Origin: a virus
Lineage: Duplodnaviria; Caudoviricetes
Virus record (IMG/VR): IMGVR_UViG_3300021387_000688
Strand: one strand, 5' to 3'
Length of the DNA stretch: 64,000 nt
Positions 1 to 64,000 of the stretch are shown here, piece after piece (position 1 is the first letter of the stretch; each line of letters starts with the position of its first letter). The notes under the pieces are model-generated. The model was not told where the DNA came from. It was given only the letters and a program-made list of their open reading frames with translations, and did no database searches. Position numbers and translations under genes: made by a program.

Positions 1-153
1 TACTTTAGGTAAATCTTCTGTATAAATTTTTACCTTCATTTCTTTTTCACAATTAATCCAAATATCTATTTTACCCTTCATTGGCGGGAACATTAAATAA
101 TCTTTAGCCGCCATTAAATCTACCAAATCATTTTCTTCTATTTCGTTTGCCAT
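1..153 (-). CDS. Hypothetical protein, 5' part only (runs off window start)
   Basis: Open minus frame MANEIEENDLVDLMAAKDYLMFPPMKGK... from ATG at 153, with a GAGG SD upstream; not in the ORF track. Confidence 0.7.
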   Translation of the reverse strand, partial: MANEIEENDLVDLMAAKDYLMFPPMKGKIDIWINCEKEMKVKIYTEDLPKV

Positions 154-198
154 CTCAATAGTCCTCTTTACTAATTATTCTAATTAAATAGTCAAGGA

Positions 199-537
199 AT
201 GGTTATGAAGAGTAGATACGATTATATGAGAGAAAGTTGGATCGCTAAAGATATAGACGGAGAAGCTTATCCTGATCCTCTTACAATCGACTATAAAAGT
301 TTAACAGATAATGCAGATGGAGTACCTTCTACCTATACACTTACCGAACCTGACGTTTTGAAGTTATGGAAATCCTATTACAAAGCCACCGGTAAAACAG
401 AAATGGATGATGTACTATATACACTTAATGGTATAGAACATGTAGGAGTATTAGAACCTTTGGATCAAATATATTTGTTTGATGTAGATTCTATTCATCA
501 ATATAAATTTAAGGACCTAACAAATCCAACTAACTAA
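199..537 (+). CDS. Baseplate wedge protein, LysM/tail-X (T4 gp53)-like
   Basis: YTLTEPD..LW..YY..G...DDVLYTLNGI....LEP...IYL pattern typical of LysM-like baseplate proteins; late motif at 170-177. Confidence 0.55.
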   Translation: MVMKSRYDYMRESWIAKDIDGEAYPDPLTIDYKSLTDNADGVPSTYTLTEPDVLKLWKSYYKATGKTEMDDVLYTLNGIEHVGVLEPLDQIYLFDVDSIHQYKFKDLTNPTN

Positions 538-558
538 AAGGAAGAGGAATAATCGTAT

Positions 559-3500
559 ATGCAAAAGAAACAAAACGATTCTTACACAGGAGATGCAATC
601 ACAAATAACATCAAATATGCAGATAATGAATGGCAGGCTCATGGTACAGTAGACCGTGGTTCTATGTTCTTAACTGAGCCTCTTTTAGGTTTGTTATATG
701 CAGGTAAGAAATATGATAAAGATTTAGGGGATTATAAAGATTATGTACCTCGTGGTAGTATGTCTAGTACTGCAGGTTTGGATGCAAATGCAACTGCATT
801 AGCAAGAGCAAAATTTCAGATTGAACCAGCCCGTTTAAGTCATGACTTGCTATTATTAGATGCAACCTATTATGTATCTACTGCTAACAGTTCATTAGTA
901 AACATTTTCGATGTCGATACATATATCAAAAAAGCTATTTCTATAGCTAACCCTATTTACGACGATCACGTAAATTACAAAGTTATACACTTAATTGATC
1001 CAGACAATGTAGATGAAAACCTTACTGTAAAGGATTTCTTAAAACAAGTGCATCCAAAAGCCGCTTTAGGTAAAGATATAAATGACGAGGATTTAGGTGT
1101 AGTATTTGAAAGATATTCTGTAAAAAGGACCGATAACTCTCAATTTACGTTAAACCCAAATACAAAAATTAAAGAGTTTTTAAGCCATAAGGATGAAGAT
1201 ACTCTTGAAGGAATTGCAGCAAAAGTATTCTATGAAGACTTTACATTACATGAACACGATCCTCTTTCTATTAGAAATCCTTTTGATGTAAGATCTGAAG
1301 AAAGGCGTCAATATTATCTTTCAAGATTCTTAGCCAATACAGTATCTCATTCTTTAGGAGTATCTGAAAACGGTTTAGGATATTATGAAATCTTAAATAA
1401 CATGATTGAAGATGCTACCTTCCATTCATATGGTACTGCAGAAGATACATGGCCAAAAAGGGTTTTCGGAGACGAAGCTCTTCAATGGAACCTAGAAAAT
1501 GCATATTCTTGGACATCTAATCTAGTAGGGGAGGATGATGAACATTTACCAATAGAAGATACTACAGAAACCCAAGATAATAAATACATAGAAGTGTTTA
1601 GAAGATTCTTAGGGGATAAATCTTCCAGAGCAAACTATAAAGAGTATTTGAGAAGAATGAATACTGCTATTTCTTCTATCTCAAAATACTGTATCGATGT
1701 ATATGTAGACTGGGATACAAGTGATCCTGGATCTATCAAAGACTCTTGGGGTATTCACCTTTTGAATGAAGAGTCTACTACAAACTTGTTCCAGGATAAC
1801 AGCCACAACTATAGGCTTTTCAATACTGCAGCTTTAGGTTATAAATTGGCAGATGCTCTTATTTCTTTAAGAACATTCTTAGGTGGTTTCTATCACATGT
1901 TCTCTGCTTCAGGAGGAGATTCTGAACAAGCTACATATGTTATCCCTTATGATACCCCTATTTATGAAAGATCTGTTAACACTACTCCTATAGGAGCATT
2001 ATGTGAAGGTAACGTAGATTGGAATGGTTCAGGAGAAAATCCATTTTATAGACAAAATACTTATGTTACAATAGATACATTAAACAACTTGTATAGATTG
2101 GGACATGGCATTAAAGGAGACATCGTCGCCAGTGATGATTATCCAAGTTCTTATGCATTTGAAGCTGAAATTAAAGAATGGTTGTCAAACGAAACTCTTA
2201 TGATTAAAGCACCTGTATATGGTGACTATGTAGAAGAGTTGAACTTCATGCAGGATTTGAACCCAGATTCTGATGTTAACTTCGCCAACTTAAGGATTAA
2301 GAAAACTTCTATTCCTTATAAAAATTCTCAGGATTCTAAATATGAAGAACCCTTCGTAATGAGAACTAATCCTCTTGTCAACCGGGAAAAGGAAAACAAA
2401 AAAGGATATGGAGTACATGCATCTGAAGCTTTGGCAGCTGTAGGTGATAACCCAGATGGATTAAATTGGGGAGAAAATGAACCCAAAACTTCTCATGTTA
2501 TCCCTCCTTTCTTATATGACTATGATAAGAGAAATGAAGAAGATTTCTTAGAGGCAGATGAAAGGCTTTTAAGTAAAGAAGGGGCTAAACAAAGGGTTGC
2601 AAACCCAGCAGGTAATTCTGTAATAGAATCTAGAATAGAATCTCCTACAATTGATGAATTGTGGACATTCTTGAAATACTTAACAGAATCTGACGGTAAT
2701 GTAAATGATTCTAATAGATTACCTTCTTTCTATGGTATCGATAAAAAGTTTATCAAAAACAGCTTAATAACAAAAGAGGATTTTGCAAATACAGTAAACC
2801 CAATGGCCGCTGAAGATAACAATCGTAAGATTATTGATATCTTAAACTGGCACATTATTCCAGATACTAGCAAACCTCCTTACTATAGTTCTGAAGCCGA
2901 GAATGAAATACGTTTAGGTGGATATGAAGTTACAGAGTATATCGATAAGATTTACGACTATGAAATAAATCCATTCTCAAGAAGGGTTGTTAAGAAGGAC
3001 GGGGATAAGTATGAATATGATACAGAGGCCCAGTTCGATCAAGATGTTAACGGAAAGTATTCTAACAGTCATGATGAACCTACAGGTTATCTTGAAAAGT
3101 TGTACAACGAAACAATTGCAAACTTTGCTTTGTATAATGCATTAGAGGGAGATGAATCTTTATCAAATGCCGCAGAAATTGTTAGCATATTTGAAGATGA
3201 AAACTATGATAATTACTTTAATGCAGAAGCAGATAAACTTATCAAGACCCCTACTTCAGAAAAGAAGCTAGCTTATGCACAAGCCCAATGGTCTAATCAA
3301 AGAGTTAAAGCTTTCACTTTATTGAGTAGGATTTTGAATTATCATAAAGCTGATGGGGAAAATGATTTAGTAGATGGTAAAGATACTTCTTATCACAACC
3401 ACTATAAACATTATATGAACCATCCAAAAAACTTGAAATCTATCGAAAGGGATTTGGAAGCTATTCGTCAAAACTTGCAGAGCTTAGCTGAATTTGCTTT

Positions 3501-4008
3501 AGCTACCTTCACTTCTATGGGTTATGCAGATAGATCTACAAACCGTGGCACATTACATCAATTGCATAGAAACAGTTTTGATTTCAATTCTACTTTGATA
3601 GGTACAGATAAGTTTAATGGACCTATTAGCTTAGCAGATTTGAACAATACAATTGCAGATCCTGAACCAAATACTCTTTACAACTTTGCAGTTACCGTTT
3701 ACAAAGGAGAAGATTTAGCAAACTCTTTAAACAACTTAGTTGAACCAAAGGTAGATGGCGACTTGTTAGTATCTGCAATGGATAGAAAAGTTGTATTTGA
3801 AGATGGTGAGTTTGCAGAAAGATATAAAGAAGATGTTTATGATCATAATATCATAGATTTAAGAGGACCTGTAGTTAATACAAGGGCTCTTAAAGAAAGG
3901 TATAGTCCTAATGAGACTTTACTAAGTGAAGTATACTTGGCCGCAGACGGTACATGGAGAAGTATCCACGAACACCCAGTTGCACCTATTTTGGATTGCG
4001 AATTTTAA
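559..4008 (+). CDS. Large putative virion structural protein (1149 aa)
   Basis: Long acidic ORF with a GAGGA SD and an ACTAA late motif, directly before the tail tube gene; no recognisable enzyme motif. Confidence 0.5.
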   Translation: MQKKQNDSYTGDAITNNIKYADNEWQAHGTVDRGSMFLTEPLLGLLYAGKKYDKDLGDYKDYVPRGSMSSTAGLDANATALARAKFQIEPARLSHDLLLLDATYYVSTANSSLVNIFDVDTYIKKAISIANPIYDDHVNYKVIHLIDPDNVDENLTVKDFLKQVHPKAALGKDINDEDLGVVFERYSVKRTDNSQFTLNPNTKIKEFLSHKDEDTLEGIAAKVFYEDFTLHEHDPLSIRNPFDVRSEERRQYYLSRFLANTVSHSLGVSENGLGYYEILNNMIEDATFHSYGTAEDTWPKRVFGDEALQWNLENAYSWTSNLVGEDDEHLPIEDTTETQDNKYIEVFRRFLGDKSSRANYKEYLRRMNTAISSISKYCIDVYVDWDTSDPGSIKDSWGIHLLNEESTTNLFQDNSHNYRLFNTAALGYKLADALISLRTFLGGFYHMFSASGGDSEQATYVIPYDTPIYERSVNTTPIGALCEGNVDWNGSGENPFYRQNTYVTIDTLNNLYRLGHGIKGDIVASDDYPSSYAFEAEIKEWLSNETLMIKAPVYGDYVEELNFMQDLNPDSDVNFANLRIKKTSIPYKNSQDSKYEEPFVMRTNPLVNREKENKKGYGVHASEALAAVGDNPDGLNWGENEPKTSHVIPPFLYDYDKRNEEDFLEADERLLSKEGAKQRVANPAGNSVIESRIESPTIDELWTFLKYLTESDGNVNDSNRLPSFYGIDKKFIKNSLITKEDFANTVNPMAAEDNNRKIIDILNWHIIPDTSKPPYYSSEAENEIRLGGYEVTEYIDKIYDYEINPFSRRVVKKDGDKYEYDTEAQFDQDVNGKYSNSHDEPTGYLEKLYNETIANFALYNALEGDESLSNAAEIVSIFEDENYDNYFNAEADKLIKTPTSEKKLAYAQAQWSNQRVKAFTLLSRILNYHKADGENDLVDGKDTSYHNHYKHYMNHPKNLKSIERDLEAIRQNLQSLAEFALATFTSMGYADRSTNRGTLHQLHRNSFDFNSTLIGTDKFNGPISLADLNNTIADPEPNTLYNFAVTVYKGEDLANSLNNLVEPKVDGDLLVSAMDRKVVFEDGEFAERYKEDVYDHNIIDLRGPVVNTRALKERYSPNETLLSEVYLAADGTWRSIHEHPVAPILDCEF

Positions 4009-4068
4009 TTTTGCAATACACTAAATAAATACAAGTATACTTAAAAAACTTCAATTGGAGGAAATTAA

Positions 4069-4752
4069 ATGGCACAAAAAACAGCTAATGGTACTTTTAC
4101 CGGAGTTACAGCAGGAGCTATACTACCCGGACACACACCAGCTAGTACATTGATGATGGCTACAGGCGATGCAATGGATAACATATTCGATGTTATGGTG
4201 GGTTGGCCAAGTGGATTAGACACTAGTGCTCCTATTGCAGAAGCATCTTATAGATGTGAAGGATTCAATGTACCTCAGGCAAAAACAAACACTCACAATG
4301 TAACATGGCATGGAGTTACAGTAAAGAAAGTAAGCTCTGGTATCAAGTTAGACAGAGAGCAGAAATTGAAATTCAGATATGATGCAAACTATGCACTATA
4401 TATGAGATTTAAAGCATGGAAGAGAATTACTGGAGATGTTAACACTAGTGGTGTAGCAAACACAGAATCCGCTTTAGGATGGTTTGCAGTAGTAGCACCT
4501 GGACAGGAATATAACTCTCAAAGTTTCTATAACATGATCACAAGTAACACAGATGATTCTGGTGATAATATCATGATTAATGATATGCAAAATATCAGGT
4601 TACTTTATTGGATTTTGAACAGTGCACAGGTAATAGATGTAGGAACCCCTCAATTCAAAAATCAAGGGGATGGTAAGGAAATGTGGTACGAGGTATCATT
4701 CATTTACGGTGATATGGCAGATCCATTTGAATCAGCTACTAAGGCAAGCTAA
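4069..4752 (+). CDS. gp19: Tail tube protein (T4 gp19-like)
   Basis: FDVMV..RCEGFNVP....VTWHG..VK.....KFRYDANY.LY..FKAW resembles gp19; late motif ACTAAATA, GGAGG SD, own terminator. Confidence 0.7.
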   Translation: MAQKTANGTFTGVTAGAILPGHTPASTLMMATGDAMDNIFDVMVGWPSGLDTSAPIAEASYRCEGFNVPQAKTNTHNVTWHGVTVKKVSSGIKLDREQKLKFRYDANYALYMRFKAWKRITGDVNTSGVANTESALGWFAVVAPGQEYNSQSFYNMITSNTDDSGDNIMINDMQNIRLLYWILNSAQVIDVGTPQFKNQGDGKEMWYEVSFIYGDMADPFESATKAS

Positions 4753-4768
4753 AAATTAAAATTGCAAT

Positions 4769-4798
4769 AAAAAAGCTCCTCATTGAGGAGCTTTTTTT
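4769..4798. terminator. Bidirectional intrinsic terminator
   Basis: AAAAAAGCTCCTCA-T-TGAGGAGCTTTTTTT between convergent genes. Confidence 0.9.
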
Positions 4799-4819
4799 AT
4801 GCTTAAAAGTTTTTACTTA

Positions 4820-5173
4820 TTAGCAAGATGCTTTCCAAGTTTCCTGTGCACGGTAACCAGAACCTGCATTGATATCGCGGCCATATTTCATAACCTGATA
4901 TTCATAACCTTTAAGAGCATCATCCTTAAGGTGAAGTTTCTTGCGCTGTTCTGAGAAGTAAATATCTTCTGGAGTTTCAGTACCAGCTTCTTTTGCAATT
5001 ACTTTTGTACCGTCTCTCAAAGTATATTCACCTGGGCCCCATCCACCAAGTGCTGGATCGATGCGCCAACCCCAACGACGAATGATTGATTTCAACTGAC
5101 CCTCAGTTGGATATGGTATACCATCTTCTGTGTACTGAATTTCTTCCTGAACCTGTGAATTTGCCTTTGACAT
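4820..5173 (-). CDS. Hypothetical protein (early/middle)
   Basis: 117-aa ORF, GAGGT SD, GAAA-N19-TATATT promoter upstream. Confidence 0.7.
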   Translation of the reverse strand: MSKANSQVQEEIQYTEDGIPYPTEGQLKSIIRRWGWRIDPALGGWGPGEYTLRDGTKVIAKEAGTETPEDIYFSEQRKKLHLKDDALKGYEYQVMKYGRDINAGSGYRAQETWKASC

Positions 5174-5327
5174 AATTTGTACCTCGTGTTATATTAAGTT
5201 ATAATTTATGATTATAATATAGCTAAACTTTGGGACAATTTTTCGAAAATGTTTGAAAAAGTTACCAAATCTATATTAAAAATGGAACCCACTACTAATT
5301 TGAAAATAAAAGGAGTTATTACATATA

Positions 5328-6398
5328 ATGAAAGAAGAGAAACAAGTTGACACTGAATTGATCAATGTAGAAGAAATTGCAAGAGACGCTGACGTACCTG
5401 CAGGTTACGTAAAAGTAGCAATGTCTACTAAAGGATTTGGTTATGCTCCTAAAACCTTTCATATAAGAGACTTATCAGTAGAAGAAACATTACAATTGGG
5501 AATGACTGCTCCAGAAGAGATTCCTGTAAAGTTCCCGGCAATGATGGATAAGCTTATTTACGAAAAAGATGTGCATGTAGGAGACTTCATGGATGGTGAA
5601 GTTTCTGAATTTATGATTTGGTTTTATGTAAACTTCTATCAGCATAAATTGAAGGACATTGATTATAAGTTGGATGAAAAAACTAAACAATGGGCTTTGA
5701 AAAATATGTTCGGTGGAGTAGATGGACAACCATATCAAAACTGGTTGAGAGGTATTGAAAGGGGAGATATTCCACTTCATTTTGATATCGACCTTTATAA
5801 GATTAGATTTTATTCTATTACTGAAAAGATTAAAACAACTGTAGAGTACGAACATAAAGGTTTCAAAGCAGTGTTTGCTTATCCAAGGTTTGGAGATGCT
5901 GCAATACTTCAAAAAGCCGTAAAAGATAAGTTTAGAGAACAGGATGCCCAGATCGGTCCTTTATACGATATCTATAAAAGAAAGATGGATATGGAAAAAG
6001 CCATAAGAAGGGGCGAAAGAATTGACCAATCTCAGATTCCTTATTTGGATGAAGAAGATCTAAACGCTGCCCGTCAATATGAAATTGAAAAAACAGTATA
6101 TACCATTTCTTTGATGAAAGGTATGTATCTTAGAAGTATTGATGGTAGAGATGTAAGTAATTTATCGCTCGCAGAAAGAGTAGAGATTGCAAAAGATAAT
6201 CGTATCGATTATCCATGCTATCAAACCATTCAGGAAGCCTTTAAGGATATGAAAGTAGGTCCAGTACCTCTTGTAGAGATTACAAATCCTGTAACAGGGG
6301 AGGTTGAAAAAGATTACGAGTATCCCTTTCGGGCCCTTGAGTTGCTTGCCTTTATTAAGAACTACAGACCTGACGACGCAACTGTTAAGTATGTCTAG
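5328..6398 (+). CDS. Baseplate hub/tail assembly chaperone (T4 gp26-like)
   Basis: FHIRDLSVEE N-terminal motif and C-terminal P.VEITNPVTG..YPF pattern of gp26-like chaperones; AGGAG SD; late motif at 5294. Confidence 0.6.
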   Translation: MKEEKQVDTELINVEEIARDADVPAGYVKVAMSTKGFGYAPKTFHIRDLSVEETLQLGMTAPEEIPVKFPAMMDKLIYEKDVHVGDFMDGEVSEFMIWFYVNFYQHKLKDIDYKLDEKTKQWALKNMFGGVDGQPYQNWLRGIERGDIPLHFDIDLYKIRFYSITEKIKTTVEYEHKGFKAVFAYPRFGDAAILQKAVKDKFREQDAQIGPLYDIYKRKMDMEKAIRRGERIDQSQIPYLDEEDLNAARQYEIEKTVYTISLMKGMYLRSIDGRDVSNLSLAERVEIAKDNRIDYPCYQTIQEAFKDMKVGPVPLVEITNPVTGEVEKDYEYPFRALELLAFIKNYRPDDATVKYV

Positions 6399-6594
6399 AC
6401 ATACTTCTAACAATTATATGACTTGCATGAAAATGCCGGTACATATGTTTATTTCGTTAGGTAACATTCTTTCTGAGCAATTCAGGAAAGAACAAGAAGA
6501 GCAGGAAAAGGCACAAGAAGAAGCTGAATCTCATGCACCAAGATTTGATATGCCAGACTATAGTTCCATGTTGAATAATTTTAACATAAGGTAG
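6304..6594 (+). CDS. gp51-like hub assembly segment, probably reached by +1 frameshift from the upstream gene
   Basis: MSRHTSNNY...MKMP.......L.EQ.RKEQE resembles gp51; +1 frame relative to 5328 ORF; no SD; slippery site at 6324-6332. Confidence 0.55.
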   Translation: MKKITSIPFGPLSCLPLLRTTDLTTQLLSMSRHTSNNYMTCMKMPVHMFISLGNILSEQFRKEQEEQEKAQEEAESHAPRFDMPDYSSMLNNFNIR

Positions 6595-6607
6595 GCTAAA
6601 TAATATT

Positions 6608-6802
6608 ATGAAAGGTATAGATTTAGACACCTTGTATGAATACAAGTTGAAGGCAGAAAAAGCTACTTCTTTATACGAAGATAGAAGAGTTAGATGTACA
6701 GGAGACTTCTTAGTAGAAGATGATTTTGTAGGGTTTGAAGACGCTCTTACAGAAATAGATTCTCCTGAAGATGATTATGACTTTTCTTTCTTAACGCGTT
6801 AA
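6608..6802 (+). CDS. Small acidic hypothetical protein
   Basis: 64-aa ORF; GCTAAATA late motif 5 nt before the ATG; terminator follows. Confidence 0.6.
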   Translation: MKGIDLDTLYEYKLKAEKATSLYEDRRVRCTGDFLVEDDFVGFEDALTEIDSPEDDYDFSFLTR

Positions 6803-6822
6803 ATATTAATTTAAAATAAAAC

Positions 6823-6851
6823 GCCTCCTAGAAATGGGAGGCTTTCTTTTT
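6823..6851 (+). terminator. Intrinsic terminator
   Basis: GCCTCCTA-GAAA-TGGGAGGC followed by a T-run. Confidence 0.8.
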
Positions 6852-6872
6852 ACCATTTTCTATATTGTAAGT

Positions 6873-7433
6873 ATGAGAATAGCAATTATAGGAATGCAGG
6901 GTACTGGAAAAACAACATTACTTGAAGCCCTTAAAAAAGATTGGAATGTAGATTGGGAAATCATGCCTTCTATTGGAAGAACAATGAAGAGTATGGGTTT
7001 ACCAATTAATGAAATGGGATCGGACAAAACTCAATATGAAGCTTTGTTTTTGACTTTGGAACAACTTAAATACAAAGATGGTTTTTATGCAAGAACATTT
7101 GTAGATGGATTTGTTTATACAAAATATCTTGCAGAAAGAGGATTAGTACATCCGGATATTTTGGAAACTTGGGCAAGATATTTAGAAAGAAACCAAAAAG
7201 AATATGATTACCAATTTTATCTTAAGCCAGAATTTGATTTAGAAAAAGATGGTACAAGATCTGAAGATGATGATTTTAATTATAATTCAGAAAGGTTGTT
7301 TAATGAAACTGTAGAATATTTGAAATCTATAGGAGTAAAGATTTATGAGCTTACAGGATCTGTAGAAGAAAGGGTAGCTCAAGTTAATGAAATTGTTAAG
7401 AAAGCAAAAGGAGAAGTAAATGAAGAAGTATAA
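6873..7433 (+). CDS. P-loop nucleotide kinase/ATPase (NadR/AAA_28-like, possible dNMP kinase)
   Basis: MRIAIIGMQGTGKTT Walker A; RTFVD; YD..FYL.PEF.LEKDG.R; LTGSVEERV. Start moved from 6834 to 6873 because TATATT lies 6 nt upstream. Confidence 0.8.
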   Translation: MRIAIIGMQGTGKTTLLEALKKDWNVDWEIMPSIGRTMKSMGLPINEMGSDKTQYEALFLTLEQLKYKDGFYARTFVDGFVYTKYLAERGLVHPDILETWARYLERNQKEYDYQFYLKPEFDLEKDGTRSEDDDFNYNSERLFNETVEYLKSIGVKIYELTGSVEERVAQVNEIVKKAKGEVNEEV

Positions 7434-8091
7434 GTTCGTTGGTTATGAACGTACCACTATGGAGGACTTTCCTTTAAGTCCTGGCCAGATGTGCGTCAAA
7501 ATAGTAGAAGATGAAAACGGTAAATTGTTTTCAGAAGTAATGTCAGAGTACCTCGATTCAAAAGGTAAAAGTATTAAAGACATGGCAGAAATGGCCAACC
7601 TGTTAAAGATGAAATATGGGGTACATGTAGTAATCAATTCCGGAGAATTGGAAGATGACGATATTGCAGAAATAGCATTTGGTTTCAAGCCTTTGGATGA
7701 AAAATCTAAAGAACATAGAGTATCATTGACAAATGACCCTACTATGCAGATCTTGCAGAATGCAAAACGTCCTTACGCAGCTCTTACATATAAAGGAATT
7801 CCAGTAGGTAATGTAAAGAAACTTTGCAACCAGTTTGATGGAGTAACTTTCGATTTGAGGAATAGTACCGTAGAAGAATTAAATGACAACATTGTTCCAT
7901 TGATGGCTATCTTCCAGCGTGAACAGCCTGCAATGTATATTATTTCTGCAGAAGTAGCAAATGCAATGAAGAGTGCAATTGATGCTAAAGAAAGTCCGGC
8001 TCTTAAACAGTTGGAATTTAAAGCAACTGTATTCAAGAATGTATTTGCTCCAAAAGAAGGATTGGAAAATAATTTTATTAGGTCGCTCTAA
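7420..8091 (+). CDS. Hypothetical protein
   Basis: 223-aa ORF with AGGAG SD overlapping the kinase stop. Confidence 0.7.
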   Translation: MKKYKFVGYERTTMEDFPLSPGQMCVKIVEDENGKLFSEVMSEYLDSKGKSIKDMAEMANLLKMKYGVHVVINSGELEDDDIAEIAFGFKPLDEKSKEHRVSLTNDPTMQILQNAKRPYAALTYKGIPVGNVKKLCNQFDGVTFDLRNSTVEELNDNIVPLMAIFQREQPAMYIISAEVANAMKSAIDAKESPALKQLEFKATVFKNVFAPKEGLENNFIRSL

Positions 8092-8111
8092 TTAAAAGTT
8101 TTTTAAGTATT

Positions 8112-8141
8112 AAACCCCTAGAATTTCTAGGGGTTTTCTTT
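8112..8141 (+). terminator. Intrinsic terminator
   Basis: AAACCCCTAGAA-T-TTCTAGGGGTTT plus T-run. Confidence 0.85.
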
Positions 8142-8156
8142 TGCCTACGATTTCAG

Positions 8157-8164
8157 ACTAATTG
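8157..8164 (+). promoter_or_regulatory. Late promoter motif ACTAAWTR (representative copy)
   Basis: Also at +170, +4020, +5294, +6595, +11247, +22368, +34428, +39157, +44384 and -22259, -44364, -52322, -56341, nearly always before structural genes. Confidence 0.75.
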
Positions 8165-8168
8165 AGAT

Positions 8169-11100
8169 ATGGCTAAAGTAACTAACGAAACTGTTAATAA
8201 ACTCAATAGTACTGTTTCAAAAAACACCTCAGCAGTTGATAAAAGTACAAACGCTAGCAAGAAGAGTGCTTCTTCTAGTGATAAGAATACTTCTGCCGCA
8301 AATAAATTAGATAATACAATAAAAGCAAATACAAAAGCAAGTAATGCAAATGCAAACACTATAGATAAAGCTGCAGATTCAATAGAGAAATCTGTAGGCA
8401 TTTTAAAAGATGAAGGTATTAATCTTACAGAGTCTATAGATAATGTTAAAAAAGAAATTCAAGAACTTCCAGAAAAATGGCAAGAACTCCTCCAAACTGT
8501 TATGGAGATGAATAATAAGATTTTAGACTTAAATGAATCTAAACCTGAAATACCTGAAGGTAGTACAGATAATCCTAAAAGGGAAGAAGATGAAGAAAAA
8601 GAGTCTGAAAATCCTTTAGAAAAAGAATTTGAAAAATTGTCATTTGATACTAGCGGTACAGATATATCTATTTTAACTTCAGCTAACAATTTACCTAATA
8701 TGATGGGGGCCGGATTGGCTTTAATCCATAATAGCTTGCAACAAGTAGTAGGAGCTATTACAGATGGCTTCTCTCAAATGACCTCATTGTTAGTAGGTAA
8801 CTTAAATAAAGTAAACAATTCAGAAGAAGCTAAAAATACTGAAGCAGGGGAGAATCAAGTCACTCCATTAAAATCTTCAATCGCAGAATTCTTTAATGGA
8901 TTAGCTGGACCAATGCAATCAATTGCATCTGCCTTGTTGTTGGTATCTTTGGCCGCAGCTGTATTAAATGCAATACCTTTGGAAAGTATGACAGTTACGG
9001 TAACCATGCAATTGTTTACCTTCCTTACGGCCACCTTTACGGCCTTATCATTGATATCTTTAGGCTATCAAAAAGTAGCTCATATAGTTGATCCAGAACA
9101 ACAAGACAATCCTGCAAACCTTATGAATATGGTAAACCAGTTGTCTAAGATGATGTTGAGTATAGGAGCTATGGTTGCAGTTTCTGTAGCAATAGTAACT
9201 GTATTGAAATCTAATATGAGTTATGTAATGGCCGGTTTGGCTATGTCATTTGGAACAATGGCTTTGTCATTGATTTCTATTTCTTTACTTTCCGAAATGG
9301 CTTTACCAGAAGTACAAGAAGGTTCTAAACCAAATCAATTAATGCAAGATTTCAATAAGATGTTGTTAATTACATCTGCAATATTTTTGGTTAATGCTTT
9401 GTTGTTCCCTATCATAAGAGAAGGTGCTATTGCCTCTATGGTTATAATGGGAGTTATGTCTTTTGCAATTATCAAAATGATGGAATCTGTAAAAGAGTTG
9501 GCCGAAATAGATCCAGAAGTGCTAGAACAATTAAATGGTTTATTTACTAGAATAACAGTATTGTTTGGTATTATGGGTGCAATGGTTATTATATTAGGCT
9601 TATTACCTCTTAATGTAGTCATTCAAGGAACAATTACCGTAATGGCCATGACCGGTTTAATAGCCGGCCTTGTATATATGTTAACAACTTCTGCAAAGAA
9701 ATTAGATAGCTTAAAACCAGATACATTAGAGCAATTAAATACAATGATTATAGCATCCACTGTTATGATTGGATTGTTAGGATTGTTGGTAATTGTTTTA
9801 GGATTAATGCCTCTAACTGCTGTAATTCAAGGTATAGTGGCTGTAACAATTATTGCAGCTTTACCAATTGCCTTGATTAAAATATTTGCAAAAGTAGCTC
9901 AACAATCTTCCCAGTTGGTACAAGCCTTAGAAGGTATAGTTATTGCAACTGTAGTATCCCTTGCTACTGCAGGTTTAGCTTGGTTGTTAATTACATTACT
10001 TGGGGGATTTACAATTCAGCAAGTATTAACTACTATGGCCACAATGGGATTGATGTTAGCTTTATCTTTAGTAGTTACTGGAGCCATTGTAATATTAGGA
10101 GTAATATTTGCAGCATTGATTAGTGGACCTCAAGCCGCTCTAATACCTATGGCTATTGTAGGTATAGCGATTGCAGGTACTGTTTCATTAGCTATTGCAG
10201 GATTTGCTAGACTACTTTCTTCCATATTTGGTAGCGAAGAAGAAGCTATCAAAGCTCAACAAGCTGCAAAAGCAGTTATGATGACAGCCATTGCATTAAC
10301 TACAATTGCAGTATCTATTGTAACTATTGGTGCTTTAGCTATTCCAATGATGATTGCTATGCCATTAGCTCTTACGGCTTTGGAAGGACTAACAAGATTT
10401 ATAAATACATTAAATGCACCAGAAGGTATTTTAGCTATATTGGCCGCTAGTGGTCAAATGGACTTATCTGGCGTATACGCTCAGGTAGCTAACATTTCTA
10501 GACTTTGTATCGCATTAGCCACATTGAATATACCCCTTTCAATATTGGCACTTAATGCACCTTTGTTGTTAATATCTTTAAGTATTTGTACCACCTCAAT
10601 GTTTATGATAGGTGCAAGTTTAGTATTACTTTCAGGCTCATTGAGAGTAATTCAAGCTTTAACATTTGTAGATGTAAGTCCAAAGATTACAGAATTAAGT
10701 AATGCCATCCAATCATTGAATAATTTGGCTCAGGTTGTTAGCAACTTTACAGGAATGGATATAGCTAAAGTATTAATGGTAAAAGCAGCTCTTGGCTATG
10801 TAGCATCCTTTGAAAAATCTTTAGGTAGAATTGGCAATAATGCCGCAACTGAAAATATTGTAAACTTAACAAATAATTTATCAAACTTGGCTAATACAGC
10901 TCCAGGATTGAATGCACTTGCCGAAGCTATTACAAGAGTATCTGCCGCCACTGCAAGTCTAAATCAAGTTCAAAATTCAAATGCTCAAAGTATAGAAAGA
11001 CTTACAGGTCAAGCCGCAAGTAGGAATGAATTCTTAAGCAACCCTTCTTTGAGACAAGAAAGTTCTAATAAATCCAATTCATCTAACTTTGAACCAATCT

Positions 11101-11231
11101 TGGATGCATTAAACAAAGTGGTTAGTAGATTAGAGGATTTGAAGAATTCCCAAGACGCTAACAATTCAAGATTGAATTCTTTGATAGTAACTATGGATGG
11201 TATCGGTCAAAGGATGAGTCTCAATATATAA
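8169..11231 (+). CDS. Tape measure protein
   Basis: 1020 aa, A/L/I/M-rich helical protein with many hydrophobic segments and internal repeats; near the tube and chaperone genes; late motif. Confidence 0.7.
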   Translation: MAKVTNETVNKLNSTVSKNTSAVDKSTNASKKSASSSDKNTSAANKLDNTIKANTKASNANANTIDKAADSIEKSVGILKDEGINLTESIDNVKKEIQELPEKWQELLQTVMEMNNKILDLNESKPEIPEGSTDNPKREEDEEKESENPLEKEFEKLSFDTSGTDISILTSANNLPNMMGAGLALIHNSLQQVVGAITDGFSQMTSLLVGNLNKVNNSEEAKNTEAGENQVTPLKSSIAEFFNGLAGPMQSIASALLLVSLAAAVLNAIPLESMTVTVTMQLFTFLTATFTALSLISLGYQKVAHIVDPEQQDNPANLMNMVNQLSKMMLSIGAMVAVSVAIVTVLKSNMSYVMAGLAMSFGTMALSLISISLLSEMALPEVQEGSKPNQLMQDFNKMLLITSAIFLVNALLFPIIREGAIASMVIMGVMSFAIIKMMESVKELAEIDPEVLEQLNGLFTRITVLFGIMGAMVIILGLLPLNVVIQGTITVMAMTGLIAGLVYMLTTSAKKLDSLKPDTLEQLNTMIIASTVMIGLLGLLVIVLGLMPLTAVIQGIVAVTIIAALPIALIKIFAKVAQQSSQLVQALEGIVIATVVSLATAGLAWLLITLLGGFTIQQVLTTMATMGLMLALSLVVTGAIVILGVIFAALISGPQAALIPMAIVGIAIAGTVSLAIAGFARLLSSIFGSEEEAIKAQQAAKAVMMTAIALTTIAVSIVTIGALAIPMMIAMPLALTALEGLTRFINTLNAPEGILAILAASGQMDLSGVYAQVANISRLCIALATLNIPLSILALNAPLLLISLSICTTSMFMIGASLVLLSGSLRVIQALTFVDVSPKITELSNAIQSLNNLAQVVSNFTGMDIAKVLMVKAALGYVASFEKSLGRIGNNAATENIVNLTNNLSNLANTAPGLNALAEAITRVSAATASLNQVQNSNAQSIERLTGQAASRNEFLSNPSLRQESSNKSNSSNFEPILDALNKVVSRLEDLKNSQDANNSRLNSLIVTMDGIGQRMSLNI

Positions 11232-11258
11232 AAAATCCACCGCTATACTAATTGAAAT

Positions 11259-14200
11259 ATGAACATCATAACAGATATACATGAACGAGCGGCCTACAAT
11301 AAGCCTATAACACACTTTGATTCCCCTAAAGGAATAGGTCAAATTACTGCAAAAGATGTAGCAGGTTGGGCAGAATTAAACAGCTTAGTATACGGTGCCG
11401 AGAATTATAGTTCTTTAACTTATAACAATAATGTTGATGCAAATCCAGATATGGTAAAATCTACAAGTGCTGCAATTATGCAAGCACCTGACGAAACTTT
11501 TAGTACCATTTTAACAGAAGAAGCTCAACAAGTACAGGGTCAAGTTAATAGTTATGTATCTAAGAACTTTGTACAAATGTTCTATGAAACTTACATGGCC
11601 CCAATCAATACAAAAGATGTAAATAATCGTTTAGGAAAAGTATTAGGAGTTGTATCAGATATGCACTCCTTAATACCAAATGGTGTTCCTGGTATTATGG
11701 CGGCAGATAATACTGCATCTTGGAAAACTACTGAAAACTTTTCTTTTAAGTTCTCTGAAGGATTGTCTAAATCCCACCCAGACCCTTATAAAACAAGAAC
11801 ATTAGATGGAGCCAAATGGGTAACCACTGCTTATAGAGCTTGGTGGGCTCCAGGAGGTTGGATAGGAAATCCTGCAGCAACAGATGAATGGAGGTGGCAA
11901 AACGGTAGATGGGAAAGAGGACATTTTGACGGTGGAGAAGAAATATTTACAGAATATCACTCTTTAGCTTTCCCTCCATATCATAGTCATGAAGTTGTAA
12001 ATACTGAAAACTTATTTGAACCTAAAGCATCTGAAACTGAAAATGCTACTGTATCTTTAAGAGAGTATAAGGCAGATAGAACTTACGATATGGAAAACCT
12101 TCTTTATAAGAAAGGTATCGGTACATATCGTACACCTGCTTTTAAGGCAATCAATGATAACATTCAAACATTGCAATTGTTTTTCAACAGGTGTTTTGGA
12201 ATAGAATCTACCTATATCAATGAGTGGGATGAATCTCTTTACATTCAGGAAGGTTTGTGTAACGTAAGACAAACTACAGATGCAGATGGTAACACCATTA
12301 GTGCACCTTCATTCGTAACTACATTAACTTATGGTTTGTTAGACGATGCTCCAGTACCAGGGGTTAAAGGAAGTTCTGAAGTAGACTTAAATAAAATTAC
12401 TCCTTTCGCTTCTTGGAATATGGCAGTATCTACAAGGTCCGGAGTAGATTATGTAACCACAGCTCAACATTGTAATGAGATGGATTATATGATCAAAGAG
12501 TATCCTCTTTCTACCTATTGGTATCCAGAATATTCTGGACAGAATTTAGGCGACATGAATGTATCTAGATACATTGATGATATGTTTGCTTATAGGGAAA
12601 ATGGAGCGAACTGGGATAAAAATGTTTCTAGAAATTATACAAGTGCTATAAAATACGGTAGTTTGGATTCTTCTACAAAATCTTTACTTGAAGTTATAAA
12701 CTATACAGATGATAAGCAAGCAGTGTTGTCAGGAATGAACGCCACCGATAAAGATGGTAAACTTTATTTATTACGTACAGATGGTGCCTACGTCAATGAT
12801 GGTTATGGAGGTAACGCTTATAGTTATTTACCTTTCTGGAGACAATTCTTTACATCTGCAGAAGACGGATTATCCGATATCGATATCTTGATGCAAGATG
12901 TTTTATACAATGATCAAGATTACAATTCATATTTGGATATTGGTCACAGAATTATAGAAATGACTACAAGTGATAATTCTAAATTCTGGGATTACTTAAA
13001 TCAAAGATCTGCTACATTTAATCCTTTACCCCCAGCTGCCTCTCAAATATCTCAAGATAATAATGCAAGTCTAATACAGGATGCTTCTAGTTATGGTAAT
13101 ATAAAAATTGATATTGGAATCGCGTCATTTGAAATTCCTCATACAGCTCTTCTTAAAGCTTGGGCAAATAAAGATAAAAATACTAGAGCTGCAATGAACA
13201 AGGCTAACCAAACAGGTGGTATGGATAATGCAGTATCTGTAGTCAACAGTAATTTGAAACCTACTAAGAAGAAAGCTTCTTATGTAGAAGATGTAAATGG
13301 TGCGCCTCAAGTAGTAAATGAATATACCCCAGAAGAGGATGATGACGAGGCTGCAAAATCTGCATTAAGTTATGGTGCAGGTGTAAATAATTATTCTCCA
13401 TTCTTGTATGGAGGACCTCACGGTCAATATTTAAGTCCTTTAACATTGGAAGGATATTGTCAAGATGAAAATAGATTTTTAGCAACTGTTCCTACTCAAG
13501 ACTCTTATACGTATTATCACAATGGTATTGATAAAAACTATTTGAACCGCACTTATAGTAACTTTACAAAGAACTATAAGAATAGAGGTAATTTCTATGA
13601 TAAGATAACCGCAGTTACTCCTAATGAAAGAGAATTGCTGTTGACAGGTAATGTCAACTTTGGTTTCCTTCCTAAACCCCAACCAAATAATTATAGATGG
13701 GTTTACTATTCAAATTACTACTACAACTATGAAATGGTTACTGGAGGGGAATATACTTCTAATGCAGGCACAGAAAGCGCCCCTCGTAGATATTGGGATT
13801 ATGCAGGTCGTAGAAATCATTATCATAATGGTCAATTAATACCTGCAACCCCTAGCTGGATGAACAATTGGTGGGGCAATGCAATTTGGGGATGGATAGT
13901 TACTTTTAGTAATTCCTCAAAGAGTACTTACAGTTCTGGTTACTTAAATGATGGGTATGACGATCACCACCATTATAGCAATACTTATGTATTAAGACAT
14001 TTTGGTAAATATTATTGGGAAGAAGATGTAAACTTGGCTCCAGACTTCCCTTATCAAGATTTTATGCTTTTACCTGTAGGCCAAAGTTTAAGTGATAGAG
14101 GTAACATCAATTGGGATTATATCAAATCTACAATAAACACAGATCATAACAACAGAATACAAACTGATCAATTTATATCTCATGAAACTTGGGAAGTAGA

Positions 14201-17200
14201 AGATAAATCTAAACCATGGAGATACCAGAGATTAATTAAAGTACAACACTACAATCCAGTTGAAAATATAGTAGATTGGAATGCACATTGTTGGTATTTA
14301 GTTACTCCAGATAAACACCCTTCTAACACTTGGGTAGATGGTACAAGATATGTTACATATTCCGAAAGAGGAAGCGCTTGGTATAATGCACTTGAAAGAA
14401 TGTGGAGGCCTAGCGCAGGTAACGAAATCTTGTGTACATTGCCTATAAATTCAGGCGGAGGCATTACTAACGTAGTTTGTGCTGTAGGTAGAATTATAAA
14501 AGACTTTACTTATGTATATAGATATGTATGGAGACTTCATTTAGGTTGGAGATGGAGTTGGAGATGGAGTTGGCACTGGTTCCATTTCCATTGGTGGGGT
14601 GGATTCTATTGGTATTGGAAGTTACACAGAATTGTTGGAACTGAAACAACCTACAACTTGTACATTGATACTAACCGTACAAGATATAACATACCTACAA
14701 AATACTTGATAGATAGAGAGGCTAAGGTAAACTCTTCAAGGAAGTTTGAATCTTCAAACCCAGTAGAAAGATATGCAACAGGGGAAACTGGAGGAGAATC
14801 TGGACATTTAGGCACTACTGGTGCACCTCTTTTATGCCCATGGGAACCTAGGTTTAAAGATTATTATGGATGGTATAATAACAGTAAGGCAATGCCAGGA
14901 GCTTATTGGAGTGACGAAGGTAACCAATATTACAGAGGTGGATATCATAGTGGTGCATTCTTAATGAGTAAAGGTATCTTCTTTGCAGATATGATTGAAA
15001 ATTATAGGAAGCACGGTCAGGAAGCTTGGTATTGTACTTCTACTGTTCCTATTGTAAAATCTAAGATAGAACATTTCTATATCACTGCAAGGACTAAGCA
15101 GTCTGTAGGTTGTAACAGATGGGGTTATGGAACTACTTCTTATGTTAATAACTACAACTATAGAACTGGTAGATATACTTACGGTCTTACAAATGATAAC
15201 TATTGGAAATATAGTGACTTCTATACTTATGATGATACCCATTATCATACATTATTGTGTTGGGCAGATAGAGCAAACTGGGTACCAAATAGATGGGCTA
15301 CTCATTGGACTTTGACAAATATCTTTAGAGAAATGCCAAGAACCAAATCTCTCATAGAATATTGCAAAGATGGAAATAACCCTACATTAGCTTGGTATCA
15401 TGCTACAGACCCATTTGATGTATATATCGACACTGCGCAACAGCAAATTCAATGGATGAAGCAGTTACACGGATATGTTGTTAATAATATAACTGATAAA
15501 AACATTTGGGATGTTTATCAAAAAGTTACAGATAAAAAGATTAAAAATGTAACTAAGATGAAGAATACCGCAGGTAGTTGGGATAGTAGTAAAATGGGAC
15601 CTAGTCCTTACTTTACAAATTCTTTTACAGAAGATGTAAATTACTTTGATGCTTTAGATGTAGTATATCGAGTATTCGGTGTTAACGCTTGGAACCCTAA
15701 GAAGAATACTATTGCAGAATTATTGGCAGAAAGAATTTATTACTTAGAGAAGTTTAGAAACAGAGCCCTTTATTTGAGAAATCAATTGTTAGTAGATTCA
15801 TTGCCAGCTGACATTGTAAGGCAATTCTCAATATTAGTTTCTAATACTAGGTTGTATCTAAACTGTGCACAGTGTTATGGAAGGACTGTAGAAAACACTT
15901 CTTATTGGGGTAATGAATGGTATTTAAGTAATGTATTGATGTATAGTGATCACAATACTCGCTACGACCTTACGAGACATCCAGGTACTGTATTATGGGC
16001 TTACTTAAACGTATTGTACCAGGCCAGAAAGTATTGGGTTAACTTAAGATTGGATAAATCTTTTGGATCTTATTGGTTGTTGAGGGGATTGGAAAGAGTA
16101 TTGGTATTTACTATGGCTCAAGACACCGCCGTTGTACCTAACTTACAAGAAGCTTCTTCTGCAATTGATGTAGAAGATTCTACAAAGAAAACTTCTAGAA
16201 AGATACATTTCGTAGAATCTAGATCTAAGCTGGGAGAACTTATAGACAGTAATAATATAGAACCTACTTATACAAACGCCGTTTACATAAAAGTAGATTA
16301 CTTGAATGTATCAGATCCTACTACAAATGAGTTGTATAAAAATGGTAAGTTTGACAATAAGGAAATAAGATATATACCTGAAGTTTATAAGTGGGCTTAT
16401 AAACCTACAGACCAGGAATACTACGTAATGAGTGCTTACATTACCAGCCACTTGAAAGAATATACTCAAACAAGAAAACAAGTATTGGATGAAATATACG
16501 CTTGTTCTTATAGATTGACTGCAAATGATTATGACAAGCTCAGAACTTCTTTAACTTATTTGCAAGAGAGTTATATCGATAAGACTTTGTCTTCTTTAGG
16601 TACATTACCTGAAATGGAATACAGGCTTGAAGAATTGCAAAATGCATTACTTCAAGAAAAGTCCACTTACTATAACGGCCTTATTGAAGATTTGTTATAT
16701 CCTGTTTACATTAAGTTCGAACCAGAACATGTATGGACTGGTAATTATAAGGACGACGAGAAGGACGGAAACTACTATATCGATGAATGGCAGAAAGAAG
16801 AAACTGCTTATAAGGAAAGAACTCGTAGAGACTCTTTCGGAGAAAAACATAAACACACCGCTCCAATTTCTGCAGGTATTACATTCGATGTAATGGCTTC
16901 TATTGATGTTAACAAATTGTTAAATAACATTGGGGCATTGCAGACTGCTACTACTGCAGAAATATTATGTGAATGTAAAAACACAATAGACTTATGGAGA
17001 ATTGAGTTACCTAAGAATATGAAAGTACCTACAGCTTATTTGGAAGATAAGCCAATATTGGTACCAGCATTCTTAATAGACTTATCTGTTAATGGCGTAT
17101 TAGCTAAAGAAAAGGAACCAACTCCAAGGGACGTTTTGGTGGGTGTAAGTAGTACAGAAATGCTTCCTATCTTGGAACCAAGTGCAGGATTATTAACAGT

Positions 17201-17282
17201 TAATACTCAAGCCGCTTTAGGTATCGTAGATAAAGTTGACTTTGGAATTAATGTTAACGTTCAAGAGTTGAAAGATAAATAA
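11259..17282 (+). CDS. Giant virion protein (2007 aa), Tyr/Trp/Asn-rich, probably baseplate/tail-associated
   Basis: Follows the tape measure gene; ACTAATTG late motif 4 nt before the ATG; aromatic-rich central region. Confidence 0.5.
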   Translation: MNIITDIHERAAYNKPITHFDSPKGIGQITAKDVAGWAELNSLVYGAENYSSLTYNNNVDANPDMVKSTSAAIMQAPDETFSTILTEEAQQVQGQVNSYVSKNFVQMFYETYMAPINTKDVNNRLGKVLGVVSDMHSLIPNGVPGIMAADNTASWKTTENFSFKFSEGLSKSHPDPYKTRTLDGAKWVTTAYRAWWAPGGWIGNPAATDEWRWQNGRWERGHFDGGEEIFTEYHSLAFPPYHSHEVVNTENLFEPKASETENATVSLREYKADRTYDMENLLYKKGIGTYRTPAFKAINDNIQTLQLFFNRCFGIESTYINEWDESLYIQEGLCNVRQTTDADGNTISAPSFVTTLTYGLLDDAPVPGVKGSSEVDLNKITPFASWNMAVSTRSGVDYVTTAQHCNEMDYMIKEYPLSTYWYPEYSGQNLGDMNVSRYIDDMFAYRENGANWDKNVSRNYTSAIKYGSLDSSTKSLLEVINYTDDKQAVLSGMNATDKDGKLYLLRTDGAYVNDGYGGNAYSYLPFWRQFFTSAEDGLSDIDILMQDVLYNDQDYNSYLDIGHRIIEMTTSDNSKFWDYLNQRSATFNPLPPAASQISQDNNASLIQDASSYGNIKIDIGIASFEIPHTALLKAWANKDKNTRAAMNKANQTGGMDNAVSVVNSNLKPTKKKASYVEDVNGAPQVVNEYTPEEDDDEAAKSALSYGAGVNNYSPFLYGGPHGQYLSPLTLEGYCQDENRFLATVPTQDSYTYYHNGIDKNYLNRTYSNFTKNYKNRGNFYDKITAVTPNERELLLTGNVNFGFLPKPQPNNYRWVYYSNYYYNYEMVTGGEYTSNAGTESAPRRYWDYAGRRNHYHNGQLIPATPSWMNNWWGNAIWGWIVTFSNSSKSTYSSGYLNDGYDDHHHYSNTYVLRHFGKYYWEEDVNLAPDFPYQDFMLLPVGQSLSDRGNINWDYIKSTINTDHNNRIQTDQFISHETWEVEDKSKPWRYQRLIKVQHYNPVENIVDWNAHCWYLVTPDKHPSNTWVDGTRYVTYSERGSAWYNALERMWRPSAGNEILCTLPINSGGGITNVVCAVGRIIKDFTYVYRYVWRLHLGWRWSWRWSWHWFHFHWWGGFYWYWKLHRIVGTETTYNLYIDTNRTRYNIPTKYLIDREAKVNSSRKFESSNPVERYATGETGGESGHLGTTGAPLLCPWEPRFKDYYGWYNNSKAMPGAYWSDEGNQYYRGGYHSGAFLMSKGIFFADMIENYRKHGQEAWYCTSTVPIVKSKIEHFYITARTKQSVGCNRWGYGTTSYVNNYNYRTGRYTYGLTNDNYWKYSDFYTYDDTHYHTLLCWADRANWVPNRWATHWTLTNIFREMPRTKSLIEYCKDGNNPTLAWYHATDPFDVYIDTAQQQIQWMKQLHGYVVNNITDKNIWDVYQKVTDKKIKNVTKMKNTAGSWDSSKMGPSPYFTNSFTEDVNYFDALDVVYRVFGVNAWNPKKNTIAELLAERIYYLEKFRNRALYLRNQLLVDSLPADIVRQFSILVSNTRLYLNCAQCYGRTVENTSYWGNEWYLSNVLMYSDHNTRYDLTRHPGTVLWAYLNVLYQARKYWVNLRLDKSFGSYWLLRGLERVLVFTMAQDTAVVPNLQEASSAIDVEDSTKKTSRKIHFVESRSKLGELIDSNNIEPTYTNAVYIKVDYLNVSDPTTNELYKNGKFDNKEIRYIPEVYKWAYKPTDQEYYVMSAYITSHLKEYTQTRKQVLDEIYACSYRLTANDYDKLRTSLTYLQESYIDKTLSSLGTLPEMEYRLEELQNALLQEKSTYYNGLIEDLLYPVYIKFEPEHVWTGNYKDDEKDGNYYIDEWQKEETAYKERTRRDSFGEKHKHTAPISAGITFDVMASIDVNKLLNNIGALQTATTAEILCECKNTIDLWRIELPKNMKVPTAYLEDKPILVPAFLIDLSVNGVLAKEKEPTPRDVLVGVSSTEMLPILEPSAGLLTVNTQAALGIVDKVDFGINVNVQELKDK

Positions 17283-17287
17283 CCAAT

Positions 17288-17320
17288 AAAAAAGCCTCTC
17301 GAAAGAGAGGCTTTATTTTT
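17288..17320. terminator. Bidirectional terminator (GCCTCTC-GAAA-GAGAGGC family)
   Basis: Perfect hairpin with A/T tracts between convergent genes. Confidence 0.9.
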
Positions 17321-17334
17321 ACCAATTAAAAAAG

Positions 17335-18372
17335 TTAAGCTGAAACTTCTTCAATAATCTGAAGGCATTCAGTATATTCTTCGTCTGTAAGTTGCAATCT
17401 ATCTTTATAAGCTGTTAAAATATCGGCTGGATTTTGAGAAGTATATTTCTTATCAATTGAAAATTCTTTAACTGAACCTGAAACTATTTCTTCATCTTCT
17501 TCTCTTAAAACTTCTGTTTTGTAAACATGTAAGCCTAACAAACGTGCCTGAATGTAAACGTCTTTTCCATCGATAATAGGAGAATGAATAATCTTATAGA
17601 AAACGTTTTCGCTAGTTTCAAGATTTTTCAAATCTGTTAAAGATTGAATAGTATATTTCTTAAGTGTTAAGAAACTTGGAATAGTTATTTCTGCTTGTTT
17701 AATATTACCAGTGTCCATATCTTTTGCTAACAATCTAATAACAGAATGGTCATAGTCTTTATTTTCTGCTACAGAGTTTGGTAAGATAGATCCTAAGTAT
17801 TGAGGGTTAGTATCGTGAGAATGAATATGCCCGCAGAAATAAGCTTTTGTATTAATAGAAGAAATATCAATATGAGGAGAACCTGCAACTGACTCTAATT
17901 CCCAATGTGCAACTAAAGCGTCATAAACTTTATCTTTAGTATTTTCTTCTATATACTTTTGTACTTTTGAATGAGAGCTACCATATACCCAAGGTAAGCA
18001 GCAAAGCTTAAAACCATTCTTAGTTTCATAGTCGCAGAATTTGTTAATTACAATAACCCCTAATTTCTCTAAGAATACTTGAGAGTTTTCTACTTTGTAT
18101 TTATTCAAACCGTAATCGTGATTGCCTAGAATAGCATAGATAGTAGAAGCTTTTTTATGAAGCATTTCAAATAATTCAAGAGCCAATGCACTTACAGTTG
18201 GTAGCATATAAATTCTATGAAGTACATCTCCGGCTAATACTATTTCAGTATCTTCTTTTTTAGAATCAGGTAATGTTTGATCGATCCAATTGATAAAATC
18301 TCTTAAACCTTTTTTATAAAAGGCTCTGTTACGTAAATGAGCGTCCCCTATACCTACAAGTATCTTTTTCAA
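17335..18372 (-). CDS. Mre11/SbcD-like metallophosphoesterase nuclease (T4 gp47-like)
   Basis: GDAH, AGDV, GNHD, AH and GHIH motifs; YLGS; TTG start. Confidence 0.9.
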   Translation of the reverse strand: MKKILVGIGDAHLRNRAFYKKGLRDFINWIDQTLPDSKKEDTEIVLAGDVLHRIYMLPTVSALALELFEMLHKKASTIYAILGNHDYGLNKYKVENSQVFLEKLGVIVINKFCDYETKNGFKLCCLPWVYGSSHSKVQKYIEENTKDKVYDALVAHWELESVAGSPHIDISSINTKAYFCGHIHSHDTNPQYLGSILPNSVAENKDYDHSVIRLLAKDMDTGNIKQAEITIPSFLTLKKYTIQSLTDLKNLETSENVFYKIIHSPIIDGKDVYIQARLLGLHVYKTEVLREEDEEIVSGSVKEFSIDKKYTSQNPADILTAYKDRLQLTDEEYTECLQIIEEVSA

Positions 18373-18373
18373 T

Positions 18374-19333
18374 TTAATTCATCCTTGTCTTACTTAATGA
18401 GAATTTTTTAGCTGGCTGAGGCACGGTTTGCATGTCTAACTTAACTTTAAATTTCTCTATTGGAATATCGCAATTGCGTGGCAATTTACTTTCAATTACG
18501 TCAAAGTTTGCTTCACTAAAATCCAACAACCTTTCATAAGATTTTGAAGTATTAGACAATAATAAGAGTTCTTTAAGTCTTGCAAAGCTGCCTTGACCGT
18601 AGAAGAACAATCTTTTAGATTCAAACAAATCCCAATTTTCTTCTCCCATTCTCTTAAGAAGTTCTTTCATTTCATTTGAGGCCTGGGTAATCACTTTAGT
18701 CTTTTCGTGTTGGAAAGCGCCCACTACGTTATCACTTTCGTCCCCGTACATAACTTTCCAGAAGGTAACAGAAGTAATATTAGGCTTAAATCCATATTTC
18801 TTTTTGAAGTTCTTTTCAGTAAACAAATTATCTTTCTTAATAGAAAGGCCTTGATTTAACATTTCTACTCTATCTTCTTCAAGATATCTACAGAAGTCTT
18901 CGTCAGAAGTTACCATTAAACATTTTCCAGTTTCCGTTAATTTTTCTACAAAGTCGTCTGCTTCATATTCACAATCATGGTATACAGAAACTCTTTTAGT
19001 ACCTTCTAGAATATAATGGGTGTATAATTTTTCAAGGGTATTTATTCTTAATTTAACAATAGGGCTATTCTTGTCGCGATTTGATTTATAACCTTCTTTG
19101 ATTTTTTGGCGTTCACTAATAGAACCATCTGAAAGTAAAGGATCAAACAATAAACAAACTTCTCCTAAAGTACTTTGTACAAACTTGTCTATTACAGATT
19201 TGTAATAATTGAATAAAAGATTATTTTTGATTAATGTTTTACAAGTAGCTTCTGAAGCATCTTTTACATAAAAAGCTGCCACTCTATAAAAAACATTAGA
19301 TGTGTCAATAATTATTTTATCGTAATTTAACAT
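18374..19333 (-). CDS. 5'-3' exonuclease / T4 RNase H (FEN/PIN fold)
   Basis: IIIDTSN, YKSNR, YEADD, TSDEDF and GDESDNV motifs. Confidence 0.9.
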   Translation of the reverse strand: MLNYDKIIIDTSNVFYRVAAFYVKDASEATCKTLIKNNLLFNYYKSVIDKFVQSTLGEVCLLFDPLLSDGSISERQKIKEGYKSNRDKNSPIVKLRINTLEKLYTHYILEGTKRVSVYHDCEYEADDFVEKLTETGKCLMVTSDEDFCRYLEEDRVEMLNQGLSIKKDNLFTEKNFKKKYGFKPNITSVTFWKVMYGDESDNVVGAFQHEKTKVITQASNEMKELLKRMGEENWDLFESKRLFFYGQGSFARLKELLLLSNTSKSYERLLDFSEANFDVIESKLPRNCDIPIEKFKVKLDMQTVPQPAKKFSLSKTRMN

Positions 19334-19388
19334 ACCTTACCAATTCCTATATAGAAAAATATAGTGTAGGGATCGGTAAAGTCAGTTT

Positions 19389-20147
19389 TTACATTGTAAC
19401 GTCAGTAAATCCTACAATCGGTGAACCATCTACCGCAGTTGGCGCACCCAATATACCGCAAACCTTAAATCCATGTTTACCTAATGCAGTTTTCTTTCTA
19501 CCATAAATAGATATTTCGTTTGCCACAATTTCTATTTTATTAGGAGTCATACTTATAGTAGAACTTTGTTTACTAGGAGAACCTACACGTAGATATATTT
19601 GATTTTGGAAAACACTTATAGCAGTACCAGATTGCATCATATACCATCTTTCACCTGTACGTACATTTACAAGGTCCATGGCGACTGCAGTTGGTACCCC
19701 TCCTTTAGAAGAAATGCCCTTGTCATTATAAAGGTTTGTAAGAGATTGGTTACTAAACAATACTTTTAATTCTGCATAATTAAAACTATTTGTGTTTAAG
19801 TTTTGGCGACGAATGTGGGTAAACAATTGCTTGAAGTTGTAAGGTTGCATAATTTTCTTTACAGAAGTGTCATACTCTTCCATAGATTCTGACATTACAA
19901 AACCAATCTTAAAATCGTCTGTACATATTACCCATACTTGAGTCGCTTTTGTGGGATCTTTAGTATCTTCTTCTGATACGCCTTTTATGAGTTGAGTAGG
20001 AGAGAACATAGGATATTTAGGTAAGTCTTCTTTTTTCCAACCTACCATATCTGGCAATATCCTTATAGTAAGAACATCTGAACCTACTTTATTATTTGAA
20101 TATATAGCTCCTCTTCTAAACTTTAATTCGCAATCTTTACTAACCAT
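19389..20147 (-). CDS. Baseplate central spike protein (gp5/gpV OB-fold plus beta-helix)
   Basis: N-terminal OB-like TIRILP...VWV.C..D...G followed by short beta repeats (SGTAISV, STISMTPNKIEIVANEISIYG). Confidence 0.55.
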   Translation of the reverse strand: MVSKDCELKFRRGAIYSNNKVGSDVLTIRILPDMVGWKKEDLPKYPMFSPTQLIKGVSEEDTKDPTKATQVWVICTDDFKIGFVMSESMEEYDTSVKKIMQPYNFKQLFTHIRRQNLNTNSFNYAELKVLFSNQSLTNLYNDKGISSKGGVPTAVAMDLVNVRTGERWYMMQSGTAISVFQNQIYLRVGSPSKQSSTISMTPNKIEIVANEISIYGRKKTALGKHGFKVCGILGAPTAVDGSPIVGFTDVTM

Positions 20148-20699
20148 TTAATATGCCTCTACATATGGATGATTTTCTATTTCAGGATCTGGGATTGCAT
20201 TATAAATATCATCTCCATCTAATTGCACGCCTGAAATATAAACATTATCTCCATATACATTTTCTATATATAGTCCACCGTATAAAAATTTAACGCAGAT
20301 TATTTGATATTCATTTATGTACTTTGCAACCTTTTCTATTTTCCAATCGTCGTCAATCCCTTCAGGCTTAACCAATTGTATAAATTCTTCAAGTCTATTA
20401 GTAAAGTAAAAACGTTTTGGGGCTTTAGGTAATTTAATTTTTTGAGTGCATAAAGGTCTTTCGACGTTAGTAATATAATTGAATTTACCTTCTGAAGAAA
20501 TTAAATAATCCCCTATCTTAAAATCTTTAGGATATAATTTTTTACACTTCTTAGTATCACCTTTTTGATAGACTTTATATTTTTTACGACCGTCAAGATA
20601 GATGTAACGGTTTTGTCCTTTTACCGAAAATGTAATTTCCCAACCTGCTATCTGCAAAGTTGGGTAATAAATTCTAATATATAATTTCGCACGATTCAT
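20148..20699 (-). CDS. Hypothetical protein with a degenerate Hint/intein-like beta domain
   Basis: PKDFKIGDYLISSEG...ITNVE and C-terminal NVYISGV resemble Hint blocks; catalytic C1, His and Asn absent. Confidence 0.4.
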   Translation of the reverse strand: MNRAKLYIRIYYPTLQIAGWEITFSVKGQNRYIYLDGRKKYKVYQKGDTKKCKKLYPKDFKIGDYLISSEGKFNYITNVERPLCTQKIKLPKAPKRFYFTNRLEEFIQLVKPEGIDDDWKIEKVAKYINEYQIICVKFLYGGLYIENVYGDNVYISGVQLDGDDIYNAIPDPEIENHPYVEAY

Positions 20700-20720
20700 C
20701 TTTATATTATAGTAAAGCTA

Positions 20721-22247
20721 TCATTCCCCATACAATTTACCGTTGTTATCCAATATTAAACCTTTTCCAAATGGTGCGAGAGGCCATAATTTATTAAAAG
20801 TAATAGTGCCTGCCATTGGATAACCATCTTTATCCGTATGTACCATGTCATATACAAAATCTACATCTTCCGGAATGAAAGGCCCCATTTTTATTTTGGC
20901 ATTTGAAGTATTTTTACAGAAAGTTTCTATTGAAGTTTGGTTATGCACGTATGTAGGTGCATAACCAAAATATAAATAGAAAAATGACCCTGTACCTGAT
21001 AATGTATTGAACACAGATTCTGCTGCAGCTCCTTCCAAATACATTTCATAATTAACCATTTCTTTCAAAATAGATAAAAGTCCGTCCCCAGATGCCTCAT
21101 CTTTATCGCTTTTTATTACTTGGAAATCTTGACCGTCTTCTCCTTTTTGTTTCAAAGTTACTTGGTTCCCTTCATATTTTGTTTTACCATCTTCAGTTGT
21201 ATAACCGTTTCTAAAAGCATTTTGCCAACCTATCCAAGTTGCACGTACCTTATCTGTAGCCCCAGTGCTCCAGTCATCCCAATCCTTTGCATATCTAGCT
21301 ATATCCCCTTCACTGTCCCCTTTAGGATTTATTTTAGGTAATAATTTTTTTAAATTCTTAAAAGCTGCTTTGGCATCTTTCTTTGCGGCGTTTTTAGCAT
21401 CTCTGCCAGATCCAGAGTCTGTAGATACTGTTACATAGTTATCTAAATGACCCAACAATTCGTCCATGTATTTATCTGCTGCGTCTAAGGCCTCAGATTC
21501 TTTAGATTCAGATATAAGGGATTTTGAAGCGGCTTGCAATTTTCTAGTGTATTCAGCTAATCCTTTTGCATCTCCTTTAACTATAGTTCCAGTGGCTTTT
21601 ACAATATGTCCTAAAGCTTGTTGGGTGTAAGGTACGCTATTAGTAGAAGCAACAGATACTAAACCTGGGCGAGGAGTAGTACCATCAGGGTAGTATACAT
21701 CGGATACCCCTGGTAATAAAGCATCCTTTATGGTTTTTATAGGTTCCCATACTTCTGCTTTTGCATCAAAAAGGTTGCATTTACCATATGCAAATTCAAC
21801 TGTAAGTTTTCCTCCGGCTTGAGTTATTGCAGGAGCAGCCTTTCTATAGGGGACTTTATATTTTAAACCCAACGCGAATTGATCGAAAAAGTCTGCAATA
21901 CTAGCATCATCTTTTCCGCTCATTTGTAAGGCCATAGACATTAAAGATAATATTTGCCCTTTTGTATCTGTACTAGAAGCATGACCCAAACTACCAGATA
22001 TGTTTCCTGAAAGAGAATCAGTCATTATCTTTTCTATTACAGCTTTAGTCTGATTAGAAAATTTATTATAAGCACCTTTTATTGTAGTTGCTCCATCTTC
22101 AAATTCTTCTTTATACCCAAAACCTATATGCTTTAAAGCTTCTATTTTTATATCACCTTTGAGTAATGCAGGCCCTACCGAAGTGTAGTTGCCACCGGTT
22201 TTCATGTATATTTTTTTACTAGTATCTATTAAAAAATTACTTGCCAT
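20721..22247 (-). CDS. Baseplate/tail-tube cap protein (gp48/gp54-like)
   Basis: C-terminal F.PEDVDFVYD...DKDGYPM.GTITF motif; late motif 4 nt upstream. Confidence 0.5.
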   Translation of the reverse strand: MASNFLIDTSKKIYMKTGGNYTSVGPALLKGDIKIEALKHIGFGYKEEFEDGATTIKGAYNKFSNQTKAVIEKIMTDSLSGNISGSLGHASSTDTKGQILSLMSMALQMSGKDDASIADFFDQFALGLKYKVPYRKAAPAITQAGGKLTVEFAYGKCNLFDAKAEVWEPIKTIKDALLPGVSDVYYPDGTTPRPGLVSVASTNSVPYTQQALGHIVKATGTIVKGDAKGLAEYTRKLQAASKSLISESKESEALDAADKYMDELLGHLDNYVTVSTDSGSGRDAKNAAKKDAKAAFKNLKKLLPKINPKGDSEGDIARYAKDWDDWSTGATDKVRATWIGWQNAFRNGYTTEDGKTKYEGNQVTLKQKGEDGQDFQVIKSDKDEASGDGLLSILKEMVNYEMYLEGAAAESVFNTLSGTGSFFYLYFGYAPTYVHNQTSIETFCKNTSNAKIKMGPFIPEDVDFVYDMVHTDKDGYPMAGTITFNKLWPLAPFGKGLILDNNGKLYGE

Positions 22248-22479
22248 AAATCAATTAGTTTATCTTGGCGCGTATTTAAAACATTTGCGCTAATTAACTA
22301 TGTCTTATTTGTTTTATATTCTTTTACAATTTTTATTAACCTGAAAAACATGGATTGTTTTTAATTTACTAATAACGATTGTAGAGAAGTCATCAAATGA
22401 ATAGTTGATGTAAATAATTGTAAACTTCGATTTTTAAGAAGAGAAGCAAAAGGCAAAATTAAATAGGAGATAAGTAATA

Positions 22480-24189
22480 ATGATGGTTTCAAAGATCAAC
22501 AAGCGTCCAGTAGCAAAACCAACAATTGCTAAAAAGGAAGCTGTTAAGAAAATGACAGAGAAAGCAGCACGTGCAGAAAAAGCTGCTTTAGTATGGAACA
22601 ACCACCCATTGTTTAAAGGTGAGTTGTCATCTATCAAGGAAGCAAAAGTTCGTCAGAATGCTGCTATCAACTTGACAAACCAGGCTCGTTATATGAAACA
22701 GTTGAACGAGCAGGAAACATCTACAGAGTTCCAGAGAATGGCACCTGCTAACATGATGAGATTGGTTCAGTTAACAATGACCAACTTGAATCGTGGAAAC
22801 GTATTCGCAGAGTACTCAATGGAAACTGCTCGTGATGCTATCTACTACATCAAGACATTCTTCTCTAAGAGCTCAGGTCCAAACGCTGGATTGATGGCTG
22901 AAAGATCTATGTCATATGATGGATCAGAAGGACAGGATCCATTCGGATTTGGTCCAAACGCTGATGAAGAATATCAGGTAGGTGGATACAATGGACGTAA
23001 TCCAATCTACGGTGGAAAGAAACGTGCTAACAACAACTACACAAACACAAACGCTCGTAAGGCTGTTTATGAAACTGTAGAATCTCGTTATGCTAACGAG
23101 TTGGCAAATGGTAAAGTAGAAGGTCTTACAATTTCTTGGGTTGGTGGTCCATTCGGAACTAACGGTGAATTGTATGTTCCAGGACAGTCTACAATTTATG
23201 CAGGAACAAATGAACAGGATGTAATCGCTATTCAGGATCCTTCAACTCTTGAGTATTTCGTAGCTCAGAAGTATAAGGGAGCAACTGTAGTAGAATCTCC
23301 AAGATCTGCTGAAGGTGGTCCAGTTACTGTAACTGTTGACTTCTCTGGTCTTGTAGAAGGTGAAGCACCTGCTACTATTAACGGATATGCTCGTTTCGAT
23401 TCAGAAACAGACTATGAAGGAAATCACCTCGGTGAAGTAAACTTGATGATGAGCGTTGCTGAGCTTCGTCCTCACAGAACATCTATTGGTGTATCTTGGA
23501 CAAAGTTGGCTGAGATTACTCTTGATGCTTCTTTCAACACTCAGATCGACGAAATCCTTTTGACATCTGCAGCTGATACAATTCACGCTCAGATGGATTA
23601 TCAGGCATTCAAGGAAGCTTATGCTTTCGCTTGTACAAACCCTAAGACATACACAGTTCACTTCGATGCTGCTTACTCAACAGACACAACTGGTGACAAG
23701 GGTACAAAAGATAGCTATACACAGACTGCTCAGACATTGTCTTCTGCAATCGAATTAGCTGGTGCTGCTCTTTACAGCGACATCAAACGTGGTGCTATCA
23801 ACAAGATGGTAGTTGGTGTATCTGTAGCTCCATATTTGAAACTTAACTTAGGTTTCGAACCAAAGGGACTTCAGGATCCAACAGGTGTTTACAAGATCGG
23901 TGAATTGGACGGAATCGAAGTATTCAAGGCTCCAGTAGAAGTTATCCCAGATAACGAGATCTTGTGTGTATACAAGAACGCTAAGGTAGAAAACGACGTT
24001 GCAATCGTATATGGTACATTAGTTCCATTCGTAAGCAACAAGTTGGAATATCCTACATTCTATACACGTGCTGGTCTTGCTTCATTCGGTGATCGTGCCG
24101 TATTGAACAGAAAGTATCTTGCACGTATCGTAATCGATAACTTGAAGGATCGTTTCAAGGGAACAGCTACAAACCCAACAGGTGAGTAA
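22480..24189 (+). CDS. gp23: Major capsid protein (T4 gp23-like, HK97 fold)
   Basis: LTNQARY, RLVQL...N....EYSM..A...IYY, L.P.R....VSW, IGELDGI.V, YGTLVP; highly biased codons; AGGAG SD; strong terminator. Confidence 0.88.
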   Translation: MMVSKINKRPVAKPTIAKKEAVKKMTEKAARAEKAALVWNNHPLFKGELSSIKEAKVRQNAAINLTNQARYMKQLNEQETSTEFQRMAPANMMRLVQLTMTNLNRGNVFAEYSMETARDAIYYIKTFFSKSSGPNAGLMAERSMSYDGSEGQDPFGFGPNADEEYQVGGYNGRNPIYGGKKRANNNYTNTNARKAVYETVESRYANELANGKVEGLTISWVGGPFGTNGELYVPGQSTIYAGTNEQDVIAIQDPSTLEYFVAQKYKGATVVESPRSAEGGPVTVTVDFSGLVEGEAPATINGYARFDSETDYEGNHLGEVNLMMSVAELRPHRTSIGVSWTKLAEITLDASFNTQIDEILLTSAADTIHAQMDYQAFKEAYAFACTNPKTYTVHFDAAYSTDTTGDKGTKDSYTQTAQTLSSAIELAGAALYSDIKRGAINKMVVGVSVAPYLKLNLGFEPKGLQDPTGVYKIGELDGIEVFKAPVEVIPDNEILCVYKNAKVENDVAIVYGTLVPFVSNKLEYPTFYTRAGLASFGDRAVLNRKYLARIVIDNLKDRFKGTATNPTGE

Positions 24190-24238
24190 TTGATCGAGGC
24201 CGAATAGGCCTCTCCTGAAAGTAAGATATAGAATAAAA

Positions 24239-24271
24239 AAAACCTCTACTGAAAAGTAGAGGTTTTATTTT
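24239..24271. terminator. Bidirectional terminator after the capsid gene
   Basis: AAAACCTCTACT-GAAA-AGTAGAGGTTTT. Confidence 0.9.
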
Positions 24272-24274
24272 TGG

Positions 24275-24781
24275 TTATAACAAATCTTCCCAATCATTAA
24301 CGCAATATGCATAACTTAAACCAGCTATGGCGCTTTCAACGGGTGTTTCAAAATCTTTAACTCTAAACTTAATACCCATTCTCTTTTCGAGATCTAGTAT
24401 CATTTCTCCTTTATAGCCTATTATTAGTCCTGGGCGTTGACATAATACTCTAGGACCTTTTTTAGTAAACTCTACATCAGATATTCCAAACTGCCGGATA
24501 TCGTTAATAGTTTTATCAACTACGTTACGGTCATAATATTTTCTGTATTCAGGAGAAGCCCAAGACATGTAAGTTTCTCCTGTAGTAGAAGTTTCATATT
24601 TACAGCCTGTCTCTTCTGCAAGTTTTAATAGATTTTCTTTTTCACTTTCTTGCATCTTATGCAAGTAAGCATTACAAAAATCTCTCATAAAGGCTTCTAC
24701 TTTTCCTGCATGAGAATGTTTCTTCTTAAAAGAATGATACCTATACTTAAGGCATTTTATATGGGCAATTATTCTATTCAT
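24275..24781 (-). CDS. Protein with a ribosomal S3-like type II KH RNA-binding domain
   Basis: GISDVEF....RVLCQRPGLIIGYKGEMILDLEKRMG matches S3 GISxIEI...TARPGIVIGKKG. Start moved to 24781 because TATATT lies 6 nt upstream. Confidence 0.7.
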   Translation of the reverse strand: MNRIIAHIKCLKYRYHSFKKKHSHAGKVEAFMRDFCNAYLHKMQESEKENLLKLAEETGCKYETSTTGETYMSWASPEYRKYYDRNVVDKTINDIRQFGISDVEFTKKGPRVLCQRPGLIIGYKGEMILDLEKRMGIKFRVKDFETPVESAIAGLSYAYCVNDWEDLL

Positions 24782-24831
24782 GATTATAATATAGATAAAT
24801 CCGGTTTGGATAATTTCATAAAAGATCGGTT

Positions 24832-24860
24832 TCGACAAAAATAAAGAAGCTAATTATAAT
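24832..24860 (+). promoter_or_regulatory. Sigma70-type promoter pointing into a gene-free interval
   Basis: TCGACA(24832-37)-17 nt-TATAAT(24855-60). Confidence 0.65.
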
Positions 24861-24866
24861 GTATTT

Positions 24867-25023
24867 TAACCGGTAAAGCCTGCCTCGAATAGCTGGCAGT
24901 TTACATATAATGAAAAAACTTAGGTTGCAAGTTTTTCTCTTTATTGAGTTAAAGTTTTTAAAGCAACCCTCTTTGTCAAAAGAAAAGCCCTATCTTTTTG
25001 ATAGGGCTTATCTTTTTGTTTTT
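24867..25023 (+). ncRNA. Candidate structured small RNA (hairpin plus H-type pseudoknot)
   Basis: Lies between the promoter and a terminator; hairpin 24873-24904; pseudoknot S1 24914-21/24929-36 and S2 24923-28/24963-68. Confidence 0.45.
24983..25023. terminator. Bidirectional terminator
   Basis: AAGCCCTATC-TTTTT-GATAGGGCTT with A-tract on the left and T-tracts on the right. Confidence 0.8.
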
Positions 25024-25048
25024 TAAATACCTTGTTTTGAAATTATTT

Positions 25049-25351
25049 TTAAATCAAGTTTTTGAAATAAAGAAGAGTTATCTCTTTAGGATCTAATCCT
25101 TCGTTAGTTTTCTCTTCATAAAACTTTTTATAATCTTTTCTTTCTTCTAAAAGGTAATGACTGATTGCTCCTGTTTTTAATATGGACTTCGCACATTTAT
25201 CAAAGTCGCTAGGAGATTTGGTTCCGTACACTCTTCCTTTAGAACCATGTAACTCAATATAATTATCTTCCCCAGCCTCTACTGTAAGTTGATATCCGTA
25301 CTTTTTATTAGCAGAGCTAATAGTCCCTTTGAAGCAATCTAGTTTAATCAT
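25049..25351 (-). CDS. Hypothetical protein
   Basis: 100-aa ORF with AAGGA SD, last gene of the nrdG operon. Confidence 0.65.
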   Translation of the reverse strand: MIKLDCFKGTISSANKKYGYQLTVEAGEDNYIELHGSKGRVYGTKSPSDFDKCAKSILKTGAISHYLLEERKDYKKFYEEKTNEGLDPKEITLLYFKNLI

Positions 25352-25359
25352 TTCAGTCC

Positions 25360-25887
25360 TTAAATTCGTCCTGTAAAATCAATATAGCTATTAACTTTAT
25401 TACCTTTTTCTATTTTCAAAACCCTCTGATTTGTTGAACCTCTAAACTTCAAATTGATTAGATGCTTATCTTCTTCAAAAGGCCCATCTACTACCATATC
25501 TACATAAGACAATAATTGCTGCACTTTAGGTTCATTAATCCTATCGTCTAAATTGTAACCTGTCCACAACCAAATGTCTTTTGTAGATCCAAATTCTTCT
25601 TTACACTTTTTAACTAACTCAATGACTCCATCGATGTTAAAATCTGATAAAGGTTCTCCGCCTAATACAGATAATCCTGAGATGTAACTTTTTGACAAAG
25701 ACCTTATTACCTTATTTTCCGAATCTGCATCCCATTTCTTTCCAGACCTTGGGTCCCATGCTTTTGAATTATGGCATCCTTTACAAGCATGTCCTTCCAT
25801 AGCCAATTGACATCCAGAAAAATATACAGAAACCCTTAAACCAGGGCCATCTGCAGTACTACAGACTCTTATCAATGAATAGTTCAA
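25360..25887 (-). CDS. nrdG: Anaerobic ribonucleotide reductase activating enzyme (radical SAM)
   Basis: DGPGLRVSVYFSGC...CKGCHN, LGGEPL, IWLWTGY, VDGPF, FRGSTNQR; TTG start with AGGAG SD. Confidence 0.95.
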   Translation of the reverse strand: MNYSLIRVCSTADGPGLRVSVYFSGCQLAMEGHACKGCHNSKAWDPRSGKKWDADSENKVIRSLSKSYISGLSVLGGEPLSDFNIDGVIELVKKCKEEFGSTKDIWLWTGYNLDDRINEPKVQQLLSYVDMVVDGPFEEDKHLINLKFRGSTNQRVLKIEKGNKVNSYIDFTGRI

Positions 25888-25890
25888 ACC

Positions 25891-26535
25891 TTACTCCTTT
25901 AACGCGTCGTTAGCATCATTAATTGCTTTTTCCATGGCAGACAAATAGGAAGCCTTGGCACTAGCGTCATCCATTTCTTTACGAGATTGTTGTTCCTTTA
26001 ATTGAACCAACTCATTGCGAAGGTTATTTATCACTGATTGACTTTCATTGTTTTCAATTCGAGCCTTTTCAAGTTCTCCAGATATACGTTTTGTACTTTC
26101 CTCTAGATCGTTATAACGATTAAGTAATTCATTTAATTCATTATTTTTAAGTTCCTTATCATGAATTACATTTTGAAAGTCTTTCTTCAATCCCTCTACA
26201 TATTCGTCAGAGTATTTTTGAATAACGTTAATTCCGAACTTTTCTTGTAAACGAGAAACGAGGGAATCTTTGTCAGACAGTAAATCATTCAGAGATTCGA
26301 TATCCTTTCTCAAATCAGCAATCTCTTCCTCCTTTGGTTCAATATTGTCCTCAACGAGATGTTTCACTGTTAAGTATGTTTTATTTTTCAAATCGAGGTA
26401 TTTATCCCTTTCTTCCTTGGCCTGAGATTCCCACTTTTGCCACTCCTCAGAACAATGGTCTCGATCTGCTTTCAATTTAAGTATGGCATCTTTGAACGAT
26501 GATAATTTTTCAAGTACTTCTGCTTCTGTCAACAT
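25891..26535 (-). CDS. Coiled-coil protein
   Basis: Heptad-rich, E/K/L-dominated sequence. Confidence 0.65.
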   Translation of the reverse strand: MLTEAEVLEKLSSFKDAILKLKADRDHCSEEWQKWESQAKEERDKYLDLKNKTYLTVKHLVEDNIEPKEEEIADLRKDIESLNDLLSDKDSLVSRLQEKFGINVIQKYSDEYVEGLKKDFQNVIHDKELKNNELNELLNRYNDLEESTKRISGELEKARIENNESQSVINNLRNELVQLKEQQSRKEMDDASAKASYLSAMEKAINDANDALKE

Positions 26536-26537
26536 TT

Positions 26538-26852
26538 TTACTTATTCTGTTCTCCGTATATTTGACCGTATGTAGGATAATCAGTAATAGGTTTCGGCCC
26601 TTTATATTCTTTTGAATTAGTTAGTTCATTGTCATCCTTTTTATACAAGAGGAGCTGAGTTAACAAAATTTGGGACCCTAATGGAATACTTATATCTTTG
26701 CAATTAGAATTCCAATCTCCATTAATCATTGGATGAGTTTCAATATGTTTTACTTCCCAACCTTCCTCTAATAACTTATCTACTTCTCCGCCGTTACAAA
26801 ATATATCACCGGCTTGATTTGCTTTAATTGTAAATCTAACTAACTTAAACAT
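26538..26852 (-). CDS. Hypothetical protein
   Basis: 104 aa; GAGG SD; VDKLLEEGWEVK motif. Confidence 0.65.
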   Translation of the reverse strand: MFKLVRFTIKANQAGDIFCNGGEVDKLLEEGWEVKHIETHPMINGDWNSNCKDISIPLGSQILLTQLLLYKKDDNELTNSKEYKGPKPITDYPTYGQIYGEQNK

Positions 26853-28650
26853 TTTTTTCCTCTTTAAGTAAATCTTCTATTTCAGCCACTGCTTTATCTA
26901 CATCAGGCCCATAACCTTCAACTTCTGAATTATCCGCAATATCCTTTTGGAGCGCTTCAATCTTCTTTTGAACATTATCGGCTTGTTTAAGTACTTCTTC
27001 ATCTTCTACTTCTACTGCAGGTTCTTCTTTTATCTCAGGTATTTCGGAATCTTCTTCTGCAGTTAAAGGCCTAGGTTTCTTAGTTTTCTTAGGCTTCTCA
27101 TCTACAGATTCCGATTCCTTTTCTGGTTCTCCAGAATACATTTTTACATAAGCTTCAGTACGTCTTTCAATTTCGTGTTCAATCCATTTAGACTGTCTCT
27201 TAGCAATTACATCAATTACTTTATCCATTTTGAAATCATACTTAGCTTGACTATAAGAACCGTCATCCAAATAGTTGTTATAAATCTTAATTAAGAAGTG
27301 ATTAATATCTAACCCTTTACTCTCCATTGATTTAAGATCTAAGTATTCAGAGAATTGAGAAAGTGCGCGCCTATCAATAGTTGACTTTGGAGTATAAAGT
27401 GCAATAATAAGTTCCTGTACAATACCAAATACCATGATTAAAATCATCATCATAACTTCAGTTGTACCAAACGAATTCGTAGACACTTTCTGTTCTGTAA
27501 TGTTTTCCAAAGTAGCTTTATTAGTAAACTTACTTTCAAGTGCAGGACCAATAATCATAAACATCTTGGCAGATTGTCCAACATCTCCACTATCGTTTTC
27601 GTAAGCGGATTGTATATCCCCTAGCGTCTGTAAAGACTTTGAAATGTTATCAGGATCGAATACAACTGGGCTACCATCTGGCCAAGTAAATCTTCCTTCT
27701 AGGTTTTCAATTTCTTGTTTAGCTTTATTATTTGTTTTATCTGCCAATTCGGTTAAACTATCCAAAGAAGTATTTGCAACAGAAGCTTCGATTTCTTTTT
27801 TAATAGTTGTAGCTAATTGGGCTTCGGAAGTAATGTTACGAATTTGATAAAGGCTTAAGTTTCTATAAACATTTACATCTTTTTGAACTTTTGCATTTCT
27901 TTCAGTCCAGTAATCGTCTGGAATAATTTCTTTACCTTTCCATTCAATTGGTTCTCTGGAATCACGTGCAACTGGGAACTCAGCCATTTCTGCACGATAC
28001 TCTTCAATGATTGGCCAAATCTTTGCGGCTTGAGTTGCAGCAGTATCAGCTGCATTGCTTGATGCATTTGTTCCTTTTACCAATGCCTTAAACTGTTCTT
28101 CATCTGAAACGTCTGCGGTACTACTATACTTTGCAATCTTTTCATAAGCTTGTTTAGCTTTCAAGATTTCATTTTGATTCTTACGTACAGCATCTCCAAT
28201 AGAAACAACTGACAAAGATATTGCAGTAATAAGAGATACTGTAATTAAGAATTTGTGCGCAAAGTTCCATCTTAGTTTAGGCTTATTTAATGCCAAAAAT
28301 GGTAAATCATTTTCCTTTAAACGAGCTTGTAATTCTTTAATTACACTTAACTGGGTTGCACACCAGAACTTAGCTGATGTAAAACCAATAGACATTAAAG
28401 TATAAACAATTCCTGCGGCAACTGAGATTGTAGCAATCTTAAAAATAGATTTTGATAATTCTGAGAAGAATACCAAATCGATGATCCCGGATACGAAAGA
28501 CAAAATAAGTAATGTCACTATCTTTCCTGATATCAGGATTTCAGTTGAATCGATAGTTGGTTTTTCAAAAAACTTTTCGCCTTTCTTACTTCCCCATTTC
28601 CAATGAATGGTTGGTAACTTAATTGTTCTTTTCTTTTTCGTATTTTTCAT
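26845..28650 (-). CDS. Multi-pass membrane protein with a large helical extracytoplasmic region
   Basis: Three N-terminal and one C-terminal hydrophobic helices, basic N-terminus, acidic tail. Confidence 0.65.
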   Translation of the reverse strand: MKNTKKKRTIKLPTIHWKWGSKKGEKFFEKPTIDSTEILISGKIVTLLILSFVSGIIDLVFFSELSKSIFKIATISVAAGIVYTLMSIGFTSAKFWCATQLSVIKELQARLKENDLPFLALNKPKLRWNFAHKFLITVSLITAISLSVVSIGDAVRKNQNEILKAKQAYEKIAKYSSTADVSDEEQFKALVKGTNASSNAADTAATQAAKIWPIIEEYRAEMAEFPVARDSREPIEWKGKEIIPDDYWTERNAKVQKDVNVYRNLSLYQIRNITSEAQLATTIKKEIEASVANTSLDSLTELADKTNNKAKQEIENLEGRFTWPDGSPVVFDPDNISKSLQTLGDIQSAYENDSGDVGQSAKMFMIIGPALESKFTNKATLENITEQKVSTNSFGTTEVMMMILIMVFGIVQELIIALYTPKSTIDRRALSQFSEYLDLKSMESKGLDINHFLIKIYNNYLDDGSYSQAKYDFKMDKVIDVIAKRQSKWIEHEIERRTEAYVKMYSGEPEKESESVDEKPKKTKKPRPLTAEEDSEIPEIKEEPAVEVEDEEVLKQADNVQKKIEALQKDIADNSEVEGYGPDVDKAVAEIEDLLKEEKNV

Positions 28651-28728
28651 GATAATCTTATTTAGTTTTCCTTAAAATCTGAATATCAATATAGAAAAAG
28701 AAACGGGATGGGAATTAAAAATGGCAAT

Positions 28729-28755
28729 AAAAAAGGCCTATACAACGTATAGGCC
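28729..28755 (-). terminator. Intrinsic terminator after the topoisomerase gene
   Basis: GGCCTATAC-xxx-GTATAGGCC followed by a T-run on the minus strand. Confidence 0.85.
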
Positions 28756-28774
28756 CGGAGGTACAAATTATAAC

Positions 28775-30475
28775 TTATTTGAACAATTTTTCAAACTGTT
28801 CCATCTGAGTTTTGCTATAAATTCTTTCAAGTGGCATATCGATTTTACGACACCACTTAGATACGATAGCTGGATCGATATAAGCACCTTTTGAAGTAGA
28901 TGCTGTAAAGTTCTGAGTCTTTTCTTTCTGAGAAAGATTCATTTTTGCAATATCGTACTTCTGCTTTGTATTTTCATTCTGTTCCTGAAGTTTCTTAACC
29001 TTATCTTTCCAACCTTCTTTCTTTGCAGCTTTCAAAGCTTTAATCTTAGCTTCGCGTTTTGCAATTGTTTCTTCAACTTTTGCTTCACGTTCTTTAAGAC
29101 TTTCTTCCTTCTCGGCAAACTTTGCTTTACGCTTTTCTTCTGCAACTTTGTTAACACCGCGCTGATGATTCAGTCTCTTTGCAACTTCCATATTTGCTTC
29201 TTCAAATGCAAGTTTCTTAAGAGCAATTGGAGAATCCTTAGTTACATGGAACTTCTTAACAGCTTCTTCCAATGCATTTGTCATTGTATAAGCGGCTACT
29301 GCAGTACGAGCAAGTTTAGGAGAGAAGATTCCGTCAAGCTCAGGTACAATTGCACCTATATAAGCCTTAATATCATTTTTGTCAGTTTTGAGCTGTCCAA
29401 ATTCTTTCCAATGCTCTTCAATTTTAGCAGCAAATTCTGTTTCGATTTCAGATACGTCGTGAACCGAATCCTTTCCAAGGAAGTCAAATTTGATTTTGTT
29501 ACCAGAACGTTTTACATCCTTTCCCCATACAAGTGAAAGAAGTCCTTTTGTTCCATTTGTAGTTGCTTTCTTTTCTCCGATACGGATACCTTTTTCAAAA
29601 AGAAGGAATACAGCAATTACAGTTCCTAAATCCTTTGCTTTCTTAGAATTGAAATCGTTCTTAACAGTTTCAAGAATCTTTCCGTAAGATTCTCCAAGTT
29701 CTGCACCAGCATCGTATTTTTTCATCTGTCCTTCAGTCTTTACAGAAGACTTTGCACTAAACATAATCTTCTTACGAGTTGAAGAATAAACTTTAATCAT
29801 TCCACCTTGAGCGTTTGGTACACCAACGACGCTCGGATAATCTGCACAGTGATGAGATTCTGGACGCCATTCATTATGCCATTTTGATTTTTTAGTTTTT
29901 GGATCAACGTAATTAATTACTTCATCCCCGCTGATCAATACTGGATGCTTTTCTGAATTTGTATTCAATACAACATCTTCTGCGGTTACTGCCATTTTCC
30001 AATAACCTGCATAAGGGCAACCTGGGCGACCTGCGTAAATTCCTTCAGGCTCCAATACCCAAGACTGTAAAGGCTCTTTCTCCCCATCTACTATTGCAAA
30101 GCCATATTTTTCTTTACGAAGCTTGTTTGCTTCTTTAGTTTTTTCTTTTCCTTCTTTATCAGCGTCTTTTGCAGCCTTTACTTCTGCATACCATGCACGC
30201 CATTTTTTGATTTCTGGATCTTCGTTTACAAATGCTGGAAGATTAAGATGTCTAGATTTTGTCAACCAATCAGGTCCACCGGCAGCTTCGATACATTCGA
30301 AAACATGTTTAATCCAATTTTCGTCTTGGAAACAAGGAAGTTCTGGATTCCTTCTACAGAAGTCTCCGAAAATTCTATTATAAAGAAGAGAGCCATCAGC
30401 GAAAGGAGGAACAGGTACGAGACCTGGTACTTCCACTGCTTCAAGTTCCAAAGATTTCATAGGTTCAAGTTTCAT
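28775..30475 (-). CDS. DNA topoisomerase IB, long eukaryote/thaumarchaeon-like form
   Basis: KYGFAIVDGEKE, EPEGIYAGR, FDFLGKDS, NHQR, STSKGAYIDP, IYSKTQ; catalytic R298, K335, R390, H437, Y532. Confidence 0.95.
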   Translation of the reverse strand: MKLEPMKSLELEAVEVPGLVPVPPFADGSLLYNRIFGDFCRRNPELPCFQDENWIKHVFECIEAAGGPDWLTKSRHLNLPAFVNEDPEIKKWRAWYAEVKAAKDADKEGKEKTKEANKLRKEKYGFAIVDGEKEPLQSWVLEPEGIYAGRPGCPYAGYWKMAVTAEDVVLNTNSEKHPVLISGDEVINYVDPKTKKSKWHNEWRPESHHCADYPSVVGVPNAQGGMIKVYSSTRKKIMFSAKSSVKTEGQMKKYDAGAELGESYGKILETVKNDFNSKKAKDLGTVIAVFLLFEKGIRIGEKKATTNGTKGLLSLVWGKDVKRSGNKIKFDFLGKDSVHDVSEIETEFAAKIEEHWKEFGQLKTDKNDIKAYIGAIVPELDGIFSPKLARTAVAAYTMTNALEEAVKKFHVTKDSPIALKKLAFEEANMEVAKRLNHQRGVNKVAEEKRKAKFAEKEESLKEREAKVEETIAKREAKIKALKAAKKEGWKDKVKKLQEQNENTKQKYDIAKMNLSQKEKTQNFTASTSKGAYIDPAIVSKWCRKIDMPLERIYSKTQMEQFEKLFK

Positions 30476-30494
30476 TATATTCTCCTATGTTAAA

Positions 30495-30530
30495 AATATA
30501 GCTTTTGCGGGTTTAAGAATTTTCGGAAAA
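30495..30530 (-). promoter_or_regulatory. TTTTnnGAAA-N20-TATATT promoter (representative copy, before topoisomerase IB)
   Basis: Same spacing at -24788/24817, -31690/31719, -41523/41552 and +57727/57756; N19 at -5216/5244. Confidence 0.65.
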
Positions 30531-30531
30531 A

Positions 30532-30687
30532 TTAAGACCAAGCCAAAGTTTCTGGATTTTCTACAATCTTTTCTGCGGTAGCTTCAATGGCTTCTTCCAA
30601 ATCGTATTGATTGGTTGCAATCAAATATTTAATACGCTGAATACGGATCATGCGATCTGAAATAGTTTTACTTACCTTTTTGAACAT
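30532..30687 (-). CDS. FlgM-like (anti-sigma28) small protein, 51 aa
   Basis: MFKKVSKTISDRMIRIQRIKYLIATNQYDLEEAIEATAEKIVENPETLAWS; perfect AGGAGGT SD; below the ORF-track length cutoff. Confidence 0.55.
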   Translation of the reverse strand: MFKKVSKTISDRMIRIQRIKYLIATNQYDLEEAIEATAEKIVENPETLAWS

Positions 30688-30698
30688 AAAATACCTCC

Positions 30699-30989
30699 TT
30701 AGTTTTTATGTAATGCATAAATCAAATAGTTTTTAGCTCCGGCTACTCTTTTTGCAAATTCGGAATCATTTAGCGGAATCAATTCTGCATAAATGTTTAG
30801 AGTTTCCAACTGCCCGTTTTTGTCGTAAACTTTTGAAGCATAAATTACATGATCTACTCCAGTTTTCTTCAAAACCTTTTTAGCCTGCATTTCATACTTT
30901 TGAATCTGTTTCGGAATCTGATCCAATTTAATAGTTCCAAAAGATGTATAATACTGGTGATGTTCCTGATACTCTACAGCTCTAAACAT
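30699..30989 (-). CDS. Hypothetical protein
   Basis: Start moved to MFRAVEY (AGGGGG SD); coupled to the upstream DUF2786-like gene. Confidence 0.65.
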   Translation of the reverse strand: MFRAVEYQEHHQYYTSFGTIKLDQIPKQIQKYEMQAKKVLKKTGVDHVIYASKVYDKNGQLETLNIYAELIPLNDSEFAKRVAGAKNYLIYALHKN

Positions 30990-30993
30990 TTTA

Positions 30994-31683
30994 TTACCCC
31001 CTATATTCAATTCCGGTTGCACCGAACTGGCGATTAAGAGAAATGTTATTTCCCTCTACCATTCCGCTTGTATAAGCAATTGAATCTCTTATAGCTGCTC
31101 CGTTCATTTTATAATCACCAAGTTTGCCATAAGAATTATTAATCCAATTTTCTACTTCATCAAGTGGTACTAAACCCCACTTGTCAGTTTTTGGAGCAGT
31201 TGATTTAATTTCATTGATTTTAGTTCTAACAGAATCTACTACACCAGTACAGTAAGCATTTCTAGAAGAAGGGCAATCTCCAACTCTTCTAGCTTCTTTA
31301 ATAGTTTTGTCACGAATCCAATTATACATCAACTTTGCAGTCAATCTGTTGCCTTCGCGACCAATTACTACAAGATGACATTTCTTATCCCAATAAGTTC
31401 CCAAACCAGATCTTAATACTTTACAATCGAACAACTTACTGATGGATACAAAAAGATTGATTTCCCATTTACGATACTGTTTTTTATCTTCGTCCAATGT
31501 TTCTTGATCCAAGCAACCCAAGATTTCGTCTCTTGAATATTTCTGGACATCTTCCATAGATATTCCGTGCTCGCGCATCAAATCATAAGCTCTTTTTAAA
31601 GCTGTTTCTGCTTCGCCAGCATAATCAGTACCGTTTCCAAGATTTATAAGTTTTTCAATTTTCGAAAGTAATTTGTCATCCAT
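30994..31683 (-). CDS. DUF2786-domain protein
   Basis: KLLSKIEKLINL......EAETALKRAYDLMREHGIS N-terminus; W...LF..I..LF.C; S.NAY..G. Confidence 0.85.
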   Translation of the reverse strand: MDDKLLSKIEKLINLGNGTDYAGEAETALKRAYDLMREHGISMEDVQKYSRDEILGCLDQETLDEDKKQYRKWEINLFVSISKLFDCKVLRSGLGTYWDKKCHLVVIGREGNRLTAKLMYNWIRDKTIKEARRVGDCPSSRNAYCTGVVDSVRTKINEIKSTAPKTDKWGLVPLDEVENWINNSYGKLGDYKMNGAAIRDSIAYTSGMVEGNNISLNRQFGATGIEYRG

Positions 31684-31733
31684 GTTAATAATATAGCTTA
31701 AACCCGGAAACTGAATTTCTAAAAAGGCAAAAG

Positions 31734-31757
31734 AAAAGGACTCTTTTTAGAGTCCTT
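31734..31757 (-). terminator. Intrinsic terminator
   Basis: AAGGACTCT-TTTT-AGAGTCCTT with an A-tract on the left. Confidence 0.8.
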
Positions 31758-31761
31758 GAAT

Positions 31762-31917
31762 CTACTTAGATGCTTCTACCTTTGCCCAAAGCTTAAAGCC
31801 TTCATAAGCTTCGACAAAATCTGCAGGATCATCATAGTACCAAATAATACCATTGTAACAAATTCCATTACAATGTTCGATCTTAGTTTTCTTAGATTTC
31901 TTCTTATTCTTTGCCAT
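31762..31917 (-). CDS. Small hypothetical protein with a basic N-terminus (51 aa)
   Basis: MAKNKKKSKKTKIEHCNGICYNGIIWYYDDPADFVEAYEGFKLWAKVEASK; TATATT 6 nt before the ATG; terminator follows; not in the ORF track. Confidence 0.6.
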   Translation of the reverse strand: MAKNKKKSKKTKIEHCNGICYNGIIWYYDDPADFVEAYEGFKLWAKVEASK

Positions 31918-31932
31918 ATTAAAAATATAGAT

Positions 31933-33726
31933 TTAGGCTCCGAATCCGATTCGTTTAGATTCTGTTTTTTGTAACTTTTCTTTTTGACAGAAATCTATCA
32001 ATTGATTAATATCAGGTTTAGTTCCATAAAGGATATAATCCATTTCAGATTTTCTAACAATATTATCAATCTGTCCACCTGACAAATCAAACTCGTTTGC
32101 AAGCCGTTTAGAATCTTCATCTGAAAGTTCTGGCATCTTGTTTTTCCAAATCTTCTGTTTAACTTCCAATGTTGGATTTTCAAACTTAAGCTTAAACAAT
32201 AAACGCCTATCAAAAGCACTATCCAAGTTATCAGTCATGTTAGAAGTTAAACAACAAATGCCGTCAAACTTTTCAAACTCTTCCAATATAATGTTTTGGA
32301 TAGAATTTTCCATTTTAGTTACAGATGCATTTCTATCACCGTCCAAAGAACTTCGTTTAGAAATAATTGCATCTGCTTCATTGAACAACAAAATAGGTTT
32401 TAATACATCTGTACAACTTCTGTAAGTATCGAATACTTTTTTAATATTCTTTTCAGATTCGCCTACCCAACAATTTCTGATTTCTTGAATGTTAACATGC
32501 AATACACTTCGTCCTGTTTTCTTAGCAATTTGCATTACAGTTTCAGTTTTACCAGTACCAGGAGCGCCATGTAATAATATTGTCAATCCTTTTGGTAAAT
32601 TCTTTTCTTCCAAACGCTTTCTCATTTCTTGGAAAGTTTCTTCTTTACAAAGATTTTCCAAACGTTCGATATCTTTTGCATTAGCAGGGTTGTAGAAGAG
32701 TTCTTTAGCTTTAATATCTTCTACATTTATTTTACCCAATTCTTTTATAGTAGCTTGATGAAGATATAAAGCATTATCTCCTTTGAAAATCATTTCCTTA
32801 GCTTTATTGCCCCACATAAGCATCATATCGTCCCCAAAGTTGTTTTTATCGACTTCAAAGATTTTTTCTTTTATAAAATAATTGGTTTCATTTTTAAAAG
32901 TTTTTAAAAGATCAATTACATCGCGAGGAGTTGCATTTCTTATAACAGTCTCTATTACTTCCCTACAACTTATACTATCATCTTTCAACAAATAAGAACC
33001 TGCGTAAGTAAAGAACTGTAAAGGTTCTTCTACTCTGCCAAAACCTTCTGGTACAGCATCCATTGTTTCAGGAATAAGTGGTTTAAGAATAGGATCGTCT
33101 TTGTATAAGGCGTTTACGATTTTACTATAATAATCTACTTTGTTTGTCCATCCTTCCCTATTGACCCTTGTTAAATAAGAAAGAGTATCAAATACAGTAT
33201 CTGTATTAGTAGGTTTGTGAGGCTCAAACTTTTGATTGTACTGGGCCCTTTTTAATACATCATCTGCTACTACAAATTGCAATAAAGAATCAAAAGACCC
33301 CTCGATATAAGGTACATCAAACCTACAAGACAAAACATTTTTCTTTAACAAATAATCCATATCTGGATAGTACTCGCCATATTCTGAAGGCATTACATCC
33401 ATATCTGTTTGCAGATCATTCATGTCAAAGTACATTGATCCGTTTACAGATTCTACTGCAAAGTAAGAAAACAAGCAGGCCTGAGCTTTAGATAATTTTG
33501 CATATCTCATAACCTGCTGTAAAGATTGAGTTGTTGGAATATCTATTTTATTCTTTCTACACATAGAGAGGTATACATCCCTCATCGCAGCGAAGATAGG
33601 TTTCTTTGTTGGTTTTCTTTTAGATTCTGTTTTGGATTTGCTCACTTTTTCTGCACCTGCCGTTAGCATTCTTTTTCTAGCTTTAATATTATTATTAGTG
33701 AGAAAAATTCTATCTATATCTCCCAT
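31933..33726 (-). CDS. AAA+ ATPase (classic clade) with a long N-terminal domain
   Basis: GAPGTGKT, WVGESEKNI, LLFNEAD, TSN...LDSAFDRR, LSGGQIDN, C-terminal IGF. Confidence 0.9.
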   Translation of the reverse strand: MGDIDRIFLTNNNIKARKRMLTAGAEKVSKSKTESKRKPTKKPIFAAMRDVYLSMCRKNKIDIPTTQSLQQVMRYAKLSKAQACLFSYFAVESVNGSMYFDMNDLQTDMDVMPSEYGEYYPDMDYLLKKNVLSCRFDVPYIEGSFDSLLQFVVADDVLKRAQYNQKFEPHKPTNTDTVFDTLSYLTRVNREGWTNKVDYYSKIVNALYKDDPILKPLIPETMDAVPEGFGRVEEPLQFFTYAGSYLLKDDSISCREVIETVIRNATPRDVIDLLKTFKNETNYFIKEKIFEVDKNNFGDDMMLMWGNKAKEMIFKGDNALYLHQATIKELGKINVEDIKAKELFYNPANAKDIERLENLCKEETFQEMRKRLEEKNLPKGLTILLHGAPGTGKTETVMQIAKKTGRSVLHVNIQEIRNCWVGESEKNIKKVFDTYRSCTDVLKPILLFNEADAIISKRSSLDGDRNASVTKMENSIQNIILEEFEKFDGICCLTSNMTDNLDSAFDRRLLFKLKFENPTLEVKQKIWKNKMPELSDEDSKRLANEFDLSGGQIDNIVRKSEMDYILYGTKPDINQLIDFCQKEKLQKTESKRIGFGA

Positions 33727-33823
33727 GTAAAACTCCTGTTAGTCTATATACTATAGAAAATTTTTAAAGGATTTCTTCCAACTTTTTAATTGAAATGTAC
33801 GAAACGTTTTCTATAATTAGAAT

Positions 33824-34432
33824 ATGGAAGTAGAAACTAGGAATAAAATTTCAGAAAAATTGAAAGGTAATAAAAACCATTTAGGAAAGAATCAATCCGA
33901 AAACTCTAAGATTAAAATCAAGTTGGCCAATGAAGGATACAAATGGTACAATGATGGTACAACAGAAGTTAAAGCTAAAACATGTCCAGCTGGTTTTACA
34001 AAAGGAAGATTAAAAACTAAAAAATGGTATGCTAATAATGAAACCGAAGTTTATGCAACTTCCAAACCCTCTGATGATTTTGTTAGAGGTAAAAGAATAA
34101 CTAACAATGGAAAGAAATGGTACAATGATGGTAGGAAGAATTTTCTATTAGAAGAAGAACCTACTTCCGAATTAATGGTAGGATTAGTTATGCCCGGTAT
34201 GCATAAAAATCCTCATAAAAAAGTTGAAGGTCCGAAACCAGTTGTAGGTGCACCTTCTATTACAAAAAGAGATGAACCATTAATTGCAAAGAAAAATGTA
34301 AAATATGCTTTGGAACAAAAACCTAAAGTAGAAACCAAAGAACCTGCCAAGTTTACTTTAACTCAAATAAAAGGATATAGTCCTAGTGAAAAGTATTTGA
34401 AGCTTTGGGATAAGTTTAAGAGTTCCAACTAA
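33824..34432 (+). CDS. NUMOD3/KWYNDG-repeat DNA-binding protein without an evident nuclease domain
   Basis: ETRNKISEKLKG..NHLGK..SE.SK.KI (NUMOD3) and three KWY(N/A)xx repeats ending in G. Confidence 0.7.
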   Translation: MEVETRNKISEKLKGNKNHLGKNQSENSKIKIKLANEGYKWYNDGTTEVKAKTCPAGFTKGRLKTKKWYANNETEVYATSKPSDDFVRGKRITNNGKKWYNDGRKNFLLEEEPTSELMVGLVMPGMHKNPHKKVEGPKPVVGAPSITKRDEPLIAKKNVKYALEQKPKVETKEPAKFTLTQIKGYSPSEKYLKLWDKFKSSN

Positions 34433-34440
34433 TTGAAAAT

Positions 34441-35193
34441 ATGTCAGAACAGTTGAATAGAAACCCCGTTCAAATTCCTTCAGGGCATAGAGAGAAATAC
34501 AATGCCCTTACGAGAGAATTATTCTGGGATGTTAAAGACCGTAGTTTATTTTTAAGAATGCCTAATGACGGCTTTGATAAAAGCTGGGTACTCATTGGCG
34601 GAGACGGTAAACAAAATCCTATGGTGGCAGGGGACAATCTTGAAATCAATTATCGAGAAGATGATCCTAAACATTGGTTTAATGCAGAATTAAGATTAAT
34701 AGATGACATAGATATTAATACAATGGAGCTTGGGAAGTTTGCGGCTCCAGATGTTAGAAGATGGAAGGGAACAATTAAGTTAGGAGAAATTAGGAATTGT
34801 ACATTCTTTCCTGTAACTTTATTTTTCGATCCTTTTCCCTCAAAAGCTACAATAGGTGGAAAATTCTTAATTAAAATAACTAGAGGGGATATTACAGAGT
34901 GGGGTGTTTACCAAGCCACAATTACTTCTAGTGGTAGAGGAGTTATATTTGGTAGTGATACTTTAGATACTAAATGCACTATAGATAAAATAACTCTTAA
35001 AGATGGTAATAGGTATTTAGGATTCAAAACTCATCAAACTGAAGAATGGGATAATGGAGTTAAAGTTCCTGTAAGCCCTGATAAGTTTGAAGTATGGTTT
35101 AATGGATGGGATACAAGGACAAAAGATATGTTACCTCCTTATGATTTTACAGATAAAGATTTTACTTCTATAAGGGTAATTGCGAGAGGATAA
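34441..35193 (+). CDS. Virion/fibre-associated protein, paralog of the next gene's scaffold
   Basis: Shares AGDN.EI, L.DDIDINT..LGKF, RWKGT.KLGE and WFNGW with 35195-38077; late motif. Confidence 0.6.
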   Translation: MSEQLNRNPVQIPSGHREKYNALTRELFWDVKDRSLFLRMPNDGFDKSWVLIGGDGKQNPMVAGDNLEINYREDDPKHWFNAELRLIDDIDINTMELGKFAAPDVRRWKGTIKLGEIRNCTFFPVTLFFDPFPSKATIGGKFLIKITRGDITEWGVYQATITSSGRGVIFGSDTLDTKCTIDKITLKDGNRYLGFKTHQTEEWDNGVKVPVSPDKFEVWFNGWDTRTKDMLPPYDFTDKDFTSIRVIARG

Positions 35194-35194
35194 A

Positions 35195-38077
35195 ATGGCA
35201 AATAGAGTTAGAACAACTACTACAGTAGATGAAAAGAAAGAACAAATAAGAGATGAAATAATTCTAAACAGAGAACTTCTTTATACAAAAGATAAAGAGG
35301 CTATGTACATTAAGTACAATAATGAACTTGTACCGGTCGGAGGAAGCCTCAAACAAAATTACCTAGAAGCCGGGGATAATATTGAAATACATAGAAGGGA
35401 TGAAAATGATGAAGTAATTTATCCTGAAATTGTTCGGCTCGCAGATGATATTGATATCAATACTTGTACTCTTGGAAAGTTTTCGGATACTCATAGATGG
35501 AAGGGTACTTATAAACTTGGTGAATTAAACGATAACCAAAAGCTTTTTATTTTGACAAAACGTACAGACATAAATGAAGAAATAAAAGGATTTATAGGCG
35601 GCGAAATCTTAATTAAAATGATTACCGATAAAGATGAAGAACTTTATGGCCACTTTGCAATGACTTGTGCTTCAACAGGTTCTTGGTCTTTGAAAGGGGC
35701 ATCTGGTACAGCTAACAATGTTCGTATGTGTAGATGTAAAAGACTTTCAGATGAAGAAATGTTTTATGGATTAAAAATACCTGTAGGTCCTTTTGAAAAC
35801 TATGGTACAGTAGATCACCCAACTCATGAAATAACAGATTTATTTTCTTATGTAGGTTTAAGGTCCGCAGAAGATTCTAGTCATCTTTGGATTTATACAT
35901 CTGATACAAAATATATGGCTTTGGAAAAAGAAGATCATATAGATGATGTAGTTTGGAAAGCTGCAGCAGGAGATGCTGATGGTTTACACATGTCTAGAGA
36001 TTTATGGACAGCCGGTTTTGACAATTACGATTGGATGGTAGGTTTCTCTGAAAACCACCCTGATATGTTTGGGGAAGAGACTGAATCTGAATGGGCCAAT
36101 TTAATAGGTAAAGGATATAAAATAGGATTGGTAATGGATACAGCAGAAGGAATGTCTTCTGCTTATAAGGTACATGCAACTACTAGTTCAATTTATTTAA
36201 GAAGAACTGGAAATCATGCATTTAGACTCCAAAGAGGTACTGGCGATAACTGGTGGACACCTAGATACGATTTTACAGATAGAGGATATGAAAGCCAAAT
36301 TTATCCAGATAATCCGAAGCCGGCTTCTAACTACAACCATTGGTATACGATGCCAATGCCTAACTTCTTTAATGTACTTGGTATAACACCTGAAGGAGAT
36401 TGGACCCAATACAATAACAATAATTATTTATTTGGTATGCGTATTTATACTAACGGAGATAGTACACGTATAACTGTAGTAGCTATTATGAGGAATACTA
36501 ACGCTTTACCTCAAGTAAAAGCTATTAACGCAGAGGATACAGACATTGAGTTCAATTGGGATTCTTCTTTAGTAAACTTAAAAAATGGTAATACGGATGG
36601 TTGGGATGTAGCTTATCCTGCTATGCCTCAAAATACAGATGTAGATATTTTTAAGTTTATAGATAGAACCGCGGTACCTCAAAAATTGGGTTTACAGCTT
36701 AGGGTTGTTTCAATAGGGGTGTATGACGAAGATAACAATCCAGTAGAAACTGATTTAGATTTTACAAAATTCGATAACAGTTACTTAACAAATAATTACA
36801 ACTTTATCATGAGTTTAGGAAACAATCGTGTTCCAGTATTTGGAAACAATGTAGGTCACCCTTACGGTATACCAATATTGTTATATGAGGGGCAGGAAGA
36901 TGTAACTCAAGATGATAGGACTACTTTGTTAGGGGAGCAAAGGGCCGCTTACGACCAAACAGTTCATCATTATAGTGTAGAAGCCTATATGGATGAATTA
37001 AATATTAAGCATGCAGAATTCTGGTTTAACGGATGGAAAGATATTCCAGAATCTTTACAATTGGAAAGTTATGCAGATGAGGATTTCGATTATGTAGTTT
37101 TATCAGATAGTTCTACAGATAACGACTATTATGCTGAAACTAGATATTTTGGAACGGTAAGTGAATACTTAAATGCTCAAACCGGTTTAGCTTCAATGCA
37201 GGATACAGGAGAAGATAACGCTCCTTATAAAATCATCATTACGCAAGAATATTTGTCTATGCAGGATTTAAGAAACATTGCAAGTATGGTGCAGCATTTG
37301 GAAAGACAAGTATCGTTAGACTTAAGTAGATGTACTGTTAGAAATGATGCAAGGGTATGGAATAGTGCAATTTTCGAAGGGTGTGTATCTTTAAGAGAGT
37401 TGACAATTCCAAAAGGAGTAGTGGAATTCGGTCAAGGTATTTTCAAATGGTGTACTTATTTGAGAAAATTGGATTTGACTCCTTCTGCGGATACTTTAAC
37501 AACTATTGGCGGTACAGCATGGGAACAAAATGCAGGTTTCTTAGTATCTACTCGTGTAACTCAATTAATTATTCCTCCAAACGTAAACTTCTTAAGAAAC
37601 TACTTAGTATATGCATCTAACTTAAAATCTCTTATTTTCTTACACGATAAGAATACAAGTTTTATAGAAGATCAATCTAATGCAACTGCAGCTGCAAGAG
37701 TTGGAAAATTATCAATTGCAGAGTGGGCATGGATAGGTCAAACAAACAGCTCAGGTGCATTAACTTATGAACTACCAGAAGGTTTCCATTTGTTCTTCTC
37801 TTCTTCTTTCTGGAATGAAGGTAGAAGTGCAGGCAATAATAATGGACAACCAAATAGAAATGGTTCAGGATGGGACTGGTATCCAAATGATGCAAATAGA
37901 ACCCGTTGGAATAAGAGAGTAATAGATTCTATTGCTATTTATCCTCAAGACGGTACTCAAGAAGAATGGCAAGCATTTGACGATCAATATCACTGGGGAG
38001 AAGATTTAATCAATCAAGTAAGAGCTTATTTTGGCCACTTAGACCCTATTGAGATTAAACAGAAATTAGCATACTAG
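35195..38077 (+). CDS. Putative receptor-binding/fibre protein with C-terminal BspA-type leucine-rich repeats
   Basis: FEGCVSLRELTIPKGVVEFGQGIFKWCTYLRKLDL, LIIPPNV (LRR_5); start MANRV with GAGGA SD. Confidence 0.7.
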   Translation: MANRVRTTTTVDEKKEQIRDEIILNRELLYTKDKEAMYIKYNNELVPVGGSLKQNYLEAGDNIEIHRRDENDEVIYPEIVRLADDIDINTCTLGKFSDTHRWKGTYKLGELNDNQKLFILTKRTDINEEIKGFIGGEILIKMITDKDEELYGHFAMTCASTGSWSLKGASGTANNVRMCRCKRLSDEEMFYGLKIPVGPFENYGTVDHPTHEITDLFSYVGLRSAEDSSHLWIYTSDTKYMALEKEDHIDDVVWKAAAGDADGLHMSRDLWTAGFDNYDWMVGFSENHPDMFGEETESEWANLIGKGYKIGLVMDTAEGMSSAYKVHATTSSIYLRRTGNHAFRLQRGTGDNWWTPRYDFTDRGYESQIYPDNPKPASNYNHWYTMPMPNFFNVLGITPEGDWTQYNNNNYLFGMRIYTNGDSTRITVVAIMRNTNALPQVKAINAEDTDIEFNWDSSLVNLKNGNTDGWDVAYPAMPQNTDVDIFKFIDRTAVPQKLGLQLRVVSIGVYDEDNNPVETDLDFTKFDNSYLTNNYNFIMSLGNNRVPVFGNNVGHPYGIPILLYEGQEDVTQDDRTTLLGEQRAAYDQTVHHYSVEAYMDELNIKHAEFWFNGWKDIPESLQLESYADEDFDYVVLSDSSTDNDYYAETRYFGTVSEYLNAQTGLASMQDTGEDNAPYKIIITQEYLSMQDLRNIASMVQHLERQVSLDLSRCTVRNDARVWNSAIFEGCVSLRELTIPKGVVEFGQGIFKWCTYLRKLDLTPSADTLTTIGGTAWEQNAGFLVSTRVTQLIIPPNVNFLRNYLVYASNLKSLIFLHDKNTSFIEDQSNATAAARVGKLSIAEWAWIGQTNSSGALTYELPEGFHLFFSSSFWNEGRSAGNNNGQPNRNGSGWDWYPNDANRTRWNKRVIDSIAIYPQDGTQEEWQAFDDQYHWGEDLINQVRAYFGHLDPIEIKQKLAY

Positions 38078-38085
38078 AGGACGAG

Positions 38086-38253
38086 ATGAAAAGTTGTTTG
38101 AATTGTAAGTTTAGGATTTGGATGGCTAAATCGGAAAAACCAACTTGTTGTTTTAAGTTAGAAGTACATGATAAAAAAGATATGAGTGATTGTACTTTAA
38201 TGATAGAAACAGATAGACCTCCAATGGAAGATCCTAATAAGAAAAAAGAGTAA
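38086..38253 (+). CDS. Small Cys-rich (CxxC...C...C) protein, 55 aa
   Basis: MKSCLNCKFRIWMAKSEKPTCCFKLEVHDKKDMSDC...; GAGGA SD; not in the ORF track. Confidence 0.65.
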   Translation: MKSCLNCKFRIWMAKSEKPTCCFKLEVHDKKDMSDCTLMIETDRPPMEDPNKKKE

Positions 38254-38256
38254 AAT

Positions 38257-38283
38257 AAAAGCCTCTCGAAAGAGAGGCTTTTT
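38257..38283. terminator. Bidirectional terminator with the same core as 17290-17314
   Basis: AAAAGCCTCTCGAAAGAGAGGCTTT. Confidence 0.9.
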
Positions 38284-38305
38284 CTATGGCTAAAATATTT
38301 TTAGA

Positions 38306-39022
38306 TTACTCTTTAGATTCTTTTTTATCCTCCTCAATCTTTTCTTCTTTCTTAGCAGAAGACTTAAAAGAAATCTTTGTTGAAGGTTTATCGGTCTTGC
38401 CGATTGAAATCCAAAGACAACCATTTTTGAACCAATGCTTCAAAGTATGGATGTCGTATTTTTTAGGATCAATAAAGACGTTCTTGTAGTATTCACCACT
38501 TACATCTTTCATTCCTTTTACGAATACGGCCCTTTTCATTTCTTCTTCTGTTTCTTCTTTTGGATCAATGTGAACAAAGAGGTAGTCGTCATCAAAATCA
38601 ATTGATACACGGCTTTCATCTACATCGGTCAATCCAAACTTAAGAAGCATACTTCCGTCTTCTCCACCCATCATGTCCATCCAAGGGAATTCAGTACCTG
38701 ATACCAATTCAGCAGGAAGTTTGTTGTTACAACCTTCTGGAAGGAATAAGTTTGGCCTTACATTAAGAGCAGGTGCATTCTTCAACTGAATCATTACCTT
38801 TTCAGGAATGTCAGATTCCTTTACCTGCTTTCCATTGTGATAAAGACTAGTCTTGTCGCCTTTCTTAATCACTGTGTAAGTGTCGCCGTTGTTGGAGATT
38901 GTTTTCTTTTGATAAGAATAATTCTCTGCGGAAGGAATTGTGAATATTTCCTCGAATGGGAAACCGAAAAGATTGAAAATAGTATCATCAAAGATACTTG
39001 AAATAGATCTGAAACCACCCAT
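38306..39022 (-). CDS. Small heat-shock protein (Hsp20/alpha-crystallin domain)
   Basis: FP.MD......LLKFGL..VD...VSIDFDDDYL.V ... FKNGCLWISI.K; AGGAGG SD; TTTACA-17-TATATT promoter. Confidence 0.8.
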   Translation of the reverse strand: MGGFRSISSIFDDTIFNLFGFPFEEIFTIPSAENYSYQKKTISNNGDTYTVIKKGDKTSLYHNGKQVKESDIPEKVMIQLKNAPALNVRPNLFLPEGCNNKLPAELVSGTEFPWMDMMGGEDGSMLLKFGLTDVDESRVSIDFDDDYLFVHIDPKEETEEEMKRAVFVKGMKDVSGEYYKNVFIDPKKYDIHTLKHWFKNGCLWISIGKTDKPSTKISFKSSAKKEEKIEEDKKESKE

Positions 39023-39169
39023 AGTGCGTTTCCTCCTTAAAAATGTAATTTTTATCAGATTGAAATAATTTTCAGTACCTCCACGGTGAGCGTACTTAAT
39101 TTTTTATTTCTTTCTAATAATTAATATAGTTAGTGGTATTCCCTTTGTAAATCTACACTAACTAATAAC

Positions 39170-40378
39170 ATGACAGATTATAAAGGATATATTCAAGAGT
39201 GTTTTGATAATAATGATAATGATGAACTTATTCTAAGTTGGTCTTTTTTAGGTGAACAAAAAGCTGATGCCAATACTAGAATGTATAAAAGTGGAAACGT
39301 TTATCTTATAAACGAAGCTACTTCTAAGTTCAATAATTGTTTGTTCTATTGCGAGGCTGACCATATAGGTAAAATAGATTGGGCTAAAGTTAAGAATTTA
39401 GATGAAGTAAATCAAACAACTATTGTAAATGGTATTACTTCTTCTTGTTTTACTTTCTTCCCAAATCCAGTAGATTTAACAAATCTTGAAATGTTGTTGA
39501 ACGAAGCAGAAACTACTGGATATACTCCTTTTAGTAAATACGATGCAGACGTATCTAAGAATATCATAATTGATCAAGATACTTATATGCAAATAATGCA
39601 AGTTGTAGGTATGCCTTTTGTAAAGCAAAGAGAAATAGAATACAACAAACAGGCCATTTTGAAACTTGCAGTTGAACCAGCCCTTCGAATGTACTATACA
39701 TATTTTCCTCTCATACAGGAACAAGTTATTCCTTCAAGAGCAGGAGGAGATTTTAGGATTAAATATCCAGAGAAGCCTTACCCAGCTTATAAAGCAATTG
39801 CTTGGGTAACAAGTCCTGGTGTTGCTCGAGGGGCCCTTAATGGCTTGAGTCCTTTATCTGCTTTAGGTACAGAAGTATCTTTGTTTACAAGATCTGCATC
39901 TGGAAGTAGATTCTCTCAAGGTTTGCATTATAATAAACCTGTTCCAGGATTTACCGGAGAAGCAAATGGAAACTCTGCTTACTCTAACATGGCCACTGTT
40001 ATACCTCTTTCTAACACTCTCAAGAATATGATGCGTAGAGAGAAGTTATCTAAAATACATGTACCTGGCGAAGGATTGTATGCAGTTGGTTATTCTACTC
40101 TAACAGGTTATCTCAATATTAAATGGCTTTGTTGGTCTAGAGATTTTAATGATGTAGAATTTGAAGATTGGCCACAAGTTATTCAACTTTGTCAATCTCA
40201 TGTTAAAAAATCTATAGGTTCTATTCGTGCATTATTGAGAGCTGATAGTAACTTACCTTTCGACGCAGAATCTATGAGAAAGGAAGGCATTGCAGAAATA
40301 GAAGCTAAAGATAAAGAATGGGCTGCAAGTCCAATGAACAAGATACATGCAATTGAGCGTGGAGGAATGGCATTCTAA
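39170..40378 (+). CDS. Neck/head-tail adaptor protein (T4 gp13-like)
   Basis: VGMPFV...EIE...Q.I...AVE.AL.MYY.YFP and C-terminal K.SIG....D....EG..EIE..DKEW. Confidence 0.6.
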   Translation: MTDYKGYIQECFDNNDNDELILSWSFLGEQKADANTRMYKSGNVYLINEATSKFNNCLFYCEADHIGKIDWAKVKNLDEVNQTTIVNGITSSCFTFFPNPVDLTNLEMLLNEAETTGYTPFSKYDADVSKNIIIDQDTYMQIMQVVGMPFVKQREIEYNKQAILKLAVEPALRMYYTYFPLIQEQVIPSRAGGDFRIKYPEKPYPAYKAIAWVTSPGVARGALNGLSPLSALGTEVSLFTRSASGSRFSQGLHYNKPVPGFTGEANGNSAYSNMATVIPLSNTLKNMMRREKLSKIHVPGEGLYAVGYSTLTGYLNIKWLCWSRDFNDVEFEDWPQVIQLCQSHVKKSIGSIRALLRADSNLPFDAESMRKEGIAEIEAKDKEWAASPMNKIHAIERGGMAF

Positions 40379-41127
40379 TGGCAGAAGAGAAAAAAGTAAA
40401 TATAGATTACAATACTATACAAGCCAGGGTGCAATTTTTATACAAACAACTTTGGTTCAATCCTGATGCCTATTTTCCTACCGCTTTTGGGTATGCAAAT
40501 GATGCGCAAGATATAGACGCAATGATTAGAATATTTGACAAGGCTGTAGATGAAAAGGGAGAGTTCGTAACAAATAAAAGTATTAATGATTGGGCAAATG
40601 AAGAAAGCCCTTTAGTAGATGGATTGACTTCTTACAACTTGGCTGTTATAACTAAAGTAGATGGATTAAAAATTCCAGATACCCCTCTCAAAAGATCTAA
40701 CGGTAGACTAATAGCAGAACAGCTTAAAGAAAATAAATCTGAATCGTTAAAAATAAGTTTCTTATTACAAGATGGTGCAGGTGCAATTACTTTTAACAAA
40801 ACCTGGCAAGACAAGTGGTACATGTACAATAGTAAAAGTAGAAGATTAAAAGCTATGCCTGCAGGGGAAAGTGCGGCTATGCCAGAAGGTTATTTAGGAA
40901 TGGACTATATTCATATTTTACCAGACGGTGCCACTGAAAGAATAGGTCATTTATTTATATCAGGATTGATACCTACTAAAATAGAAATGGGAAGATCAGG
41001 ATTGTCTTTAGGCCCAGGTGGAGATAAAAATAATAATGTACCTACTGCAACTGTAACTTATGTTTACTCTCAAGCTATGTTAGTATTGAAAAACGGATCT
41101 GGTTCTGAAATTATTTATTTCGAGTAA
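40378..41127 (+). CDS. Tail tube-like initiator protein (gp54-like)
   Basis: Tube-fold pattern (I.K..W.D.W; GLIPTKI; ATVTYVYS); TAATG coupling to the neck gene. Confidence 0.45.
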   Translation: MAEEKKVNIDYNTIQARVQFLYKQLWFNPDAYFPTAFGYANDAQDIDAMIRIFDKAVDEKGEFVTNKSINDWANEESPLVDGLTSYNLAVITKVDGLKIPDTPLKRSNGRLIAEQLKENKSESLKISFLLQDGAGAITFNKTWQDKWYMYNSKSRRLKAMPAGESAAMPEGYLGMDYIHILPDGATERIGHLFISGLIPTKIEMGRSGLSLGPGGDKNNNVPTATVTYVYSQAMLVLKNGSGSEIIYFE

Positions 41128-41505
41128 TTAACAACAAGGCCTTTTTCTTTTTCCATTATCTTCATAATCGTAAGATTCTAAACTATACAAAACTAATGCA
41201 GCTCCTGAACCTTCAGTTTCTATCTGGGCGTCAGTAACCCAATGAGACCTGCCTGTACAATCTACAAATCTTATATGGAAAGGTCCTTCTGTAATTCGAG
41301 GAATCCTTTTAATTAAATCATTAGTCTGAATGCAATTCTCTGAATGAACTGTATCGAATTCACCCATAACATTCTTTGAACGGAGTTTATTCAAAACTGT
41401 ATAATTTACAGGAAGATAAGGTTTATATATTTTTCTACAAATAAGAATTGTAACTAATACTCCAATTGTTAAACTTACGATACCTATGGCTATGTTCAAA
41501 TACAT
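41128..41505 (-). CDS. N-terminally membrane-anchored hypothetical protein
   Basis: Hydrophobic residues 3-22; GAGGT SD; GAAA-N20-TATATT promoter. Confidence 0.7.
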   Translation of the reverse strand: MYLNIAIGIVSLTIGVLVTILICRKIYKPYLPVNYTVLNKLRSKNVMGEFDTVHSENCIQTNDLIKRIPRITEGPFHIRFVDCTGRSHWVTDAQIETEGSGAALVLYSLESYDYEDNGKRKRPCC

Positions 41506-41559
41506 ATTGTTACCTCAATAACAATATAGTAAATCCCGGAAAATCATTTTTCGAAAAAG

Positions 41560-41586
41560 AAAACCTCCTATTGCTAGGAGGTTTTT
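41560..41586 (-). terminator. Terminator after the sheath gene
   Basis: AAAACCTCCTA-TTGC-TAGGAGGTTTT. Confidence 0.9.
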
Positions 41587-41607
41587 ATCATTCTCAATTA
41601 AACAATA

Positions 41608-44295
41608 CTATTCACTAACAGTTGTAATCTGGCTCAAGTTTGTAAAGGTTAACTTAACCTTTTCTGAGAATGGGAATACACGAACATCAACACTAATACA
41701 GAAGATTCTCTGTGCTCTAGTGTAGTCGTTGTTAACTTTCTTGATGTTACATTCTGTGAATGCCCAAGCTGGATCTGCTCCACTTGTTCTCTTACGAAGA
41801 ATATCATCAACCTGACCCTGACGTTTATCCATCCAGTAATCGTTAATCTTCTTACCGATTTGTGGCTTCATAACATTGTCACGAATTTCACGTTTACACA
41901 AGTCGAATGCCATTGAGTGACCTAATGAGCTCCAGTCACCTGCATGTAATTCAGTTGTTTTCTGGGATGTAATCATTACACCGTCATCTGAATCGTAGAT
42001 GATTGGGTTAAGTCCCTTATCGTCTAAAGTCTTTGTATCAAGATCTTCAAAGTCCCAACGTGCCTTAATAGGTACACGATCCTGGAAGATTTCTCCAATC
42101 TGTCCACCCATTTCATTGTCGTTCTCCCACATAGGAGCAACAGCACCGTAAGCTCTTTCAATGATACGTAACAACATTGTTGCTACCGCACCCATTGGGC
42201 TAGCCCAGTATTTCTTACGAAGGTTTCTATCTTTGAACTGCAATTCCTGTACATACTGTGCAGATCCTCTTAAAGGATTTGTTACACGTACTTTGTTGAT
42301 ATTTGCAAAGATGTCTTCTGTAATATTCTTTGGAGAAATGATAGTAGCCATCTTGTGGTTGATACGAATGTTTGTAAAGTACTGTTTGATAGAATCAATA
42401 CCAGAACATTCAAAGAAGATGATTGCGTCTTCATACTTTGGTTTTGCAGCTTCTACCAAACCAAGTTTAAGACATCTTGCATACTTCTTAGCGATATCTA
42501 TGTTAGATACATCTCCACCTGTTCTACCAGCTTTGATATTCTCCTGTACAATTGCGTCTATAAATCTCTGACCCTGAACTTCACGAGCTACAGTTTCATC
42601 ACCTTCACCAAATCTTGTTCCAGTGTAAACACCCTTATCATCCAAATCGTCATCGAATTTTCTAACAACTCTGATTTCTGCGAAACATACAGATTCACCA
42701 GGAACTAACAATTCTTCCCAGTAGTTGTCACCGCCGTTTTCATCTGTACCATATTCATCAAGAGAACCTGTTAAGTCTCCAGATACGTGAGTTTCACCTT
42801 CTTTATCTACTTCAGTAGCCCATGAATGGAATGTATTGAAGTATGTATTTTCAAGAAGTTTATAATCATCGTTTGTAGCATCTACAGTCATTTCAACTGG
42901 ACCGGTCTCTTCAATAAAGTAGATACTGTGGTGTACTGCTTTCTCATCTTCTGATCTAGCTTCCAATGGAAGTAAACATTCCCAAGCCAAAATCTTCTTT
43001 GTTTCGAAAGAGTCATTAACCTTTGTCCATTTTCCTTCACCTGTTTCTTCATCAATTACAAATTGATAAACACCAGAGTTAGATGGGTCCAATTTATTAA
43101 CTACCAATACAGAGAAGTCGTACTGGCTTAATGCTTTAAATGCAGGTGTTCCAGAAGCTGGCAACAATGAAGCATCTACGATGTAAGGCAACTTCAAATC
43201 ATATACATATTTATCGAATACAACATTGTTGAAGTTCAAAACTGTCTTATCAGCTGTTGGAGAAGTCTGTACGCTATAAGCGAATACATCTTCCTTGTTG
43301 TTGTATACGAAATGGAAGTATTCTTTCAATGGTTTTGTATAAGAGATATCTACTTGTTCAGTTCCGATATCATCAGCTACTCCACCTTCAAGAATTGCGT
43401 TCAAAATCAATTCTGAATATTTTTTACCATCATCGCTAGCAACCCAAGCTTCAAATGTAGTATCTGCAGAAGCATTATACCTACTGTAATCATAGATAGA
43501 ACCTTTACCCTTTTCCATTGAAGCTAAGTCAATGAAAGGAATACCATAGGTTGTCTGGTTTGCGTATGTATTTGTAGGAGCGTCTACTCCGTGATCTCCA
43601 TCATTTCCACCTAAGTAGATTGTATAGGTGTTATTTTCTTCCAATACGAAGTGTCCACAAACAATTGTCTGTGCTACTGCATCAGTAAGTTCTGCAGGAT
43701 AGATTAAGCCTGTTGCTTTGTCCAACTTGTAACGGAATGTAGATGTTCCTGCCCAGAAGTCAAAGTCAATGTAGTTGATCTTCTTAAATACAGAAGCCAA
43801 GATGTTAGAAATCTTAATTGTAGCTTGCTTAGCAGCTTCACCGTTTACTGCATTAGCTGGCTGGTTGAGAGCCTCTACTTCAAATACAGCGTTCTTAGAA
43901 GCACCTACAACTGCTTCTTGTCCTGGTACAATACCTACTTCGAAGTTAGGTTTATTCTTATCTGAAAGACGATAGAAATTCTGTAAACCTTTTCTTGTTA
44001 AATAAACACCACCATAATAGTTAGGGTATTTAGAATCAACTGCTGAAGGTGCAGAAATGTATACACCGTACTCTCTATTAAATTCAATTACATCATACAA
44101 GTCTGGATAGTCTGCAGATGCAAATCCGAACATAGACTGAATCCAATCTTTATTGTTAGGAGGAACGTAAGTAGCTTCTGTGTTACCTTTTGGTGCACGA
44201 ATAGAAGCAAATCCGATCCATCTTGTGTCGTTCTCTTCAATATCAATTGACTTGTTGACATCAACGAACTCAAATCTCCATGAACTCTTTGCCAT
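41608..44295 (-). CDS. gp18: Contractile tail sheath protein (gp18-like)
   Basis: C-terminal AVAPMW, LDDKGLNPI, SQKT, CN....N.......F...VDVR.FPFSEKVKLTF; biased codons; AGGAG SD. Confidence 0.85.
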   Translation of the reverse strand: MAKSSWRFEFVDVNKSIDIEENDTRWIGFASIRAPKGNTEATYVPPNNKDWIQSMFGFASADYPDLYDVIEFNREYGVYISAPSAVDSKYPNYYGGVYLTRKGLQNFYRLSDKNKPNFEVGIVPGQEAVVGASKNAVFEVEALNQPANAVNGEAAKQATIKISNILASVFKKINYIDFDFWAGTSTFRYKLDKATGLIYPAELTDAVAQTIVCGHFVLEENNTYTIYLGGNDGDHGVDAPTNTYANQTTYGIPFIDLASMEKGKGSIYDYSRYNASADTTFEAWVASDDGKKYSELILNAILEGGVADDIGTEQVDISYTKPLKEYFHFVYNNKEDVFAYSVQTSPTADKTVLNFNNVVFDKYVYDLKLPYIVDASLLPASGTPAFKALSQYDFSVLVVNKLDPSNSGVYQFVIDEETGEGKWTKVNDSFETKKILAWECLLPLEARSEDEKAVHHSIYFIEETGPVEMTVDATNDDYKLLENTYFNTFHSWATEVDKEGETHVSGDLTGSLDEYGTDENGGDNYWEELLVPGESVCFAEIRVVRKFDDDLDDKGVYTGTRFGEGDETVAREVQGQRFIDAIVQENIKAGRTGGDVSNIDIAKKYARCLKLGLVEAAKPKYEDAIIFFECSGIDSIKQYFTNIRINHKMATIISPKNITEDIFANINKVRVTNPLRGSAQYVQELQFKDRNLRKKYWASPMGAVATMLLRIIERAYGAVAPMWENDNEMGGQIGEIFQDRVPIKARWDFEDLDTKTLDDKGLNPIIYDSDDGVMITSQKTTELHAGDWSSLGHSMAFDLCKREIRDNVMKPQIGKKINDYWMDKRQGQVDDILRKRTSGADPAWAFTECNIKKVNNDYTRAQRIFCISVDVRVFPFSEKVKLTFTNLSQITTVSE

Positions 44296-44400
44296 ATTGT
44301 TTTATCTCCTTTTAAGTTTTTAGCAATATCACTTTTAAGGGTAATATTTTACAAAATAATTAGTATAAAAAAATGCACTTGAAACTAAATAATCTTAATT

Positions 44401-45693
44401 ATGATAGACGTAAGGGCATTAGATTTAGATAATTTCATAGAAGCAAATGGGGCGAAAGATGTAGTTACTCCAATGGGATTTTTTATTAAATCTTCTATAA
44501 GAGAAGCTATGCCAGTAGCGGGTTATTATTATACTTCAGGTTATGTTACCCCAGACATGTTATTATTAAATGTAGGATCTGCTGTAGGGCTTAAATACTC
44601 TTTAGATCCTGCAAATACGAAATGGAAAAACAGAAATTGGAATGATTTCCCTTCTATGCTTTTTAAGAATGCTAAATGTCATGGCGGTGTTAAAGGAATG
44701 GATTGGACTCTCAATTTTATTAATAAATTGTCCTTTTTCCAAAACTCAGATATACGAGAAGCATATACGGATAGGTTTGGAAATGATGTGATAAACGCGG
44801 TTATTAAATCTAATTCTTATTTACAAACTTTACAAACTAACATCCAAAAAACAGATAACTTTAATTCATTGTTTAGGTCTTTGGGAGAAAATGATATTGA
44901 ATTTATAAACGAAACGGTTTCTCCAAACTTTAGTATTGCTTATGGTAAACCTTTATTCTTTATAGGATTGGATGGTAAAATAAATTACACTTCTATCAAC
45001 AGAATACTTAACGATAGTTATATGCCCAAGCTTCAACTCTCTTTAGGGGAGATACATGATAAAGTTTCTAAAGCATTTACTAAATCAAAAGTTGAAAGTT
45101 TAATGGGTAGTGATAAATATTCTAGGTGTTCTACAAATAATTACGATATAGATTTAGGAGGGGAAGATGGTTGGAAACATATTAAACCTGTAATGTATTA
45201 CAGCCGATTTGACTTACCAAACTCTGTGGCATCTACTGAAATATCTTACCAACCGGTTACCGATAAAGAAACTTTCTATCCTTTAGACAACATGGTATTT
45301 ACCCAAATAAAAAGTACTGAAAGTGGAAGTATTTTTAATAAGGCAAACTCTACTGTATTATATGAAGCTAAAAATATGTTTGAAAGTTCAGAAGATTTTG
45401 TTAGAATAAGGGCCGAAGTTAAAGACTTAACAGAAATAAATGAATTGGTATTGGCCGGAGATAAAGTAGTTATAACTACCCCATATCCTTACTCTGTATA
45501 TAATGGAATTTATGCAATTGAAGATATTACTTACGTAAGTAAATCTAATTTAACTTCTATGATTATTACTTGTATTAGACCTAATATTGATTTAAGCTGG
45601 TCCGATACTTTAGGAGATTTGAAAGATTCAGAAGAATTCCAATTCAAATATGCTCCTACACCTAATCGTAGTTTATTCTACAGTGCGACTTAA
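44401..45693 (+). CDS. Baseplate hub protein (gp27/late control D-like)
   Basis: ENDIEFI, FF...DG.INY.SI, LAGDKV.I.....S.YNG.Y.IEDI.Y. Confidence 0.55.
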   Translation: MIDVRALDLDNFIEANGAKDVVTPMGFFIKSSIREAMPVAGYYYTSGYVTPDMLLLNVGSAVGLKYSLDPANTKWKNRNWNDFPSMLFKNAKCHGGVKGMDWTLNFINKLSFFQNSDIREAYTDRFGNDVINAVIKSNSYLQTLQTNIQKTDNFNSLFRSLGENDIEFINETVSPNFSIAYGKPLFFIGLDGKINYTSINRILNDSYMPKLQLSLGEIHDKVSKAFTKSKVESLMGSDKYSRCSTNNYDIDLGGEDGWKHIKPVMYYSRFDLPNSVASTEISYQPVTDKETFYPLDNMVFTQIKSTESGSIFNKANSTVLYEAKNMFESSEDFVRIRAEVKDLTEINELVLAGDKVVITTPYPYSVYNGIYAIEDITYVSKSNLTSMIITCIRPNIDLSWSDTLGDLKDSEEFQFKYAPTPNRSLFYSAT

Positions 45694-45741
45694 TTGGAAA
45701 CCAATACTATAATAATATATTGATTAAAGGAGAAATAATAA

Positions 45742-46203
45742 ATGGCTGAAGAAAAAGCAACTGAATTTCAGTTACCAGTTTTGACTCAGGAAGAGATTGA
45801 GGCAAATAAGAAAGTCGCTGAAGAAAATGAAAAAATTCTTACTCCTCCAAAGGGTAAGGTATTTATAGGAATGAGAGCTTTCTGTCCTAAACATGGGGAT
45901 ATTACACAGGCTTCAAAAGTTATCAAACATAAGAAGTACGTAAAGGGGCCAGATGGTAAAGTTATTCCATTCTTCACTTCTGATGTAATTTGTCTTGCTT
46001 GTATTTCAGATATGTGGAGAGATTACGTAAATAAAGAACTTAAATCTCCTATTCAGTGTTCTCCAGTATTCATTGATGAAGCGGAAGCTGAAAAGATGAA
46101 ACAGGAATTGCTTAAACAACAGGAAGCTGCAAATGCAGAAGCCCCTGAAGAAGCTAAACCTGAAGCTGAAGAAGAGGTAACTGTTGCCCCTGCAAAAGCT
46201 TAA
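45742..46203 (+). CDS. Zn-ribbon protein with acidic tail
   Basis: CPKHG...CLAC; AAGGAG SD. Confidence 0.65.
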   Translation: MAEEKATEFQLPVLTQEEIEANKKVAEENEKILTPPKGKVFIGMRAFCPKHGDITQASKVIKHKKYVKGPDGKVIPFFTSDVICLACISDMWRDYVNKELKSPIQCSPVFIDEAEAEKMKQELLKQQEAANAEAPEEAKPEAEEEVTVAPAKA

Positions 46204-46226
46204 TTTTAATTTTTAAGCAAAATAAT

Positions 46227-46252
46227 AGCCTCTCTTTAAGAGAGGCTTTTTT
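46227..46252. terminator. Terminator between convergent genes
   Basis: AGCCTCTCT-TTA-AGAGAGGCT followed by a T-run. Confidence 0.85.
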
Positions 46253-46257
46253 ATTGG

Positions 46258-46863
46258 TTAGTAACCTAATATTGCTCTTCGTTCTGCAGTAGCTTTTATT
46301 AATTTGTATAAAGGTTTGTCAAAATCAACCGGCCTTGTAGCTATAGCTATTACAAGTTTAAGAGTTAAAGGAGCATTGTTAGAAAAGTCACTTAATACTT
46401 CCAATACGTCAAATATCATGCAAGTACTTGCATTTGTATCCTTTTGAACAAATACCCTTACAATTCTATCATCTACGTCTATTTCAGAATCAATAGGAAC
46501 ATCTACTTGATATGTAGTTAAGTCTTTTTGTTCTTTACCTAAACCTTTATCTGCACCTTCTCCGTATGCAGAAACCAAAGCGTTTATCTTATAACCTTTT
46601 TCGAAAGTCTTTGTAACTTTTCTAACAGGTATATCTTTGAGGATAGGGAACTTCATATTAACAACTTTATGAGCCGTTACTTGATCTGTCATAGGGTCCC
46701 CATCTTCTGTCCTTGTTGTTTTAACTACTATCACATCTTCTGGGGTACCTTCCAATTTGATTGCATTGTCATGGAGCCTCTGTCTTTGAGACTCCAATGT
46801 TTTGTCCAACCTTCCTTGGTAGGTAACCATCCTAATATCGTTTACACAATTATCCCAATTCAT
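46258..46863 (-). CDS. Putative neck/head-closure protein (gp14-like)
   Basis: HDNAIKLEG..E.V.V... and I..DDRIV pattern; cotranscribed with late fibre genes. Confidence 0.35.
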   Translation of the reverse strand: MNWDNCVNDIRMVTYQGRLDKTLESQRQRLHDNAIKLEGTPEDVIVVKTTRTEDGDPMTDQVTAHKVVNMKFPILKDIPVRKVTKTFEKGYKINALVSAYGEGADKGLGKEQKDLTTYQVDVPIDSEIDVDDRIVRVFVQKDTNASTCMIFDVLEVLSDFSNNAPLTLKLVIAIATRPVDFDKPLYKLIKATAERRAILGY

Positions 46864-46873
46864 AGTTTAATCC

Positions 46874-49800
46874 TTAGTTAACAATAGATCCAGTTATATC
46901 ACTATCCTGTACATATATGTGTTGATATGCTTCAGATTGAACATAATCTTCTTTTAATCTTTCCCAAACATAGAAACTATCTGTTTTGAGTTTTTTAGTA
47001 GAAGTATTATCCTCTGTTTTAAATTTCATACTATCTGTACTACTATCATGACTGTTACTTACACCATCAGGCTCGCCATGATACCAGCGCGTGCTAGCAA
47101 GATAATAATCATCTTCCCAAGTTACATCCCCAGAACCTTGTCCTATAGCAGTTGGATAAGTGTTCTTAAAACTATATGTAAGATTTTCATCTGTAGGAGT
47201 TGTAGGGTCGCTTGGAGTACCTACTGCTAAGAAAGCTTTTTGCTTATGTAATTTCCAGGTCCCTCCAAATAAATAAGTTGGATTAATTTTCTTTACAGAA
47301 AGATATACATCTCCCTGAGGGTGTTCTCTTAAAGACATATAATACAATAATGGTCTATTTTCAGGAGTAGGAATATATTGCAAAGTATCTTCTACTGCAA
47401 GTCTATTTGCAGCAGATTCCCCTGGCAATTCGTTTGACTTAAACATATCGCTTAAGATATTGCTTAAGGTCTCATACATTATTTGTTCTGTTTGATTTTG
47501 ATACCCTTTACCCGTAAATTCAAGACCATCGGCTGGATTATTGTCTCCAGTTGATACAAAGCTATTCAATTCTTTGCCACTTGGTGCATGTTTACTCTTA
47601 ATGAAAATTACATTCTTTGTAAATTCCCCTTTTTCATCAAACTCTTCTTCGTTGAGGTTATTATAATAAACTACATAATATGTTTTATCTTCAGAAACGA
47701 TACCTGTATATCTACCTTCCTTTGTATAAACTTTAAGTTTACCCGATATTGTGTAATAGCCTACTTCTTCCGTAAGTGCAAAATTCCAAGTATTGTCTGC
47801 AACTTTTCCTACGTGATAAGAAGATTTAGATACATCATAGAGTTTAGCTATCTCTTCCCAAACAAATCTGTTATGCTTGCGTACACGGTCCTTGTCTTCA
47901 TTAGCTTCACTTTCAGAGTCACTTATATCAAGGTCGAAGATTCTTTGAAGTTGGATATCGTTCAACTTCTTAGATAACCCTTCGTTAGCTTTAATTGGAC
48001 TTGCTTTTTCAAATCTTAAATTGTTTGCAGCATCACCATCACCATCATTAAATCTTTCAAATGTACTTCCATCCATGAAAGATTCTTCTAATGCTTTAGT
48101 TGCCTTTGCATTAGCATCCAAGTAAGATTCAATTGTAGACAATCTTTCCATTACAGATTTCTGTTTACGAGAAACTACGAAGTCTACGTTAGAGGCCCTT
48201 TGAATTTCTGTAGATGCATTTTCTTTAGTCTGTTTAATTACACCACTAAAGAGTCCATCTTTCTCAATTACTTCCCTATCTGCATATTGAAGTTCTTTGA
48301 GATAAGCATCCCCAATAATGCTATTTTCTGCAATTCTTGTATCTTTGGCAAGATTCAATGTAGATGTGTTAAGCCACATGTTATCTGCTAATACTTTACT
48401 TCCTAAGTAAGCATATCTTAAACCTAACAAATCTGCTAACAAATCTGTTTTAGAAACGGCGTTTTTATAACTACCTAATTTTTCATTACCTGTTTCGTCT
48501 GTAACTAACTTGCAAGTCAATAATCTTACAACATTAGAGGATGCGGTTTCATCATTTATAAATGCGCCACCTGCATTCAAGTTACCTACGCTATGGTTAG
48601 CTACCAATCCTGTATTGTACTTGGTAACTTCTTTAATTACATATTCATTTGGAATAGAGTAATTAAATAATGCATTATCTACCCATTTCAATAAACTGAA
48701 ATGTTTAGTATCTGCAGTTGAGTCGTCTCCACTTAATCCGTATTCTGCATCACTTGGCATTAAGGTATTGTATATAGATTTATGTAAATCTTGTCTACCT
48801 ACTCCACCTTCTTGCTTGAAAGACTGTTTGAATGGATTTCTCAAATCATGTCCATTTACCTGATCCTTAATTACAGGTTCTACATCGAATAAACGGTTTG
48901 GATACAAATCATCAATCAAGTTTGTAATATTACGTCTTAATACTTCAGTTCTGTTTGGTAAACTAGCTTGTACATCATCTGCACCGTAAATTGTCTTAGT
49001 TACTTCAGACAACTTCTGGTTCATTCTTTCAATTTTTGCAGAGTCCCAAGCAACGGCTTTAGATACAAAGATTGGTTTGAATGTACCTGTCTTCGCATCA
49101 TAGCTTAACTTAAGTCTTGTATACTTTCTTCTACGTGTTTCATTTTCTTCTACATTTTCTGGAGTACCATCTTTAGTATTTGTAGGTATGGTAGTTTCTT
49201 CTCCTTCTACTTCTTCAGTTTCAGGTACTCTAACAATACCGCAATCTTCTTTATTAGGAGTATGTTTATCAGTACCTTCTGCAATCTGTCCAAATGGTAC
49301 AGTTCCCTTATTTGCAATGTCTTCTGGAGAAGAAAGATGTGCCCAAGCATGTCCTTCATCATAATCTGAAGTTTCTGCATGATTGTCATTCAATCCATCT
49401 AATAATTTTTCTTTTTCAACTGAAGTAGAATCTACATCTGGAGTGTCAGTTTCATTATCCTCAAATCTCTTTTCTACGGCCTCTCCATCTTTATTAACAA
49501 TTGGAGTATAAGTATGTTTACCTTCATCATTAGAAATGTTTTCTAAGTAGTATGAAGTTAATGCATGATGACGATTTGTTAAATCATTGATGATTTCGTC
49601 AACCCTATCCATTCTTGTTTTAACTGTAATTCTTGTTCCTAAAGTATCAGAGTCAGAAAGTAAAGATTGGGTTTCTGCGTCTACTTCTTCAAGGTCTGTA
49701 GTGTCGAACAACTCAAGACAAATTGCTCTCATCAATCTATTCAAACCGAGTAAAAGTGGACCAGCATTCAACTGTTCTTGTAACTCTTCTGCAATGTGAC

Positions 49801-52267
49801 TATTCAAGAAGTTCTTTCTGTTTTCATCGTTACCAGGAACTGTAGGTGAGTCAAAACCAAATACTGAAGTTTCAATGTTCAATAAACGCTCTTGTGTTTC
49901 CTGGGCGGCCTTAAGTAATATACCTACAGTGTTTCTAATCTCCTGCTGTAACTCTTTCTTGCTTGTAGTCAAGTTCAAGTAGTTTGCAATAGATTTAATT
50001 TCTTCTTCTGTATATGTATAAGTGTTATTGTTTACAAGTTCATTACTTGCGTCAATGCCTTCGTCCTTTCCTAATACATTATCATGAGAACTCTTAATTA
50101 AAGTATTTCTCTTATGTACTAAGAAGTTTGTATCTGCAGGAGTACCATTAACTTCATCATCAGTTCCTTTTAAGTCTCTCAACTTATCCCTAACCTGATT
50201 TACACGTTCAACTAAGATACCAATCTGCTGTTTATATTCTTCCTGACCTCTCTTATAAATCCAAGTAGAAAGAGGTAACTCTTGCAATGCTTGTAAAGCT
50301 GAACCTAACTTAGTTAGGGCTTTCAAACCTTCTTCATCTGGCTGGGCTTCAAAATCTTCTACTTTCAATTCATATTCGTCGATAGTATCTTTTGTATCTA
50401 ATGGCTCTACAATATTACCATCTGCGTCAATTGAAATTTCATTTCCTTGACCATCAACTGCATTTTTGTTTGGAACCAATATAGTTGTTTCCAATCCATC
50501 TTTTACATTAACTGGAAGTTTTTCTGAAATTACAATTTTCTTAGTAATAGAAGAATTGTTTAAAAGGTTTTGCAAAACTGTATAGTTTAATGTAAGTCCG
50601 CCGATATCTACTTCTGTAAATTCAGCACTATGAGATTTGAAGTTTACATTACCTGTATATTGATTCCCTTCTTTAAGTTCAAAGTTAACTATATTGTTTT
50701 CATCTTTAGAAATAATAGAGTTAAGAATACTTGAACCAACAATAAATTGATTAATCAATTTATTCATGTTAGTATCTGTAACTTTATAACTATTCAATAA
50801 TGTAGTTGGGAAAGCAGTTAAAACATTTTCTGCAACTTTCTTAGGCACACTTTCTTTCTTAGAGAAGAAGTTTGTAGTTGTTCCTAAACCAATAGAGTTA
50901 TTTTCATCCACAAATGGAATGTAAGCACCTTTTGCAACATCTTCTGTGATTGCTTCTGCACCGTTTGATAATACAGCGCCATCCAAAGAATGCGCTTGGA
51001 TATTTCCATCAAAACCAGTATTCTTAATACCGTGAACCCCTACAGCTTTTCCATCTGAATCTAATGCAGGATTGTCAACTAAATCTTCTTTATGTGCATC
51101 TAAGTCTTCTTCAAAAACAATGGTCTTGTCTTTAATAGTAAAGTTGTTTACATTTAATGTATCTGCAAATACGCCCTTATCATCTACTTCTAATTGACCG
51201 TTACCAGCTTTTAATCCTAAAGCTTTTACCATCTCTGTTTCTACAAGTCTTTCATAAAACTTCTTAACTGCAGTAACAGTTGGAGCCATTACATCAGAAT
51301 AAGCTTCTAATGATTTTGCTAAAGGCTGATCATCTAACAAAGAATACTCTCTGTTCCAAAGATTTTTAGCAACTACTATTAATTTATATTCTACATCTTT
51401 AAGAGCAATTGGGGCTTGGGTACCTGCGAATTTACAAATACCTAAACCATCTTCAATGTTCATATGGAGGTTGTAAACACCGTCTGTTCCAGAATAATCA
51501 TCCTGCAATACCATCCATTCAAAACCATAAACAGTATCATTGTTATATACGTGGAAACCTGCGGGTATTTCTCTCCAAATATACTTATCTGCAAAAGGAG
51601 AATCTTTTTGATGACTTGGCACCTTCTTAATATTTGGTTCTCTTATAAACAACCTAACTTCAATGTTCTCAAGAGTTGGAGCAATACGGGCTTGTTCCAA
51701 AGTACCATATCTTACTAATGGAGTAATATCAATATCTGGGATTGTATTGTTTTTTGAAATAATACCTTTCTTTCTCAAGAATGGGGATCTCTGCACGTCT
51801 CTAAACAATCCAGTTGGTTCACTCCTAATCTGTGCAGGAGTGTAACCATCATTCATTGCAATGAAAGGAATGATGAATTTATTTTCATCATCTAAATAAT
51901 CTTCTCTATTGTATTGCTGAGAAATAAAAGTATTAGCTTCGAATTGAGGATGTGGATCATTTCCGCTTACAGGTTCTGTCATTGGATCTTCAAAAGCAGG
52001 TTCTTCTGGAGTTACTTCCTCTGGTTTATTTTTAAGACTAATGATGAATCTCATTCCGTCTATAATTTCTATTTCTTGATCAAGAGCTGCATCTTCTACT
52101 CTGTCATCCCCGTCTTCAGGGTACATTAAAGTAGCATAATCGATTGTCTTTCCTTCTGGTATAATAGTTTCAAAAAGTGTATCGTTAAAAACTGCGCCGG
52201 TTGATTCTAAGATGATTTCTGTGAATGTTTCGCCTCTATCAAAAGAAACTCTAACAGTATTTGACAT
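46874..52267 (-). CDS. Large fibre/baseplate protein with an internal S74 intramolecular-chaperone-like domain and a C-terminal gp10_C-like domain
   Basis: SSITKK...ALQALQELPLSTWIYK...IGILVE...VGILLKAAQE; HPQGDVYLS...NPTYLFGGTW. Start moved to MSNTV (GGAGG SD). Confidence 0.65.
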   Translation of the reverse strand: MSNTVRVSFDRGETFTEIILESTGAVFNDTLFETIIPEGKTIDYATLMYPEDGDDRVEDAALDQEIEIIDGMRFIISLKNKPEEVTPEEPAFEDPMTEPVSGNDPHPQFEANTFISQQYNREDYLDDENKFIIPFIAMNDGYTPAQIRSEPTGLFRDVQRSPFLRKKGIISKNNTIPDIDITPLVRYGTLEQARIAPTLENIEVRLFIREPNIKKVPSHQKDSPFADKYIWREIPAGFHVYNNDTVYGFEWMVLQDDYSGTDGVYNLHMNIEDGLGICKFAGTQAPIALKDVEYKLIVVAKNLWNREYSLLDDQPLAKSLEAYSDVMAPTVTAVKKFYERLVETEMVKALGLKAGNGQLEVDDKGVFADTLNVNNFTIKDKTIVFEEDLDAHKEDLVDNPALDSDGKAVGVHGIKNTGFDGNIQAHSLDGAVLSNGAEAITEDVAKGAYIPFVDENNSIGLGTTTNFFSKKESVPKKVAENVLTAFPTTLLNSYKVTDTNMNKLINQFIVGSSILNSIISKDENNIVNFELKEGNQYTGNVNFKSHSAEFTEVDIGGLTLNYTVLQNLLNNSSITKKIVISEKLPVNVKDGLETTILVPNKNAVDGQGNEISIDADGNIVEPLDTKDTIDEYELKVEDFEAQPDEEGLKALTKLGSALQALQELPLSTWIYKRGQEEYKQQIGILVERVNQVRDKLRDLKGTDDEVNGTPADTNFLVHKRNTLIKSSHDNVLGKDEGIDASNELVNNNTYTYTEEEIKSIANYLNLTTSKKELQQEIRNTVGILLKAAQETQERLLNIETSVFGFDSPTVPGNDENRKNFLNSHIAEELQEQLNAGPLLLGLNRLMRAICLELFDTTDLEEVDAETQSLLSDSDTLGTRITVKTRMDRVDEIINDLTNRHHALTSYYLENISNDEGKHTYTPIVNKDGEAVEKRFEDNETDTPDVDSTSVEKEKLLDGLNDNHAETSDYDEGHAWAHLSSPEDIANKGTVPFGQIAEGTDKHTPNKEDCGIVRVPETEEVEGEETTIPTNTKDGTPENVEENETRRRKYTRLKLSYDAKTGTFKPIFVSKAVAWDSAKIERMNQKLSEVTKTIYGADDVQASLPNRTEVLRRNITNLIDDLYPNRLFDVEPVIKDQVNGHDLRNPFKQSFKQEGGVGRQDLHKSIYNTLMPSDAEYGLSGDDSTADTKHFSLLKWVDNALFNYSIPNEYVIKEVTKYNTGLVANHSVGNLNAGGAFINDETASSNVVRLLTCKLVTDETGNEKLGSYKNAVSKTDLLADLLGLRYAYLGSKVLADNMWLNTSTLNLAKDTRIAENSIIGDAYLKELQYADREVIEKDGLFSGVIKQTKENASTEIQRASNVDFVVSRKQKSVMERLSTIESYLDANAKATKALEESFMDGSTFERFNDGDGDAANNLRFEKASPIKANEGLSKKLNDIQLQRIFDLDISDSESEANEDKDRVRKHNRFVWEEIAKLYDVSKSSYHVGKVADNTWNFALTEEVGYYTISGKLKVYTKEGRYTGIVSEDKTYYVVYYNNLNEEEFDEKGEFTKNVIFIKSKHAPSGKELNSFVSTGDNNPADGLEFTGKGYQNQTEQIMYETLSNILSDMFKSNELPGESAANRLAVEDTLQYIPTPENRPLLYYMSLREHPQGDVYLSVKKINPTYLFGGTWKLHKQKAFLAVGTPSDPTTPTDENLTYSFKNTYPTAIGQGSGDVTWEDDYYLASTRWYHGEPDGVSNSHDSSTDSMKFKTEDNTSTKKLKTDSFYVWERLKEDYVQSEAYQHIYVQDSDITGSIVN

Positions 52268-52354
52268 TAAATTAATCCTCCAATTCAACTTTAAACAAAA
52301 TTTATATTCTTGTTTAATTAGTTAGTTGAATTAGAGGATTATAAGGATTGAATA

Positions 52355-55300
52355 TTATTTAATGCAATTTAACGCAGTAGTTATATTACCTAATGCAGTT
52401 TTATTACTACTACTATTTTTACCGTTGTCGCTTTCTCCCCAATCATGATTGCATGTAGTCCAAATTGCATTCTGTGTATCATCTACTTTTTTAATCTCTT
52501 CTTCAGTACCTGTAATTGTAATTGTAAGACTGTCTCCTCCTGCATCTGTAACTGCCCATTCATCCCCTGTAATTGAGAATATGCCATCACTTTGCTGTAC
52601 TTTATCAGTAACTTCTACGAGGGCGGCTTTTGTATATGCTATTGTAGTTGCTGTCTTAGTTTTACTTGTTGCGGCACAAATCTTAGTAACACGTACTCTA
52701 ACATGATCCTTTGTATTTACTTCCCATTTATCTAATCCAATATGTCCTATATATCTACTTGGCATATACCATTCATAAGAACCGTCCTGGAAAGTAACTT
52801 TTGCTCCCATTGTTACCATCATATCAGTCCAGTCGTCTCCCCATGTATTGTTATAGGTAATATCATCTCCTTCACCGCTCGTACCCTCTTTTTGTAAAGA
52901 TCTATATACAATCATATATGCAGGTTTAATTTCACTTACCCAACTGAGTTTGGTACCTGGATTTTTAAGACTTGTAATGTCTAAATTGATGTTAAGTGTA
53001 GCAAGATTTACGTTAATATTAGAGGCATCAGAAGTAGCTTTATTTACTGCGTAACTTGTCTTAGATGGAGGAGTTAAAGTACTTGATGTTACTTTTACCC
53101 CCTTGTAAGAGGACTCTGTATATCCTAAATAATACATCTCATTATCGGTAAGTACCTTTCTACTTCCCCCAAGTAATTGCGCAATAGTAAGTTGAGTAAA
53201 TACGTTTTTAGTACCGTAATCACTTAATTTTACAGTTTTACTCATCAAAGTAAGTCCATTTGTATCTTTAAGTACTGTACCAAGGCTTATTTTATCATAC
53301 TTTTTTTCTTTGTTAATTGAGCTTGGTATCTTCGAAACTATCTTATCCCATATACCGGCTCTATTAACAGTGGCGTTAATCTTAAGAGTTCCGCTTATAG
53401 TTACGGCCTGAGAACAATCTACTGCCCCGCTTACATAATCTGGAGCAATACTCATATACTTATGAATTGGAATATCCTCATTAAGAGTATATTTTTTAGT
53501 TGCAAATGATGCATCCTCAGTATCTTTATATTTCACTACATATGAATTACTATTTGCTTTAAATTCAAAGTACTTATTAGTTGGGTCCCCAAACATATTA
53601 AATTGAGGGTCATTAATGATACCTTTCAACTCATCAGAAGTAATTTTAAATTTACCTATAGTATCCTCACTAGCCCTATATTTACCTTTTTTGAATTCGT
53701 CTGTAAGAGGTTTATCGCTTACTAATGTTCTACCCTTATTATAAGTTACAGTTATGGTCTTTACCCCGTTTTGCATTTCGTCAAATTTATCTACAATCTT
53801 AAAAGTTTCATCCATTTGATGTTGCATAGATTCTACAGTTGAATTCAATGCTGTAATCTCAGATTCTTTCTCTGCTAGAGCCTCATCATAGGTAGTTTTC
53901 ATTTGAGATATCTGTGCGTCCTTTTCTTGCAATGCAGTATCGTATGTAGATTTCATTGCCTCAAAAGTTTCTTTTACGGTTTTTCCATTATTCTCTTCAT
54001 CATCCCATTCTTCAGCTTCTTTAATAGCTGCATCTTGTTTTTCATCAATAATCTGTTGAGCCGCAGCTTCTTCTGTAGCTCTTTCTTTTTCTTCTGCTCT
54101 AATATCTGAAGCGGTCTTTCTAAGAGCTTCATCTTGAGATTCATCTTTATCTTTCTGATCAGTCTTATATTGTTCAAAAGCCTCCTGATGAGCTTCCATA
54201 GTACTTCTCCAACCAGCGGCTTCTTTATGGATCTGTACCATATATTCATTAATCTCTCCAAAGAATTCATAATACTTCTGGGCCATTGTAGCATTAAATT
54301 GTTCTCTAGTAACTCCAGAAGGTTTTAAGTCTTCTTCATCAAACCAGTTTCTTAAAGCATTATACAACTCTGGGTATTTTCTCTTATCGTAAAGAGTAAT
54401 ACCATCCATCAATGCAAAACCTTTTTCTGGCAAACCTCTATTAGAAGGTTTAATATATCCAAGAGGGAAATTACCTGAGTAATCTCTCAAAGGTTCTTTT
54501 ACATCTACTATGAAATAATTACAACTTTCAGCAATTCCAATTGGTACATTAAAATCATACCAATATTGAGGGCGGGCAGTTATTCTACCATTAAGCCCAA
54601 GATAATATTGAGTGCCTGGCTTAAGATTACCCATGGTAACCATTCTACCCATTCTCAATACTTTAATTACATCACCTTTTTTATGTATACCAGTCTGGTT
54701 TGTTAATACAACACCAATTACGTTTAATCTTGATGCATCTCTAACATCTGCAAGAATTGCTTGTCCTGCTTCTGCAGTCTGCCCATGTTCAATCTTTCTA
54801 ACATTCATGTAAGGTAATAAATTATGGCTTACATAAACATCATAGTATCCTTCATTTATGTTAGAAGTAATTTCGAATATACCATCTGCAATTTCTTTAG
54901 ATGTAAATTCTATTTCTTCATCTTCGTGATAATTCTGTTGTAATTCTTTTAATCCATCTACAAGCGCACCTCTAATAAGATTAGGAGTAAATACACTCAT
55001 AGGTTCTTTTTGAATTATATTTGCACCTGCATTGCAGAAGGATTTAGAAAGTCTAATATAACCTTCATCATTTGGATCTGCTAAATCATCATAATCAATA
55101 GGTTTACTTACTACAGGAATAATTATTGTATCCCCGTCCAACTTTCTCAATCCAATAAATGCATCTTCAAGCGTTAAATTCTGAGCAGCTTCCCCTACTA
55201 CTCTAATTTCGCAACTAAATGGTCTTGGTTTACCTTCTGCAATAGCAACTACTTTAACTTCATCATAAATACCTGTATTTAAAGCTTTGTTATAAGAAGG

Positions 55301-56305
55301 TTCTCCTCTTTCATTTAATCTTGCAAAATCTGGTTCACCATTAGTACTATCATAGCCACCGGTTTCGTCTTCCAAATCTACATCTTGTTTAACTTTATTG
55401 AAATAAATATCTTCACCTAAAGTTACTAAGAATTGAGTATTGTCAATTGGACCTCTAGTATCTCCAGTGATGTTCAATTCAATGGTTACTACTTCATCTT
55501 CGGCTCCATCTGTTGTAGGGGCATCTGTTAAATAACCTACTTGAATTGTATTTTTTGTATTGTAAATAGAATCTGAATAATCCCAAGTAAACCATGCTTT
55601 ACCATCTACTTCTGCATCTGCTTTTCTAGAAGTATCTAAATGGTCTGTATCGTGAAGGTCTCCTTCTTTATCGTAACCTGTATGAGAACCTCTATTATCT
55701 AATTTTCCATCTTCTTCAAGAGAAAGGGTTTCAATAGATTTTCTAATGTATAAAGGTTGTCCACGTACTTGATCAAAATTGAATTCTGATTTTTCTTTTT
55801 CGTATTTACCTGTAATCTGATCGAAAGGAATAGCTTTGTAAGCATCTATATCAATAAATACTTCTCTATCTTTTCTAGTTTCAAAATCAGGGTGTTTTGT
55901 TGTAAGGAATGAGAATTTACCACGACTCTGTACACTAACAATTTGTCCAGGCTCTGCGTAGTTCATTGCAATACCTAAACAAGTATCATCTACGTCAGGG
56001 TCTGTTATTTTACAATATGCATATGAATCGTTTTCTGGGTCCCAACCATCTGGAGTATTACCAGTAGGGTCCCAAATACCTTCAAACTTATCTTTGAAAG
56101 CTTGTAAATCTTTTTTCTGTGCAATAGAAATTGGCTGACCACGTTTAATGGTCTCTACAGCATAATATCTTGACTCTGGAATAAGTTGTGCTTTAGCTCC
56201 ATCTTTATCGATGTAGTTAAAATTATCATTTCTCTTATTTACGTAAAATGCTCCAGGTCTTATTTTATTGGTTAAATCGTCATGACGGCCTTTGATAAGT
56301 TCCAC
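52355..56305 (-). CDS. Tail fibre protein with cement-like repeats, a tail-collar domain and a coiled coil
   Basis: AVETIKRGQPI..LGIA..A.PGQ.V.V; LKPGTQYYLG..G.IT; collar motif FPLGYIKP...EKGFALMDG....KRKYPELY; GTG start with GAGGA SD. Confidence 0.7.
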   Translation of the reverse strand: MELIKGRHDDLTNKIRPGAFYVNKRNDNFNYIDKDGAKAQLIPESRYYAVETIKRGQPISIAQKKDLQAFKDKFEGIWDPTGNTPDGWDPENDSYAYCKITDPDVDDTCLGIAMNYAEPGQIVSVQSRGKFSFLTTKHPDFETRKDREVFIDIDAYKAIPFDQITGKYEKEKSEFNFDQVRGQPLYIRKSIETLSLEEDGKLDNRGSHTGYDKEGDLHDTDHLDTSRKADAEVDGKAWFTWDYSDSIYNTKNTIQVGYLTDAPTTDGAEDEVVTIELNITGDTRGPIDNTQFLVTLGEDIYFNKVKQDVDLEDETGGYDSTNGEPDFARLNERGEPSYNKALNTGIYDEVKVVAIAEGKPRPFSCEIRVVGEAAQNLTLEDAFIGLRKLDGDTIIIPVVSKPIDYDDLADPNDEGYIRLSKSFCNAGANIIQKEPMSVFTPNLIRGALVDGLKELQQNYHEDEEIEFTSKEIADGIFEITSNINEGYYDVYVSHNLLPYMNVRKIEHGQTAEAGQAILADVRDASRLNVIGVVLTNQTGIHKKGDVIKVLRMGRMVTMGNLKPGTQYYLGLNGRITARPQYWYDFNVPIGIAESCNYFIVDVKEPLRDYSGNFPLGYIKPSNRGLPEKGFALMDGITLYDKRKYPELYNALRNWFDEEDLKPSGVTREQFNATMAQKYYEFFGEINEYMVQIHKEAAGWRSTMEAHQEAFEQYKTDQKDKDESQDEALRKTASDIRAEEKERATEEAAAQQIIDEKQDAAIKEAEEWDDEENNGKTVKETFEAMKSTYDTALQEKDAQISQMKTTYDEALAEKESEITALNSTVESMQHQMDETFKIVDKFDEMQNGVKTITVTYNKGRTLVSDKPLTDEFKKGKYRASEDTIGKFKITSDELKGIINDPQFNMFGDPTNKYFEFKANSNSYVVKYKDTEDASFATKKYTLNEDIPIHKYMSIAPDYVSGAVDCSQAVTISGTLKINATVNRAGIWDKIVSKIPSSINKEKKYDKISLGTVLKDTNGLTLMSKTVKLSDYGTKNVFTQLTIAQLLGGSRKVLTDNEMYYLGYTESSYKGVKVTSSTLTPPSKTSYAVNKATSDASNINVNLATLNINLDITSLKNPGTKLSWVSEIKPAYMIVYRSLQKEGTSGEGDDITYNNTWGDDWTDMMVTMGAKVTFQDGSYEWYMPSRYIGHIGLDKWEVNTKDHVRVRVTKICAATSKTKTATTIAYTKAALVEVTDKVQQSDGIFSITGDEWAVTDAGGDSLTITITGTEEEIKKVDDTQNAIWTTCNHDWGESDNGKNSSSNKTALGNITTALNCIK

Positions 56306-56359
56306 TGTAATATCCTCACAAAAATTATTAAATCAATTAGTGGAAACTTTGCCGTAAAT

Positions 56360-56385
56360 AAAAATAGGGGTACTTTCGTACCCCT
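56360..56385 (-). terminator. Intrinsic terminator
   Basis: AGGGGTAC-TTTC-GTACCCCT. Confidence 0.8.
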
Positions 56386-56406
56386 TAAAAACAGAAAAAA
56401 TAGAAT

Positions 56407-57651
56407 TTATGAATAACAGTCCAGAAGTTTACTAATGAACAAGTCCTTCGTAAAGAATCCGTCTGTATTAAGTTTGAAAATGGCGTCCTTAAGCTTCTGA
56501 TAATTTACACCCTGTGAAAGTTTTGTAGCACGATTGAAAGAAGCTCTTTCTCCACCATCCGTGTTAGCATCTGTAATTTTCAATTCTTCTGAACCGTCTT
56601 TCTTAACTTTAGTTGTTCCAATTCTTCCGAATACTCTTACCATCTCTGCTCTACGAATTTCAGACATCATAATCTGATAAACTGTTACGTAGTTATCTTT
56701 TGTGATAGATGCTAACTGCATAAACGCGTCGTCAGTTTTTGCATTTGTTGCAATAGATAATGTTACGTCAAGTACTTTTGTCTCTGGAATAAATCCAAAC
56801 ATTCTACCAATTGCACTTGGATCAAATGTCTTTGTTTCAATACACTGCTGAAGAATACGAGTTGCATTTCTAATAGAACCTACAGCTCCTTCTGCCATAG
56901 CTTTTACACCTTCAAGACAGAAATCTTTTCCCCCGTTTGCAATCATCCATTTCCAAAGATTTTCACCCTGATACTCATTTGCTACTGCAAAGTCGTGAAT
57001 ATATTTCATCAAATCTGAAACACTCAGATCTGAAAACTTGAATAAGTTACATCTAGAAACAAATCCTGCCGCACCTGCTTTTCTTGTTTTAGAACCATTA
57101 AGTTCTGTTTCTACGTTAGTTGAGTTTGTTCCAATCTCATCCATTGAAGTAAAGATCCAATTTGTCTTTGCGTCAGGTCTTTCCAACTCTCTCAACAATG
57201 CATCAATTGCACCCTGAGATTTTAACAATTCCTGAATTTCTTCAAAGATGATTACTTTTCTCTTTCCCCAGAAAGGCTGTTCTTTTGATTTTTCAACTAA
57301 TGCTTTTACAGCATCTACCTGAGAAGTAAATTTACCATCTGAGTTTAAAGTATCAGCTCCAATTACTTTTACATCGCGGGAATATTTACCTTCCAATACT
57401 GCTTTACAATCTGGACAATCTCCGCATGGATTTCCATCAGCATCTTTATGCTGACAAACCATTGTCATTGCAATAATTCTTGCAGTTGTTGTTTTTCCTG
57501 TTCCATATTTACCCATCAAAAGAATACCACGAGGCCATTTATCATCTTTTGCATGAGTTGCTACGAAATCTTTAAGTAATGTACATCCATGTACTTCAGA
57601 CATCTTAGTTGGTCTTGCGTCAATTGCCCACTGTTTTCCTGTTAAATCCAT
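56407..57651 (-). CDS. dnaX: Clamp loader ATPase, DNA pol III gamma/tau-like
   Basis: WA..ARP....EV.G; G.YGTGKTT.ARI.A; C...PCGDCPDC; SRC; GSIRNA. Confidence 0.85.
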   Translation of the reverse strand: MDLTGKQWAIDARPTKMSEVHGCTLLKDFVATHAKDDKWPRGILLMGKYGTGKTTTARIIAMTMVCQHKDADGNPCGDCPDCKAVLEGKYSRDVKVIGADTLNSDGKFTSQVDAVKALVEKSKEQPFWGKRKVIIFEEIQELLKSQGAIDALLRELERPDAKTNWIFTSMDEIGTNSTNVETELNGSKTRKAGAAGFVSRCNLFKFSDLSVSDLMKYIHDFAVANEYQGENLWKWMIANGGKDFCLEGVKAMAEGAVGSIRNATRILQQCIETKTFDPSAIGRMFGFIPETKVLDVTLSIATNAKTDDAFMQLASITKDNYVTVYQIMMSEIRRAEMVRVFGRIGTTKVKKDGSEELKITDANTDGGERASFNRATKLSQGVNYQKLKDAIFKLNTDGFFTKDLFISKLLDCYS

Positions 57652-57788
57652 AAATCTTATTCCTCTTTCTGTTTTAATTTCTTTTCAATATATAAAAGGT
57701 TTTCAAAACATTTACAACAATTTTTTGAAAAAGTGGCCTCCTTTTTTAACGATATTATATATGTAAGCAAATTAATCTGGAGTAGATT

Positions 57789-58463
57789 ATGTCTAAGAAG
57801 GTATACAGCATTGTAGTTAAAAGAGAATGGGATGTAGATACCCGTGATGGTAAAGTCCATTTTGTAGAACATGTGTCCAAACCTATCAACTGTTATAAGG
57901 TATCTGATGTTACTCGTGGAGACCCTGTTAGAGTAGTTGCAGGTAAGAAAGTTCCTATAGGAACTGAAGGCGTTGTAAAAACGGTTTGTATAAATAAATA
58001 TTCAAGTGATGTAACTCACAACCCTTCCGTATTTATTACTTTACCAGATGGCACTGAAGTAAAAACTGTAGGTCATAACCTTATCAATTTGAAAAATGTA
58101 GGGGCTGAAGATTGTATTACAGAATGGCCTTCTTTTGAAGATTTTTGCGAAAGTAGTAAGAATAATCAAGAACAAATCAAACCAATGTGGTATATTGATA
58201 AAGAACTTAATGTTAAAAGTACCGGATTGCCAAATATGGAAGATTATAAGATGTTAAATCTTGACACTTTAGATAAATCTTATAAATCCCTTTTATATAA
58301 TAAAAAACAAGATACATATGCAGTAGTAGAGTTTGCAAAAACTTTTACTCCTGGTAATGTAATAAGTTTTAAGCAGTATGGAACTGCCAGCCGTTTTAGA
58401 GATATCTTTGGCGGGGATGATGGTAGAAAAGAAGCAGAGTTAAATTACAACATGTTAAGTTAA
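57789..58463 (+). CDS. Hypothetical protein with a KOW/SH3-like segment
   Basis: RGDPVRVVAGKKVPIGTEGVV; GGAG SD; GAAA-N20-GATATT promoter. Confidence 0.65.
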   Translation: MSKKVYSIVVKREWDVDTRDGKVHFVEHVSKPINCYKVSDVTRGDPVRVVAGKKVPIGTEGVVKTVCINKYSSDVTHNPSVFITLPDGTEVKTVGHNLINLKNVGAEDCITEWPSFEDFCESSKNNQEQIKPMWYIDKELNVKSTGLPNMEDYKMLNLDTLDKSYKSLLYNKKQDTYAVVEFAKTFTPGNVISFKQYGTASRFRDIFGGDDGRKEAELNYNMLS

Positions 58464-58487
58464 AAATAAATAATTAAAAAATGTTTC

Positions 58488-58516
58488 AAGCCTATCGAAA
58501 GATAGGCTTTTCTTTT
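58488..58516 (+). terminator. Intrinsic terminator
   Basis: AAGCCTATC-GAAA-GATAGGCTT plus T-run. Confidence 0.85.
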
Positions 58517-58526
58517 ACCTAAATTC

Positions 58527-58660
58527 AATTGAAATGTATGAGGGTGGGTTTTTCAGGGAACGGGTCTAACTCTATATATTATAAAGATTTAACTGAAATG
58601 TATGGGCGTAAAAATATTCCTTAAAAATATTTTTTAAAATTTAAATTTTATATATAAAAT
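58527..58660. repeat. Two AAYTGAAATGTATG direct repeats plus an AT-rich palindromic tract (candidate origin or regulatory site)
   Basis: Repeats at 58527-40 and 58591-604; the A/T-only stretch 58621-58660 contains palindromes. Confidence 0.4.
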
Positions 58661-58713
58661 GTTTGTTACTTTTTTACATCTCTTATTTGGAACCTCCCGC
58701 TATATATTCTTAT

Positions 58714-59268
58714 ATGATTAAACTTAGAATTAAACTACCAGATGAAAAAGGTTTTGAATTTGAATATCCTTTATCTGAAGATGAACTTATTGTAGTGCAA
58801 GGTAATAGCACTAACCCTCCTATCATAAATAAAAACATATATGAATGGTATAAAGATGTAGACGGCCTTGACATATATTTTGATTTAGCTTCAGCTCTAA
58901 CAGGTCGCCAGAAAAATGAATATGCAGAATTATTTTTTTTAATCATTGCATCTGCAGATTCAAAAGGAAAAGTACTTTGTACTCAACAATATAAAAACGA
59001 AGAAGAATTTTTAGAGCGTTTTAATAAATATCTTAAGAAATGGCGTCTTCCAAAAACCGCTAATAAATTACCTTCAGATATTTGTCTTAATGTTTTAGCC
59101 GCAGTACATTATAGCAGAAGTGGTAAAAACTTTTTGGAAGTAACTGAGGAGCTCATTCCATATATTGTACCTATAACTAATGAAGTAGACGAAGGTCACA
59201 ATGAAGGATTAGTTGAAGAAGTAAAACCTGCAGAAGGTGATGCAGAATCCCATCCAGTAGAAAATTAA
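58714..59268 (+). CDS. Hypothetical protein
   Basis: Start moved to MIKLRIK, directly after CTATATATT. Confidence 0.65.
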   Translation: MIKLRIKLPDEKGFEFEYPLSEDELIVVQGNSTNPPIINKNIYEWYKDVDGLDIYFDLASALTGRQKNEYAELFFLIIASADSKGKVLCTQQYKNEEEFLERFNKYLKKWRLPKTANKLPSDICLNVLAAVHYSRSGKNFLEVTEELIPYIVPITNEVDEGHNEGLVEEVKPAEGDAESHPVEN

Positions 59269-59400
59269 GTAAATTACTAGGGCACCTGCACTATATAATT
59301 ATTATTAACATTTAGATGTAACTTGAGCAACCTTTCCAAAACAAATTAAGATTTTGTTTTTGGATTAAAATTATGTTCACCTTACGTCAAGGAGTTTTAT

Positions 59401-60720
59401 ATGTTACAAGAAGAAGAAGTAGACTTTGACGCCTACACCGCAGCAGTTGAAGAGAAAGAGCAGTCTGATGCTCAGAACAATCAGAACAACCAGGGATTTG
59501 AATTCCCAACATGTGTACAAGTTGGTTCTAAAGCCATTGTACGTTTCGTAAACGGTATTGCAGAAACTGCAACAGATCAAGGCAAACCAGGTTCAGGTCG
59601 CGCAAAATTATTCAATATGGGTTGGGTAAAAGATGACGCCGGTAAGAACTTCCCACTCTGCCTCCCACCAATCGTTCAGAACAAGCCAATGTATCCTCAC
59701 ATCATGTACGACTTTATTGACAAAGTATTGTCTCGTACTTGGGTAGAAAATCCAGATCCTTCAAAGAAAGGTTCTTGGAAGTATTTCTATGCAGATAGAG
59801 ATGACTACGGTGCAAAGAGTTCTGGAGAAATGACTTTGAAAGACATTTATTGGAATGTATTCAAGTCAGGTCACAAAGAAGGCGAACAGTATTACGAATC
59901 CCAGAAGACTTGGAGAGGACAGACTGTTTATGTTGCAAATGTAATTGATAGAAATGATTACAAGTGGCACCAGGAAAACAAGAAAACAAAGTTGTTGATG
60001 AGATCTTTGAAGCTTAAGGGCGATAGATTGAATCATAAGGAAGTTTCTTTGTATGCAATCGGTGGTCCACTTCAGGAACTTGCTGACAATCATGGTTTCA
60101 AATTGAACTACGATGTTTTGATCGTTCCAGGAGAAAAGTCTCTTGATAAGTTCAAGTTGTACAATGTTACAAAACTTAAGAACATCAATTACTGGGATGA
60201 TGTAAGCAAGATTATCACAGAAGCTGATAAGAATGTAATTTCTACAAACACAGGATTTACAGCTGAAGAAGCTACATGGGATACAATCGATATCGATAAG
60301 TATTATCACTATACTTCTTACACAACAATCCTTAAGCACTTCGGAAAGACAATTCGTTGCTTCGATGACATGGTAGGAACAACTTTCTACGATCAGATGA
60401 AAGTAGAAGCTGATAGAGAAGCAGCTGAAAGAAAAGCTCGCCAGGAAGCTAAGAAAGCAGCAGAAGGAACAGCTGAAGCTACCCCAGCTACAGAATCAAA
60501 ACCAACTGTAGCAGAAAGCATTCCAGCTTCTCAGCCACAGCAGTCTATTGTAACTCCAAAAGAGGAGCCAAAGCCAGTTGAAACAACTGTAGTATCTTCA
60601 ACTCCATCTTTTGACAACATGCAGTCAGTTCCAACTGATAAGCCAGAAGAGATGCCAATCTCTGATGACGCAAAAGAAGATATTTCTAGCTTCTATGATT
60701 CATTGGACGATGACGAATAA
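59401..60720 (+). CDS. Single-stranded DNA-binding protein (T4 gp32-like)
   Basis: AIVRFV, YVANVIDR, YDVLI; low-complexity linker and acidic tail FYDSLDDDE; biased codons; sits before loader and helicase. Confidence 0.7.
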   Translation: MLQEEEVDFDAYTAAVEEKEQSDAQNNQNNQGFEFPTCVQVGSKAIVRFVNGIAETATDQGKPGSGRAKLFNMGWVKDDAGKNFPLCLPPIVQNKPMYPHIMYDFIDKVLSRTWVENPDPSKKGSWKYFYADRDDYGAKSSGEMTLKDIYWNVFKSGHKEGEQYYESQKTWRGQTVYVANVIDRNDYKWHQENKKTKLLMRSLKLKGDRLNHKEVSLYAIGGPLQELADNHGFKLNYDVLIVPGEKSLDKFKLYNVTKLKNINYWDDVSKIITEADKNVISTNTGFTAEEATWDTIDIDKYYHYTSYTTILKHFGKTIRCFDDMVGTTFYDQMKVEADREAAERKARQEAKKAAEGTAEATPATESKPTVAESIPASQPQQSIVTPKEEPKPVETTVVSSTPSFDNMQSVPTDKPEEMPISDDAKEDISSFYDSLDDDE

Positions 60721-60747
60721 GTTGTAAAATAATTAAATAATACGTAT

Positions 60748-60774
60748 CACCTAGAGGAAACTCTAGGTGTTTTT
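60748..60774 (+). terminator. Intrinsic terminator
   Basis: CACCTAGAG-GAAA-CTCTAGGTG plus T-run. Confidence 0.9.
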
Positions 60775-60799
60775 CGTTAACACCAACTATAATATTAAC

Positions 60800-61582
60800 A
60801 TGGAATATATAAGATCACCGCACTGTGAATGTGCACAATATTCAGATATTGATTCAGTTTCATTTGAGAAAAGAAAATCCTTAAAGACTTATTGGCAAAA
60901 AGGCTATATCTATACACAAGGCAAAACTACTGAATGTAGTTGCCATAAAAGATTTAGATTAGGTTCAAGGTATGATATCCTTTCTTTACAATTTGGGTTA
61001 CCCTCTTATCAAGATTTAAGTCAATTAAAATATATGGGGCCGGGAGACGCTTATAAGAAATTAAAAGCTGTTCCTGCTATTGTAGATAAACATCCTATAA
61101 GAGATTTGATTGTTTATTGTACAGGTATTGAAGGAAATCAAAAAACAACTTCGGCCGCAAAAGTAATTTACGATATTGTAACATCTAATAAAACTGTAGA
61201 ATATATTTTATTTCCAGATTTGATTAACAAGATGTTAAGTTTTGAATTTGACCAAACCCCTTATTTAACAACAGATTTCTTATTCATTGATGACGTGTTT
61301 GAAGGGGAAACAGTAAACTTCAAAAACACTTACAATGCTTTTTATAATTTGTTACTTAAGAGAAGAAAGCCAACTATTCTTATTTCTTCATGGAATCAGG
61401 AAATGTTATTTTCAGATAAGGGAAAGCAACTTCCTTCTTTTAACCCCGATATGCTAAATAAGATCTTTAACAGGATTAATAATAAGGCTCATAAATCTGT
61501 TATAGAGTTCAATGACAATGTAGAGAAGCTTAGAGTAATGGAACAGATAGGTGATGAGCCTGTAGATTTATGGAGTTTGTAA
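60800..61582 (+). CDS. DnaC/IstB-like helicase loader ATPase
   Basis: N-terminal C.C...C.C Zn motif; GIEGNQKTT; FLFIDDV; R..PTI.ISS; adjacent to DnaB. Start moved to 60800. Confidence 0.75.
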   Translation: MEYIRSPHCECAQYSDIDSVSFEKRKSLKTYWQKGYIYTQGKTTECSCHKRFRLGSRYDILSLQFGLPSYQDLSQLKYMGPGDAYKKLKAVPAIVDKHPIRDLIVYCTGIEGNQKTTSAAKVIYDIVTSNKTVEYILFPDLINKMLSFEFDQTPYLTTDFLFIDDVFEGETVNFKNTYNAFYNLLLKRRKPTILISSWNQEMLFSDKGKQLPSFNPDMLNKIFNRINNKAHKSVIEFNDNVEKLRVMEQIGDEPVDLWSL

Positions 61583-61583
61583 T

Positions 61584-63023
61584 ATGGCTTACGAAAGTGA
61601 AAATCAGTATGCAATGGATTGTATAGCTGCCAGTGTAGGTACAGCTTTAAGTGAAGATTTTTATACGAGGGATTATGATATCTTAATTGGATATGAAAAA
61701 CCTTTTCAAAGGATTTGTTCTTCTTTTATAGACTTTGTAAAAACTATTAGTTTTGAAAATGTTCTTAAATACGGTACTATCGAAAACTTTACAGAAACCT
61801 ATACAAACAAAAAAGGTGCAGCTATTTCTGAAGATGAACAATCTATCATAGATATAATTTACGAACAGATTAATTACAACAAAACTAATAACAACGGGGG
61901 TTTGAAAGAACCTAACAATCTTTGGAAAAAGTTAGGAGAAGCTAGACGCAAAATCAATCTTTATAAATCTACAGAAGAGTTGACCAAGAGCGGAACTTAT
62001 TCTACTAACCCTGTTACATGGTCGGATTCTTATTATGAAGAATTACAGAAGAGTATGGCAGATGCTTCTATTTCAAACGTAGAAACAGAAGAACAATTAT
62101 TGATGGCGGAAGACTTAGTTTCTTATTATAAAGAAACTTTGGATAAACGTGAACAAGGCTCTCATTATTCTTGGCATAATCAAATCTTTGATGAACTTAT
62201 TGAAGAAGGTCCAACTCCAGGTCATGGGGGAATTATCGGTGGTTCTACAGGTATGGGTAAATCAACTTTATGTCTTAACGTAATAGATGATTTAATCAAT
62301 GCAGATGTTCCAACTATTTACTTCCCTATAGAAATGGGGGTAGAAAATACAATGGACCGTTTAGCTTCAAAACGAACTCATATTCCATTTAAGGAAATTA
62401 CAAAGCTTGGTAGAAGTGATACTATCAAAGATGCAAGAGCAATTATTGATCACGAAATAGATGGTTTGTTAGCCCATAGTAATTTTGCTATTGTTAGAGA
62501 CCCTTGCATTACAATGCCTAAATTGAGATCTTATGTAAAGAGATTCCAATCTAAATTACCAGGCAATAAATACTGTATTGTATTTATAGACTTGTTGTTA
62601 ATGATTTCTGAGTTTTATGATGGCGGAGAAGGTTCAATGGCACAGATGATTGAAAAGGCCGTTAACAAACTTGATATTCTTGCAAAGGAATTGGGTTTCC
62701 ACTGGGTAGGAGTTGTACAGTTGAATAGATCTGTAGAAACAGATAAAGTTCAGTCAATGCAGTCTATTGATAAATTAAAACCAACTCGTTCAGCTATTAA
62801 AAACTCTTCAGCTTTGTTGGAACGTGCACGATGGGCTATTACTATTTTCAGAAAGAAGTATTTCGCGGATTTATATTTACCAGAAGATGAAGCTGCAACT
62901 ATTGAAGATATTGCAGAAATACAATTGATGAAAGCTAATGATGAAGCATTAGGAAGAAGATATGCAATCTTTGATGGACCTACATTTACTATAACTCCAA
63001 TGCAGGATGAGAGAGTAGCATAA
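61584..63023 (+). CDS. dnaB: Replicative DnaB-family helicase
   Basis: GGSTGMGKST, IEM, IVFIDLL, LAKEL, VQLNR, IKNSSAL. Confidence 0.92.
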   Translation: MAYESENQYAMDCIAASVGTALSEDFYTRDYDILIGYEKPFQRICSSFIDFVKTISFENVLKYGTIENFTETYTNKKGAAISEDEQSIIDIIYEQINYNKTNNNGGLKEPNNLWKKLGEARRKINLYKSTEELTKSGTYSTNPVTWSDSYYEELQKSMADASISNVETEEQLLMAEDLVSYYKETLDKREQGSHYSWHNQIFDELIEEGPTPGHGGIIGGSTGMGKSTLCLNVIDDLINADVPTIYFPIEMGVENTMDRLASKRTHIPFKEITKLGRSDTIKDARAIIDHEIDGLLAHSNFAIVRDPCITMPKLRSYVKRFQSKLPGNKYCIVFIDLLLMISEFYDGGEGSMAQMIEKAVNKLDILAKELGFHWVGVVQLNRSVETDKVQSMQSIDKLKPTRSAIKNSSALLERARWAITIFRKKYFADLYLPEDEAATIEDIAEIQLMKANDEALGRRYAIFDGPTFTITPMQDERVA

Positions 63024-63028
63024 AAAAT

Positions 63029-63060
63029 AAAAGGCTGACAATTAAGTCAGCCTTTCTTTT
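63029..63060. terminator. Bidirectional terminator
   Basis: AAAGGCTGAC-AATTAA-GTCAGCCTTT. Confidence 0.88.
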
Positions 63061-63242
63061 TAGCCCTGTAAATGTTGAAGGGTTTTGTATTGATTACTTG
63101 TACCTTCAACCAACTTAATTCTCTGACCAGGCTTGTTCTGAGCTTCGCGCAACTCCATTTGGGTAACAGGTTTACCATCTAATAAGATTTCCTGCACATT
63201 TGGGGCTGTATTTGCGTTTTCATTGTTTACTACTTCACTCAT
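63060..63242 (-). CDS. Small protein ending in Gly (possible minimal ubiquitin-like/beta-grasp protein)
   Basis: EILLDGKPVT...RIKLVE...YKTLQHLQG; AAGGAG SD. Confidence 0.6.
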   Translation of the reverse strand: MSEVVNNENANTAPNVQEILLDGKPVTQMELREAQNKPGQRIKLVEGTSNQYKTLQHLQG

Positions 63243-63305
63243 AAGTTTTTCTCCTTATATACTTAAATAAGTGGCAAACCCGTAACTTTTACTATAATAA
63301 TTATT

Positions 63306-64000
63306 ATGATAACATTGGGATTTGAAAAAGGTAACATAGTAGCAGGAATAGTTAACACTAAAGATGAAAGTGATTTCAAAATGTGCTGCTCTATATTAAA
63401 AAATCAAAAGTTTAGATGGAACCCTGATAGAAGGCAATGGGAAAAATCCGCTCTTCTTTACAATAACGATTTATATGATGTATTAAAAATTATTACAGAG
63501 GTTTATTTTCCGGATATTGTCAAACAGCAAATAGAAAATTATCCAAATACTTTACCTACGGAATATGAAGAATATGCCCCTATCGAAAAACTAGATTATA
63601 CCAAATATGTAAAGTTCCCTCCTATCAAAGGTAAACACCCTTATGAAACATTCCAGGATGAAGATATTAGAAAAGCGTTAAGTAGAAATAGAATGCTTTT
63701 CAATTGGTCAATGGGTTGTGGTAAATCTTATGCCACTTCTGTTATTTACGAATACCTAAGAGTAGAAAGAAGTGTACCTAAAATGATTTTGTTAACTACA
63801 AGAGTGGGTACATTAAACTTAAGAAAAGAGTTGTGCAAGTTCTGTAAATCTTTAAAGTTGGAAGATGTTGCAGTTTTCAATTCTCCAAAATCTTTTAAGA
63901 GACAAGCCGGTGGAAGAAAAATATTTGACTCTGTAGAAATATGTGAAAAGAAAGTTTTAGTATTTTCTTACGATAGCTGGAAGTTGATGGCTTCTGCTTA
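63306..64000 (+). CDS. SNF2/SF2 helicase, 5' part (runs off window end)
   Basis: MITLGFEK...FRWNPDRRQW (HARP-like), FQ (Q motif), NWSMGCGKS Walker A, VLVFSYDS; not in the ORF track. Confidence 0.8.
   Translation, partial: MITLGFEKGNIVAGIVNTKDESDFKMCCSILKNQKFRWNPDRRQWEKSALLYNNDLYDVLKIITEVYFPDIVKQQIENYPNTLPTEYEEYAPIEKLDYTKYVKFPPIKGKHPYETFQDEDIRKALSRNRMLFNWSMGCGKSYATSVIYEYLRVERSVPKMILLTTRVGTLNLRKELCKFCKSLKLEDVAVFNSPKSFKRQAGGRKIFDSVEICEKKVLVFSYDSWKLMASA

What the first reader, a model, noticed from the sequence alone, without database searches (positions are those of the whole stretch)
24275..25023. Candidate RNP system: S3-like KH protein gene back-to-back with a pseudoknotted small RNA
Seen: a minus-strand KH-domain gene (start 24781, promoter 24788-24817) diverges from a near-consensus plus-strand sigma70 promoter (TCGACA-17-TATAAT, 24832-24860). 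That promoter fires into about 150 nt with no credible gene and ends at a terminator (24985-25023). The RNA can fold into a bulged hairpin (GUAAA/UUUAC plus CUGCC/GGCAG, 24873-24904), then an H-type pseudoknot: S1 AAAAACUU/AAGUUUUU, 1-nt L1 (A24922), 6-bp S2 GGUUGC/GCAACC (24923-28/24963-68), zero L2. A 1-nt L1 over a 6-bp S2 is classic pseudoknot geometry. Inference: the RNA and the neighbouring RNA-binding protein may act together as a translation-control, decoy or anti-defence RNP. I recognise no RNA family here.
Basis: partly seen in the sequence, partly recalled or inferred. Interest (0 to 1): 0.75.

Follow-up and report, generated by a model that had tools for sequence, protein, structure and literature searches.

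The report
Conserved phage small RNA, KH-independent
A giant sheep-rumen phage keeps a roughly 155-base non-coding RNA gene with its own promoter and terminator, but sister phages keep the same RNA without the neighbouring KH-domain gene, so the two are probably not an obligate RNA-protein pair.

Summary
The minus-strand gene 24275-24781 does encode a KH type II (uS3-like) domain protein. It is not ribosomal protein S3.

The spacer 24861-25018 is best read as a stand-alone small non-coding RNA gene.
- It is 7-8% diverged between phage sub-lineages, against 19-38% at third codon positions of the flanking genes.
- The 38-codon ORF loses its ATG by two different changes.
- Variable positions avoid the three core helices.
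- The closing pair of the 6-bp helix S2 shows one compensatory G-C to A-U change.

The RNP reading is not supported.
- Two sister lineages keep the RNA unit but have no KH gene at this locus. KH plus its promoter is a ~565-bp indel that ends at the RNA promoter's -35.
- Distant KH homologues in other giant phages have no such RNA nearby.

The conserved promoter core is the phage's own CTAATTA box, not the sigma70 hexamers.

The H-type pseudoknot is possible: 1 of 1000 shuffles matches it. Stem S1 has no discriminating evidence, and a nested fold is about as stable.

No transcript data were available and no target was found. Rfam has no match. The scan had already noted the KH protein and other small RNAs in this genome, but not this RNA on other DNA.

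The parts
24861..25018 (+). Proposed small non-coding RNA, about 155 nt. Both ends are inferred, not mapped.
   Evidence: The 5' end is inferred from the promoter box. In this phage's leaderless genes the ATG lies 11-12 nt after the C of CTAAWT, and a sigma70 reading would start at about 24863-24868. The 3' end is inferred from the terminator T-run. The region is 7-8% diverged, against 19-38% at third codon positions of neighbouring genes.
24850..24856 (+). CTAATTA box: the invariant core of the RNA promoter and a phage-wide intergenic motif.
   Evidence: It is invariant in the 8 of 9 aligned sequences that reach it; L016 ends before it. Of 8 copies in the window, 7 are intergenic, while intergenic DNA is 6.4% of the window (p = 3.5e-8). 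It ranks first among 140 seven-mers of the same composition.
24832..24860 (+).
   Evidence: Found. It is not conserved: L001 has TATATT, and L026 and L021 have TTGCCC or ATGCCC with TATATC. The same scan finds no sigma70-type site in L026.
24873..24904 (+). 5' bulged hairpin: 5 + 5 pairs and a 10-nt loop.
   Evidence: Predicted energy is -9.9 kcal/mol. Stems and loop are invariant in all lineages. The only change is in the bulge, C24879 to U.
24914..24936 (+). Candidate pseudoknot stem S1: 24914-21 pairs with 24929-36.
   Evidence: Eight AU-rich pairs; the hairpin alone scores -3.3 kcal/mol. The only variation is A24929 to G in L016, which gives a U-G pair. That change also fits the nested fold, so it does not discriminate.
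24923..24968 (+). Central domain closed by the 6-bp helix S2: 24923-28 pairs with 24963-68.
   Evidence: G24923-C24968 becomes A-U in the L021, L026 and L016 lineages. The helix appears in the MFE fold, the RNAalifold consensus and the pseudoknot model.
24969..24984 (+). Invariant pyrimidine-rich then A-rich linker before the terminator. It is a possible seed region, and it also encodes the minus-strand terminator's U-tail.
   Evidence: Invariant in all lineages. It is unpaired or weakly paired in the folds. It shows no above-chance complementarity to the 45 start regions in the window.
24985..25023 (.). Bidirectional intrinsic terminator, shared by the RNA (+) and the NrdG/100-aa operon (-).
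   Evidence: Found. The stem is invariant and the loop varies. The plus-strand tail stays T-rich although its sequence diverges. The minus-strand tail fits the phage's usual terminator tail.
24910..25026 (+). 38-codon ORF, rejected as a gene.
   Evidence: The ATG is removed by a 2-nt deletion (L026/L016 type) and by a T-to-A change (L021 type). The substitutions in its frame all change the residue (my reading of the translations). There is no SD, and the stop codon lies beyond the terminator T-run.
24275..24781 (-). Gene for a 168-aa protein with an N-terminal helical part and a C-terminal KH type II domain. The GXXG motif is GYKG at residues 122-125.
   Evidence: Seven of 9 family members match Pfam KH_2, best E = 9.4e-8. 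A family profile hits FUBP/KHSRP KH domains and uS3 in the PDB. The AF2 model has pLDDT 83, and its top Foldseek hits are the uS3 N-domain and NusA. The family alignment covers the N-terminal residues, which supports the 168-aa start.
24788..24820 (-). KH gene promoter of the phage's TTnGAA-N20-CTATATT class. The ATG lies 6 nt after the box, so the mRNA is probably leaderless.
   Evidence: The same layout precedes the gene starts at 31683, 41505, 5173 and 30475.
24272..24835 (.). KH cassette (ORF plus promoter). It is an indel relative to sister lineages.
   Evidence: In L021-L032 about 17 nt join the 569-aa gene's terminator directly to the A-tract and CTAATTA box of the RNA unit.
24239..24266 (.). 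Bidirectional terminator that ends the 569-aa gene (+) and the KH gene (-).
   Evidence: Found. The homologous hairpin is present in KH-less lineages.

Best explanation
The stretch from about 24861 to about 25018 on the plus strand is a stand-alone gene for a small non-coding RNA of roughly 155 nt.

The RNA belongs to one clade of roughly 400-kb rumen T4-like phages. It is probably transcribed from the phage's own CTAATTA-box promoter, a class seen mostly in front of large, presumably virion, genes and therefore probably late. It ends at a bidirectional intrinsic terminator.

The RNA has four parts:
- an invariant 5' bulged hairpin;
- a central domain closed by a 6-bp helix;
- an invariant single-stranded pyrimidine/A-rich linker;
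- the terminator hairpin.

It most likely acts in trans as a regulatory RNA, by base pairing or by binding some protein. It does not depend on the KH protein. The KH gene is an accessory cassette inserted, or retained, next to it in one sub-lineage only.

Shown here: conservation, loss of the ORF start, structure-compatible variation, and presence without the KH gene.

Inferred only: transcription, the RNA ends, late timing and trans action.
For: 1. Purifying selection. The RNA region differs at 10-11 of 143 positions (7-8%) from L026 and L021. The flanking 100-aa, NrdG and 214-aa genes differ at 10-23% overall and at 19-38% of third codon positions. The spacer just 3' of the terminator is scrambled with indels.

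2. Kept across mosaic contexts. The unit is present with the KH gene (window, L001) and without it (L016, L021-L032). It sits beside three different left-hand genes: the 569-aa gene, a copy of it 39% diverged at the nucleotide level, and a DUF7487 gene in L001.

3. In KH-less lineages it lies alone between the terminators of two convergent genes.

4. Not coding. The ATG is lost twice independently, and every change in the frame alters the residue.

5. Structure. Of 20 variable columns out of 155, only 24923 and 24968 fall in the 52 core-helix columns, and they compensate (G-C to A-U). The chance that the other 18 all miss the helices is 5e-4 counted by column. My own hand estimate, counting them as 9 clusters, is about 0.03.

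6. Plus-strand use. The CTAATTA box is invariant and 7 of its 8 window copies are intergenic. The T-run after the hairpin is kept on the plus strand although its sequence diverges.
Against: - There is no transcript evidence.
- Only three shallow lineages exist. They give one compensatory event, and the covariation term is only -0.44 kcal/mol.
- Fold stability without the terminator is ordinary, z = -1.55.
- Between the window and L001, the 172-nt identical run is matched by identical runs of 182-221 nt elsewhere in the same comparison.
- The invariant linker also encodes the minus-strand terminator's U-tail, so part of the conservation could serve that strand.
- No target stood out among the 45 start regions in the window.
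- Rfam has no match.
- No copy was found in more distant phages.
- That the CTAATTA box is a promoter, and a late one, is an inference.
Confidence: 0.6

Rival explanations
1. First reader's model. The RNA folds into an H-type pseudoknot and works together with the adjacent KH protein as an RNP, acting as a translation-control, decoy or anti-defence particle.
For: - The neighbour is a genuine KH type II protein with an intact GXXG loop.
- The two units are back to back in the window, L001 and L002 lineages.
- The pseudoknot pairing is rare in shuffles, 1 in 1000.
- In the pseudoknot model C24937 to A falls in loop L3. In the single-sequence MFE fold it breaks a pair.
Against: - Two sister lineages keep the RNA with no KH gene at the locus.
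- A search of 5.8 billion protein clusters found close KH relatives only of the window and L001 types.
- Distant KH homologues in other giant phages sit inside operons with no RNA hit by the covariance model.
- S1 shows no compensatory change, and its one variant fits the nested fold too.
- The nested alternatives score -12.3 and -10.2 kcal/mol. By my rough estimate that is about what a pseudoknot would give.
Confidence: 0.07
2. There is no functional free RNA. The conserved spacer is cis-acting DNA or transcript-end structure: a bidirectional terminator with back-up hairpins and promoter elements that insulates the convergent 569-aa gene and NrdG/100-aa operon. Any short transcript is a by-product.
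For: - The minus-strand side of the terminator fits the phage's usual hairpin and tail.
- The invariant linker doubles as that tail.
- The fold without the terminator is not unusually stable.
- No target was found.
- There is no transcript evidence.
Against: - About 120 nt beyond the terminator are conserved far better than synonymous sites. Other terminator-promoter junctions in this phage need only about 40-60 nt. The 51%-identity relative L012 has a 109-nt spacer with neither a terminator hairpin nor the RNA unit.
- Hairpin 1 and S2 have no T-run after them on either strand, so they are not back-up terminators.
- There is a compensatory pair in S2.
- The plus-strand T-run and the CTAATTA box are both conserved.
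Confidence: 0.25
3. The product is a small protein from the ORF at 24910 (38 aa) or from its internal TTG start.
For: The frame stays open from the TTG at 24925 in all three lineages, giving 31-38 codons.
Against: - The ATG is lost twice.
- There is no SD before either start.
- Every substitution in the frame changes the residue, and one of them is the compensatory partner in a helix.
- The frame runs through the terminator hairpin, and its stop lies past the T-run.
- Pfam and PHROGs give no match.
Confidence: 0.03

Closest known systems
sRNA1 and sRNA2 of the virulent Pseudomonas phage PAK_P3 (Chevallereau et al. [quoted passage not shown]
   Same: They are small RNAs of about 100-150 nt encoded in intergenic regions of a virulent myovirus. 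The PAK_P3 pair is made late and conserved only among close relatives, and the function is unknown.
   Different: There is no sequence or Rfam relationship. Those RNAs were seen by RNA-seq, whereas this one is inferred from sequence conservation only. Here a compensatory pair and a candidate pseudoknot are available.
Classic H-type RNA pseudoknots (frameshift-stimulating and T4 gene 32 autoregulatory types; from my own knowledge)
   Same: The layout matches: S1, a 1-nt L1 crossing a 6-bp S2, zero L2 allowing coaxial stacking, and a long L3.
   Different: Those act in cis on an mRNA, for frameshifting or as a translational operator. Here no gene lies downstream or overlaps. S1 is AU-rich and unsupported by covariation, and a nested fold competes.
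Ribosomal protein uS3 N-terminal KH type II domain and NusA KH domains
   Same: The C-terminal half of the 168-aa protein (about residues 75-160) matches in profile and in predicted fold, and it has a GXXG loop.
   Different: There is no S3 C-terminal domain. It has a private N-terminal helical part. The family is small, 8 clusters at 50% identity, and the contigs fetched for it are from large uncultured phages. It is not a ribosomal protein.
Other stand-alone small RNA candidates noted by this scan in the same phage (anti-SD-tailed sRNAs; e1-5482338, e1-5482352)
   Same: Same genome and same general build: own promoter, 5' structure, an exposed pyrimidine-containing stretch next to a terminator.
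   Different: The scan's index shows no sequence similarity to them. The linker here is only a weak anti-SD (CUCUUU), and its pairing to start regions is not above chance.

Membership tests
KH type II domain (Pfam PF07650 KH_2) | Significant profile match to the KH_2 model | tested here: met
   The window protein alone scores below the cut-off (14.2 bits against 22). Seven of 9 family members match, best E = 9.4e-8. The family profile hits KH domains of FUBP/KHSRP (E = 3.8e-9) and uS3 (E = 1.6e-5) in the PDB.
KH type II domain (Pfam PF07650 KH_2) | GXXG loop between the two core helices, and the KH fold | tested here: met
   GYKG lies at residues 122-125 and is conserved in 8 of 9 members. The AF2 model has pLDDT 83. 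Its top Foldseek PDB hits are uS3 N-domains (probability 0.99) and NusA, although TM-scores are low (0.24-0.30) because only about half the protein aligns.
Ribosomal protein uS3 | KH N-domain plus the S3 C-terminal domain (PF00189), length about 205-250 aa | tested here: not met
   The protein is 168 aa and has no S3_C match. Alignment to uS3 covers only query residues 75-163 against uS3 residues 23-115.
H-type RNA pseudoknot | Two crossing helices with loop lengths that can span them | tested here: met
   S1 has 8 bp, L1 1 nt, S2 6 bp, L2 0 nt and L3 26 nt.
H-type RNA pseudoknot | Evolutionary or experimental support for both helices forming together | tested here: inconclusive
   S2 has one compensatory pair. 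S1 has only one U-A to U-G change, seen in a single contig, and that change fits the nested fold too. No probing data exist.
Any Rfam 15 family | Covariance-model score at or above the gathering threshold | tested here: not met
   No match in the whole window. The sub-threshold hits are all terminator look-alikes.
Stand-alone bacterial/phage sRNA gene | Own promoter, no ORF, intrinsic terminator | tested here: met
   The unit has a promoter-like box, a terminator and no conserved ORF. The promoter is inferred from its motif, not from a mapped start.
Stand-alone bacterial/phage sRNA gene | A detected transcript of defined size | not testable with these tools
Base-pairing (seed-type) regulatory sRNA | Conserved accessible seed with above-chance complementarity to target start regions | tested here: inconclusive
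   RNAduplex of four exposed segments against 45 start regions of the window gave best energies within the shuffled range; 9.5-87% of shuffles did as well. Host and remaining phage genes could not be searched.
RNA anti-CRISPR / solitary CRISPR-repeat mimic | Hairpin identical to a repeat that occurs in arrays in host genomes | tested here: not met
   The 20-mer of the hairpin-1 top was sought in 241 million metagenome records. It matched only this phage (L019) and three single, non-repeated hits in GC-rich DNA with no other similarity to this locus, about the number expected by chance.

The most novel reading that the evidence does not exclude
The RNA adopts the H-type pseudoknot and acts late in infection as a protein decoy or scaffold. 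In the sub-lineage that acquired the adjacent KH type II gene, that protein is its dedicated partner, which would make the pair a newly assembled phage RNP caught at the moment of gene gain.
Probability: 0.07. Interest if true: 0.7.

Novelty: new member of a known kind. Interest (0 to 1): 0.35.

Why it matters
Small RNAs of virulent phages are barely charted. PMC4933390 names T4 band C and D as the only earlier examples from a virulent phage, and the function of those and of its own sRNA1 and sRNA2 is unknown.

This is a clean, testable candidate in an uncultured roughly 400-kb rumen phage. It is a self-contained unit under clear purifying selection, with defined helices and a natural presence/absence contrast of the neighbouring KH gene.

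The practical lesson is negative. Adjacency of an RNA-binding-domain gene to a structured RNA is not evidence of partnership here, because the gene is a movable cassette.

Tried and rejected
- Rfam at gathering and permissive thresholds gave nothing beyond terminator look-alikes. No tRNA or tmRNA was found.
- INPHARED phages by blastn gave no match. IMG/VR gave none by KH protein or by two exact RNA patterns. This clade appears to be absent from both collections.
- The metagenome scan with the hairpin-1 20-mer returned only an identical copy (L019) and three chance hits in unrelated GC-rich DNA. This also rejects a CRISPR-repeat-mimic reading.
- No whole genome is held for the window, and L003's record is not held. 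KH-less genomes therefore could not be searched for a KH gene elsewhere.
- Covariance model R1 found only terminator-type hits in distant KH loci, in the 51%-identity relative L012/L013 and in phages with 57%-identity NrdG.
- The target scan against the window's start regions was not above shuffled controls.
- The window-versus-L001 conservation argument was rejected. The identical run is not an outlier in that shallow comparison. Only the deeper L021 and L026 comparison is informative.
- The single-sequence AF2 model of the KH protein was unusable at pLDDT 42. It was replaced by the model built from the alignment.
- The 100-aa proteins upstream of distant KH genes are not homologous to the window's 100-aa protein.

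Full report
**Setting**

The window is part of a roughly 398-kb metagenome contig of an uncultured phage. Earlier notes of this scan call it a T4-like giant phage from sheep rumen or gut. I did not test that label. GC content is about 34%. No whole genome is held for it.

**Checking the observation**

- The minus-strand ORF starts at ATG 24781.
- TCGACA-17-TATAAT lies at 24832-24860.
- The terminator hairpin lies at 24985-25009 with a T-run.
- Hairpin 1 and the two pseudoknot stems, with a 1-nt L1 and zero L2, are present.

The statistics are mixed.
- An 11/12 sigma70 match is not unusual in this AT-rich window: 5 were seen and 3.7 +/- 2.1 are expected.
- The fold is unusually stable only when the terminator is included, z = -4.46 against -1.55 without it.
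- A pseudoknot this good arose in 1 of 1000 dinucleotide shuffles. That is suggestive, given the site was picked after scanning 64 kb.

**The KH protein**

- The window protein alone is sub-threshold for Pfam KH_1 and KH_2.
- An all-against-library HMMER search found seven distant homologues at 28-38% identity.
- In the nine-member alignment, seven members match KH_2, best E = 9.4e-8.
- The family profile hits the KH domains of FUBP/KHSRP and uS3 in the PDB.
- The alignment-based AF2 model has pLDDT 83. Its best Foldseek matches are the uS3 N-domain and NusA.
- In BFVD the nearest models are phage proteins auto-named "ribosomal protein S3", at weak E-values.
- The GXXG loop is GYKG at residues 122-125.
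- There is no S3 C-terminal domain, so this is a KH-II protein and not uS3.
- The family alignment covers the first 31 residues, which supports the 168-aa start at 24781 over the 137-aa gene call.
- Its promoter belongs to a phage-wide class, TTnGAA-N20-CTATATT with the ATG 6 nt after the box. The same layout precedes four other genes in the window.

**Relatives of the locus**

Close relatives fall into three shallow lineages.
1. The window type and L001. L001 is 95% identical in DNA, its KH protein is 88% identical, and its RNA is identical.
2. The L021 type.
3. The L026/L016 type.

I found lineages 2 and 3 through variants of the neighbouring 100-aa protein.

The window-versus-L001 comparison says little. 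The identical run of 172 nt over the RNA is matched by identical runs of 182-221 nt elsewhere. The deeper comparisons are informative.

**Finding 1: the RNA unit exists without the KH gene**

In L021-L032 the 100-aa gene is followed by its terminator and then by the RNA region. About 25 nt further on comes the terminator of the convergent 569-aa gene. No KH gene is present at this locus.

The KH ORF plus its promoter (window about 24272-24835) is an indel. About 17 nt stand in its place in the sister lineages.

A more distant relative, L012 (100-aa protein 51% identical), has neither the RNA nor KH at this place. It has only a 109-nt spacer with a promoter.

Distant KH homologues in other large phages sit inside co-directional operons. 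The covariance model built from the RNA finds nothing but terminators there. It also finds nothing in phages whose NrdG is about 57% identical.

**Finding 2: the RNA region is under purifying selection and is not coding**

- It differs from L026 and L021 at 7.0% and 7.7% of 143 positions. The flanking genes differ at 10-23% overall and at 19-38% of third codon positions.
- The spacer 3' of the terminator is scrambled.
- The ATG of the 38-codon ORF is destroyed twice: by a 2-nt deletion and, separately, by a T-to-A change.
- The frame stays open from an internal TTG, but every substitution in it alters the residue. There is no SD, and the stop codon lies beyond the terminator's T-run.

**Finding 3: the variation fits the helices**

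- Of 155 alignment columns, 20 vary.
- Only two of these lie in the 52 columns of hairpin 1, S2 and the terminator stem. They are the two sides of the closing pair of S2, G24923-C24968 changing to A-U.
- The chance that the other 18 all miss the helices is 5e-4 counted by column. My hand estimate, treating adjacent changes as 9 events, is about 0.03.
- The terminator loop varies while its stem does not.

This is one compensatory event in three lineages. It is real but thin support, and it concerns a helix common to the nested and pseudoknot models.

**Pseudoknot or nested fold**

Stem S1 has one variant, A24929 to G in a single contig. It keeps a U-G pair, but it equally keeps a G-U pair in the MFE nested fold.

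C24937 to A breaks a 3-bp helix of the single-sequence MFE fold. It is unpaired in both the RNAalifold consensus and the pseudoknot model.

The energies are close. The nested central domain scores -12.3 or -10.2 kcal/mol. S1 alone scores -3.3 and S2 alone -6.6. I cannot decide between the folds. I put the pseudoknot at roughly 0.3.

**The promoter**

- The last two bases of his -10 vary: TATAAT, TATATT and TATATC.
- The scan finds no sigma70-type site in L026.
- What is invariant is an upstream A-tract and GCTAATTATA.

CTAATTA occurs 8 times in the window. Seven copies are intergenic, while intergenic DNA is 6.4% of the window (p = 3.5e-8). It ranks first of 140 seven-mers of the same composition.

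The related CTAATT motif sits 11-12 nt before the SD-less ATGs of several large genes. Earlier notes of this scan had proposed CTAAWTA as a late, T4-like promoter box. I tested the intergenic enrichment and the spacing, not the timing.

The conserved promoter of the RNA is therefore most likely this phage-specific box. That would place the 5' end near 24861.

The T-run after the hairpin on the plus strand is kept although its sequence diverges. This argues that a plus-strand transcript reaches the hairpin.

**What it does**

Function is unknown.
- Rfam has no family for it.
- The hairpin is not a CRISPR-repeat mimic.
- The exposed segments show no above-chance pairing to the 45 start regions in the window.
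- The architecture is a 5' hairpin, a structured centre, an invariant single-stranded stretch and a terminator. That is the build of a trans-acting regulatory RNA, and I commit to that reading as the most likely. The mechanism, pairing or protein binding, is inferred.
- The main rival is a cis-acting terminator and insulator region with no functional free RNA.

**Verdict**

The spacer most likely holds a conserved small non-coding RNA gene, confidence 0.6. The KH protein is a real KH-II protein. The proposed RNA-KH partnership is not supported. The pseudoknot remains open.

The closest published analogues are the late intergenic sRNA1 and sRNA2 of phage PAK_P3, and T4 band C and D RNAs, all of unknown function (PMC4933390).

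Noticed in passing
window, both strands; copies at 171, 180, 22290, 24850 (+) and 52321, 44363, 33820 (-): CTAATTA is almost exclusively intergenic: 7 of 8 copies, p = 3.5e-8. The related CTAATT lies 11-12 nt before the SD-less ATGs of large genes (starts 8169, 11259, 34441, 22247). It is probably a phage-specific, possibly late, promoter box that gives leaderless mRNAs.
   Followed up: partly
window upstream of gene starts 24781, 31683, 41505, 5173, 30475 (all minus strand): There is a second recurrent upstream layout, TTnGAA-N20-CTATATT. In several cases the ATG lies 6 nt after the box and no SD is present.
   Followed up: partly
window 8110-8150, 31725-31760, 41540-41575, 24985-25009 (minus-strand sense): Intrinsic terminators of this phage share a stereotyped tail after the hairpin, T4-C-T4-G followed by C or A then C, often immediately followed by the next promoter.
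   Followed up: no
L001:5556-7361 compared with window 22480-24189; L021:3594-5303: The gene left of the KH/RNA locus is mosaic. It is a 569-aa protein in the window, a copy 39% diverged at the nucleotide level in L021, and an unrelated 601-aa DUF7487 protein in L001. The RNA unit sits at a recombination boundary yet stays conserved.
   Followed up: partly
window 24901-24915 and 5319-5333: A 15-nt identity in the same sense (TTACATATAATGAAA) links the RNA's first linker to the start region of the gene at 5328. The blastn-short E-value is 0.01 before allowing for AT bias. It may be chance.
   Followed up: no
window 24802-24813 and 24827-24838: An imperfect 12-nt direct repeat (CGGTTTGGATAA and CGGTTTCGACAA) lies at the right edge of the KH cassette, next to the indel boundary.
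   Followed up: no
L007 and L008 (contigs of 39.5 kb and 341 kb), genes around 4001-4558: The distant KH-family member P0004 lies in another phage contig among NAD-salvage genes (NAPRTase, NAD synthase, NUDIX/CTP-transferase-like) and thymidylate synthase, inside a co-directional operon.
   Followed up: no
window 27818-28117: A 300-nt stretch inside the 601-aa gene (26845-28650) holds 103 of the 281 differences between the window and L001. It is a local hypervariable or recombined segment.
   Followed up: no

What the first reader, a model, noticed from the sequence alone, without database searches (positions are those of the whole stretch)
28775..30475. Eukaryote-type (long-form) topoisomerase IB in a bacteriophage
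Seen: the 566-aa protein aligns by eye with human TOP1 along its length. Cap domain KYGFAIVDGEKE..EPEGIYAGR matches EYGFCIMDNHKE..EPPGLFRGR. FDFLGKDS is identical, NHQR is shared, there is a roughly 80-aa K/E-rich coiled-coil linker, and C-terminal STSKGAYIDP..WC.K..PLERIYSKTQ matches GTSKLNYLDP..WCKK..PIEKIYNKTQ. The catalytic pentad R298/K335/R390/H437/Y532 corresponds to human R488/K532/R590/H632/Y723. Known: bacterial and poxviral TopIB are short forms without this cap and linker; the long form is known from eukaryotes and Thaumarchaeota. The gene has its own phage promoter, SD and terminator, so it is integrated into the phage genome. A531 replaces human N722, a position where substitutions give camptothecin resistance. 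Inference: an ATP-independent swivelase for a large phage genome, relevant to the origin of eukaryotic TOP1.
Basis: partly seen in the sequence, partly recalled or inferred. Interest (0 to 1): 0.9.

Follow-up and report, generated by a model that had tools for sequence, protein, structure and literature searches.

The report
Eukaryote-type topoisomerase IB in huge phage
A roughly 380-kb gut bacteriophage, probably of Treponema, carries a complete, conserved copy of the long DNA-relaxing enzyme topoisomerase IB, a form described until now only in eukaryotes and one group of archaea, and related copies turn out to be widespread in large uncultivated phages.

Summary
Confirmed. The ORF at 28775-30475 (-) encodes a 566-aa protein that passes all three Pfam models of long-form TOP1: Topoisom_I_N, Topoisom_I and Topo_C_assoc.

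- **Structure:** its AlphaFold model (pLDDT 90.5) superposes on human topo70 from end to end (Z 26.6, rmsd 3.1 A, 511 residues; model 1-566 = human 212-757). This includes an ~80-aa coiled-coil linker.
- **Catalytic residues:** the pentad R298/K335/R390/H437/Y532 is invariant in 32 relatives.
- **The gene belongs here:** GC3 is typical of the window and dN/dS is 0.11. Independent assemblies from other studies bridge both junctions, and synteny is conserved.
- **The element is a phage:** a T4 gp23-type major capsid gene lies 4.6 kb away. Relatives sit on 240-425-kb contigs with rIIA/rIIB-type, DnaB and clamp-loader genes.
- **Host:** probably Treponema (inferred).
- **Wider picture:** many deep phage lineages carry long-form TopIB. 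The TopIB known from cultured jumbo phages (phiRSL1, Lu11, PaBG) has a different architecture.
- **Prior reports:** I found no paper reporting the long form in phages.
- **Not supported:** the gene's 'own promoter' and the camptothecin inference.
- **Origin:** the tree root, and so any bearing on the origin of eukaryotic TOP1, is unresolved (AU p = 0.47).

An earlier first-reader note covers this same stretch as read in an overlapping window. The scan had not noted it on other DNA.

The parts
28775..30475 (-). Gene for a 566-aa long-form (TOP1-type) topoisomerase IB, stop codon included
   Evidence: ORF; three Pfam domains; human TOP1 is the best PDB match by sequence and by structure
30197..30475 (-). 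Residues 1-93: N-terminal part of the cap. It is family-specific in sequence, is not matched by Pfam, and has conserved C40/C48/C61
   Evidence: No Pfam match before residue 94. It is structurally equivalent to human 212-~300 and to yeast N-fragment 141-363 (VIA: model 2-241, Z 15.8). Conservation
29864..30196 (-). Residues 94-204: Topoisom_I_N (DNA-binding cap) match
   Evidence: PF02919, E 1.7e-13, profile positions 91-201 of 213
29069..29749 (-). Residues 243-469: Topoisom_I catalytic core
   Evidence: PF01028, E 1.2e-24, profile positions 2-226 of 228
29582..29584 (-). R298 codon (human R488)
29471..29473 (-). K335 codon (human K532), in FDFLGKDS
29306..29308 (-). R390 codon (human R590)
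29165..29167 (-). H437 codon (human H632), in LNHQRG
28907..29155 (-). Residues ~441-523: K/E-rich antiparallel coiled-coil linker (helices 443-484 and 489-520)
   Evidence: AF2 secondary structure; aligned to the human linker within the 212-757 superposition
28790..28963 (-). Residues 505-562: Topo_C_assoc, the C-terminal domain carrying the catalytic tyrosine
   Evidence: PF14370, E 8.4e-14
28880..28882 (-). Y532 codon, the catalytic tyrosine (human Y723); the preceding A531 (28883-28885) sits at the human N722 position
30482..30486 (-). Shine-Dalgarno AGGAG, 6 nt before the ATG
28734..28756 (-). Intrinsic terminator: 10-bp stem with 5 GC pairs, then TTTTTATT, 19 nt after the stop codon
   Evidence: Contigs from RNA library X16 end at 28726 and start at 28756, on either side of the hairpin, while DNA contigs run through it (weak hint only)
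22480..24189 (+). Context: 569-aa major capsid protein of T4 gp23 type, which marks the element as a tailed phage
   Evidence: Homologues carry Pfam Gp23. The AF2 model's top Foldseek matches are all phage capsid proteins: P1 2e-9, jumbo phage S6 2e-7, T4 1e-3
4069..4752 (+). Context: candidate tail tube protein (weak)
   Evidence: phrog_45 'tail tube', E 1.6e-5
61584..63023 (+). Context: DnaB-type replicative helicase, preceded by a DnaC-like loader at 60767-61582
   Evidence: PF03796 6e-23, phrog_19 4e-31; phrog_50
56407..57651 (-). Context: clamp loader (Pol III delta'-like AAA+)
   Evidence: PF13177 1e-20, phrog_5846 4e-32
25360..25887 (-). Context: NrdG-like radical-SAM activase (Fer4_12), syntenic with the TopIB gene in relatives
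   Evidence: PF13353 5e-44; same neighbour in L001, L005 and L033
30994..31683 (-). Context: DUF2786/DUF7168 gene upstream. Together with the AAA ATPase (31933-33726) it keeps its order in the 83%-identical relative

Best explanation
The ORF is a native gene of a roughly 380-kb T4-like huge phage from ruminant and other gut microbiomes, probably infecting Treponema-family spirochaetes. It encodes a complete TOP1-type (long-form) type IB topoisomerase. Shown here: the three-domain architecture, the closed C-clamp fold of human topo70 including cap, catalytic core, coiled-coil linker and C-terminal tyrosine domain, an invariant R-K-R-H-Y pentad, purifying selection, and stable residence in the phage genome. 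Inferred from the established TOP1 mechanism: the enzyme clamps duplex DNA, Y532 attacks one strand to form a 3'-phosphotyrosyl link, and the downstream duplex swivels under the control of the cap and linker before religation. This relaxes positive and negative supercoils without ATP or Mg2+. The most likely role is to remove the torsional stress made by replication and dense bidirectional transcription of a very large genome. A bacterial host offers only ATP-dependent enzymes (gyrase, topo IV) against positive supercoils. The TopIB would act alongside the phage's own type IIA topoisomerase, a gyrB-like gene seen near the TopIB in relatives.
For: Identity: Pfam x3 over cut-offs; human TOP1 best by sequence, E 1e-36; AF2 model pLDDT 90.5 / pTM 0.78; Foldseek TM 0.76/0.76 to 1rrj; VIA Z 26.6, rmsd 3.1 A, 511 aa, model 1-566 = human 212-757. 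Short pox and bacterial forms cover only the catalytic part (TMq 0.25-0.31). The pentad is invariant in 32 relatives. Native and selected: GC3 0.256 within the window's 0.20-0.34, and dN/dS 0.11 against the 83% orthologue. Gene order is conserved in an independent assembly. Contigs of two other studies bridge 28300-30991 in one piece at 96-97.5% identity. Contigs from two metatranscriptome libraries cover parts of the gene. Phage: gp23-type capsid gene 4.6 kb away; weak tail tube match; DnaB, DnaC-like loader, clamp loader, thymidylate kinase. Relatives lie on 240-425-kb contigs. L011 is an IMG/VR viral contig with a CheckV estimate of 35% of a genome at 140 kb. The Atlas's nearest cluster is labelled Uroviricota. 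A gyrB-like gene is near the TopIB in relatives. Biochemical precedent: the archaeal long form relaxes both signs of supercoil (PMC4824112).
Against: No biochemical test has been done. Transcription is not proven, because RNA libraries can contain DNA and contigs cannot show transcript ends. Terminase, portal and sheath were not found, but only two terminase/sheath Pfam models were tried, and only on partial relatives. The window itself holds mostly unannotatable ORFs. Host assignment rests on co-binning in one MAG and on a host-like flagellin gene in a relative. The timing of expression and the need for a swivelase beside a type II enzyme are inferred.
Confidence: 0.85

Rival explanations
1. 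Host-takeover weapon rather than housekeeping enzyme. Once expressed, a swivelase that needs no ATP would dissipate the gyrase-maintained negative supercoiling of the host chromosome. That would depress host transcription and replication while the phage genome is served by its own enzymes.
For: The gene lies in a block of non-structural genes read on the same strand as an AAA ATPase, DUF2786 and small ORFs. In other phage lineages the TopIB sits among typical early-gene arrays (SAM lyase, MazG) or beside rIIA/rIIB-type genes. Bacteria depend on negative supercoiling (established knowledge).
Against: Nothing distinguishes host DNA from phage DNA for such an enzyme. The gene is conserved next to replication and nucleotide-metabolism genes (TK, dUTPase, DNA polymerase A, NrdG), which fits a replication role equally well. 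No expression timing is known.
Confidence: 0.1
2. Virion-packaged enzyme acting at the start of infection, as vaccinia TopIB is encapsidated and promotes early transcription, or acting during packaging or ejection of a roughly 380-kb genome.
For: Precedent from poxviruses (established knowledge; the encapsidated nicking-closing enzyme is cited in PMC4824112). The capsid gene is only 4.6 kb away. Unchecked earlier notes describe many putative capsid-cargo proteins in this genome.
Against: The gene is transcribed on the opposite strand from the capsid gene and sits with non-structural genes. No prohead-protease-type targeting motif was examined. No proteomic data exist.
Confidence: 0.04
3. Not a bacteriophage gene. 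Either it is a eukaryotic, archaeal or giant-virus fragment mis-assembled or mis-binned into the contig, or the element is a giant plasmid-like replicon such as an Inocle.
For: The family's nearest named relatives are eukaryotic and archaeal TOP1. Most ORFs of the window match no phage family. Inocles are also about 350-395 kb with about 95% unknown genes (PMC12340149).
Against: Independent contigs from other studies bridge both junctions. Synteny is conserved. Composition is native. A gp23-type capsid protein was confirmed by fold. Replisome genes are bacterial-type. The family is only 25-29% identical to cellular TOP1 and forms its own clade with support 100. Samples are ruminant and other gut, not oral. 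The Inocle paper reports no TopIB in Inocles.
Confidence: 0.01

Closest known systems
Human/eukaryotic nuclear TOP1 (topo70 core + linker + C-terminal domain; PDB 1K4T, 1A36, 1RRJ)
   Same: Same three Pfam domains, same catalytic pentad, and the same closed-clamp fold over the whole length (Z 26.6, rmsd 3.1 A, 511 aa; model 1-566 = human 212-757). The linker is a two-helix coiled coil of about 80 aa, like the human 76-77 aa.
   Different: Only about 22% identical. It lacks the charged, disordered eukaryotic N-terminal domain. The first 93 residues are too diverged for the Pfam model and carry a family-specific Cys pattern. Ala or Ser replaces N722. It is encoded by a bacterial virus.
Thaumarchaeal/Aigarchaeal long-form TopIB (Cs-TopIB, PDB 6Z01/6Z03; PMC2621148, PMC4824112, PMC8748870)
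   Same: A prokaryote-world long form of similar size (539 aa against 566 aa) without the eukaryotic N-terminal tail and with all domains and the pentad. Shown to relax positive and negative supercoils, so it is the best functional precedent.
   Different: About 21-22% identity in the Foldseek structural alignments. The archaeal linker is shorter (53 aa, PMC4824112). The archaeal genes are chromosomal (aRF1, FTR and dap neighbours), whereas this one is phage-borne. In the tree the archaeal clade groups with eukaryotes, not with this family.
Phage-specific TopIB of cultured jumbo phages phiRSL1, Lu11, PaBG and Motura (Iyer et al. 2021, PMC7824862)
   Same: Tyrosine-recombinase-fold type IB catalytic core (PF01028 over cut-off) in proteins of similar length (559-561 aa) in jumbo phages.
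   Different: Only the catalytic core matches (residues ~304-516). There is no Topoisom_I_N, no Topo_C_assoc and no coiled-coil linker; the Tyr motif follows the core directly. The ~300-aa N-terminus is unrelated. BLASTP against P0001 gives E 0.25. tblastn of P0001 finds nothing in 50,697 deposited phage genomes.
Short poxvirus/bacterial TopIB (variola 2H7F/3IGC, Deinococcus 2F4Q/3M4A)
   Same: Same chemistry and catalytic-domain fold (Z 15-16 over about 200-260 aa).
   Different: About 310-340 aa with a small N-terminal domain instead of the cap and no linker. They cover only about a quarter to a third of the model (TMq 0.25-0.31).
Other long-form TopIBs on viral contigs (IMG/VR L012, L013, L015; giant-virus MAG L014; metagenomic P0156-P0215)
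   Same: All three Pfam domains and 545-640 aa. Their contexts are phage-like (rIIA-like and rIIB genes, RecA-like gene, clamp loader, DnaG, RNA ligase, endolysin, SAM lyase).
   Different: 26-35% identical to this protein. Most keep the canonical N-terminal W..L.HNGP.FP..YE start of Topoisom_I_N, which this family has lost. L014/L016 (giant-virus MAG) group with eukaryotes.

Membership tests
Long-form (TOP1-type) topoisomerase IB | Topoisom_I catalytic core (PF01028) above the gathering score | tested here: met
   87.4 bits against 23.7, residues 243-469, profile positions 2-226 of 228
Long-form (TOP1-type) topoisomerase IB | Topoisom_I_N DNA-binding cap (PF02919) | tested here: met
   51.1 bits against 25, but only profile positions 91-201 (residues 94-204). 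The remaining N-terminal 93 aa are equivalent by structure (model 1-566 = human 212-757; yeast N-fragment Z 15.8).
Long-form (TOP1-type) topoisomerase IB | [quoted passage not shown] | tested here: met
   51.7 bits against 25.1, residues 505-562
Long-form (TOP1-type) topoisomerase IB | Catalytic pentad Arg-Lys-Arg-His-Tyr at the homologous positions | tested here: met
   R298/K335/R390/H437/Y532 align to human R488/K532/R590/H632/Y723 and are invariant in 32 relatives
Long-form (TOP1-type) topoisomerase IB | Coiled-coil linker between the core and the C-terminal domain | tested here: met
   Helices 443-484 and 489-520 in the model, pLDDT mostly 82-94 with a dip to 72 at residues 441-450; superposed with human topo70 including the linker
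Long-form (TOP1-type) topoisomerase IB | ATP- and Mg-independent relaxation of positive and negative supercoils through a 3'-phosphotyrosyl intermediate | not testable with these tools
   Needs purified protein. The precedent is Cs-TopIB (PMC4824112).
Short poxvirus/bacterial TopIB | About 310-350 aa, a small N-terminal domain (VirDNA-topo-I_N or Top1B_N_bact), no cap, no linker | tested here: not met
   566 aa. Pfam lists no such domain at E <= 1. Structures of the short forms cover only the catalytic part (TMq 0.25-0.31).
Phage-specific TopIB of phiRSL1/Lu11/PaBG type | Catalytic core preceded by an unrelated ~300-aa N-terminus, with the Tyr motif directly after the core | tested here: not met
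   Those proteins hit PF01028 only and have no PF02919 match. BLASTP against P0001 gives E 0.25.
Tailed bacteriophage (Caudoviricetes), T4-like huge phage | HK97-fold major capsid protein of gp23 type | tested here: met
   Window 22480-24189. Homologues carry PF07068. The top Foldseek matches are all phage capsid proteins.
Tailed bacteriophage (Caudoviricetes), T4-like huge phage | Large terminase, portal, contractile tail sheath and tube | tested here: inconclusive
   Tail tube phrog_45 at only 1.6e-5. Terminase_6N and Phage_sheath_1 were not found on the partial relatives L011 and L015. The window covers only about a sixth of the genome.
Tailed bacteriophage (Caudoviricetes), T4-like huge phage | Bacterial host | tested here: inconclusive
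   DnaB, a DnaC-like loader and a Pol III delta'-type clamp loader. TopIB and capsid homologues are binned in one Treponema MAG. A flagellin in a relative is 62-70% identical to flagellins in 31 of 31 Treponema-family genomes. No CRISPR-spacer or culture evidence.

The most novel reading that the evidence does not exclude
Long-form TopIB is primarily a phage enzyme. It has radiated deeply in T4-like huge phages of bacteria. The versions in Nitrososphaerota and in eukaryotes (and through them giant viruses) form one clan that descends from within this phage diversity. On this reading eukaryotic TOP1 would have a viral origin, as has been argued for eukaryotic Topo IIA, and would not be an inheritance from the archaeal-eukaryotic ancestor. 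With the only available outgroup the root does fall among the phage lineages, and phage branches (P0166/P0167, L012/L013, P0200) lead stepwise to the cellular clan with supports of 94-100. The outgroup branch is very long, and the AU test does not reject the alternative rooting (p = 0.47).
Probability: 0.2. Interest if true: 0.85.

Novelty: new member of a known kind. Interest (0 to 1): 0.68.

Why it matters
The distribution of long-form TopIB (eukaryotes plus Thaumarchaeota only) has been used as a phylogenetic hallmark. It has also been used as evidence that the enzyme was present in the common ancestor of Archaea and Eukarya (PMC2621148, PMC4824112).

A large, deeply diverged set of bona fide long forms in bacteriophages changes that picture. 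There are 1,892 representatives at E <= 1e-3 and 231 at E <= 1e-30 in the 50%-identity library. That count includes cellular TOP1, and many of the best 150 are eukaryote-length. Every non-archaeal, non-eukaryote lineage whose gene context I checked is phage-like.

This adds a third, very diverse reservoir and an obvious vehicle for horizontal transfer, and it makes the origin question testable with much denser sampling. It is also the first indication I could find that viruses of bacteria use the eukaryotic solution (an ATP-independent controlled-rotation swivelase) for the topology of very large genomes.

In practical terms these are compact, tail-less TOP1 homologues with a human-length linker. 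They could serve as models for TOP1 mechanics and inhibitor specificity.

Tried and rejected
1. **Inocle hypothesis.** The paper search pointed to the 395-kb Streptococcus 'Inocle' elements (PMC12340149). Its TopIB mention is only a citation about Deinococcus. Nothing in the text reports a TopIB in Inocles, and the capsid gene and gut origin argue against this reading.
2. **Jug phages** (360-402 kb, PMC12880540). Size and T4-likeness are similar, but GC is lower (27-30%), hosts are Bacteroides, and only topoisomerase IV is mentioned. No identity is claimed.
3. **Deposited phage genomes.** tblastn of P0001, whole or residues 230-566, against 50,697 records found no match even at E 10. megablast of 20 kb of the window also found none.
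4. **Hallmark searches that found nothing.** Terminase_6N and Phage_sheath_1 on the partial relatives. PDB sequence searches of the 1804-aa and 1316-aa ORFs. Atlas search of the 1149-aa ORF. Most large ORFs have no Pfam or PHROG match. These blanks do not show absence.
5. **The search for homologous proteins with 'longer'.** No fused forms of 992 aa or more (weak evidence).
6. **NCBIfam.** No model names either this protein or the phiRSL1 one.
7. **Own sigma-70 promoter.** None by consensus scan.
8. **Rooting.** The phiRSL1-type outgroup gives a root inside the phage lineages, but the tool warns that long branches meet, and the AU test leaves phage monophyly unrejected. No direction of transfer is claimed.
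9. **Cysteine geometry.** Model coordinates are not exposed to scripts, so the conserved N-terminal cysteines could not be measured.
10. **An apparent joint.** The 389-base 'skip' in run X7 rests on 20- and 27-base pieces of a 614-base contig and is treated as spurious.
Full report
**1. Observation.** The window holds one 566-codon ORF on the minus strand, with ATG at 30475 and TAA at 28775-28777.

Pfam finds all three domains that define the long form of topoisomerase IB, each well above its curated cut-off:
- Topoisom_I_N, residues 94-204, E 1.7e-13
- Topoisom_I, residues 243-469, E 1.2e-24
- Topo_C_assoc, residues 505-562, E 8.4e-14

A sequence search of all PDB chains puts human TOP1 first (E about 1e-36, query 95-561). 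Next come the archaeal Caldiarchaeum enzyme (6Z01, 5e-21) and Leishmania TOP1. It aligns R298/K335/R390/H437/Y532 with human R488/K532/R590/H632/Y723, and A531 with position 722. I checked the codons directly.

**2. Structure.** I aligned 32 relatives (A1, 46-83% identical). The pentad is invariant in all of them, and the residue before the tyrosine is Ala or Ser. An AlphaFold2 model built on this alignment is confident (mean pLDDT 90.5, pTM 0.78). It shows two long antiparallel helices, 443-484 and 489-520, where the human linker lies.

- Foldseek against the PDB ranks human topo70-DNA complexes first (E 1.5e-27, TM 0.76 by both normalisations).
- VIA-align gives Z 26.6, rmsd 3.1 A over 511 residues. 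Model 1-566 spans human 212-757, which covers core subdomains I-III, the linker and the C-terminal domain.
- The first 93 residues, which Pfam does not match, are therefore still structurally part of the cap. The yeast N-terminal fragment 1OIS aligns to model 2-241 at Z 15.8.
- Variola and Deinococcus short forms match only the catalytic part (TMq 0.25-0.31; Z 15-16 over 196-271 residues).
- The linker of about 80 residues is human-like in length. The archaeal one is 53 residues (PMC4824112).

**3. Is the gene really part of this genome?** Yes.
- GC3 (0.256) lies inside the range of the other window genes (0.20-0.34).
- dN/dS against the 83%-identical orthologue is 0.11.
- That orthologue, from a different sample, keeps the same neighbours in the same order: AAA ATPase, small ORF, DUF2786/DUF7168, two small ORFs, TopIB..., a 214-aa ORF, an NrdG-like gene..., a 569-aa ORF.
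- Public runs from about ten studies hold the stretch.
- In two of those runs, single contigs cover 28300-30991 in one piece: one of 41.5 kb at about 97.5% identity and a sheep-gut contig of 4.3 kb at about 96%.

An assembly chimera at the gene borders is excluded.

Contigs from two metatranscriptome libraries cover parts of the gene. In one library the contigs stop on either side of the terminator hairpin while DNA contigs run through it. This is a weak hint of transcription and termination, not proof.

The SD (AGGAG, 6 nt before the ATG) and the terminator (10-bp stem plus T-run, 28734-28756) are real. A sigma-70-type promoter directly upstream was not found.

**4. Is it a bacteriophage?** The window is highly divergent, and most large ORFs match no Pfam or PHROG family. 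Several lines of evidence still point to a phage:
- The window encodes DnaB, a DnaC-like loader, a Pol III delta'-type clamp loader, thymidylate kinase and an NrdG-like activase.
- The 569-aa ORF at 22480-24189 is 67% identical to a frame on an IMG/VR viral contig that weakly hits Pfam Gp23.
- That ORF's homologues are unusually conserved, several carry the Gp23 domain, and one that is 99% identical lies on a 377,531-bp contig.
- Its AlphaFold model's top Foldseek matches are all tailed-phage major capsid proteins: P1, jumbo phage S6, T4 gp23/gp24.
- A weak tail-tube match lies at 4069-4752.
- TopIB relatives lie on contigs of 240-425 kb.
- The IMG/VR member is estimated at 35% of a genome at 140 kb.
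- The Atlas's nearest cluster is labelled Uroviricota.

Earlier unchecked notes of this scan place the window in one piece of at least about 380 kb with tRNA arrays. That agrees with the contig sizes I measured.

The alternative I examined, a giant plasmid-like 'Inocle', is not supported.

**5. Host.** Among 185,579 species genomes, the family occurs once, on a 65-kb contig binned into an uncultured Treponema MAG. That MAG also holds the capsid homologue on another contig. A flagellin gene a few kb from the TopIB in a 58%-identical relative is 62-70% identical over its full length to chromosomal flagellins in all 31 sampled genomes of the Treponema family. Samples are ruminant and other gut. 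A Treponema-family host is likely but inferred.

**6. How widespread, and what was known.** An exhaustive profile search of 1.84 billion representatives finds 1,892 proteins at E <= 1e-3 and 231 at E <= 1e-30. These form a graded series of 545-590-aa proteins between this family and eukaryote-length TOP1.

Every such lineage whose context I inspected is phage-like, apart from P0156, whose 2.4-kb contig shows no informative neighbours. The contexts include:
- DnaG primase
- RNA ligase, dCMP deaminase and a clamp loader
- giant ORFs with IS605
- an rIIA-like GHKL protein with T4 rIIB and a RecA-like gene
- an endolysin
- SAM lyase and MazG
- ThyX and a SprT-like gene

By contrast, the ~530-aa 'DNA topoisomerase-1' clade is chromosomal in archaea (aRF1, FTR, dap genes). 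IMG/VR also holds long forms on 62-240-kb viral contigs and on a giant-virus MAG.

The literature searches found no report of a long-form TopIB in a phage. The standard statement is that the long form occurs only in eukaryotes and Thaumarchaeota (PMC2621148, PMC4824112, PMC8185306).

One relevant precedent exists. Iyer et al. (PMC7824862) noted a 'phage-specific' tyrosine-recombinase-fold topoisomerase I in phiRSL1, Lu11, PaBG and Motura. I located three of these genes. They are 559-561 aa and match only the catalytic core, with no Topoisom_I_N, no Topo_C_assoc and no linker. They show no significant pairwise similarity to the present protein. They are a different architecture.

**7. Phylogeny.** I ran a 94-row maximum-likelihood tree (LG+C20 PMSF, quick search).
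- The window's family is a clade (13 rows, support 100). Its sister is P0156+P0057 (100). It sits inside a wide assemblage of phage-borne forms.
- Eukaryotes plus the giant-virus MAG (99) and the archaeal clade (100) join each other (82). Phage lineages L012, L013 and P0200 are next to them (99).
- With the phiRSL1-type proteins as outgroup, the root falls among the phage lineages and the cellular clan is nested.
- The outgroup branch is very long and the tool flags long-branch attraction.
- The AU test does not reject a tree in which all phage long forms are one clade (delta lnL 1.6, p 0.47).

The direction of transfer between phages and cells is therefore open. Rows left out of the reduced tree: 50 of the 94, chosen to keep every major lineage.

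**8. Mechanism.**
- *Shown:* architecture, fold, catalytic residues, selection and genomic residence.
- *Inferred from the TOP1 mechanism and from the biochemistry of the archaeal homologue:* a clamp around duplex DNA, nicking by Y532 with a 3'-phosphotyrosyl intermediate, controlled rotation moderated by cap and linker, religation, and relaxation of both signs of supercoil without ATP or Mg2+.
- *Most likely role:* swivel for replication and transcription of a roughly 380-kb genome, beside a phage type IIA enzyme (a gyrB-like gene lies near the TopIB in relatives).
- *Rivals:* relaxation of the host chromosome as a takeover device, or a virion-packaged enzyme as in poxviruses. Neither is excluded, and both are rated low.
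Cs-TopIB is resistant although it keeps N722 (PMC4824112).

**9. Verdict.** It is a new member of a known enzyme family, found in an unexpected biological setting. It turns out to be the tip of a large, unreported phage radiation of TOP1-type enzymes. Interest is substantial for topoisomerase evolution and huge-phage biology. It is tempered by three limits: the enzyme class is well understood, the sequences already sit unremarked in public databases, and the evolutionary question remains unresolved here.

Noticed in passing
window 30197-30475 (-), residues 1-93 of the TopIB: The N-terminal ~90 residues are family-specific. The canonical W..L.HNGP.FP..YE start, present in other phage long forms (L012, L013, L015, L016), is missing. 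Instead there is a conserved F36-G37-x2-C40-x2-N43-P44-x-L46-x-C48...C61 pattern. This may be a metal or disulfide site. The geometry could not be measured because model coordinates are not exposed.
   Followed up: partly
L008 4227-6535; L009; L010 (relatives, 58% TopIB identity): Flagellin genes (Flagellin_N + Flagellin_C) lie a few kb from the TopIB in huge-phage relatives. The 283-aa one is 62-70% identical to chromosomal flagellins in all 31 sampled Treponema-family genomes. Earlier unchecked notes report FlaB/FlaA genes about 13.6 kb before this window. So this is a phage-borne spirochaete flagellin.
   Followed up: partly
L029 592-2271, L030 1267-2955 (-), L031 457-2142 (phiRSL1, PaBG, Lu11): The known 'phage-specific' TopIB of cultured jumbo phages is about 560 aa. 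Its ~300-aa N-terminal region matches no Pfam family, and the Tyr motif (TARANYIDP in phiRSL1) comes directly after the core. The function of that N-terminal half is undescribed.
   Followed up: partly
L033 12188-14623; L034 7455-11424: In two separate phage lineages the TopIB gene is followed closely by a large rIIA-like GHKL (HATPase_c_3) gene, and in L034 also by T4 rIIB. This may be a recurrent TopIB-rII neighbourhood.
   Followed up: no
window 559-4008, 8169-17282, 41608-44295, 46874-56305: Six ORFs of 895-2007 aa match no Pfam or PHROG family, and two of them match nothing in PDB sequences. The 1149-aa ORF directly precedes the candidate tail tube and shares a 177-aa segment (32% identity) with another huge viral contig (L017), so it may be a sheath or another tail protein.
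   Followed up: partly
window 30532-30687 (-) and 30699-31022 (-): Small ORFs just upstream of the TopIB gene (51 aa with AAGGAGG SD; 107 aa) are conserved in position in the 83% relative (52 and 113 aa in L005), so they are probably real genes. An earlier unchecked note calls the 51-aa one FlgM-like; this was not tested. Strains differ here: a one-base insertion at 30526, a one-base deletion at 30702, and a 155-base replacement at 30699-30703 in one RNA-library contig.
   Followed up: no
L024 19563-20948; L039 13222-13950: IS605-family TnpB (OrfB_IS605 / Cas12f-like) genes sit within about 10 kb of the TopIB in two unrelated phage lineages.
   Followed up: no
L001 2608-3579 and 13618-16149; L008 16804-19280: Relatives carry family-A DNA polymerase in more than one piece, and RtcB split into two ORFs (149 and 208 aa). 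This is consistent with the gene fragmentation reported for huge gut phages and with earlier unchecked notes of a split polymerase just before this window.
   Followed up: no
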